Source of the DNA: an uncultured delta proteobacterium
GTDB lineage: Bacteria > Desulfobacterota > RBG-13-43-22
Length of the DNA stretch: 38,364 bases
Assembly (NCBI GenBank): GCA_963711835.1
Contig: CAVQFQ010000023.1
Coordinates: forward strand, 1-38,364
Reading direction: 5' to 3'
Position 1 is the first letter of the stretch. Each line of letters opens with the position of its first letter. Positions 1 through 38,364 of the stretch are shown one piece after another. The notes under the pieces were generated by a model that worked only from the letters and a program-made list of their open reading frames with translations, had not been told where the DNA came from and did no database searches. Position numbers and translations under genes: made by a program.

Positions 1-343
1 ATTTCATCCGATAGGGTGTTCGTTTTTCCGCTACAGATAATTTCCTCCCCATCTCGATTGGTTCAATTTCTATGCGAAGGGTAGCCCCTAATGCCTCCGC
101 CACCCGACGGATCATGCTCAAAGAGTGCCCTTCATAGGCCGGGGATTCGAGTCGGCTGATCTGCTGTTGGGTGGTGCCTACCTTCCGGGCTAATTCTTTC
201 TGGGAAAGCCCTGATTGTTGGCGGAGCGCAGCTAACCGCAGGGCCACCTCCCAGGCCCGGCCGGCCTTTTTAAACCGCTCGGCAAAATCCTGATCCTGCA
301 ACTGCTTTTCCAGATAATTATCAAAGTTGGTTTTTCTTTTCAT
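1..343 (-). CDS. XRE-family HTH antitoxin (HigA-like), runs off the window edge
   Basis: Absent from the ORF track. Manual translation from ATG at 343 gives MKRKTNFDNYLEKQLQDQDFAERF...LAALRQQSGLSQKELARKVGTTQQQISRLES..., a typical HTH_3 motif. Overlaps the toxin 3' end. Confidence 0.85.
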   Translation of the reverse strand, partial: MKRKTNFDNYLEKQLQDQDFAERFKKAGRAWEVALRLAALRQQSGLSQKELARKVGTTQQQISRLESPAYEGHSLSMIRRVAEALGATLRIEIEPIEMGRKLSVAEKRTPYRMK

Positions 344-692
344 ACCTGTTTCCGGCTTCCCATTCATTTTTCCTTTTTACAGCCACAATAATATCTCTTT
401 TAGGGACACCCCAGCCCTTGCTTCGGATTCCATGGACAAGAATTATTCGCCTGCCTGCAGCGAAGAAATAAATAATCCGGGTATTCAACTTGCCCACATG
501 GCGAAGCTCGAACATATCTTTGCCCAGCGGTTTGGATAACGGGGGCCGATGGCAATCCCGGTTTCGCAGTTTGGTTATCCCGGCCATCACCGAGGCAAAG
601 TCATCCGGGTCCGTCATCCTGAGGGATTCCAGAATTTCCCGGACAGGACAGCGTCCTGAGATAGTTTCAAAAAATTCTATACTGAATTCCAT
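321..692 (-). CDS. RelE/HigB-like (Gp49-like) type II toxin
   Basis: 123 aa with SKPLGKDMFELR...TRIIYFF...IILVHG; lies upstream of the HTH gene (HigBA order). Confidence 0.8.
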   Translation of the reverse strand: MEFSIEFFETISGRCPVREILESLRMTDPDDFASVMAGITKLRNRDCHRPPLSKPLGKDMFELRHVGKLNTRIIYFFAAGRRIILVHGIRSKGWGVPKRDIIVAVKRKNEWEAGNRYEKKNQL

Positions 693-701
693 GAAATATC
701 A

Positions 702-717
702 ACATCAATTTTGATGT
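702..717. promoter_or_regulatory. Palindrome, probable antitoxin operator
   Basis: ACATCAA-TT-TTGATGT perfect inverted repeat about 10 nt upstream of the toxin ATG. Confidence 0.55.
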
Positions 718-832
718 GATAATCGGTACTTCTTGATTTCGCTGACTTGGGGTCTCTCCAAAATCTAAAGCAAAGCCACGACATAGTCTACCGCAGCCTG
801 CCGCCTAAGTTTTGGCCTGGTATCTTCGAGGG

Positions 833-1008
833 ACCGGCCAGTCCGCTACCCTTCAGGACCAGTGGCCCTTCAGGACCAGATTGTGGACCTCGTTGTAAAG
901 GGGGTGGTCCCGGTTGGCCTGGTAGTAAAGGCGGTTGCCGTCCCGCCTGGGCTTCAGCAGGTTCAGGTAGACCAGCTTCTTCAATTCCTGCTGCACGGCT
1001 CCGGCCAC
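833..1008 (-). pseudogene. Remnant of a winged-HTH/nucleotidyltransferase (MNT-type antitoxin-like) gene
   Basis: An unlisted frame reads VAGAVQQELKKLVYLNLLKPRRDGNRLYYQANRDHPLYNEVHNLVLKG and continues SGLA after a 14-nt duplication (849-862/866-879). No start codon and no NTase domain. Confidence 0.6.
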
Positions 1009-1025
1009 CCTTTTGCATAGACATT

Positions 1026-2165
1026 CTATTTAAATTCACCGGCCCATAACCGTTCAATAAACTGGGGCCAGGGTATCACCTCAATATTTTTTGCCGGCCG
1101 GCGAGGCTGTTTTTCCAGGCAGACGATACAGCATTTTTTTACCGGTCCGTCTTCCAGAAGGGCTTGCAGCCCGCCGATATCGCCTTCGTGGACGCGGGAG
1201 GAGCCTTTAATTTCTATCGCCAGCTCCTTGTCCCCGAGGAGGAAGTCAACCTCACGGCCGGTTGAAGTCCGCCAGAAAGTAATGGGCCAATCGGGATTTC
1301 GGTAGGCCTGATACGCTTTTAATTCCATCAAAATATAGTGTTCAAAAGCTTTGCTGAATTCCGGACTTCCGATTTTGGGTTGGCGTCTGGCCAGATAGTT
1401 GGCTACCCCCACGTCGAACAAATAAAACTTTTCGGTGGTGATCATTCGCCGGTTTTTCGATTTCTTCCAGGGTGGTATTCTGAATCCCAGATAGGTATCT
1501 TCCAGGATGTCGAAATAAGTCCGTATGACTTTATGCGAAACGCCTGTTTCTCTGGCGATGTTGACGTAATTGATGAGCTCGCTGGAAGTGATCGCCGCCA
1601 CCCGCATGAATTCACTGAAGGCCGGGATGTTTTGGGTGAGCGCTTCCGCGACCACCTCTTCTTTCAAATAATCGGCCAGATAAGAGCGTAAATCTTCAAT
1701 CGGGTCGGGGGAGAGGTAGTGGGGCGGGAGCAGCCCGGAAAACATAACGCGTTCCAGGTTAAACCCGGTTACCTCCATATAGGACAGAGGGGTCAGGGTT
1801 CTACGCCAGGCTCGGCCTCCCAGGAGATTGGCATGTCCGCGCCGTAGTTTACGGGCACTGGAACCGGTCAATAAAAAAGAAAGGGTTGTGTTCTCAATCA
1901 GCCAGTGGACTTCATCCAGGAGGGCCGGGGCTTTTTGGACTTCATCGATAACCACCAGTCCCCGGTGATTCTGATAGCGTTCTCGGAGCAGCGCCGGGCG
2001 GGAGATGTATTCCGCAAAAACATCGGTCTTCAGCAAATCAATAATCTCGGCCCCGACCAGGTGGTGGGTGATCCAATAGGTTTTGCCGACCTTGCGAGGG
2101 CCCCAAAGGAAAGCGGACTTCCCGGGGGGCAGGTTAAGCTCAAACAGTCTGTTTTTAATTTTCAT
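1026..2165 (-). CDS. AAA_14 ATPase with DUF4143 / PD-(D/E)xK-like C-terminus
   Basis: Walker A GPRKVGKT, Walker B IDEVQ, LTGSS, KFYLFDVG, EVDF...IEIK. Confidence 0.9.
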   Translation of the reverse strand: MKIKNRLFELNLPPGKSAFLWGPRKVGKTYWITHHLVGAEIIDLLKTDVFAEYISRPALLRERYQNHRGLVVIDEVQKAPALLDEVHWLIENTTLSFLLTGSSARKLRRGHANLLGGRAWRRTLTPLSYMEVTGFNLERVMFSGLLPPHYLSPDPIEDLRSYLADYLKEEVVAEALTQNIPAFSEFMRVAAITSSELINYVNIARETGVSHKVIRTYFDILEDTYLGFRIPPWKKSKNRRMITTEKFYLFDVGVANYLARRQPKIGSPEFSKAFEHYILMELKAYQAYRNPDWPITFWRTSTGREVDFLLGDKELAIEIKGSSRVHEGDIGGLQALLEDGPVKKCCIVCLEKQPRRPAKNIEVIPWPQFIERLWAGEFK

Positions 2166-2437
2166 AATAATAGAAATTTATCCGAATAATTTTTCCTGGT
2201 AAAGAAAATTATCTACTCCACAGACTCAGACGGCGCCAACGTTTCCATATCCGCCTCCAGTCACATTTGCCTTGATAAAACTCGTTTCCGGCGAATTTCC
2301 CGACCAGTTCGGGCACGGGAATTGGGGTTAAGCTAACAGCTCAGAGCTGACAGCTCATACTCTTTAGAGGGTATCAAAAACAGGATCATTAAAGCTTCTC
2401 AGGACAGGTGCCTGAAAAGCCGGCTACTTAAGAAATT

Positions 2438-2472
2438 AAAAAGGCCCTGCCCTTGAGTATAAGGCAGGGCCT
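2438..2472 (-). terminator. Intrinsic terminator downstream of tRNA-Thr
   Basis: GC-rich hairpin AGGCCCTGCC...GGCAGGGCCT followed by a T-run on the minus strand. Confidence 0.7.
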
Positions 2473-2551
2473 CTAAGTTTCATTCATCCTCCCGAAATTG
2501 AGGTTAGACAAAGAAGAAAAGGAAAATATTCCGGGCTTCTTGAATTTAGAC

Positions 2552-2626
2552 TGGAGCCGGCGATGGGATTCGAACCCGCGACCTGCTGATTACGAATCAG
2601 CTGCTCTACCCCTGAGCTACGCCGGC
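2552..2626 (-). tRNA. tRNA-Thr(CGT)
   Basis: Reverse complement GCCGGCGTAGCTCAGGGGTAGAGCAGCTGATTCGTAATCAGCAGGTCGCGGGTTCGAATCCCATCGCCGGCTCCA: cloverleaf, anticodon CGT, TTCGAAT T-loop, encoded CCA. Confidence 0.97.
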
Positions 2627-2635
2627 CCGGAAGGA

Positions 2636-2664
2636 ATAATTCCACAGATGGCCCGGATTGTCAA
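2636..2664 (-). promoter_or_regulatory. Putative sigma-70 promoter of the tRNA
   Basis: TTGACA-N17-AATTAT on the minus strand just upstream of the tRNA. Confidence 0.45.
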
Positions 2665-2810
2665 TAAAGAGATGGAATAATTACCGGTTGGAGGTAAGAA
2701 GTTTGAGGCCCAAAAATTATATAGAATCGGGCGGCCTTCTTAATCTATAATACCGAATCACAGGGTATTGAAGCCTACTCTCGGTAATAAGCCGACCAAG
2801 GAGGAGGACT

Positions 2811-4418
2811 ATGGACCACGGAAACCGGACCCCGCAATACGGGCTGGAACATCATGGGATAAAAAACGCCGGTAACATCTATTGGAATTTAACCACCCCC
2901 GAGCTCTATGAAGAGGTGGTCCGCCGCCGAGAAGGCGTCATCGCCCATTTAGGGCCGATTGTGGTCAGGACCGGCCATCATACCGGCCGCTCACCAAATG
3001 ACAAAAGGATCGTCCGGGAAAAATCGACCACCGACAAGATCTGGTGGAGTCCGGTAAACGTTCCTATGGAAGCCGGAAAAGTTTGAGGTGCTCAATTTCA
3101 GGCTGCTGGCCTATCTCCAGGGAAAGGATATTTTTGTCCAGGATTGCTATGCCGGGGCAGACCCCAAATACCAGGTACCGATCCGAATTATTACCGAAAG
3201 CGCCTGGCATAATCTCTTTTCCCGGAATATGTTTGTCCAGATCAAAGAACCCGACACCTATGCCCAGCATGTCCCCAAATTTACCATCATCAATGTCCCC
3301 CAATTCCATGCCGATCCGGAAATGGACGGGACCAATTCGGAGTCCTTTATCATCGTCAACTTCGGAAAGAGCTTGATTCTGATCGGAGGCACCAGCTATG
3401 CCGGTGAGATCAAAAAATCCGTCTTTACCGTCTTCAATTATCTCTACCCCCAGGAAAAGGTCCTCTCCATGCACTGTTCGGCCAATGTGGGGGAAGAAGG
3501 GGACGTGGCCGTCTTTTTCGGTCTGTCCGGGACCGGTAAGACCACCCTTTCGGCCGATCCGGATCGTTACCTGATCGGGGACGATGAACACGGCTGGAGT
3601 GACAAAGGGATCTTTAACTTTGAAGGAGGTTGTTATGCCAAAGTCATTCGGCTTTCCCTGGAAGCCGAACCCGACATTTATGAGTGCACCCGAAGGTTCG
3701 GAACGATTCTGGAAAATGTCGCCATCGATCAGGAAACGCGCCGTATCGATTTAAACGACGGCTCCTTGACGGAAAATACCCGGGCCGCCTATCCCATCAG
3801 CCATATCCAGAAGGCCCTCCGTTCCGGGGTGGCCGAGCATCCCCGGAATATTATTATGCTGACCTATGATGCCTTCGGGGTTTTGCCCCCGATCGCCAAG
3901 TTGACTCAGGAACAGGCCATGTATCAGTTTCTGTCGGGTTATACCGCCAAAGTGGCCGGAACCGAAAAAGGACTGGGCCAGGAACCCCAGGCCACCTTCA
4001 GCACCTGTTTCGGAGCCCCTTTTATGGCCCTGCCCCCGACGGTCTATGCCGGTCTTCTCGGGGACCGGATTAAAGAACATCAGGTAAAATGCTGGCTGGT
4101 CAATACCGGTCTTACCGGCGGACCTTTCGGAGTCGGCCAACGGATCAAAATCGCCTATACCCGGGCCATGATCCATCAAGCCTTAAAGGGAGGGTTGGAT
4201 GATGTGCCTATGGAATTGGATCCCATTTTCCATCTTCGGGTCCCGGTCAATTGCGCCGGGGTTCCCAAGGAAATCCTGGCAACCCGATCCACCTGGAAAA
4301 AGCCCGGGGAATACGACCGAAAGCCAGGGAGCTGGCGGCCCGTTTTCGGGAAAACTTCAAACAGTATGCCTCCAAGGTTTCGGCCAAGGTCCGGAAGGCC
4401 GGACCCCCTGAAACCTAA
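2811..4418 (+). pseudogene. pckA: Phosphoenolpyruvate carboxykinase (ATP) with two frameshifts (sequence error or pseudogene)
   Basis: TGRSPNDK, GTSYAGEIKK, MHCSAN, FFGLSGTGKTTLS, GDDEHGW, NFEGGCYAK, ENTRAAYP. One extra base near 3070; one missing base near 4321, after which KARELAARFRENFKQY...GPPET* ends at TAA 4416-4418. Confidence 0.9.
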
Positions 4419-4443
4419 CCAAAAATATTTAAATTTTTGGTTA

Positions 4444-4578
4444 GAAACTCGAAATCCGAATATCGAAATCCGAAACAAATTCAAATGACCAAATCTTAAA
4501 ATTTAAAAGTCTTGTTTGGTCATTTAAATTTTGGACCTTCGTGCTTGTTTCGGATTTCGTGCTTCGAATTTCGGATTT
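4444..4578. repeat. Heptamer-periodic imperfect inverted repeat (GAAATCC type)
   Basis: GAAACTC GAAATCC GAATATC GAAATCC GAAACAA...CAAATGACCAAA mirrored by TTTGGTCATTT...TTGTTTCGGATTTCGTGCTTCGAATTTCGGATTT, between convergent genes. Confidence 0.75.
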
Positions 4579-4636
4579 AAAGATTATGTCGGTCCCAATG
4601 TTAGAAAAAAATTTAAAGCCCCGCTAAAAAAAGAGC

Positions 4637-5023
4637 TTAGGGCTGCAGCAATTCGCCGATTCGCCGCACCAGGGCCTGGGTATCGACCGGTTTCTGGAAA
4701 AAATCATCGGCCAGGGTTTCCATTCCGCCGCGCAAGGTATAGGTGGTCGTGGTGATATGGTCCCCCACGGCCGTCAGCAAAATGATCGGAATCTCCCCTA
4801 AGACCGGGTCTTTCTTAAGCTCGTTGCAGACTGCGTAGCCGTCCTTATCCGGCATCATGACGTCCAGGACGATCAGATCCGGTCTTTCCTGCCGGGCCTT
4901 ATCCATTCCCTCCAGTCCGCCATAGGCCGGTATGGGGGCAAACCCCCTGGCCTCCAGCATCATGCTGACGGTTTCCACCAGATCGGGGTCGTCATCGACG
5001 ATTAAAATCCTTTTCTTGTCCAT
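4637..5023 (-). CDS. Single-domain response regulator
   Basis: ILIVDDD, DLIVLDVMMP, LLTA, FQKP. Confidence 0.92.
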   Translation of the reverse strand: MDKKRILIVDDDPDLVETVSMMLEARGFAPIPAYGGLEGMDKARQERPDLIVLDVMMPDKDGYAVCNELKKDPVLGEIPIILLTAVGDHITTTTYTLRGGMETLADDFFQKPVDTQALVRRIGELLQP

Positions 5024-5070
5024 AAAAACTCCTTTCGTTCATCTCGCATTGCGCTAGGCCCCATGCCCGT

Positions 5071-5955
5071 TCAGATTCCCGCGGCCTTTAAAATATCCGG
5101 CACCACCTCTTCCTTACCGATGGCCATAATATGGACCCCGTCGCAGATCTTTTCCTCTTTAATCTGCCGGATCATCCGGCCGGTGATTTCAATGCCTTTG
5201 GCCAGGGCCTGTCCCTTGGGGGCCCCGGCCATTTCATCAATCAGGTTTTGGGGAACAAAAACGCCCGGGACGTTTTTGTTCATGTACTGGGCCATCCGGG
5301 CCGAGGTCAGCAGGATGACCCCGGCCAGAATCTTGACCGGGAATTGCCGGGCATACTTCATGAAGCGGGCAAATTTATCCAGATCATATACGGCCTGGGT
5401 CTGGATGAACTCGGCCCCGGCCTCGATCTTTTTTTCGAATTTGATGAGTTGCGGTTCCAGAGGGTTGGCCTCCGGGGTGACGATGGCGCCGGCACAAAAT
5501 TCTACGGCGCCGTCCAGATCGCTCCCGCCCAGGTCCCTGCCCTTTTCCAGGCTGCGGATCGTGGCCAGCAACTGGCTGGAGTCGAGGTCGAAAACCGCTT
5601 TGGCGGTTTTATGGTCCCCGACGACAATGGAGTCGCCGGTCAAACAGAGGACATTCGTGATGCCCCGTTGATAGGCGAAAAGGAGATCGGCCTGCAGGGC
5701 CAGGCGGTTACGATCCCGGCAGGTCATCTGCAGGATGGGTTCCCCGCCCCTTTCCTTGACGACCAGGGCCGCCCCGAGCGAAGGAAAACGCATCACCGAA
5801 CTCTGGTGGTCGGTCAGGTTAAGGGCATCCACCTTGTCCTTCAAGAGGTCAATGTGATGAATCATCTTGTCCAAATTGGTACCCTTAGGAGGGCCGACCT
5901 CACTGGTAATGACGAACTTACCGGATTGCAGGGTCTGACGAAAAGGGTGAGCCAT
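5071..5955 (-). CDS. metF: Methylenetetrahydrofolate reductase, MetF subunit
   Basis: SEVGPPKG, LTD, QMTCRDRNRLALQ, CLTGD, KKIEAGAEFIQTQ, GVHIM. Start placed at ATG 5955 behind AAGGAG. Confidence 0.92.
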   Translation of the reverse strand: MAHPFRQTLQSGKFVITSEVGPPKGTNLDKMIHHIDLLKDKVDALNLTDHQSSVMRFPSLGAALVVKERGGEPILQMTCRDRNRLALQADLLFAYQRGITNVLCLTGDSIVVGDHKTAKAVFDLDSSQLLATIRSLEKGRDLGGSDLDGAVEFCAGAIVTPEANPLEPQLIKFEKKIEAGAEFIQTQAVYDLDKFARFMKYARQFPVKILAGVILLTSARMAQYMNKNVPGVFVPQNLIDEMAGAPKGQALAKGIEITGRMIRQIKEEKICDGVHIMAIGKEEVVPDILKAAGI

Positions 5956-5959
5956 GACC

Positions 5960-6622
5960 TTAACTCCTTTCTCCCAAGGGGACAAAATATTTTCCGGGCT
6001 TGGGTTCTTTTTGATGATTGCGCGGACCCTGGTAACGCTTCATCAGATGTAATTGACCCAGCTCTTCCAGGCGGCGGTGGATCAAGGTCCAGGCACAGTC
6101 CTTCTGGGGATCGATTTCACACTTGCCGTTGTTGGTGCCGCCGCAGGGGCCGTTGACCATCCCCTTGTGACAGGAAGTCACCGGGCAGATGCCTCCGGTT
6201 TGGCCCAGGACGCATTCCCCGCACTGGGTACAGATTTCGTCAAACTGCCCCAGTCCCTTTTCCTTGCCGATAAACAGGGTATCCAGGGCCGGTATGACCG
6301 GCAGGACCAGCTGACGGGCTACGGTTTGAACTCCGAAGGCACAGGTCATGATCAGCAGGGCGTTGGCCTGGCTGATCTGGGGGCTGAATTCCTTCAGGGC
6401 CTCTTCGGTCAGGTTGTCACAGGCCACCGGCAAGATCAGGGTTCCGGTCACCATTTTCCCCTTTTTGGAGAGCTTGTCCTTCATCTCCCTGACCTCGGGT
6501 TCTCCCCCGGTTCGGCAGAGGGTCACACAGGTTCCGCAGCCGATGATAAAAATCCTGCCCAGGCCCTCTAAAAGCTGATCAATCTCTGCTTCGGTTTTTT
6601 GACGTGTAATAGACCGGATCAT
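5960..6622 (-). CDS. metV: MTHFR Fe-S/Zn subunit MetV
   Basis: GCGTCVTLCRTGG, CAFGVQ, CTQCGEC...GGICPVTSCHKGMVNGPCGG...CE...DCAW; adjacent to metF. Confidence 0.88.
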   Translation of the reverse strand: MIRSITRQKTEAEIDQLLEGLGRIFIIGCGTCVTLCRTGGEPEVREMKDKLSKKGKMVTGTLILPVACDNLTEEALKEFSPQISQANALLIMTCAFGVQTVARQLVLPVIPALDTLFIGKEKGLGQFDEICTQCGECVLGQTGGICPVTSCHKGMVNGPCGGTNNGKCEIDPQKDCAWTLIHRRLEELGQLHLMKRYQGPRNHQKEPKPGKYFVPLGERS

Positions 6623-6631
6623 GGCACTCTC

Positions 6632-9600
6632 CTATTTTTTTTCCAGGTCACAGCGGAGACATCTGCGGGCCTCCTGATGGGCCTGGGATTCCTCTAAGCC
6701 TCGTTCGACTTCCCGAAAATCTTTGATGCGCACCCCGGGGTCCTCCAGGGTGATTTTGATCCTGGGCCTGGCCGGGATGGATTCCTCTTCCAGGGCCAGG
6801 AGCGACTCTTCCTTCATCTCGGTTTTTTCATCCGGCAGTTGAACCGGCCCCTGCACGCCCTGAAGGAACTGGTCGATGGAGACGGCGGCCCTGCGTCCCG
6901 ACCCGATAGCCCGGATGACAAAGGTCGGACCGGTGGTAAAGTCCCCGCCGGCAAAGATGCCCGGGATATTGGTGCTGAGGGTATTGTCATTGATCTCCAG
7001 GGTTCCCCAGAGGGCCCTTTCCAGTTGGCTGTCCTCGGAGAGGAAAGAGAGGTCCGGGGCCTGACCGATGGAAATGATGACCGTATCGGCCTCCACGGTC
7101 CGGGTGATATCCGGATCGAAGGTCGGTTTGAAACGGCCTTCGGAATCAAAAACCGCCAGGCAGCGCCTGAAGGTGATACCGGTGATCTTTCTTTCCTCCT
7201 GAAGGATCTGAACCGGGCCCCAGGAAGGATGAATGATGATCCCCTCCTCGATGGCCTCGTGAATTTCTTTTTCCCAGGCCGGCATCTCCTGGCGGGCCTC
7301 CAGGCAGTAAAGCAGGACCTCCTCCGCCCCCAAGCGCAAGGCGGTCCGAGCCACATCGATGGCCACGTTGCCGCCTCCGACGACCACGGCCTTGCCCTTC
7401 AGTTCAGGGGCCTGGCCGGTCTTGGCCTGGCTTAAGAATTGGAGACCGTAATAAAGCCCTTCCAGGTCTTCTTCTTCTCCAGGTACGCCGATGCGCTTGC
7501 TGGACTGGGCCCCGGCGGCAATAAAGATGGCGCTATAGCCTTCCTTTTTCAGGTCATTAACCGTATGCCGGGCATTGATGGGGGAATTGTAGCGGATTTC
7601 CACCCCGCAGCTTTCAATGTAGTCGATTTCCTTCTGGATAATCTCCCGGGGAAGGCGGAATTCCGGAACCGTAATCCCTAACATCCCTCCGGCAACCGAC
7701 TGGGCTTCGAACACCGTTACCGGGTAGCCTGATTTGGCCAGGAAATAAGCACAGGTCAGGCCGGCCGGCCCGGCGCCCACAATGGCCACCTTTTGCCTTT
7801 GGGTTTTGCTAAAGGGTTGCCGGGCCGTCTGGAGATGGTCAAAATACCAATCGGCCGCAAACCGTTTCAGGGATCGGATAGCCACCGGCTCATCCAATTC
7901 CCCCCGGCGGCATTTGAATTCGCAGGGATGGATGCAGATACGGCCGCAGACCGCCGGAAACGGGTTCTTTTCCCGGATGATCTCTACCGCCTGTTCATAC
8001 TTGCCCATGGCGATGGCCGCCACATAGTTGGGCACGTCGATCCCGGCCGGGCAGGTGTGCTGGCAGGCCGAGATGACCATGGCATCGCAGGTAGCGGCCG
8101 GGCAGCGCTTTTCCCGGATATGGGCCTCGTATTCGTCCCGAAAATACTGGATGGTCGTCAGGACCGGGTTGGCGCAGGATTGGCCCAGTCCGCAGAGGGA
8201 GGAGGCCTTGACGGCCTGGCCTACAGTCAGAAGCGTCTCAATATCCCCTTCCCGTCCTTCACCCCGGGTGATCCGGGTCAGGATCTTGAGCATCTGGGTG
8301 GTGCCCAGGCGGCAGGGGCTGCATTTGCCGCAGGATTCATCCTGGGTAAAGGAGAGAAAATAGCGGGCAATATCCACCATGCAGGTATTTTCATCCATGA
8401 CGATCATGCCCCCGGAACCCATCATGGAGCCCACGCGGCGCAGGGAGTCATAATCAATAGGCAGATCCAGGAAGCGGGCCGGGATGCATCCGCCCGAAGG
8501 TCCCCCCATCTGAACGGCTTTAAATTTCCGGCCTTTGGGAACTCCGCCGCCGATATCAAAGATGACCTCCCGCAAGGTCGTCCCCATGGGGACTTCCACC
8601 AGACCGGTATTATTGATCCGGCCGGTTACGGAAAAAATTTTGGTCCCTTTGCTCTTTTCCGTTCCCAGGCCGGCGTACCATTCCCAGCCCTTTAAAATGA
8701 TGGTCCGGATATTGGCAAAGGTTTCCACGTTGTTGATGGAGGTGGGTTGGCCTCTAAGCCCGGCCTGGGCCGGATAGGGCGGCCGGATTCGAGGCATGCC
8801 TCGCCGTCCTTCGACCGAGGCAATCAGGGCGGTTTCCTCTCCGCAGACAAAGGCCCCGGCCCCTTCCTTGATTTGAATAGCGAAGTCAAAGCCGGATCCA
8901 AGAATATTTTTTCCCAGAAGCCCCGCTTCCGTAGCCCGGCCGATGGCAATCTTGAGGTGCTTGGTGGCAATGGGATATTCGGCCCGGACATAGATAATCC
9001 CTTCGGCGGCCCCGATGGCGTACCCGGCAATGGCCATCCCCTCGATAACGGAATGGGGATTCCCCTCCAGGACGCTGCGGTCCATAAAGGCCCCCGGATC
9101 CCCTTCATCGGCGTTACAGATGATGTATTTGGCCTTCCCGGGATTTTGACGGGCCGTTCTCCATTTGACCCCGGTGGGAAAGCCGGCTCCCCCCCGGCCC
9201 CGGAGGCCTGATTTTTCAACGGTCTCGATCACCTCCTCCGGGGTCATGAAGGCCAGGACCTTGCTCAGGGCCCCGTAGCCCTGGTAGGTAATGTAATCCT
9301 CGAGGGAGGTCGGATCGATCCGGCCGTTCTCCCCGAGAACCAGACGTTTTTGTTTTTGGTAAAAGGGGACTTCATGGCTGTAAATGTAGGGTTTGCCGCT
9401 TACCGGATCCTTGTAAAGCAGGCGCCCGATGATATTCTTTTTCTCCACCGTTTCGGAAACGATCTCCGGGACATCCTCCGGGGTGATTTGCTGATAAAAT
9501 ATCTCCTGGGGGGCAACGACCAGTAAGGGGGCCCGCTCACAGAACCCGTGGCAGCCGGTCTTCTTGATGGCCACCTGCCGGCCGAGTTTCCTGGCTTCGA

Positions 9601-9754
9601 TTTCCCGAAGCAGGGCCTCATAGACTTCCCCGCTGCCGTAAGCGCTGCACCCGGGACCATCACACAGATAGATGGTGGTCTGCTGAGGATCCTGGAGGTC
9701 CAGTAAGGACTGATGCCACTGATGTAACTGTTCAAAATTTTTAACGCGCTCCAT
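6632..9754 (-). CDS. NuoF/HydB-like NADH-FMN subunit fused to a GltD/NfnB-like FAD oxidoreductase
   Basis: N-terminal thioredoxin-like 2Fe-2S (CDGPGC...GCHGFC), GLRGRGGAGFPTG, NADEGDPG, GAGAFVCGEETAL, ESCGKCSPCR; then CQHTCP...CGRICIHPCEFKC, VGAGPAG, GGGNVA, FAGGD, EARRCLRC. Start at ATG 9754 or TTG 9790. Confidence 0.9.
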   Translation of the reverse strand: MERVKNFEQLHQWHQSLLDLQDPQQTTIYLCDGPGCSAYGSGEVYEALLREIEARKLGRQVAIKKTGCHGFCERAPLLVVAPQEIFYQQITPEDVPEIVSETVEKKNIIGRLLYKDPVSGKPYIYSHEVPFYQKQKRLVLGENGRIDPTSLEDYITYQGYGALSKVLAFMTPEEVIETVEKSGLRGRGGAGFPTGVKWRTARQNPGKAKYIICNADEGDPGAFMDRSVLEGNPHSVIEGMAIAGYAIGAAEGIIYVRAEYPIATKHLKIAIGRATEAGLLGKNILGSGFDFAIQIKEGAGAFVCGEETALIASVEGRRGMPRIRPPYPAQAGLRGQPTSINNVETFANIRTIILKGWEWYAGLGTEKSKGTKIFSVTGRINNTGLVEVPMGTTLREVIFDIGGGVPKGRKFKAVQMGGPSGGCIPARFLDLPIDYDSLRRVGSMMGSGGMIVMDENTCMVDIARYFLSFTQDESCGKCSPCRLGTTQMLKILTRITRGEGREGDIETLLTVGQAVKASSLCGLGQSCANPVLTTIQYFRDEYEAHIREKRCPAATCDAMVISACQHTCPAGIDVPNYVAAIAMGKYEQAVEIIREKNPFPAVCGRICIHPCEFKCRRGELDEPVAIRSLKRFAADWYFDHLQTARQPFSKTQRQKVAIVGAGPAGLTCAYFLAKSGYPVTVFEAQSVAGGMLGITVPEFRLPREIIQKEIDYIESCGVEIRYNSPINARHTVNDLKKEGYSAIFIAAGAQSSKRIGVPGEEEDLEGLYYGLQFLSQAKTGQAPELKGKAVVVGGGNVAIDVARTALRLGAEEVLLYCLEARQEMPAWEKEIHEAIEEGIIIHPSWGPVQILQEERKITGITFRRCLAVFDSEGRFKPTFDPDITRTVEADTVIISIGQAPDLSFLSEDSQLERALWGTLEINDNTLSTNIPGIFAGGDFTTGPTFVIRAIGSGRRAAVSIDQFLQGVQGPVQLPDEKTEMKEESLLALEEESIPARPRIKITLEDPGVRIKDFREVERGLEESQAHQEARRCLRCDLEKK

Positions 9755-9798
9755 GCTCAGCCTTTCTGATCCGATAGCTTTTTGTTCCAAGCCATCGA

Positions 9799-10254
9799 CT
9801 ATGAGCGGTATTTGTTAAGAATCGTTTCAATGCGTTTCGGGGTCATCTTGCCGAAATAGGTTTGATTTACCACCATAACTGGTGATAAGGCGCAGGCCCC
9901 CAGTCAGGCCACCGTTTCCAGGGTGAAAGAGTAATCCGGCGCGGTTTCTCCCTCTTCCAAGTCCAGATCTTTTTGCACCACCCGCAAAACGCCTCGGCCG
10001 CCCCGGACGTGGCAGGCTGTTCCACGACAGACCTTGACCACGGTTTTTCCCCTGGGATGGGTGTAAAACTGGGAATAAAAGGTGACCACCCCCTGGACTT
10101 GACTGGGAGTCACCCCCAAGGCTTCGGCGATTTGAGGCACCACCTCTTCAGGGAGATAACCAAGGCGCTCCTGAACCTGCTGCAGGAGAGGGATTAAGGC
10201 CTCTTTGTTTCTGCCAAAGGTCTGCAAGATGTCCTGGATATCTGGGCTGGTCAT
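9799..10254 (-). CDS. NuoE/HydC-like 2Fe-2S subunit, probable selenoprotein (TGA at 9904-9906)
   Basis: CRGTAC motif, then LETVA-TGA-LGACALSPVMVVNQTYFGKMTPKRIETILNKYRS*. The TGA occupies the first Cys of CLGAC; read-through gives 151 aa. Confidence 0.85.
9867..9888 (-). promoter_or_regulatory. Candidate bacterial SECIS hairpin
   Basis: TTATCACCA-GTTA-TGGTGGTAA: 9-bp stem (one G-U) with a G-first tetraloop beginning about 24 nt after the TGA. Confidence 0.7.
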
Positions 10255-12902
10255 TCGAACGCTCCTATTTTATGGATTTTCACCGGACAGATCTTATGAA
10301 GAGACCCTTTGCTGCTGGGATCCCAAAAGGCCTCCAACAGGCCGGGAATCTTTAACTCGGGATAAGGCAGGGGAAGAAAAACAACCCCGGGCAACACCTG
10401 GTCTTCAATAAGGGCCGATACCTGCAGGCTGCCCCGCCGGGAACAAATTTCGACCGGATCCCCGGACCGTATCTCCAACCGTTGGGCATCGTCCAGAGAG
10501 AGGGTTAGTTTAGGCGGGGGGGTTACGGACTTCAAACGCCGGTCTTTCCAGGTGCGGGTACCGGCCCCCAAATGCAGAACCAGGCTGCCCCAGATAAGCA
10601 GGAAAGGATAATCCGGATCCTGGGCCAATCTTTCTAATTGTATCTTGGGAATGAGAAAAGGAAACGGTTTGCCTGTCGGCTGGAAGGGCGGGAGGAAAAC
10701 AGGTCCCTTGGATAACCGGTCTGGATTGATCTGATTATAACTCGGGACCAGCCCCTGGATTTCCCTGAAGAGTTCAGCCGGGGCATAGGCAGCCTGAGGG
10801 ACCCCGAAGGCCTGGAAAAGGGAATGAAAGATTTCCCCATCGGCTTTGGCTTCTCCCGGGGGAGGAATCGCCTGTTGCAAGGCCTGGACCCGTCGTTCCA
10901 GGCTGGTAAAGGTCCCCTCTTTTTCTGCGAAAGCGGCTGTTGGAAGGACCACCTGGGCCTTTTGGGCCGTTTCGGATAAAAAAAGATCCTGAACGACTAA
11001 AAAGTCCAGACGGTCCAAGGCCCCTTCAACCCAATTTCGATCCGGGTAGGTCCCCAGAGGGTCTTCGCCGGCCAGGTATAATCCCTTCAATTCCCCCTGT
11101 TGGGCCGAGGCCATCATTTCCAGGGCCGACAAACCCGGCCCTGGAGGGACTGGGACACCCCAGGTTTCCTCAAATTTTTTAACGGCCTGAAAGTCGGTCA
11201 GGTTATGATAGCCCGGGAGATAATCCGGCAAGACCCCCATATCCCAGGCCCCCTGGGCATTGCTTTCCTTCAAAATAGGATAAAGGCCGCTCCCGGGTTT
11301 TCCCCATTGCCCGGTGAGGAGCATTAAATTCATTAGGCCCATCACCAGGGCCGTGGCCTGCAATTGCTGGTTCACCCCGGAGCCCAGGACCAGGGCCACC
11401 CCCCTGGCTGAAGCAAACCCTTCAGCAGCCCTACGGACTTCCTGGGAAGACAAACCGATAGTCTTCCTTAAGGATTTCAGGTCCTGTTTTAGGAAGGACT
11501 CCTTCCATTCCAGGAATCCTTCCGTTTGGGAATAAACAAACCCCTGGTTCCAGAGGTTCTCACTAAGCAGATGGGCGATCAGGAGTTGGATCAGGGCCAG
11601 ATCCGAACCCGGCTGAATTTGGAGCCAGAGGTCGGCCCGGGTGGCCAGCTTGGTCTTCCTGGGATCCACAACCGTCAGCTTAGCCCCTTTCTGGGCTACC
11701 GCCCTTTTGACCATATAGCCTAAGACCGGGCTGCTTTCCGTGGGATTGCCCCCCATGACCCAGATCAAATCGGCCTCCAAAAGCCGGTGGAGCGGGGCCA
11801 TGGCCCCGGCCTGCCCCCAGACCTTGGCCATCACAGTCATGATCGGGGCCATTGATAACCGGGATCCGTTGTCCACATGAGGGGTCTTTAGTCCAGCCCG
11901 AGCCAGCTTTTGGAAAAGGTAAAGCTCCTCATTAGTTAAATGAGGACTGGCCAGACAACCGATCCGATCCGATCCCCATTCCTTCTGTATTCGACTGAAC
12001 CCCTCCTTTACCGTGCTTAGGGCCTCTTCCCAGGAGGCCTTCTCCAGGGTTCCGTTCCTCCGAATCAGGGGATAGAGCAGGCGATCCGGACTATGGACAT
12101 AATTAAATCCGAAATGTCCTTTGACACAGAGAACCGGGCCCTTCTCGCCGTCGTTGGCCGGCGTGACTCGTATAATCCGATCGGAGTGGGTTTCCAGGAC
12201 CAGGGAACAGCCGCAGCCGCAGTGCGAACAGACCGTTACCGTCCGGGTTGGGATGGCCCCCTGGTGAAACAACTGGGTTTCGGTCAGGGCCCCGGTGGGA
12301 CAGAGGGAGAGGCAGGTCCCGCAAAAAGTACAGGCCGACTGCTCCAAGGGGACGTTTTGAAAGGTGGCCGGACGGGCCTTAAAGCCCCGGTTAATATAGT
12401 CCAAAACCCCTTCCACCACCAGCTCCTGGTCGCCCCGGATGCATTTCCCGCAGAGGATGCACTTGCTCATATCCCGCTTAAAGAAAGGATTACTATCATA
12501 GGTCGGGAAGTACTGGGGCATGGGATCCAGAAGAATCGCCCCCAATCCCAGTTCAGCGGCCACGCTTCTGAGCTGGCAGCGGTTCCCCTTGTCGCAAACA
12601 ATGCAGGATTCAGGATGACTGGCCAACATGAGCCCAATGACGGCCCGGCGGCTCTCCAGGACCCGAGGGGAATGGGTCTTAAGTATCATCCCGGGAGCAA
12701 TGGTCGTTACGCAGGAGGGCAACAGGACACCCCGGCTCTCTTCTTCCACCAGACAGATCCGGCAGGCCCCGGCCGCCGGAAGATGCGGGTCATGGCAAAG
12801 GGTTGGGATAGGGATTCCCAGATCCTGGGCCAACTCCAGGATAGTCATTCCGGCCTTACCACTTACAGTCTGCTCGTTGATCTGTACGGTTACGCTACTC
12901 AC
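10251..12902 (-). CDS. FdhA/NuoG-like molybdopterin-oxidoreductase-fold Fe-S subunit with degenerate active site
   Basis: 2Fe-2S (GACRIC), HxxxCxxC cluster, CILCGKC and CTFCGTC ferredoxin motifs, CSHCGCGC...CVKG, EKEGTFTSLERR. Catalytic Cys/Sec-His position reads SRLSM. Confidence 0.85.
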   Translation of the reverse strand: MSSVTVQINEQTVSGKAGMTILELAQDLGIPIPTLCHDPHLPAAGACRICLVEEESRGVLLPSCVTTIAPGMILKTHSPRVLESRRAVIGLMLASHPESCIVCDKGNRCQLRSVAAELGLGAILLDPMPQYFPTYDSNPFFKRDMSKCILCGKCIRGDQELVVEGVLDYINRGFKARPATFQNVPLEQSACTFCGTCLSLCPTGALTETQLFHQGAIPTRTVTVCSHCGCGCSLVLETHSDRIIRVTPANDGEKGPVLCVKGHFGFNYVHSPDRLLYPLIRRNGTLEKASWEEALSTVKEGFSRIQKEWGSDRIGCLASPHLTNEELYLFQKLARAGLKTPHVDNGSRLSMAPIMTVMAKVWGQAGAMAPLHRLLEADLIWVMGGNPTESSPVLGYMVKRAVAQKGAKLTVVDPRKTKLATRADLWLQIQPGSDLALIQLLIAHLLSENLWNQGFVYSQTEGFLEWKESFLKQDLKSLRKTIGLSSQEVRRAAEGFASARGVALVLGSGVNQQLQATALVMGLMNLMLLTGQWGKPGSGLYPILKESNAQGAWDMGVLPDYLPGYHNLTDFQAVKKFEETWGVPVPPGPGLSALEMMASAQQGELKGLYLAGEDPLGTYPDRNWVEGALDRLDFLVVQDLFLSETAQKAQVVLPTAAFAEKEGTFTSLERRVQALQQAIPPPGEAKADGEIFHSLFQAFGVPQAAYAPAELFREIQGLVPSYNQINPDRLSKGPVFLPPFQPTGKPFPFLIPKIQLERLAQDPDYPFLLIWGSLVLHLGAGTRTWKDRRLKSVTPPPKLTLSLDDAQRLEIRSGDPVEICSRRGSLQVSALIEDQVLPGVVFLPLPYPELKIPGLLEAFWDPSSKGSLHKICPVKIHKIGAFE

Positions 12903-12916
12903 GGCATTCCCCTTTG

Positions 12917-13315
12917 TTAATCGAGTTTGCGATTCCCGCCGGCCGCCAGCCTTTCCCAGGCGTTTCGGACAGCCAACAGTAATTCTTCGGGACCGAAGGT
13001 CTTAACATGGTAGTAATAAATCGGATTTTGACGGATTCGGGCTTCCAGCTCCGGTGTATTTTCTCTGGCCGTGACAATAATCAGCAAAGAAGGATCCACC
13101 CCTTTTAGGATGGATATGGCTTCATAGGCCTTCATTTCCGGCATCTCCGCCGCCATGATCAAGATTTCGACTTTTTCCTGTTGGACGATCTGGATAGCCT
13201 GGATGCTTCTGGCGGCGGTAAAAATCTGGAATCCTTCTTCTCCCAGGGTCCTTGACCAATGGGAAAGGAATTGGGCATCCGGATCAGCGATCAAAATTGT
13301 CCCTGGTTTTTCCAT
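12917..13315 (-). CDS. Receiver-domain protein lacking the phospho-acceptor Asp
   Basis: ILIADPD...EILIMAAEMPEM...IIVTA...YHVKTF; receiver fold. Start at ATG 13315. Confidence 0.75.
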   Translation of the reverse strand: MEKPGTILIADPDAQFLSHWSRTLGEEGFQIFTAARSIQAIQIVQQEKVEILIMAAEMPEMKAYEAISILKGVDPSLLIIVTARENTPELEARIRQNPIYYYHVKTFGPEELLLAVRNAWERLAAGGNRKLD

Positions 13316-13331
13316 GGCAGCCTTCAATAAG

Positions 13332-13348
13332 AGCAAAGGGCATACCAG
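13332..13348 (-). promoter_or_regulatory. Sigma-54 (-24/-12) promoter
   Basis: CTGGTATGCCCTTTGCT with exact GG-N10-GC spacing, immediately downstream of an NtrC-family gene and facing the redox operon. Confidence 0.65.
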
Positions 13349-13461
13349 GAGGCGCCTCATCCTTAATGGGTTAATTTTACTGTTGATCAGGTAAATGGAG
13401 GGAAAGGCTGGGAGGATACGGCTGTTACAAAATGCCTCAGGTGTGTAGTTTCACCTCACCT

Positions 13462-14832
13462 TTACAAGCGGTATTTTTTGATCTTTTCCAGGAGGGTCTT
13501 GCGATTGATGCCCAGCAGTTCAGCGGCCTGGGAACGATTGCCCTGGGTCTTTTTTAAAACCTGTCCGATGTACTCTTTTTCCAACTCCTGCAGGGTGGCC
13601 ACCTTTTCCTCGGATAGGGGAAGGTCTTGATGCTTCCGTTGGATAAACCAGGGGATGTCCTCCGGCCTGAGGATCGGCCCATCCTCCAATATGACGATGC
13701 GCTCGATTAAATGCTTCAGCTCCCGGACGTTGCCCGGCCAGTCATATTCCATCAGCAGTTCCAGGGCCTCCGGGGAAATCCCCTGGATCGTTTTTTTATT
13801 TTTTTTGCTGAATTGGCGGAGAAAATAATCGACCAGCAGGGGGATGTCTTCCCTTCTTTCCTTAAGGGACGGCAAGTGGATGGGAACCACGCTCAGGCGG
13901 TAGAAGAGATCCTCACGGAAGAGTCCCTGCCGGATGGCCTGGCGAAGATCCTGGTTGGTGGAGGCGATGATGCGGATATCGACCTTGATTTTCTTCTCAC
14001 TGCCGACCTTGATGAATTCCCTCTCCTGGATAACCCGCAATAATTTGGCCTGGATGTTCAAGCTGAGGTTGGAGATTTCGTCAAAGAAAAAGGTCCCTCC
14101 GTTGGCCAGTTCCAAAAAGCCGTGTTTGGTCTGAATGGCCCCGGTGAAGGAACCCTTGACATGGCCGAAGAGCTCGCTCTCCATCAAGGTCTCCACCAGA
14201 GCCGAGCAGTCTACAGCCACGAACTCTTTGTCCCCCCGGAGGCTGTGTTGCTGGATGGCCCGGGCCACCAGTTCCTTGCCGGTGCCGCTGAAACCATAAA
14301 TCAGGACCGTGCTGTCGGTGGGGGCCACTTTCTCAATGGTCTGAAAGATCTTTTGCATGGCCCGGCTCTTGCCGATCAGCGGGTCGAGACCGCCTTTCAG
14401 TTCCATCTGCTTTCTCAAGAGATGGTTCTCCCAGAGGAGCTGCCTGTGTTCCAGGGCTTTGCGGATGGCCAGCTTCAACTGGTCCGGGCTGAACGGCTTG
14501 GTCAGGTAATCAAAGGCCCCCTGCTTAATGGATTGAACGGCTGTTCCAATTTCAGGGTAGCCGGTAATCATGATGATTTCAAGCGCACCGCGGACTTCCG
14601 ATTCGGTAATAGTTCTCAAAACCTCCAGGCCGTCCATATCCGGCATCTTGATATCCAGAAGCACCAGGCTGTAGGCGTTCTGGGCTACTTCTTCCAGGGC
14701 CTCCCGGCCGGTGGCCACGGCCTTGACCAGAAAGCCTTCTTTGATCAAGACCCGACTGATGCCTTCCCGGATGACCGCCTCATCATCCACCACCAGGATT
14801 CGGATATCGGGACTCTTCCTAAGCTCCTGCAT
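13462..14832 (-). CDS. NtrC-family sigma-54-dependent response regulator
   Basis: Receiver, GFSGTGKEL, ESELFGHVKGSFTGA, FFDEI, FREDLFYRL, WPGNVREL, Fis-type HTH. Confidence 0.95.
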   Translation of the reverse strand: MQELRKSPDIRILVVDDEAVIREGISRVLIKEGFLVKAVATGREALEEVAQNAYSLVLLDIKMPDMDGLEVLRTITESEVRGALEIIMITGYPEIGTAVQSIKQGAFDYLTKPFSPDQLKLAIRKALEHRQLLWENHLLRKQMELKGGLDPLIGKSRAMQKIFQTIEKVAPTDSTVLIYGFSGTGKELVARAIQQHSLRGDKEFVAVDCSALVETLMESELFGHVKGSFTGAIQTKHGFLELANGGTFFFDEISNLSLNIQAKLLRVIQEREFIKVGSEKKIKVDIRIIASTNQDLRQAIRQGLFREDLFYRLSVVPIHLPSLKERREDIPLLVDYFLRQFSKKNKKTIQGISPEALELLMEYDWPGNVRELKHLIERIVILEDGPILRPEDIPWFIQRKHQDLPLSEEKVATLQELEKEYIGQVLKKTQGNRSQAAELLGINRKTLLEKIKKYRL

Positions 14833-14838
14833 GCGGAC

Positions 14839-15321
14839 TTATTCCATTCCCGGCACTTCGAAAGCCTGCTCAATGGCCTTAACCGCTGTGGATAAATCGG
14901 AGGCCCTGATGACGCAGGAACAAGTGGAGATTGAGGTACTGATGGCCATGATATTGATGTTGCGCAAATTCAGGGCCGCGAAAAAAGAGCCGGCAATCCC
15001 GGGACGCTCCCGGAAATGGGGGCCGAAGATCGAAACCACCGCAATATCCGGATTGGATGTGAGATTTAAAAATTGGATTTGGGGTTTCAGTTCATTTAAA
15101 ACCGCCAGGGCCTCATCGGCGGCCGAACGGGAGATACAGAGGATGACCTGGCTTTCTCCGCGCTGGCTCAAGCAGTGCATGATGAACTCCACGTTGAGGC
15201 CCCGACGACCCAGGGATTGAAAAATCAAACCGGCGACACCCGGCCGGTCGGGGATGTTTTCAATACTGACCAGGCTTAAATCGGTGTGCTCGATGATTCC
15301 ACCCAGTTTGATCTTTTTCAT
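14839..15321 (-). CDS. Stand-alone tandem ACT-domain protein (aspartokinase regulatory domain-like)
   Basis: IPDRPGVAGLIF...NVEFI; VSIFG...ERPGIAGSFFAAL...INIMAISTS. Confidence 0.85.
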   Translation of the reverse strand: MKKIKLGGIIEHTDLSLVSIENIPDRPGVAGLIFQSLGRRGLNVEFIMHCLSQRGESQVILCISRSAADEALAVLNELKPQIQFLNLTSNPDIAVVSIFGPHFRERPGIAGSFFAALNLRNINIMAISTSISTCSCVIRASDLSTAVKAIEQAFEVPGME

Positions 15322-15546
15322 TTTTTTCCTTTTGGCGCTTGTTCCAGCCGCTATCCGCTACCAGCTCAACACTCTGAACTCTTAATATCGTTCAAAGGTT
15401 TTGGCACTGGTGTAGCATGGCCTGACTTGGGGACCGGGATCAGGCTGCCGGCGTTTTGGCGGACAATCCTTCAAATCGAGACCCCCGGTCCCTTTCCATC
15501 GGGTATCAGAAACATAATACCACAACCTTTGGACGATACCGAACTC

Positions 15547-15993
15547 TTAGATTTGCCCCATCAGGAGCCGGCGGGTGCGCTGCAGGCGTTTGGCAATGAT
15601 GATGCACAAATTCCGCATCACTTTAAAGCCCAGCGCCGGATGTTGCGTTAGGACTTGGTTGAACGCTTTTCGCTCGAACGATAAGACCCGGGTTTTTTCC
15701 AGGCAGATGGCCGTGGCGCTAAGCTGATACGGTTCAACCAGGGCTGACCAGCCGAAGGGGCTGCCTTTTTTTTTAATTATTTCAAAGGTGACCTCCAGAC
15801 CTTCGGACAGGGCTGTTTTCACGGCCACTACCCCTCGATCCAGCAGATAGACCCTTTCGCCCAGGGTATCCTGATAAAAGATGATCGACCCGGTAGGAAA
15901 GGTTTCGGCCTCGGCCAGTGGAGTTAAGAGTTCCAGATCGTGGGAGGATATCTTGTTAAACAATTCACTCTGTTTGACTGGGCTAAGAACCAT
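15547..15993 (-). CDS. Cyclic-nucleotide-binding-domain protein without HTH
   Basis: IFYQD...VYLLDRGVV, FGWSALV, SATAIC. Confidence 0.85.
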   Translation of the reverse strand: MVLSPVKQSELFNKISSHDLELLTPLAEAETFPTGSIIFYQDTLGERVYLLDRGVVAVKTALSEGLEVTFEIIKKKGSPFGWSALVEPYQLSATAICLEKTRVLSFERKAFNQVLTQHPALGFKVMRNLCIIIAKRLQRTRRLLMGQI

Positions 15994-17485
15994 GGCTATC
16001 CCTTTCTGTTGGAATGGATGGAATCAGGACCTTAAAGCAGGTGCCCCGGTCCGGATGACTTTCCACCTGAATGTACCCCAAATGGGCCTCGACCAGACGC
16101 TTGACAATAGGCAATCCCAAACCGGTTCCGATGATCTGCCGGGTTTTCTCATTTTTTACCCGGAAAAAGCGATCAAAGATCCTCGGAAGATCCTGGGGGG
16201 ATATGCCTATGCCGGTGTCTGAAACCTGGATGAGGAGGTATTCCGCTTCAGGGCTTAGGGAAACCTGAATAGACCCTCCTTCCGGCGTATATTTGACGGC
16301 GTTATGAACCAGGTTGGTCAAAATTTCCTCCATGGCCTGGGGATCGGCATGGACCAAGGGTAGGGGCGAACCGGCTTTTAGGGACAGCTTCTGATTTCTG
16401 GCCTCTGCCTGCGGTTTGAACAGGTCAAGGGTCCTTTCAACCAGGGGCAGAAGCTGGAGCGGCTCTTTTTGTTGAAACTGAATCCCGGCCTCGATCTGGG
16501 AAATATCCAAAAGATTGCGGATGAGTTCCAGGAGACCGGACACCCTCTCCTTGGATCGACCCAGGAGTTCTTTCTGCTTGGGGCTGACTTCCCCGGCCAG
16601 TCCCTCCAGGATAACCGAGATCTGCTGCGAAATAGCGGACAAAGGGGCCCTGAGCTCATGGGAAACCATGGCCACAAACTCGCTTTTCATCTGATCCAGG
16701 GCCTTCAGGTAGCTGATATCCTGGAGCACGGTCACCGACCCCAGCATCTCTTCGGAATCTCCCCGGACCGCGGCGGTATGGGCCCGCAAATAAACCGGAT
16801 CGTTTTGTCCTAAAGAAAATTCCTGGGAAATCACCGAAGGGCTTTCTCCCTGAGTTAAGACCTGGCCGATGGCCTCGGAAAGGAGTTTTAATTCAGAAGA
16901 GTCGGGCAAGGGCTTACCCAGGAGATCCAGGGGCGGCAACCTGAGTAAATGGATCGAAGCCGGATTATGGAGGACGATGTTTTGGTCCCGGTCGGTTACC
17001 AGCACCCCGCTGGCCATGCAGTGAATGATGGTCTGAATCCGTCCTTTCTCCGTGGCGATGTCTTTAAGGCTTTTTGCCTGTTCTTGGCGCAACCGCTCGG
17101 CTTCGATCTGGAGGGCCCTTTTCTCTAAGGCTCGACGGACAACCAAACGGAGCTGATCCGGTGTGAAGGGCTTGGTAATAATGTCATAGGCCCCGCGCTT
17201 CATGGCCTCCACAGCCAGTTCCACGGTGGCATGTCCGGTGATGATGAGTACGATTTGATCGGGGGAAAGAGCCTGAACCTTTTCCAGAACATCCATGCCG
17301 TTCATGACGGGCATCATGATGTCCAGCAGGACCAGATCAAACGGTTTTTTCTGTAAGAGTTCCCAGGCCTGGGCCCCATTTTCTACCAAGGTGATTTGAT
17401 ATTTTTCCCTGGAAAGGATGCGCTGGATCCCGTCTCGAATTACTTTTTCGTCATCAGCCAAAAGTAAGGAATAGTCTGAACCCAT
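15983..17485 (-). CDS. Hybrid receiver-PAS-histidine kinase
   Basis: LLADDE/LLDIMMP receiver, PAS, SHELRAPL, NLVHNAVKY, DTGIG, GTGLGL. Confidence 0.93.
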   Translation of the reverse strand: MGSDYSLLLADDEKVIRDGIQRILSREKYQITLVENGAQAWELLQKKPFDLVLLDIMMPVMNGMDVLEKVQALSPDQIVLIITGHATVELAVEAMKRGAYDIITKPFTPDQLRLVVRRALEKRALQIEAERLRQEQAKSLKDIATEKGRIQTIIHCMASGVLVTDRDQNIVLHNPASIHLLRLPPLDLLGKPLPDSSELKLLSEAIGQVLTQGESPSVISQEFSLGQNDPVYLRAHTAAVRGDSEEMLGSVTVLQDISYLKALDQMKSEFVAMVSHELRAPLSAISQQISVILEGLAGEVSPKQKELLGRSKERVSGLLELIRNLLDISQIEAGIQFQQKEPLQLLPLVERTLDLFKPQAEARNQKLSLKAGSPLPLVHADPQAMEEILTNLVHNAVKYTPEGGSIQVSLSPEAEYLLIQVSDTGIGISPQDLPRIFDRFFRVKNEKTRQIIGTGLGLPIVKRLVEAHLGYIQVESHPDRGTCFKVLIPSIPTERDSHGS

Positions 17486-17559
17486 TTATGAAAAAACCTC
17501 TTTTTATTCCATTGATCTCATTTTTTTAGGACCAGCGGTTATGGGCTTTGGCGGATAAA

Positions 17560-19521
17560 CTAACTGATCCCCAGCAGGGCTGACTCCTTGGCCTCTTTCT
17601 GGGAGGAAGGACCTTCCAGCGGCAGGTGGATGAGGAAGGTAGTTCCTTGACCTACCTGGCTTTGGACTTCAATGGTTCCCCCGTGTTCTTGGATGATCCC
17701 GTAGACCGTACTCAACCCCAACCCGGTTCCTTTCCCGACCTCTTTGGTGGTAAAGAAGGGGTCGAAGATCCGGGAAAGGATTTCAGGAGGGATTCCAGCC
17801 CCGGTATCGCTGAGTTCCAAGGCGATTTTATCGTCGCCGGGAAGAGTGTAGGTGCGCAAGGTCAAGGTTCCGTTACCGCCCATGGCATCAGCGGCGTTGG
17901 TCATTAAATTGATAATGACCTGATTCAACTGCCCGGGATCGGTGATGATTTCAGGCAGCCCGGGATCCAGCTCCTCCACCACGTGGATATTATGGAACAG
18001 GGCTTGTTTTCCCAAGAGGCTGACGGTCTGCTTTACCGATTGATTGGGGTTCCAGGGAACCCAGCGATGCTGGGTCTGGCGGCTGAATTCGAGCAGCTCC
18101 TTGACGATCTCCTTGCAGCGCATGGTTTGTTCAACAATCTGAGCCAGGTCGTCCCACCGGGAATCTTCCCGGCCTGTTTCTTCCAATAGCATATTGGCGT
18201 AGATGAGGATTCCACCCAGGGGGTTATTGATTTCATGGGCCACTCCGGCCGCCAATTTACCCAGCGAGGCCATCTTCTCCGAATGCAGCAGCTTGAGATG
18301 GGTTTCTTCCAGCTCCTTTTGCAAACGGATTCGTTCTCGAAGATCCGTAAAAATCCCCACACTGGCAATTTCCTGCCCGTTTTCATCATAGATTAAGGCT
18401 GCGGAAAGATTGGCGGGAAAGGATTCCCCCAGCTTGGTAACCAGGGTGACCTGGGTGCCGCCCAATTTTCCCGGGGGGCCATAATCACTGCTGCGAAGCC
18501 GGCGCATGATATCTTTGGCCAGGCCCTCCGGGTAAATCTGGGTGATATGGAATTGTTCCAAAGCCACTTCGGCAGTGTAACCCAGCAAGCGTTCCGCCCC
18601 CTGATTAAAGACGATTATTTTCCCTTTCATATCAGCGGCGATAATGCCGTCCACGGAACTGATAATGATGTTTTTCAGAAAATTATTGGTTTTTCGGAGT
18701 TCGTTTTCAAAACGGATCCGTTCAGAAAGATCCCGCAGGTAAGCATAGGTCTTGAGTTGCCCTTCAATCGCGGCCAGGGCCAGACAAATCTCCACTTCCC
18801 GGGGGATACGGGAGGCACTGATAATTTTAAACTGGGTGCAGACTTTACGGTTTTCATTGGATTTCAGGCGCATCTGGGTCGGCAGAGCCAAAAGAAATTC
18901 CCGATCTTCTTCGGAGAGTAAGGACCGGAAATCCAAGCCGATCAGTTGGTCCTTGGAGAAACCGGTAATATCGGAAGCCAGGGAATTGGCGAATTCGATC
19001 CGGTAATTCTGGTCAAAAACCAGGATGCCGTCGTTGCCCATTTCAATTATTTTCTGAAGGGCCTGGTGAACGTCCAGCAACCGCCTTTCCATGGACTTAT
19101 AGGCCGAGATATCCCGGAGCAGGGCATAAATCTGATTTCGTTCAAAAAGGCTGGGGCTGGAAAACAGGGTCAGTTCCGCATCCTTGATTTCCTGCTGGGG
19201 AGTCAGCAGTTTAACCTCGGAAGAGACCTTGAGTTTCGATTTCAGAATCGGGGGCTGGAGCATGTCCCGGAGGATAGGCTGGTCCTGAGGAGTGAAAAGA
19301 GAAAAAATATCCTGGTGAATCAAGTTGGGCAGGGAGGTGCCGGTAATGAGGGCCGCCTGTTCATTGGCCCAATTGATTTTCATGTCGGAGCCTAAAATCA
19401 CCAGCCCCTCTCCGCCGATCTGGCCCATGGTCTGGAGGGTTTCCTCTAGATAGACCAGGCGCTGCTCAGGGGACAGCGAGGGCTGGTTCACCAGATGAGA
19501 GGGACTGCCAGCTTCGTTCAT
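17560..19521 (-). CDS. Multi-PAS cytoplasmic histidine kinase (NtrB-like)
   Basis: Three PAS-like segments, [33 protein letters not shown]. Confidence 0.93.
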
Positions 19522-19977
19522 CAATAGAACTCCCTACCACACCGAGAAGGTCTAAGAAGAGTTGCCAGATAAACCGGAAGACAAAAAGAGAGCCTATCTT
19601 ATCAGAAAAATAGCCCCAGTCAATTCAATACCGGAAGGTGACCGCCTTTTTAACGGGAGGATCATAAACCCGGGGCTCCTATTTTTTACCAGCCGACCTG
19701 GTCTTTTTTCGACATGGCCGCCGCCAATCGGTCCTGGATATCAATGATCGTTAAAGATGGAAACCCGTTGTCCCGGCCTGATAAGCCCAATGGCTTCCCT
19801 GGCCTTGGATCGCTTCCCCATGTAATTATCGGCTGAACCCCTGACGCCCATGGAATTCTCTTGAGGAAGCGGTCCGGCGCTTCGGAAAAGGATCGGCTTT
19901 GGGATATACATTCCGGGGAAAGGATGGTACAATACCAGCCGGTTTTGAAAAGGATTGGGGTCGGGAAGGAGGAAGTA

Positions 19978-20982
19978 ATGCCGGAACTGCGCAAGGATCC
20001 TGTTGTCGGACGGTGGGTCATCATATCGACGGAACGGGCCAGAAGGCCTCATGATTTCGCCCCGGAAGAGGAGACGGTGAAGGGGGGATTCTGCCCCTTT
20101 GACCCGGGCAATGAAAAAGTCACCCCGCCCGAAATCATCGCTTATCGTCAACCGGGCACCCAGCCCGACAGCGAGGGCTGGACCCTCCGGGTAGTGGCCA
20201 ACAAATTCCCCGCCCTGGTTATTGAAGGGACCTTAAGTAAGGTCGGGGAAGGGCTCTACGACAAAATGAACGGCATCGGGGCCCATGAGGTTATTATTGA
20301 AACCCCCCATCACGAGGAAACCCTTTCCACCATGGCGGTGGACCGTTTTGCCGATGTCCTCCGGGCCTACCGGGATCGTATCATCGATCTCTCCCGAGAC
20401 CCTCGTTTTCGCTATATCTTAATTTTCAAGAACCAGGGCCGCTCCGCCGGCGCTTCCCTGGAGCACAGCCATTCCCAACTGATCGCCCTGCCCGTCATAC
20501 CGGAGATTGCTTCCGAGGAACTGAACGGTTCCAAAAGATATTACAGTTACCGGGACCGGTGCGTCTATTGTGATATTGTCCGCCAGGAATTGGAGGCCAA
20601 GGTCAGGGTCATAACCGAAAACCAGGATTTTTTGGTTTGCGCTCCCTATGCCCCCCGCTCCCCCTTTGAAGTCTGGATCATTCCCAAAGAACATAACGCC
20701 GTCTATACCGAACTGGAAGAGGCCAAATTCCCCTCGCTGGCCCGAATTTTTTCCGAAACCTTGAAAAGGCTGGACAAGGCCCTGGATTCCAGGCCTTACA
20801 ATTTTATGCTCCATACTTCCCCCCTGAAGGAAAACCACCAGGATTATTATCACTGGCATTTCGAAATCGTCCCCAAACTGACCCGCATTGCCGGTTTTGA
20901 ATGGGGATCGGGATTTTATATCAATCCCACGCCTCCCGAGGAAGCGGCCCGGTTTTTAAGAGAGGTTAATCTGGAGGAGTAA
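19978..20982 (+). CDS. galT: GalT-family nucleotidylyltransferase
   Basis: MPELRKDP...RARRP, CPFDPGNE, NKFPAL, GAHEVIIE, FKNQG, GASLEHSHSQ, YHWHFEI, AGFEWGSG. Start at ATG 19978 behind AGGAGG. Confidence 0.85.
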   Translation: MPELRKDPVVGRWVIISTERARRPHDFAPEEETVKGGFCPFDPGNEKVTPPEIIAYRQPGTQPDSEGWTLRVVANKFPALVIEGTLSKVGEGLYDKMNGIGAHEVIIETPHHEETLSTMAVDRFADVLRAYRDRIIDLSRDPRFRYILIFKNQGRSAGASLEHSHSQLIALPVIPEIASEELNGSKRYYSYRDRCVYCDIVRQELEAKVRVITENQDFLVCAPYAPRSPFEVWIIPKEHNAVYTELEEAKFPSLARIFSETLKRLDKALDSRPYNFMLHTSPLKENHQDYYHWHFEIVPKLTRIAGFEWGSGFYINPTPPEEAARFLREVNLEE

Positions 20983-20984
20983 CT

Positions 20985-22445
20985 ATGAAGATTCTGTTTG
21001 TTACATCCGAAATCAGTCCTTTTTCACGGGCCGGCGGCTTAGCTGATATTTCTCAGGCCCTGCCTGTCACTCTGGCTAAAATGGGCCATGAATTGCTTAT
21101 TGTTTCTCCCAAATACCGACAAGTCCAGAACTTTAAGTCTTCTCTGAAACTGCTCGATACCGTCCTGGAGGTACCGATTTCCTGGATGAAAAAGCCCGCT
21201 CAGATTTATCAGGCCGACCTGGCGGAGGGGGTGGAGGTTTACTTCATCTCTCGCGATGAACTCTACAACCGCGAGGATTTATACGGGAATGAGTACGGCG
21301 ATTACCAGGATAATGCCGAGCGGTTTATTTTTTTCTCCCGGGCTACCCTGGAGTTATGCCGGGCCTTGCATCTTTCCCCGGATATTATTCATTGTAATGA
21401 CTGGCAAACCGGCCTCATCCCGGTTTACCTGAAAACCCTTTATGCTCAGGACCCGGAGTTTAAATCCGCCGCCTCGCTCTTTACGATTCATAACCTGGGC
21501 TATCAGGGTCTTTTCTGGCACTATGATCTCCACCTGACCGGTCTGGGCTGGGAACTGTTCACCCCCCAGGCCTTGGAATTTTTTGGAAAAATCAATCTAA
21601 TGAAAGGAGGGATCTTTTTTGCCGATCTTTTGAACACCGTCAGCCCCACCTATCGAAAGGAGATCCTTTCGCCTGAAAACGGTTTCGGATTGGAAGGCGT
21701 CTTACGCACACGGGAAAAGGATTTATACGCCGTTCTGAACGGGGTCGATTACAACATCTGGGACCCGGCCCGGGATCCCCTTCTTCCGGCGCCCTACAGC
21801 GCCGACAAGCCGGAAAATAAAAAGGCCGCCAAGTCTCATCTCCAGGATTTATTCCACCTGAAAAAAAAGTCGGAAGTCTCTTTGGTGGCCATCATCTCCC
21901 GCCTTTTGGACCGCAAAGGACTGGATCTGGTAAGTCAAATCTTCCCGCGCCTGATGGAGCTGGAGGTGGAGATCATTCTGATGGGCCAGGGGGTGGATCA
22001 CTATCAAAGTTGGGCCTTGGAAATGAGCCGAAAGTACCCCGGTCTGGTCGGGGTCGAAATGGGCTATAACGATTCCCTGGCCCATAAGATACAGGCCGGA
22101 GCCGATATCCTGCTCATGCCTTCCCGGTATGAACCCTGCGGCCTGGATCAATTGCATGCCTTGAAGTACGGCACGATTCCGATCGTCCGGGCCGTAGGAG
22201 GCTTGGATGATACGGTCGAGGACTACCATGCCGAGACCGATCAGGGAACGGGCTTTAAATTTAAGGAATATGAAGTTGAAAAATTATGGCAGGCCATCCA
22301 GAGGGCCTTGGCGGTTTACCGGGACAAACCCCGCTGGCTTCGTTTGGTTCAAAGGGCCATGACCCAGGATTTTTCCTGGAATAAGTCGGCTTCCCAATAC
22401 CTGGCCCTGTATCAAAAAGCCCTGGAAAAAAAGAGAAGGACCTAA
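20985..22445 (+). CDS. glgA: Glycogen synthase
   Basis: SEISPFSRAGGLAD, HCNDWQTG, TIHNLGYQG, MPSRYEPCGL, GGLDDTV, DFSW. Confidence 0.93.
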   Translation: MKILFVTSEISPFSRAGGLADISQALPVTLAKMGHELLIVSPKYRQVQNFKSSLKLLDTVLEVPISWMKKPAQIYQADLAEGVEVYFISRDELYNREDLYGNEYGDYQDNAERFIFFSRATLELCRALHLSPDIIHCNDWQTGLIPVYLKTLYAQDPEFKSAASLFTIHNLGYQGLFWHYDLHLTGLGWELFTPQALEFFGKINLMKGGIFFADLLNTVSPTYRKEILSPENGFGLEGVLRTREKDLYAVLNGVDYNIWDPARDPLLPAPYSADKPENKKAAKSHLQDLFHLKKKSEVSLVAIISRLLDRKGLDLVSQIFPRLMELEVEIILMGQGVDHYQSWALEMSRKYPGLVGVEMGYNDSLAHKIQAGADILLMPSRYEPCGLDQLHALKYGTIPIVRAVGGLDDTVEDYHAETDQGTGFKFKEYEVEKLWQAIQRALAVYRDKPRWLRLVQRAMTQDFSWNKSASQYLALYQKALEKKRRT

Positions 22446-22448
22446 CTT

Positions 22449-24857
22449 GTGGCCAAAGAGATTGAGCTTTTAAAAAAGGTTATTCGGCTGGCCAACTCGA
22501 ACATCGGTTTTGACGACCGCCTCCGGGGTATTATGGATCTCCTGGTCCGTCGAGAAGAATGGGAAAAAGGTCTTTTATTTATCAAGGCCTCGGAAGAGGG
22601 ACCTTTATCCCTGAAGGTGGCCAGTCCCCGGGACCCGGCCGGGGAACAGCAGCCGGTGATCCTGCCTAAAACCCCTTTGGATGCCTGCTGCCAGCGCGGG
22701 CAAACCGTTTTCATAGGCCGCTTGAATCGAAAAGAACACAAGGCCTTGCTGAAAATCCCTCTCTTCAAGGGCTATCTGTCCCTGATCGCCCTGCCCATCC
22801 AGGACGATACCGTCATTTATGGGATCGTTTGTTTGTTGTCGCGCCAAACCTTGAGCCTCGATCCCCAGGAGCAGGACCTGCTGGACATGATTTCCCGGGA
22901 ACTGGCCGGGATCATCCGCAATTCCCAGATCTATACCGAATCCAGGAAACGGATTTCCGAACTGAGCGTTCTCTATCAGGTCGGGAAGGTCATCGGTTCG
23001 ACTTTGGAATTGGAGGATCTGCTTAAGCGGACCGTGGCCATCATCGCCCAGGTGATTAATGCCAAGGGGGCGGCTCTGCTGATGACGGATAAACATTCCG
23101 AGTCCGTTAAGGTGGAATCCGAATTTGGAGCCATCCCGGCTTTTATTAAAGAAAAAATCTTAAAGGACATCCGGGACCAAAAAGGCGATTATATCTTTTC
23201 GGAGGACCGGACCCAGGCCGGGACCACCTGGGTCCCCCCTTCAGCCGGGGAAGAAGGCTTGAACGAGCCCTCCGGGGATCGGGTCCCCTCCTTTATGTGC
23301 ATCCCCCTACTTTTCAAGGGTCCTTACCGGGGCCGACTCTGTGTCTACCAGAAGATAACCTTCAGCGGCGGACCGGAGCCGAGATTTACTGAAGATGATC
23401 TCTCCATCCTGTCGACCATCGGCAATATCATCGCCAGTTCCTTGGAAAATGCCTTGACCTTTCAGGAAATGGAAACCCTGGCCCGAAACAACGAATGGAT
23501 GGTCAAAAACCTCTCGACCCTTTATCAGATCGACAGCGCCATGATGACCACCTCTTCTCTCCAGGAACTCTTGCAGATTATTCTGGAGGCCATTACCCTG
23601 AAGCAAGGTCTGGGTTTTAGCCGGGCCCTGCTTTTCTTAGTTGACGAGAACGGCCAGACCCTGAAGGCCATGGCCAATTCAGTCCAGAGGGAGGATTCCA
23701 AGGCCGCCGGGGATTCAGGCGGCCGGAACCTCGCGGATCCTGACTTAAGCCATTTTCTGACCAATCAAGGCGCCCACCACCGGGAACAGGAGATCCCGAC
23801 CGATCCCTTCATAAAAGACCTCAAGATCCCGCTTTCCGGGGATGAAGGCATTCTGGCCCGAACGGTTCTGGAGGGGCGCTCTTTCTTCATTACCGACGCC
23901 CTTCAGGATCCCCGGACCAATAAGGTCCTGGTCAAACGGTTGGGGACCGAATCCTTCGCCTCGCTGCCTCTCCGGGCCAAGGATAAGGTTATCGGCGTCA
24001 TTGTCGTGGATAATTTTCTCGACAAGCATCCGATCTCCGAAGAGGATCTGCGCCTTTTGGAAATGCTGGCCCATCAGGCCGGTCTGGCCATTGAGAACAC
24101 CCGTCTATACGCCTTTATTGAAAAGACCAATCAGGAATTGAAAGCCGCCCGGGAACAGCTCCTGGAATCGGAAAAATTGGTCGCCCTGGGGGAAATGGCC
24201 GCCGGCATGGCCCATGAGATTAGAAATCCCCTGGTTTCGATCGGCGGTTTCGTCCGCCGCCTTTATAAAAGATTTCAGGGGGACCAGCAGGTTGAAACCT
24301 ATTTCGAGGTCATCATCAGTGAAGTGGAACGGCTGGAAAAAACCCTCAACGAGATCATGGATTTTTCCCATGATCCGAGGGGAAAATACCGAGAAGAGGA
24401 GTTCAACCCAATTGTGGAAGGGGCCCTGGAATTGATTCAAAGGGAATTGGATGAGGCCCAGGTGGTAGTCCAGAAGGAACTGGGCAAAATACCCCGGGTT
24501 TTTTGCGATGAAGGTCAAATGCGCCATGTTTTTTATAACCTCTTTCTCAACTCTTCCCAAGCCATGACCCAGGGTGGTTTATTGGTGATCCGGACTTACA
24601 CCGAGAAAGGCCCGGAACACGCCTGGGCGGTCTGTGAGGTAAGGGACACCGGCGGCGGAATCCCTCCGGAATTACTGCATAATATTTTTAACCCCTTTTT
24701 TACCACGAAAGCCAACGGCTCAGGTTTGGGCCTTCCGATTGTTCATAAAATCGTCACCCGTCACGACGGAGAAGTCGAAATCGACAACCGGCCCGGTGAA
24801 GGCGTGGCCTTCATTATAAAGTTGCCCCTGGCTAAAAATTCCCAGCAGCCTTTTTGA
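22449..24857 (+). CDS. Multi-GAF histidine kinase
   Basis: Three GAF-like segments, [27 protein letters not shown]. Confidence 0.92.
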
Positions 24858-24885
24858 AAAGGACCATTCTGGGGGGAGGAGGAAC

Positions 24886-25245
24886 ATGAAACGCATTCTA
24901 ATCGCTGACGATGAAGAGGCCTTACAAAGGCTTTACCAGGAGGAATTTGAAGAAGACGGCTATGAGGTGATCTTGGCCGGCAATGGGAAGGAGGTCCTTT
25001 CCCGCCTGGAAGATCCCGATCATCTCCCGGATTTAATTATTATGGATATCCGGATGCCCGAGATGAACGGCATTGATACCCTCCGGTTTATTAAAGAAAA
25101 ATATCCCCGGATCCCCGTCATTCTCTGCTCGGCCTATAGCGAATTTAAACAGGATTTTTCGGTCTGGGCTTCCGATGATTATGTGGTTAAATCGTCGGAC
25201 CTGACCGAACTCAAGGAAGTGGTCAAGAAACATTTAAGAGACTGA
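24886..25245 (+). CDS. Single-domain response regulator
   Basis: ILIADDE, DLIIMDIRMP, YVVKS. Confidence 0.92.
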   Translation: MKRILIADDEEALQRLYQEEFEEDGYEVILAGNGKEVLSRLEDPDHLPDLIIMDIRMPEMNGIDTLRFIKEKYPRIPVILCSAYSEFKQDFSVWASDDYVVKSSDLTELKEVVKKHLRD

Positions 25246-25340
25246 TCAGCTTTCAGCCATCATCAAACATCTTAAAAAATAATGGGTTAAGCTGACTGCT
25301 GAACGCTCCCTTCGTAAATCGGAAATTTCCGGATGGGCAC

Positions 25341-26246
25341 TCAGGGGCTTCCCGGTCTCAAGGGATCGGCCCGATCCTGCAGAAGGGTCAGAAAAGACTG
25401 GGCCGAAGGGGAAAGGGCCCTCTTTTTTAGATAGACGATATCCACGTTCAAGAAAAGAGGGCCTTCCATCAGGGGCCGGGTTTTCAAGGCCCCCTTCTTT
25501 AATTCTTCCTTAACCGCCGACTCAACCACAAAAGAAATCCCTTTCCCGGCCTCCACTAATTCCTTTATAAAATCCACATTGCCGGCTTCGGTCAGGATAG
25601 AGGGTTTGATCCGGGCTTCCCGGTATTTATCCAAAATGAGTTCCCGGGTTCCGGACCCTTTTTCACGAATAATCAGGGGCTGCTGGGCCAGATCCTTTAA
25701 AGAAATCCGGCGCAGACGGGTTAAGGGATGGCTCCGCCCCAGGATCAAAAGCAGGTTCTCCCGGGTAAAGGCCAGGACTTGTAAGGGGGGCGGATAGGAG
25801 GACTTGGCAATCAGCCCCAATTCATTTTTCTGTACGATCAGGCTGTTGGAGATTTCCGCCGAACTGCCTTCGTTGAGAATGACATGAATCCCCGGGTGCT
25901 TTTCCTGGAAGGCTGAAATCAAGGCCGGCATCATGTGCTTGGCATAAGTTTTGGTGGTCCCGACCTTCAGGACGCCGGTTTCCAAATCCTTCAGCTCCCA
26001 GATCGACCTCTCGGCCTGGGCGGCCCAATCAAAGATCTTCCGGGCATAACCGAAAAGGACCTGGCCGGCCTCGGTCAGTTCGATTCGTTTCCCGTGACGA
26101 TGAAAAAGCTTCAGATTGAAATAGTCTTCCAACTGCCGGACCTGCATCGTCACCGCCGGCTGGGACAAAAGGAGTTCTTCGGCTGCCGCGGAAAAACTTT
26201 GCTTCTTTCCGGAAATATAAAATAATTTCAATTGATTCAAATTCAT
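25341..26246 (-). CDS. LysR-family regulator, divergent from the pps cluster
   Basis: SFSAAAEELLLSQPAVTMQVRQLE...LTEAG; REKGSGTR. Confidence 0.95.
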   Translation of the reverse strand: MNLNQLKLFYISGKKQSFSAAAEELLLSQPAVTMQVRQLEDYFNLKLFHRHGKRIELTEAGQVLFGYARKIFDWAAQAERSIWELKDLETGVLKVGTTKTYAKHMMPALISAFQEKHPGIHVILNEGSSAEISNSLIVQKNELGLIAKSSYPPPLQVLAFTRENLLLILGRSHPLTRLRRISLKDLAQQPLIIREKGSGTRELILDKYREARIKPSILTEAGNVDFIKELVEAGKGISFVVESAVKEELKKGALKTRPLMEGPLFLNVDIVYLKKRALSPSAQSFLTLLQDRADPLRPGSP

Positions 26247-26262
26247 CCAAATCTGTCCGATT

Positions 26263-26328
26263 ATAAATTTTATTTATAGTAACATAAAATCATTTGTCTT
26301 GACAAGCCCCCTGCTAATAACCAACAAT
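26263..26328 (+). promoter_or_regulatory. LysR recognition site plus sigma-70 promoter for the pps operon
   Basis: ATAA-N7-TTAT (T-N11-A) at 26263-26277; TTGACA at 26299-26304; weak -10 AACAAT at 26323-26328. Confidence 0.6.
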
Positions 26329-26557
26329 AGGAGCGTTAGCGTTCATCCGAAGAAGGGCGTAAAAATTTCCGGAATGGCTTTCTCCCAGGCCTTCCTTAGC
26401 CGGTCGATTCTCCCGGTCGGTCCGAAACCGCCCCCACTCTTTACAAGCTATTTGGTCTGACTCCTATTACCCTTAAGAGAAAGGAGGTAGGTTTTTTACC
26501 AGAATGGAAACCAGGGTTTTTTGCTCTTAACCTTTTTTTAAACGAAGGAGAAGCAAG

Positions 26558-28402
26558 ATGACCGACACCAAATTGAAGTTTCCCGATCCGCATCAAATAC
26601 CCACCATCCCCGGCACCGAAGGTTGGGAACGTATGTATCCTTATCATTATCAATTTACCACCGACGACCCGGAGCGCACGGCCTACGAAAAAAGCATGTT
26701 CTGGTTTAATGACGGGCTTCACTATCCGGAACCGATGTACCCTTTTGACATCATCTGGGATGAAGCCTGGTTTCTGGCCCTTTCTCAGAACAACACCCGG
26801 GTTTTTATCGTTCCCCCGGCCCTCGGGGTGGATCACCGTATTATCAACGGCAACATCTACATCACCCCGGTTCCGGTGGCCGATCCGAGTACGATCCCGG
26901 CGCGGGTCGAACTCTTCATGAAACGGGCCGGGTATTATTATCAGAACTGGGATCGCCTCCATGATCAATGGGAAAAGAAGATGCGGGAGGTGATTGAAAA
27001 GTTAGCGGCCATCGAAATAGCCGATCTCCCGGAAATGGAAGAAGAATCAGTGGTTACGGAGGGTTTGGGGATCAGCAGCGGTTACAAGCTTCTGAAAAAA
27101 TACGACGATCTGATCGATCTGGGCATCCTGGCCTGGCAGTATCATTTTGAATTTCTAAACCTGGGCTACGCCGCTTACGTGGTTTTCCTGGATTTCTGCC
27201 AGAAGGCCTTTCCGGATATTCCGATTCAACGGGTCACCCAAATGGTCTCCGGTGTGGATGTCATCATGTACCAGCCGGATGAAGAGTTAAAGAAACTGGC
27301 CAAGCAGGCCGTAGAATTGAATTTAACCGAACTCATCCTGCAGCCTCTAAAGATCGATCAGCTCTGGCCCAAACTGCAGGCTACCGAGGCCGGCTTAAAA
27401 TGGACCGCCGCCTTTGATAAGGCCAAATACCCCTGGTTCTACATCTCCACCGGGACCGGCTGGTACCACCACGACTCCTGCTGGCTGGATGACCTCAATG
27501 TCCCTCTGGATTCCATCCGCATTTATATCGGCACCCTGAAAAAGGGCGGAACCATTGAACGGCCCCTGGCTGATGTGCGGGAAGAACGGGACAAGATCAC
27601 CACCGAGTACCGCAAGCTCCTGAAAACCGATGAAGACCGGGCCACCTTTGATCAGCTCCTGGGAACCTCCAAGACCGTTTTTCCTTATGTGGAAAACCAC
27701 CTCTTTTATGTCGAGCACTGGTTCCACAGCATCTTCTGGAACAAGATGCGCCAGGTCTCCCAGATCATGGTGAATCACGGTTTTATTAAAGACATTGAAG
27801 ATATCTGGTATCTCTCCCGCAGCGAAATCAAAGAGGCCCTCTGGGATCTGGTAACCGGCTGGGCCACGGGCACCAAGGCTCGGGGACCCCTCCATTGGCC
27901 CAAGGAAATCGCCTGGCGGAAAGGGGTCATGGAAAAATTCCGGCAATGGACCCCTCCCCCGGCTGTTGGGACGGCCCCGGAAGTCATTAACGAACCCTTT
28001 ACCATTGTCCTCTGGGGGGTCACCTCGGAGAGCATGGCCAACTGGGCCAAGGCCAAAGAAGTGGGTGACTTGAGCACCCTGACCGAGCTGAAAGGCTTCC
28101 CCGGATCTCCGGGATCAGTTGAAGGTCCGGCCCGGGTCTGCCGCAGCGTCAAGGAAATCGATCAGCTCCAGGAAGGGGAAATCCTGGTGGCCCCCACCAC
28201 TTCGCCCAGTTGGGCCCCGGCCTTCCAGAAGATCAAGGCCTGCATCACCGACGTGGGCGGCGTCATGTGCCACGCGGCCATCGTCTGCCGTGAATACGGC
28301 GTGCCGGCCATTGTCGGAACCGGGGTCGGCACCCAGGCCATCAAGACCGGGGATTACCTCGTCGTGGATGGCGGTACCGGTTTGATTAAAATCAGGAGGT
28401 AG
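26558..28402 (+). CDS. ppsA: Phenylphosphate synthase subunit A-like (phospho-His swivel domain)
   Basis: FPDPH...EGWERMYPYHY N-terminus, ALGVDHRIING, YHFEFLNLGY, C-terminal TSPSW...DVGGVMCHAAIVCREYG. Confidence 0.85.
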   Translation: MTDTKLKFPDPHQIPTIPGTEGWERMYPYHYQFTTDDPERTAYEKSMFWFNDGLHYPEPMYPFDIIWDEAWFLALSQNNTRVFIVPPALGVDHRIINGNIYITPVPVADPSTIPARVELFMKRAGYYYQNWDRLHDQWEKKMREVIEKLAAIEIADLPEMEEESVVTEGLGISSGYKLLKKYDDLIDLGILAWQYHFEFLNLGYAAYVVFLDFCQKAFPDIPIQRVTQMVSGVDVIMYQPDEELKKLAKQAVELNLTELILQPLKIDQLWPKLQATEAGLKWTAAFDKAKYPWFYISTGTGWYHHDSCWLDDLNVPLDSIRIYIGTLKKGGTIERPLADVREERDKITTEYRKLLKTDEDRATFDQLLGTSKTVFPYVENHLFYVEHWFHSIFWNKMRQVSQIMVNHGFIKDIEDIWYLSRSEIKEALWDLVTGWATGTKARGPLHWPKEIAWRKGVMEKFRQWTPPPAVGTAPEVINEPFTIVLWGVTSESMANWAKAKEVGDLSTLTELKGFPGSPGSVEGPARVCRSVKEIDQLQEGEILVAPTTSPSWAPAFQKIKACITDVGGVMCHAAIVCREYGVPAIVGTGVGTQAIKTGDYLVVDGGTGLIKIRR

Positions 28403-28405
28403 TTC

Positions 28406-29491
28406 ATGTCCGACGAAGGCAGACTGCCTTACATCTTCAATTTGAATGAATGTGATCTTACTTCTCTGCCTTATGTGGGCGGGAAGAATGCCAGCCTGGG
28501 TGAAATGATCCGGGCTGGCCTTCCCGTGCCCCCCGGGTTTGCCGTAACCACCGAGGCCTATAGAAAATTTATAAGTCAAAATAGACTTAGAAAACCCATT
28601 AACGACCTGATGCGGGACTTGAATCCCCGGGATATTGAACAGGTGAACGCCACCAGCCAATCCATCCGGCAGATGATCGAAGAGGCCCCTATCTCGGAAG
28701 GCATTGCCGTGGTCATTGAGGATGCCTACAACCGACTCTGGAGGTCCCTGCAGATGCCCCTGGTGCCGGTAGCGGTTCGGTCCAGCGCTACGGCCGAGGA
28801 CCTCCCCGGGGCCAGTTTCGCCGGCCAGCAGGAAACCTACCTGTTTGTCCGTACCGCCGATGAGGTCATCGACAAGGTCAGAAAATGCTGGTCCTCCCTG
28901 TTTACCCCCCGGGCCATCACCTACCGGATCCGGCAAGGCTTCGACCATGAAAAGGTCCTGATCAGTGTGGGCGTGCAAAAGATGGTCAATTCCTTTACCG
29001 CCGGAGTCATGTTTACCCTGAATCCGGCCACCGGGGATGTTTCGGTCATCGTCATCGATGCCAACTGGGGTGTGGGCGAGTCGGTGGTCAGCGGGGTGGT
29101 GACCCCGGACCAGTTTGTGGTGGATAAGATTAATCTGGAGATCCTCAAAAAGACCATTTCCCGAAAAGACGTCTATTTCACCACCAGTCCCGAACGGAAC
29201 AAACTGGTGGAGATGGAAGTCGAAGAGGAACGTAAGGAAGTCCAATCGGTCATCGACAAGGACATTAAGGAACTGGCCCGGTTCGGCAAGTTGATCGAGG
29301 CCCATTACGGGAAGGCCATGGACATCGAATGGGCTATTGATAAGGACCTGCCGGCCGGCGGCAATGTGCGCATCCTGCAGTCCCGCCCGGAAACGGTCTG
29401 GAGCCAGAAAAAGGTGGAACCGGTGGTTCAACCCAAGGCCTCGGCCCTGGAACATATCGTAGCCGGGATGCTGCAGGGAAAGAAGTTCTAA
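28406..29491 (+). CDS. ppsB: Phenylphosphate synthase subunit B-like (PEP-synthase ATP-binding domain)
   Basis: VGGKNASLGEM, VPPGFAV, AVRSSATAEDLPGASFAGQQET, DIEWA, LQSRPET; no His domain. Confidence 0.85.
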   Translation: MSDEGRLPYIFNLNECDLTSLPYVGGKNASLGEMIRAGLPVPPGFAVTTEAYRKFISQNRLRKPINDLMRDLNPRDIEQVNATSQSIRQMIEEAPISEGIAVVIEDAYNRLWRSLQMPLVPVAVRSSATAEDLPGASFAGQQETYLFVRTADEVIDKVRKCWSSLFTPRAITYRIRQGFDHEKVLISVGVQKMVNSFTAGVMFTLNPATGDVSVIVIDANWGVGESVVSGVVTPDQFVVDKINLEILKKTISRKDVYFTTSPERNKLVEMEVEEERKEVQSVIDKDIKELARFGKLIEAHYGKAMDIEWAIDKDLPAGGNVRILQSRPETVWSQKKVEPVVQPKASALEHIVAGMLQGKKF

Positions 29492-29505
29492 CAGGATAAA
29501 AAAGC

Positions 29506-29607
29506 GATACTGGATACTCGATACTGGATTCTGGATAAGCACGAGAGGGTCTATAAATATTTTTGGTTAGGCTGTTATCCAGCATCCAGTATCCAGTATC
29601 AACCATC
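29506..29607. repeat. Heptamer-periodic inverted repeat (GATACTG type)
   Basis: GATACTG GATACTC GATACTG GATTCTG GATAA ... TTATC CAGCATC CAGTATC CAGTATC. Confidence 0.8.
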
Positions 29608-29649
29608 ATAATCCAAAACAATTAAACCCAAGGAGGAAACAGCAGAATT

Positions 29650-31056
29650 ATGAAAGATTTACGCGATTTTATTGCCGTCTGTGAGCCTGAGGGATTGGTC
29701 CACCGGGTCAAAGCAGAGGTAGACTGGAACCTGGAATTGTCTCACATCGCCAAACTGAACGAAGAAAAACTTGGTCCGGCCCTGCTGTTTGAAAACGTGA
29801 AGGGCTATACCAGCCCGGTCATAACCAGCGTCTGTACCACCACCCAGCGACTGGCGGTGCTCATGCGCATGCCCAAGGAAACCAGCCTGGTGGGGCTGAT
29901 GGAGCAGTGGGTCAAGGTGGGCGACAACCTGCTCCCGCCGGTCTGGGTGGAGCGGGACAAGGCCCCCTGCAAGGAAAACATCATGAAGGGAAAGGACATC
30001 GACCTGTTCAAATTCCCGGTGCCCAAGTGGTATCCCAAGGATGGAGGCCGCTTTATCGGCACGGCCCATTACATCATCAGCAAGGACCCGGATTCCGGCT
30101 GGATTAACCTGGGGACCTACCGCTCCCAGTTGCTGGAAAAGGACAAGATCGGCACCCAGTTCATCAAGGGCAAACACGCCGACATCATGCTCAAGAAATA
30201 CCAGGCTTTGAAAAAGCCCATGCCGGTGGCCTCGGTCATCGGGGGCGATCCCCTGCTGTTTATTCTGGGGGCGGCCAGGCTTTCAGCCTTCACCTCCGAA
30301 TACGATGTAGCCGGGGCCATTGTCGGCTCCCCCATCGAGGTGGTCAAGGGGGAGACGGTCGACCTGCCCATCCCGGCCTATGCCGAGATCGTTATTGAGG
30401 GATTGGTGGACGCGGAAAAATTTCTCCCCGAAGGCCCCTTCGGGGAATACACCGGCTACTATTCCGGAGTGGGCACGGACCCCCGGAATTATATTGATGT
30501 CCAATGCGTCACCTTTCGAAACAACCCTATTCTCTGGGGGACCACGGTCGGCCGGGCCGTGACCGACACCCACATGACCATGGCCCTCTCCTATGGGGCA
30601 ACCCTCTGGCAGCAGTTGACCGCCATGAAGATCCCGGGCATCAAATCGGTTTATTGCCCTCCGGAAGGCTCGGGCCGGTTTCTGGCCATTATCTCCATGA
30701 AGCAGATGTATCCGGGGCACGCCGACCAGGTCTTGACCGCGGCCATCTCCACCGAAATGGGGGCCTACGGATTGAAGACCGTCATCGTAGTGGACGACGA
30801 CATCGACGCCTGGGACATCCCCCGGGTCCTGTATGCCCTGAGCTTCCGCTTTCAACCCAACCGCAGCCAGGTCATCAAGCGCGGCAGATCCACGCCTTTG
30901 GACCCCTCCCTGCCCATCGATGCCCGGGATATCACCGGCCGGCTGCTCTTGGACGCCACCATTCCCTATGATTGGAAGGAGAAACCGATTCCGATCGCCC
31001 TGGATCCGGACATCGTCAAACAGGTTCAGGGCCGCTGGAAGGAATTGGGGTTCTAA
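29650..31056 (+). CDS. ppcB: UbiD-family carboxylase, phenylphosphate carboxylase beta subunit-like
   Basis: EVDWNLELSHIAKLNEEKLGPALLFE, DGGRFIGT, NLGTYR, EGPFGEYTGYY, KQMYPGH, KRGRSTPLDP match recalled PpcB motifs; adjacent to ppsAB. Confidence 0.85.
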   Translation: MKDLRDFIAVCEPEGLVHRVKAEVDWNLELSHIAKLNEEKLGPALLFENVKGYTSPVITSVCTTTQRLAVLMRMPKETSLVGLMEQWVKVGDNLLPPVWVERDKAPCKENIMKGKDIDLFKFPVPKWYPKDGGRFIGTAHYIISKDPDSGWINLGTYRSQLLEKDKIGTQFIKGKHADIMLKKYQALKKPMPVASVIGGDPLLFILGAARLSAFTSEYDVAGAIVGSPIEVVKGETVDLPIPAYAEIVIEGLVDAEKFLPEGPFGEYTGYYSGVGTDPRNYIDVQCVTFRNNPILWGTTVGRAVTDTHMTMALSYGATLWQQLTAMKIPGIKSVYCPPEGSGRFLAIISMKQMYPGHADQVLTAAISTEMGAYGLKTVIVVDDDIDAWDIPRVLYALSFRFQPNRSQVIKRGRSTPLDPSLPIDARDITGRLLLDATIPYDWKEKPIPIALDPDIVKQVQGRWKELGF

Positions 31057-31091
31057 CCGCCTGAACCGTAGTCGGCATCCTCCTCATTTTT

Positions 31092-31136
31092 CCCTGGCCC
31101 CTCTCTTTCCTTTGGCAGGAAAGGGAGGGGCCAGGG
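31092..31136. repeat. 20-bp GC-rich hairpin (REP-like or mRNA-stabilising element)
   Basis: CCCTGGCCCCTCTCTTTCCT-TTGGC-AGGAAAGGGAGGGGCCAGGG (one G-U pair); no U-tract on the + strand. Confidence 0.65.
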
Positions 31137-31203
31137 GGGAGTTTCAGCTTCGCGGGTGTCCGCCGCGGGCCGGGGGTTTAATACGAAAACAAAAACGAAT
31201 AAT

Positions 31204-31281
31204 GAATATCGAACGCCGAATGGTGAATTACGAAGTAAGAAACTTCATCATTCATTATTCCTTGTTCGGCGTTCGATATTC
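31204..31281. repeat. Heptamer-periodic inverted repeat (GAATATC type)
   Basis: Perfect 17-bp arms GAATATCGAACGCCGAA / TTCGGCGTTCGATATTC. Confidence 0.8.
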
Positions 31282-31307
31282 GTTTTAATTCTTAATGGAG
31301 GTCCCTT

Positions 31308-32960
31308 TTGAAACCCATACGCTACACGCAGGAAATGGTCGATGAATATACTCGTGACGGGTACTGGACCAATGAAACTTTTTATGATTTTTATGATCGC
31401 AATGTGCGGGAATTCGGGGACCGCGAGGCCCTGGTGGATTCCAAATACCGCTTGACCTGGGCCCAGGCTAAACGGCTGACCGACGGTATTGCCCAGACCT
31501 GGGCCAAAATGGGCCTGGCCAAGGATGCCCGCATCATTATCCAGTCTCCCAATAGTGTCTATGGATTCCTGGCCCGGATTGCCAGCGAGCGGGCCGGCCT
31601 GATTTCTCTGACGGTCTATCCCTATTTGCGGGAGCGGGAGTTGGAACACTTCGTGGAACGCACCCAGGCCGAGGCGGTCATCATTTGTTATATTTACCGC
31701 AACTTCAATTACCTGGAAATGTATAAGGGATTGCAGGCCCGCTTCCCCTTCCTGAAGCACATCTTTCTTTTTGAGGAGACGGTCCCCCCGGAGGCCCCGG
31801 AGAACACCTATTCCCTGATCAAACTGGCGGAGGAATCTCTGGGCAAACCGATCGACGAAGCCCTGCTCAATTCGCGGCGCTTCGATCCCAAGTGGGACGT
31901 AGGCCTGCTGACCAGTACCACCGGGACCACCGGTCTGCCCAAGCTGGTCGAATGGCCCCTCGCCCCCCGGGTCTGCACCTCCAAGGGCCGGGTGGATATC
32001 TGGAAGCTGAATAGAAACGACATCACCATGGCCATTGCCCCCCATGCCGGCGGAGCAGCCGGAACGCTGACCTACTTTGCCGCCCCTCTGGCCGGGGCCA
32101 AAACCGTTATGCTGGAGGAATTCAACCCCGAGGCGGCCCTGGCCCTGATCGAAAAGGAAAAGGCCACGGCCATCGGAGTGGTCCCGACCCACCTGGTCCG
32201 GATGCTGGAGGTCGATACATCGAAGTATGACTTGAGCTCCCTGCGTTTCATCCGTTCAGCCGGCGGCTACTTGTCGCCCCAGGTGGCCGAGGAGGCTGAA
32301 AAGGCCTTCGGCGCGGCTATCACCAGTGATCTGGGCACTCAGGATGTAGGCTCCGTCTCCGGCTGTTCGGTGGATGACTCCAAAGACCTGCGCCGCCGGA
32401 CGGTGGGGCGGATGCTCCCGGGCAATAAGGTCATCCTTAAAGACGAACAGGGCCAGCCGGTCCCCGATGGAGAACCCGGGATCCTCTGGTTCCGGGGCCC
32501 CCATGCCCCGGCCGGTTACTTTCGCGATCCCGAATTGACCGCCACGGTATTTGATAAGGACGGCTGGACCACCACCGGCGACATCGTCAAGTTCGACCAG
32601 GGCTGCCTCTGGATCCTGGGCCGGGCCAAAGACATGATCATCCGGGGCGGACAGAACATTTACCCGGCGGAGATTGAAGGCCTGCTGAACGGCCATCCAA
32701 AGGTGGCCAGTGTGGCCGTGGTCGGCTACCCCGATAAGGAGATGGGCGAACGGGCCTGCGCCTATGTGGTCCCCAAAGCCGGACAGTCCCTCACCTTTGA
32801 AGAGATGAAGGCCTTCCTGAAAGAGAAAAAGATCTCCGCCTATAAACTGCCGGAGCGCCTGGAAGTGGTCTCGGCCCTGCCGACCGTGGGCGACTCCGGC
32901 AAGATTGACAAGAAGGTCCTGAAAACGCAGTTGGAAGAACTGGTCAAAGCGGGAACATAA
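31308..32960 (+). CDS. AMP-forming aryl/acyl-CoA ligase (DhbE/EntE-like N-terminus)
   Basis: EYTRDGYWT, TSTTGTTGLPK, TTGDI, GRAKDMIIRGGQNIYPAEIE, MGERACA, KLPERLE, SGKIDK. TTG start behind GGAGG. Confidence 0.9.
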   Translation: MKPIRYTQEMVDEYTRDGYWTNETFYDFYDRNVREFGDREALVDSKYRLTWAQAKRLTDGIAQTWAKMGLAKDARIIIQSPNSVYGFLARIASERAGLISLTVYPYLRERELEHFVERTQAEAVIICYIYRNFNYLEMYKGLQARFPFLKHIFLFEETVPPEAPENTYSLIKLAEESLGKPIDEALLNSRRFDPKWDVGLLTSTTGTTGLPKLVEWPLAPRVCTSKGRVDIWKLNRNDITMAIAPHAGGAAGTLTYFAAPLAGAKTVMLEEFNPEAALALIEKEKATAIGVVPTHLVRMLEVDTSKYDLSSLRFIRSAGGYLSPQVAEEAEKAFGAAITSDLGTQDVGSVSGCSVDDSKDLRRRTVGRMLPGNKVILKDEQGQPVPDGEPGILWFRGPHAPAGYFRDPELTATVFDKDGWTTTGDIVKFDQGCLWILGRAKDMIIRGGQNIYPAEIEGLLNGHPKVASVAVVGYPDKEMGERACAYVVPKAGQSLTFEEMKAFLKEKKISAYKLPERLEVVSALPTVGDSGKIDKKVLKTQLEELVKAGT

Positions 32961-32963
32961 TCC

Positions 32964-33082
32964 GGATACTGGATAAAGACCAAAAACGATACTGGAAAAC
33001 TACTTAAGACATAATTCAAACAATGGATCTCTTATGTATTATCCAGTCATCCAGTATCGTTTTTGGTCATTATCCAGTATCC
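32964..33082. repeat. 33-bp inverted repeat with GATACTG units
   Basis: GGATACTGGATAAAGACCAAAAACGATACTGGA (32964-32996) pairs with 33050-33082 with one mismatch. Confidence 0.85.
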
Positions 33083-33127
33083 AGCATCAGCAAGTTAAAT
33101 TTTCCATATTAAAAGGCCGATGAGGAA

Positions 33128-34351
33128 ATGGACCCATCCATTCTAATCCTATCCACCCTCGACACCAAATCCGCAGAAACCTTTTATCTCCGCGATCGGA
33201 TCCAGGCCTTGGGCTGCCGGACCTTGACCATGGATCTCTCCATGGCTGCACCGGCCAAGGAAAAAGCGGACATTTCGCCGGATGAGGTGGCCCGGCAGGG
33301 CGGCACCGCGATTGAGACCGTACGCGCCTCCCGCGACCGGACCGCCATTACCAGGGATATGACCCAGGGGGCAATCAAAATCGCCCGAAAGCTGCTGGAG
33401 GAAGGGCGGTTGGCCGGTGCCGTCGGCTTGGGCGGCGCCACCCTTTCCATGATTGCCACCACGATCATGCGCTCCCTGCCCTTTGGGGTCCCCAAGTTAA
33501 TGATTTCCTCTTCTGCGGCCCTGCCCGGCCTTTCAACCCGCTACATCGGCACCGGGGATATCGTCCTCTTTCACACGGTTATTGAACTTTCAGGATTAAG
33601 TCCTCACCTCCGTAATGTGCTTAATCGTGCAGCCAGGACTATCTGCGCCATGAGCCAGGAACCTTCTTTTTCTTCCCAATCGGCCAAAGAACCTGGAACC
33701 AGACAAATAGCCCTTTCCATGTTCGGGCCCTGTGATAAATGCGCCCATATAATCCAAGAGAGTTTGACGAAAAAGGGATTTCAGGTGATTGGGTTTCATG
33801 CCGCCGGTATTTGCGACCGGGCCATGGAAGAGATGATCGGACAGGGATTTTTTGACGGGGTAGTGGACCTGGCGCCGGCCGGGGTGACCGAACAGGTGCT
33901 GGGGGGCATGAGGGCCGCCGGGCCCGGCCGAATGGAGGCAGCCGGGAAAATGGGGATCCCGCAGGTAATCGCCCCCAGCGGGGTAAATTTCATGAGCCCC
34001 AATCGCAAAAATTACAAACCCGATTATTCCCAACGCCGCAAACACGACCTGGATAAGGACCGCACCTGGCTTCGCTTAAACACCGAGGAATTAAAGCAGG
34101 TAGCTCAGGTCATGGCCCAAAAGCTGAATCAGTCCCAGGGCCCGGTATATTTCCTCATCCCCACTCAAGGCTGGTCAACAGCCGATGAACCAGGAAGCGC
34201 CGCCTACGATCCGGCGGAGGACCAGATCTTTACGGAAACCTTAAGAAAGCTGTGCAAACCGGAAGTTACCATACAAACGGTCGAAACCTATCTCAATGAC
34301 GCGGTCTTCGCCCAAGTCGTGGTGGAAACCCTAACCAAAGCCTTCAAATAA
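33128..34351 (+). CDS. Tm-1-like ATP-binding protein (UPF0261), copy 1
   Basis: STLDTK, MRSLPFGVPKLMISS, FHAAG...AMEE, GRMEAA...IPQVIAP, LIPTQGWS. Confidence 0.85.
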   Translation: MDPSILILSTLDTKSAETFYLRDRIQALGCRTLTMDLSMAAPAKEKADISPDEVARQGGTAIETVRASRDRTAITRDMTQGAIKIARKLLEEGRLAGAVGLGGATLSMIATTIMRSLPFGVPKLMISSSAALPGLSTRYIGTGDIVLFHTVIELSGLSPHLRNVLNRAARTICAMSQEPSFSSQSAKEPGTRQIALSMFGPCDKCAHIIQESLTKKGFQVIGFHAAGICDRAMEEMIGQGFFDGVVDLAPAGVTEQVLGGMRAAGPGRMEAAGKMGIPQVIAPSGVNFMSPNRKNYKPDYSQRRKHDLDKDRTWLRLNTEELKQVAQVMAQKLNQSQGPVYFLIPTQGWSTADEPGSAAYDPAEDQIFTETLRKLCKPEVTIQTVETYLNDAVFAQVVVETLTKAFK

Positions 34352-34740
34352 TGAAACCCTTTTCTTGGTCCGTAAAAAAGGACCGTTTTCTTTTAAAGGC
34401 CTCGGGACATCTGATCGGGCAGGATCTATTGATTGCCATCTGGGGAGGCACTCATCCCCACATCGGAGCCGTGGGCTTGGCCGTTCCGCGTCCCAGTTTG
34501 CGTAATAAAAGGAAGACCAGTGCCACCTCTTCAGTTTTAGCCTTGCTGGGACACAAGGAGGATGGTACGGTCAAGATGGTTTCGGAGGCCCTCGCTTCAG
34601 CCCTGAAAAAAAATGTAGTGGTGACGGCTGGTATTCACTGGGATAATTTAAAGACCGAGGAGATTGAAATCATCGTCTTAATGACGGGGCGGTTGACCGA
34701 GAAGATTATTGAAAAAATAATGAGAGTCAGCCATGTCTAA
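34351..34740 (+). CDS. LpdD-like prenylated-flavin chaperone
   Basis: GQDLLIAIWGG-HPHIGAV, GHKE, VVTAGIHWD; immediately upstream of ubiX. Confidence 0.75.
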   Translation: MKPFSWSVKKDRFLLKASGHLIGQDLLIAIWGGTHPHIGAVGLAVPRPSLRNKRKTSATSSVLALLGHKEDGTVKMVSEALASALKKNVVVTAGIHWDNLKTEEIEIIVLMTGRLTEKIIEKIMRVSHV

Positions 34741-35308
34741 CAAAGGATTAATCGTCGGCATCTCCGGGGCCTCGGGAGCCATCTACGGCATCCGGCTCTT
34801 GGAGATGTTAAATAAAATAGGGGTTGCTACTCACCTGATCATCACCGGCGCCGCTCAAAAAACCATTCAGTTGGAAACCGATTACACGCTGGATGAGGTA
34901 AAGACGCTGGCTACGGTTTGTTATGATCTCGATGATATCGCCGCCCCTGTTTCCAGCGGCTCTTTTAATATGACCAGGGGCATGGTGATATTGCCCTGTT
35001 CCATCAAGACCCTCTCGGCCCTGGCCAATTCCTTCAATGTCAACATCCTGATCCGGGCTGCTGATGTGACCCTGAAAGAACGGAGAAAATTGGTGGTGGC
35101 CATCCGGGAAACCCCCTTGCATGAGGGGCATCTGGATTTGATGCTTCGCCTGACCCGGATGGGGGCTATTTTATTTCCCCCGGTTCCGGCCTTTTACCAT
35201 CATCCCAAAACCCTGGAAGATATCATTCATCACAGCCTGGGAAAGATTTTAGATCTCTTTGATTTGGAGGCCCCCTCCTTTAAACGCTGGACCGGAGTGC
35301 CTAAATGA
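34733..35308 (+). CDS. ubiX: Flavin prenyltransferase
   Basis: GISGASGAIYG, SSGS, PCSIKTL, RAADVTLKERR, RETP, PPVPAFY. Confidence 0.95.
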   Translation: MSNKGLIVGISGASGAIYGIRLLEMLNKIGVATHLIITGAAQKTIQLETDYTLDEVKTLATVCYDLDDIAAPVSSGSFNMTRGMVILPCSIKTLSALANSFNVNILIRAADVTLKERRKLVVAIRETPLHEGHLDLMLRLTRMGAILFPPVPAFYHHPKTLEDIIHHSLGKILDLFDLEAPSFKRWTGVPK

Positions 35309-36543
35309 AGGGTCGTGGTTCCAAAGCCATCGTAGCCGTACTGGCCACCCTGGATACCAAAGGGGTCGAGGTGGCTTTCTTAAGGGATCGTCTTCGGGAG
35401 GCCGGGGTTCAGGTGAGGATAATTGACGCCGGGATCATGGGACCCCCGACCATTCCCCCGGATATCCCCGCCAGCCTTTTGGCTCGAAAAGCGGGGAGCT
35501 CCTTATCCGCCATCCGGAGCCTGGGCCACGAGGGTCAGGCTATGGGACGAATGATTCAGGGTGCGGTTCGGGTCGTTCATGACCTTTATCGCCAGGGTGA
35601 TATCCATGGTCTTATCGGTCTCGGAGGCTCCATGGGTACCTCATTGGGTACGGGTGTTATGAGGACCCTGCCCTTCGGCTTTCCTAAACTGATGGTTTCC
35701 ACAATGGCCTCTCGCGACACCCGCCCTTTCGTGGGCTCCAAGGATATCCTGATGTACCATTCGGTGGTGGACCTGGTGGGTTTGAACCGTATGACCCGTC
35801 AGGTGTTGACCCGTGCTGCTTGGGCCGTGGCGGGAATGGTCCAGGCCAAGGACGTCAATGACCCTTCATCCCGGTCCCCGCTGGTTGCCGTCAGCACCCT
35901 GGGTACCACCGAGGCCTGTATCAGACATTTCAAACCGGATCTGGAAAAAGCCGGCTGGGAAATGGCTGTCTTCCATACGGTCGGCTCCGGTGGATTGGCC
36001 CTGGAGGAATTGGTCGAAGAGGGTATTGCCCAGGCGGTTATCGAAGTTTCCCTTCATGAATTGGTGGACCACTTGTTTAAAGGCTCTTACGATGCCGGCC
36101 CCTATCGCCTGGAAGCCTCCCTGAAAAAAGGGCTTCCCACCCTGTTGATCCCGGGGAACATAGATTTTATTGTCAGCGGCCCCCCGGAAAGCCTGCCATC
36201 TCGATATAAAAACCGCCCGATTCATGTACACAACTCAGCCATTTGTGTAGTCCGGACCAATGCTCAGGAAATGAAGCGTCTGGCTTCCTGGCTGGCGGAT
36301 CGTCTCCGCCTGGCCACCGGACCGGTAGCCTTACTTATTCCCACCCTGGGCTTTTCAGCTTTTGACAGTCCGGGAAAACCGTTTTATGACTTGAGAACCG
36401 ACCAGGTTTTTACGGACACCATAAAGAAACGGATCCCAAAAAACATCATCGTTAAGGAGATCGCAACCCATATTAATGATCCCCTGTTCGCCTGGGAGGT
36501 GTCGGGAATCTTTAACCAACTGATTCGCAGCCACCGTTCATGA
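35305..36543 (+). CDS. Tm-1-like ATP-binding protein (UPF0261), copy 2
   Basis: ATLDTKG, GLGGSMGT, LPFGFPKLMVSTMAS, SVVDLVGLN, FHTVGSGG, HINDPLFA. Confidence 0.88.
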   Translation: MKGRGSKAIVAVLATLDTKGVEVAFLRDRLREAGVQVRIIDAGIMGPPTIPPDIPASLLARKAGSSLSAIRSLGHEGQAMGRMIQGAVRVVHDLYRQGDIHGLIGLGGSMGTSLGTGVMRTLPFGFPKLMVSTMASRDTRPFVGSKDILMYHSVVDLVGLNRMTRQVLTRAAWAVAGMVQAKDVNDPSSRSPLVAVSTLGTTEACIRHFKPDLEKAGWEMAVFHTVGSGGLALEELVEEGIAQAVIEVSLHELVDHLFKGSYDAGPYRLEASLKKGLPTLLIPGNIDFIVSGPPESLPSRYKNRPIHVHNSAICVVRTNAQEMKRLASWLADRLRLATGPVALLIPTLGFSAFDSPGKPFYDLRTDQVFTDTIKKRIPKNIIVKEIATHINDPLFAWEVSGIFNQLIRSHRS

Positions 36544-37157
36544 GATCTTCACTTTCCGAATGGGTAACCCAGCTTAAGGAAAAAGCCCGTCCCTACTTGA
36601 TTAAAGGGAGGTCGGACGATTGGGAGCATACGCTGCGGGCCCTGGAATATGGAAAGACCCTTAACCAAGAGGAAGGCGGTGACCCGGAGATAATCCTGAC
36701 CGCCCTGGTGCTGCATGATATCGGCTGGAGCCGGGTGGCCTTGAACGATTTTTTGGAGGCCCCCATGTTCGAGAAAAAGGACACAAAAAGTGCCCTGAAG
36801 CACATGGAGCAGAGCACTCTTCTGGCCCGGGAGATCCTTCAGGAACTCAAATTTCCCAAAGAAAAAATGGGTCCGGTCTTGACCATTATTGCCGATCATG
36901 ACCGACCGGATCGCCTTCGGGAAATGAAATGGTTGGAGGCCACGCTGGTCTTTGAAGCGGATCGGCTGGATCGTTTCGGGCCGGAAAGCCTCCGGCGTTA
37001 TGAAAAAATGTTCGGCCGGGAATTTCTCCAGGAAGGCCGCCGCTACCTCCTGGAAGGGGCAAAAGTCTGGTTTCAGACCTCCACGGGAAAAAGGATGGTC
37101 CATGAAATATTAGTCCAAGACCCGCCTGTGCTGGAAGATACACGGAAAGAAAAATAG
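36540..37157 (+). CDS. HD-domain phosphohydrolase
   Basis: EHTLR...LHDIG...H...DHD...EADRLD metal-binding motif; start overlaps the upstream stop (ATGA). Confidence 0.85.
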   Translation: MRSSLSEWVTQLKEKARPYLIKGRSDDWEHTLRALEYGKTLNQEEGGDPEIILTALVLHDIGWSRVALNDFLEAPMFEKKDTKSALKHMEQSTLLAREILQELKFPKEKMGPVLTIIADHDRPDRLREMKWLEATLVFEADRLDRFGPESLRRYEKMFGREFLQEGRRYLLEGAKVWFQTSTGKRMVHEILVQDPPVLEDTRKEK

Positions 37158-37217
37158 CCTGTGAGTCCCCATGGATGAATTCGTAATAGGTGAATGGAAT
37201 AGAGGTGATTGATCCGT

Positions 37218-37961
37218 ATGCTCACGGCCGACGAACGGCAAAGGTACGACCGCCAAATCCTGATAAAGGAAATCGGGGAGGAAGGGCAGGAGAAGCTCAA
37301 ACGGGCCAAAGTGTTGGTGGCCGGTGCCGGCGGCCTTGGATCCCCTATTTGCCTCTATCTGGCCGCGGCCGGGATCGGGATGATCCGTATTGTTGACCAT
37401 GATACGGTTGATCTCAGCAATCTGAATCGTCAGATATTGCACGGCACTGCAGATATAGGTCGTCCCAAGGTGGATTCGGCCAAGGACAAACTGGCAATCC
37501 TGAATGCCGCAGTAAAAATTGAAGCCATTTCAGTGGCTATCACCGAAGACAACATCAATAGCCTTATCAAGGACTGCGATCTCATGGTCGACGCTATGGA
37601 CAACTTGCCGACACGATATATCTTAAATAAAGCAGCTATTGAAAAAGGCCTTCCCTTTTTTCATGGGGCGGTGCGGGGGCTTGAGGGAAGGGCGATGACT
37701 ATTATCCCGGGCAAGACGCCGTGTCTGAGGTGTATGTATCACGGCGATGTGCCCCAAGAAAAATTCCCGGTAATCGGGGTCGCACCGGCGGTTATCGGCA
37801 GCATCCAGGCCACGGAAGTCATTAAATACCTGGTTGGTATGGGTGACCTTCTAACCGGCAGGTTGTTGATCTATGATGGAATGCGTATGGAATTTAGGGA
37901 ATTCAAGGTGATGAGAAATCCGCAATGCGAGCATTGTGGTGAAAAAATGAAGAGGAGTTGA
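37218..37961 (+). CDS. MoeB/ThiF-family adenylyltransferase
   Basis: RYDRQI, GAGGLG, DTVDLSNLNRQ, DAMDN, PCLRC, CEHC. Confidence 0.92.
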   Translation: MLTADERQRYDRQILIKEIGEEGQEKLKRAKVLVAGAGGLGSPICLYLAAAGIGMIRIVDHDTVDLSNLNRQILHGTADIGRPKVDSAKDKLAILNAAVKIEAISVAITEDNINSLIKDCDLMVDAMDNLPTRYILNKAAIEKGLPFFHGAVRGLEGRAMTIIPGKTPCLRCMYHGDVPQEKFPVIGVAPAVIGSIQATEVIKYLVGMGDLLTGRLLIYDGMRMEFREFKVMRNPQCEHCGEKMKRS

Positions 37962-37964
37962 TGC

Positions 37965-38237
37965 ATGGCCATACAAATTAACCTTCATAAGACACACCGA
38001 CAATATGCCGGCGGTAAAGAGTCCGTTGATGTGGAGGGCAGGACCGTAGGAGAGTGCCTGAAAGACTTGATTCGCCAGTATCCCCCCTTGGGAAAGGAGG
38101 TATTCGGCAAGGATGGTAAACTGAGCGGAATTGTGGAGGTCTATCTTAACGGGGCAACCGCCTATCCGGATGAATTGGCCAAACCCGTGAAGGATGGGGA
38201 TAAGATTCAATTAGTTTATTTTCTGGCAGGAGGATGA
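37965..38237 (+). CDS. MoaD/ThiS-family sulfur carrier
   Basis: 90 aa ubiquitin-like protein, VYLNG, KDGD, C-terminal AGG. Confidence 0.9.
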   Translation: MAIQINLHKTHRQYAGGKESVDVEGRTVGECLKDLIRQYPPLGKEVFGKDGKLSGIVEVYLNGATAYPDELAKPVKDGDKIQLVYFLAGG

Positions 38238-38364
38238 ACCTTGTCGTGGTCAAACCCGCCTCACCGTTCTTTAGGTACTTTCCTTTCCGTTCCCCTCCAC
38301 TGGAAAGGCGAGTGATTTTACCGTAACCGGAAATACCTGACCACCCACCAAGGGCTCTCCGATA

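Follow-up and report, generated by a model that had tools for sequence, protein, structure and literature searches.

Five closely spaced genes on the minus strand (5071-12902) were found in the window, the 38,364-nucleotide stretch of DNA analysed here, which came from an uncultured delta proteobacterium. On the sequence evidence, we hold with about even confidence that they form a conserved operon of the X type of methylene-tetrahydrofolate reductase (MTHFR). Their products would likely form one complex that exchanges electrons between NAD(H) and methylene-/methyl-tetrahydrofolate (THF) without ferredoxin. The gene order was fdhA-like, nuoE-like, nuoF-gltD, metV, and metF. Gene calls and domain matches bore out the tightly spaced operon that the initial annotation had described. 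The features were as follows.

10251-12902, minus strand: fdhA-like gene (FdhA*), 883 aa, BfuA/NuoG-like, from Pfam/NCBIfam matches and alignment with FdsA
9799-10254, minus strand: nuoE-like gene, 151 codons with the TGA read through, NuoE/HydC/BfuC-like [2Fe-2S] subunit
6632-9754, minus strand: nuoF-gltD fusion, 1040 aa, ATG at 9754
8080-9754, minus strand: NuoF/HydB/BfuB half of the fusion, boundary approximate
6632-8079, minus strand: GltD/NfnL-like half of the fusion, circularly permuted, boundary approximate
5960-6622, minus strand: metV, 220 aa, Fe-S subunit of MetVF-type MTHFR, PF12225
5071-5955, minus strand: metF, 294 aa, methylene-THF reductase catalytic subunit, PF02219
9864-9906, minus strand: predicted Sec codon (TGA at 9904-9906) and SECIS-like hairpin
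12917-14832, minus strand: single-domain response regulator and sigma-54 response regulator, directly upstream of fdhA* with a 14-nt gap
4637-5023, minus strand: single-domain response regulator, 47 nt after metF

The junctions were a 4-nt overlap (fdhA*/nuoE), 44 nt (nuoE/nuoF-gltD), 9 nt (nuoF-gltD/metV), and 4 nt (metV/metF). Purine-rich stretches resembling ribosome-binding sites preceded all five starts. Judging from the spacing, the response regulators at 12917-14832 are probably on the same transcript as the fdhA* operon, or are its regulators, and the one at 4637-5023 is the probable last gene of the unit. RNA contigs of a close relative (three runs, one study) spanned fdhA*/nuoE/nuoF and metV/metF; a single transcript is not demonstrable from such contigs, and DNA carry-over is possible, so they were given no weight. 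A promoter/terminator scan gave 2 promoter-like sites (6.2 expected) and 22 terminator-like sites (15.7 ± 4.0 expected), which is uninformative.

The linkage of metVF with the NuoF-GltD fusion was confirmed by a neighbourhood survey. The fusion gene lay directly upstream of metVF in 86 of the 87 informative loci of the MetF clade. These were 26/26 informative loci from genomes (29 in total) and 60/61 from metagenomes (80 in total), where the one exception, L145, had a longer gap. All 13 loci with an upstream FdhA* and downstream DNA carried metV. In 11 loci with a catalytic FdhA, it was the catalytic FdhA gene, not metVF, that stood behind the fusion. NuoF-GltD fusions occurred also with formate dehydrogenases and other partners, and in Planctomycete loci metVF preceded a catalytic FdhA. 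The near-exclusive two-way linkage spanned Desulfobacterota and Dehalococcoidia. It was far above chance, with locus counts that overstate independence because the loci are related and partly redundant. Of the 401 genomes sampled in the phylum, 48 had the MetF clade, and acsB was counted by hand in 45 of those 48 compared with 263 of the 401 overall.

As in MetVF-type MTHFRs, a Cys-rich metV with the NGPCGG motif, named for MetV in PMC8515935, lay directly before metF. Purified MetV/MetF of C. ljungdahlii neither used NAD(P)H nor had a binding site for it (PMC8760232), and a partner is therefore needed. In the tree, X-type MetF nested among HdrL/MvhD-linked MetFs of Desulfobacterota. The window MetF clustered with other operons of the same kind, including Desulfarculales loci L053 and L063, in a tree from which the sequence of Dethiosulfatarculus sandiegensis was absent. 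Median identity of the MetV N-domain to the window was 58% in the X type versus 33% in Hdr/MvhD-type sisters, and that of MetF was 79% versus 69%. Sharp divergence of the MetV N-domain with near-constant MetF is what would be expected if MetV were an adaptor. The nearest non-X relatives of MetF had GltD-MvhD or HdrL-MvhD partners. Since the closest of them were preceded by a minimal GltD-Fer4-MvhD fusion, one with YRR and one with CLE, the nucleotide port shared by this MetVF lineage is a site of the GltD type. A search by sequence found no solved MetV structure, and there was no cultured organism among the 120 MetV homologue matches listed. The predicted complex of FdhA* 1-770 and MetV 1-216 scored 0.22 and 0.14, against a mark of 0.32, and was given no weight as evidence.

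The large subunit had been annotated as apparently non-catalytic, and this was supported. Alignment with FdsA showed that the Mo-ligand Cys was replaced by Ser350, the adjacent His by Met351, and the catalytic Arg by Leu544. The hallmarks of Mo/W formate dehydrogenases (Cys/Sec metal ligand, adjacent His, catalytic Arg) were thus absent, and the TGR motif of the molybdopterin domain was lost. The catalytic triad was retained in 0 of 43 operon rows, and the Mo-ligand position held 11 different residues across the family. FdhA* retained the ligands of five clusters, one [2Fe-2S] and four [4Fe-4S], with a single change, Cys158 to Asp. These ligands were invariant in 43/43 rows apart from one Asp/Cys toggle, and the A4/A5 ligands were conserved despite the dead Mo site. 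The GltD/NfnL insert was absent from FdhA*; GltD sits on the NuoF chain. FdhA* likely serves as an electron wire and scaffold.

The NuoE-like protein is supported as a selenoprotein in which Sec117 is predicted to be a cluster ligand. Its TGA codon stands at a conserved Cys position, Cys being found in 124 of 128 aligned locus matches and TGA in 4, two of which were on the same contig. A hairpin with a GUUA loop (G-loop) lay 24 nt 3' of the Sec codon, with −10.9 kcal/mol in the window and −8.6 to −9.1 kcal/mol in three TGA orthologues. In 41 Cys-codon orthologues, the same region gave medians of −4.1 and −5.75 kcal/mol (range −0.9 to −11.4), so that the window hairpin was stronger than most. 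The host genome encodes tRNA-Sec and SelB, which completes the features expected of a bacterial selenoprotein. A sequencing error was considered and rejected: the in-frame TGA recurred in L001, L201, and L120, and the codon was unaltered in RNA contigs from 3/3 runs of one study, although pckA, close by on the window contig, is broken.

The NuoF half carried the FMN/NADH site, the B1 [4Fe-4S] cluster, B5 and B2 (His/Cys) ligands, and the bifurcation-signature Phe and Ala-Phe-Met. The signature was retained in 43/43 X-type fusions, including CLE members. The alignment with HydB stopped near residue 560, after which the GltD module began, and the domain search gave no Fer4 match (B3/B4, 2x[4Fe-4S]) in the fusion. 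The BfuB/BfuC features of Bfu enzymes (FMN site, B1, B2, B5, Phe/Ala/Met signature, [2Fe-2S] subunit) were therefore present except for the B3/B4 domain, which is the route to ferredoxin in the HydB-like subunit (PMC11829005). In these alignments, the GltD flavin module stands in for the ferredoxin-docking domain. The annotation as a NuoEFG/HydABC-type module held in that the module is HydABC-like. A complete HydABC/Bfu core would also have the 2x[4Fe-4S] ferredoxin domain found at the C-terminus of HydB, and here the GltD module takes its place. The suggested coupling to ferredoxin is disfavoured, since its docking domain is missing. The structure model of the fusion (pLDDT 82, pTM 0.67, linker 556-565 under 50) had halves that matched HydB-like and NfnA-like chains separately, and the relative placement of the domains was not fixed by the model.

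The GltD half carried FAD, a predicted pyridine-nucleotide site, and two [4Fe-4S] sites of the Lys-ligand type seen in Stn/NfnA; the Lys-ligand cluster was found in 43/43 operons. Together with the FMN/NADH site, this agreed with the two pyridine-nucleotide/flavin sites first proposed. CLE was found in place of YRR at fusion residues 818-820. In NADP(H), it is the 2'-phosphate that YRR binds, and NAD(H) is used by DsrL enzymes that lack the motif (PMC7596348). All five of the solved GltD-type chains compared had YRR. Among 43 complete operons, 29 had YRR and 14 had CLE or CVE, and CLE occurred in 25 of 68 X-type modules compared with 0 of 57 other NuoF-GltD fusions. Because CLE replaces the NADP-binding motif, both flavin sites of the window copy likely use NAD(H), an assignment that is a reading of a three-residue motif; our search found no CLE enzyme with tested coenzyme specificity. 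Of the NAD(P)H coupling first suggested, NAD(H) was thus favoured and NADPH disfavoured for the window copy. L120 (YRR) and the window (CLE) both had Sec-NuoE, and their NuoF halves were 87% identical. The GltD half of the window appears to have been acquired by a swap from another lineage, giving a mosaic.

The host is a bacterium of the sulfate-reducer type. Its genome had dsrA, acsB, folD, and fhs, and the oxidative Wood-Ljungdahl direction is therefore plausible for the host, although direction is not readable from sequence. The genome also had NfnAB-like genes and, besides the metF of the operon, three more metF genes, of which two follow genes of the Hdr type. No mvhD or hdr genes were found within the operon, where hdrA/hdrL and mvhD would precede metVF in an HdrABC-MvhD-MetVF cluster; such clusters were present elsewhere in the genome. 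No rnfC match over the cut-off was found in the host genome. A 98.5% identical copy was observed at a contig end (C21:1-3368), where it ran into the same neighbours. It is probably a redundant contig or a strain variant, and a true duplication of the operon was rejected.

In the preferred reading, MetV would dock on the Fe-S wire of FdhA* at the His-ligated cluster, the point at which Bfu enzymes receive electrons from NfnL-type domains. The wire would run via B1 to the FMN of NuoF, and the Sec-ligated NuoE cluster would connect FMN to the GltD clusters and FAD, replacing the ferredoxin arm. Since both flavins of the window copy would pass hydride to and from NAD(H), the expected overall reaction is NADH + methylene-THF = NAD+ + methyl-THF, without energy coupling, at about −15 to −23 kJ/mol, and the module would fill the role of RnfC2 in Acetobacterium. 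YRR relatives with the same wiring could catalyse 2 NADH + methylene-THF + NADP+ = 2 NAD+ + methyl-THF + NADPH, near equilibrium at about +2 kJ/mol with assumed in vivo potentials. A broader idea, which we hold tentatively and consider doubtful, is that the X type is a ferredoxin-free bifurcating enzyme whose Bfu flavin/Fe-S core has NADH as mid-potential donor. Its branches would lead to methylene-THF via the dead formate dehydrogenase wire and to the grafted GltD flavin. By exchanging the GltD module, lineages would retune this second port to either NADP (coupled) or NAD (uncoupled), and the window would be a natural uncoupled, selenium-ligated version.

Against the uncoupled NADH reading, two NAD sites lack an explained need, and bifurcation signatures kept even in CLE members are hard to explain without coupling. 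A rival reading, in whose favour the kept signatures count, is that pyridine-nucleotide bifurcation is family-wide. FMN would then split NADH electrons to MetVF at high potential and to the GltD FAD at low potential, from there to NADP+, with CLE still accepting NADP(H) or another low-potential carrier. The near-zero energetics, the GltD module in the place of the low-potential B3/B4 arm, and YRR in most complete operons agree with this. However, we consider it unlikely in view of the CLE or CVE members, the window among them, and of the characterised Bfu enzymes, in which NAD+ is the high-potential acceptor and not a mid-potential donor (PMC11829005). The retained signatures would also be accounted for by ferredoxin-linked bifurcation, as suggested in the initial annotation and speculated by Yi et al. 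Here 2 NADH would reduce methylene-THF and ferredoxin, docked at the distal GltD cluster or the FdhA* A4/A5 branch, and the reverse would drive methyl-THF oxidation. It fits at standard potentials (+1.9 kJ/mol), and the conserved A4/A5 ligands and the acsB counts are in its favour. It is nevertheless rather unlikely, as the B3/B4 domain is absent, A4/A5 is a dead end in Csac NfnA (PMC11829005), and the FAD next to a Stn-type Lys-ligand cluster has been interpreted as a site for NADP(H) and not for bifurcation (PMC9304861).

Neighbouring genes need not encode one complex: in S. ovata, stnABC follows metVF directly, but the transhydrogenase that it encodes was purified on its own, with three subunits (PMC7483475). 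With this precedent, the operon might encode two enzymes, a rearranged Stn-like transhydrogenase or diaphorase for balancing the NAD(P)H pools, and an unattached MetVF drawing electrons from a soluble carrier. The domain inventory equals that of StnABC, and the fusions have other partners elsewhere. We regard this as improbable, given the near-exclusive linkage, the confinement of CLE to MetVF-linked fusions, and the NfnAB-like genes already in the host. Moreover, the CLE form would be unable to transhydrogenate; a transhydrogenase acting alone with NAD(H) at its two sites would run a null reaction. It is very improbable that FdhA* holds a molybdopterin cofactor which no protein residue ligates, and feeds MetVF by oxidising some substrate. 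The Planctomycete loci would agree with it, as would the 93 of 165 Moco-domain positions invariant in catalytic relatives that the window has. However, only 33 of the 165 were retained family-wide, the ligand position varies, and TGR is lost.

Among known systems, the StnABC/NfnABC-Bfu transhydrogenases (S. ovata 8oh5, C. saccharolyticus 9bov, T. sibiricus 9n5u) share NuoE, NuoF, a permuted Lys-ligand GltD module, and a Mo-less Fdh-like domain, and the S. ovata genes adjoin metVF. In those, GltD is inserted in the NuoG-like chain, whereas in the window it is on the NuoF chain. The window also lacks the B3/B4 ferredoxin domain, has CLE instead of YRR, and has no hdr-mvhD before metVF. The HydABC/Bfu cores (A. 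mobile NiFe-HydABCSL 7t2r; T. kivui 8a6t) gave the best matches to the NuoF half in both sequence and fold and share its signature residues, and NiFe-HydA also matched FdhA*. In contrast to them, the window has its ferredoxin arm replaced and a proposed third substrate that, at −200 mV, lies above NAD. Methylene, MTHFR, and MetF go without mention in the Bfu survey (PMC9304861). The HdrABC(HdrL)-MvhD-MetVF complexes of the Moorella/Sporomusa type likewise have a GltD-like site that toggles between YRR and CLE, but the window operon has a Bfu-like core instead of HdrA, HdrBC, and MvhD. The NADH-dependent MetVF-RnfC2 of Acetobacterium woodii, where an added subunit gives the NADH site, likely has the same net reaction as the window copy; the window input module is different, much larger, and has two flavins.

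The operon is not a new candidate complex, as first supposed. Yi et al. (2021; PMC8515935) proposed a hypothetical X type (group III) MTHFR, a MetFV-NuoEFG pentamer of D. sandiegensis, reported as widespread in Desulfobacterales and Chloroflexi. In both, NuoE, NuoF, and NuoG homologues lie directly upstream of metV-metF, a likeness of gene arrangement. The reported spread matches that found here, including L053 and L063. The accessible part of that text does not mention the GltD fusion, lost ferredoxin domain, dead FdhA, YRR/CLE switch, or Sec. Our literature search found no characterised example, in agreement with the initial annotation, and term searches of PMC11406978, PMC6295475, PMC10553843, and PMC13416013 gave nothing on the X-type operon. 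Which electron donor MetVF-type MTHFRs use, and how they couple energy, is an open question of Wood-Ljungdahl bioenergetics in acetogens and sulfate reducers (PMC8760232). The X-type anatomy narrows the options, with ferredoxin unlikely and NADP+ the candidate second acceptor. Since L120 and the window are a natural matched pair, the coupling question is directly testable. To the arrangement published in 2021, as far as seen in its accessible text, this analysis adds the swap of the ferredoxin domain for GltD, the CLE variant, and the GltD-MvhD/HdrL-MvhD partners of the nearest non-X MetFs.

The tightly spaced operon described in the initial annotation (FdhA-like, NuoE with selenocysteine (Sec), NuoF-GltD, metV and metF) was real, as judged from coordinates, junctions and family matches.

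Genes of the operon (Pfam and NCBIfam matches)
10251-12902, minus strand, FdhA-like (formate-dehydrogenase-like) large subunit
9799-10254, minus strand, nuoE
6632-9754, minus strand, nuoF-gltD fusion
5960-6622, minus strand, metV
5071-5955, minus strand, metF

The fdhA-like gene overlapped nuoE by 4 nt, and the following intergenic gaps, in order towards metF, were 44, 9 and 4 nt. Numbering of fusion residues starts with the codon at 9757, which immediately precedes the ATG (as in alignment A3). Both flanks of the unit were response-regulator genes. Upstream on the same strand (12917-19524) were a sigma-54 regulator, a stand-alone ACT protein, a cNMP-binding protein and two PAS histidine kinases, which may control the operon. 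A candidate new complex had been proposed, and this novelty was not upheld: Yi et al. 2021 had already published the arrangement from D. sandiegensis, where metFV is preceded by NuoEFG homologues; they named it 'X type', gave it as widespread in Desulfobacterales and Chloroflexi but unstudied, and speculated on bifurcation (PMC8515935, excerpt). No characterization of an X-type complex was found in the mainly open-access literature, in agreement with the initial annotation.

A neighborhood survey had also been suggested, and the linkage proved conserved. Of 580 fusion relatives, the best 80 were surveyed: metV lay immediately 3' of the fusion in 17 (Desulfobacterota-type and Dehalococcoidia genomes), catalytic FdhA took its place in 11, and a short Fe-S subunit followed most others. 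In the reverse test, nuoF-gltD was upstream of this MetF clade in 26/26 informative genome loci (of 29) and 60/61 informative metagenome loci (of 80); the remaining locus had nuoF-gltD with a larger gap. MetF of at least 73% identity occurred in 48 of 401 sampled genomes of the phylum, and the neighborhoods covered the top 29 of these matches. By hand count, with kin not independent, acsB was present in 45 of the 48 vs 263/401 overall. In four Planctomycetes loci (L017, L029, L033, L034), metVF lay upstream of nuoE and nuoF-gltD, with catalytic fdhA in L029 and L033; these are possible formate-linked methylene-THF reductase (MTHFR) clusters with different MetF types.

That the large subunit is non-catalytic was supported by alignment. 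Relative to FdsA, the Mo-ligand Cys was replaced by Ser350, His by Met351 and Arg by Leu544, and none of the three was kept in the window or 42 orthologues. In the same 43 rows, ligands of the [2Fe-2S], the His-ligated and two further [4Fe-4S] clusters were invariant (cluster labels by homology to NfnA; PMC11829005, excerpt). Asp replaced Cys at one cluster in 32/43. Among positions that 10 catalytic relatives share without variation, 15/19 in residues 1-215 were kept in 90% of the family, and only 33/165 in the Moco domains. Since cluster ligands were kept while the catalytic triad and most Moco-domain positions were lost, this subunit reads as an electron wire and scaffold, and residual Mo catalysis is highly improbable. 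An extra degenerate MetF-like gene (~30% identity; GD to ED, TQ to TP) lay immediately 5' of the fdhA-like gene in 21/44 X-type loci examined (L216:3250-4125, L004:2777-3655 and 19 more) and was found neither in the window nor in the host genome. It possibly encodes a sixth, non-catalytic subunit.

Fusion residues 1 to ~560 matched HydB/BfuB best (7t2r_B, E 2.8e-226). Phe193, Ala-Phe-Met 223-225 and the B1 cluster cysteines were invariant across 43 complete related operons, and the B2 and B5 ligand sets were complete in 42 and 39 of them. Such residues mark bifurcating members of the HydABC-type Bfu family (PMC9304861, excerpt). The GltD module, permuted like StnC/NfnA and with the Lys cluster ligand, occupied the place of the HydB ferredoxin-type domain; this placement is an addition of the present analysis. 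Cys-Leu-Glu (CLE) stood at the NADP-binding YRR position in the window. Because YRR-bearing DsrL enzymes use NADP(H) and those without it NAD(H) (PMC7596348, excerpt), the window site would take NAD(H). Two more NuoF-GltD fusions of the host genome were both YRR (L086:46-9795, contig C8; L087:2920-9641, contig C17), one preceded by Nuo/Mrp antiporter subunits and followed by a NuoG-like gene, the other preceded by a molybdopterin enzyme.

CLE occurred in 25/68 X-type GltD modules vs 0/57 other NuoF-GltD fusions (full-length, stop-free matches). Quick trees gave at least 6 YRR/CLE changes with the nucleotide subdomain omitted and 10 on the NuoF tree. The window NuoF half was 87% and 85% identical to the YRR loci L120 and L122, and the GltD half only 58% and 61%. 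Another lineage matched the GltD half at 71-73% and NuoF at 66-68%. A GltD tree constrained to group the window, L001, L120 and L122 was rejected (p-AU 0.004; group named after the trees were seen). Because the halves differed in closest lineage and this grouping was rejected, recombination close to the fusion joint likely replaced the GltD half. Further additions are the putative NADP/NAD switch, which recurs and comes with this putative module swap in the window's lineage, and a matched natural pair usable for testing, the window (CLE) and L120 (YRR).

The most likely reading, to which we give an even chance, is a single five-subunit complex that would link NAD(H) to methylene-/methyl-THF by ferredoxin-independent electron transfer. 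NADPH stands at -370 mV in vivo. Methylene-THF is reported at -200 mV and NADH at -320 mV (PMC8760232, excerpt), with -280 mV for NADH in vivo (PMC9304861, excerpt). From these, the uncoupled NADH reaction was computed to yield -15 to -23 kJ/mol; coupling to NADP+, with the NADPH value, gave ~+2 kJ/mol. The coupled form would be open to YRR members, and CLE members could not use it if their motif indicates NAD. NADP-coupled bifurcation throughout the family is unlikely. However, bifurcation signatures persist in CLE members and two NAD sites seem redundant, which argues against a single uncoupled complex. So does S. ovata, in which an Stn module encoded beside metVF can act as an enzyme of its own (PMC7483475, excerpt); that module and MetVF are separate enzymes here also, within a linkage this conserved, is quite improbable. 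Ferredoxin-linked bifurcation is unlikely.

X-type MetF nested among MetFs encoded after HdrL/HdrA-MvhD-MetV, and two of its closest relatives followed a minimal GltD-Fer4-MvhD fusion that had YRR in one case and CLE in the other. Partner type was tracked by the MetV N-domain, not by MetF. With its relatives placed behind these partners, a GltD-type flavin site is, judged from sequence, the common element of three MetVF architectures. In L208:3647-5770 and L209:3691-5760, one GltD-Fer4-MvhD protein immediately preceded metVF without HdrA, possibly an undescribed minimal NAD(P)H input. The host genome carried dsrA, acsB (on a different contig from the operon), folD, fhs, NfnAB-like genes and three more metF genes; no rnfC was above cut-off. 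The dsrA, acsB, folD, fhs and extra metF genes point to a sulfate reducer with the Wood-Ljungdahl pathway and several MTHFR isoenzymes. A further host metV (L084:5207-17592, contig C17) had no adjoining metF. Molybdopterin, Fe-S, HdrBC-like, HdrL-like and hydrogenase-small-subunit-like genes lay upstream of it, and some frames looked broken.

The nuoE TGA (codon 117) lined up with a cluster Cys; of 128 locus matches, 124 had Cys and 4 TGA (two from the same contig). A hairpin lay downstream, the codon was unaltered in contigs of three runs, and the host genome encoded tRNA-Sec and SelB. Since a review table lists a selenoprotein 'NADH:ubiquinone oxidoreductase subunit E' with a TxxU motif (PMC9312934, excerpt), Sec in NuoE is probably not new.

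Elsewhere in the window, pckA (2811-4488) was broken by an early stop after 91 aa with an altered C-terminus, an assembly error or pseudogene; the copy on contig C21 of the host genome (L081:3631-5262) was intact. C21:1-8714, at that contig's end, was 92-98.5% identical to window 1-7966, most of its left part. It is probably from a second strain, because the genome is 6.4% contaminated. An AAA_14/DUF4143 region (1002-2348) occurred 3 times on C21 at 95-98% identity, possibly a mobile or repeated element. At 26558-35308, a split PEP-synthase-like pair, an acyl-CoA ligase, ubiX, two UPF0261 genes and a phenylphosphate carboxylase beta gene above cut-off resembled genes of anaerobic phenol-type activation.

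The operon is thus real, conserved and of a published kind, with a predicted activity. On the tested features, it did not belong to Bfu, Stn or formate dehydrogenase. It would work like MetVF-RnfC2, assembled from Stn/Bfu parts.
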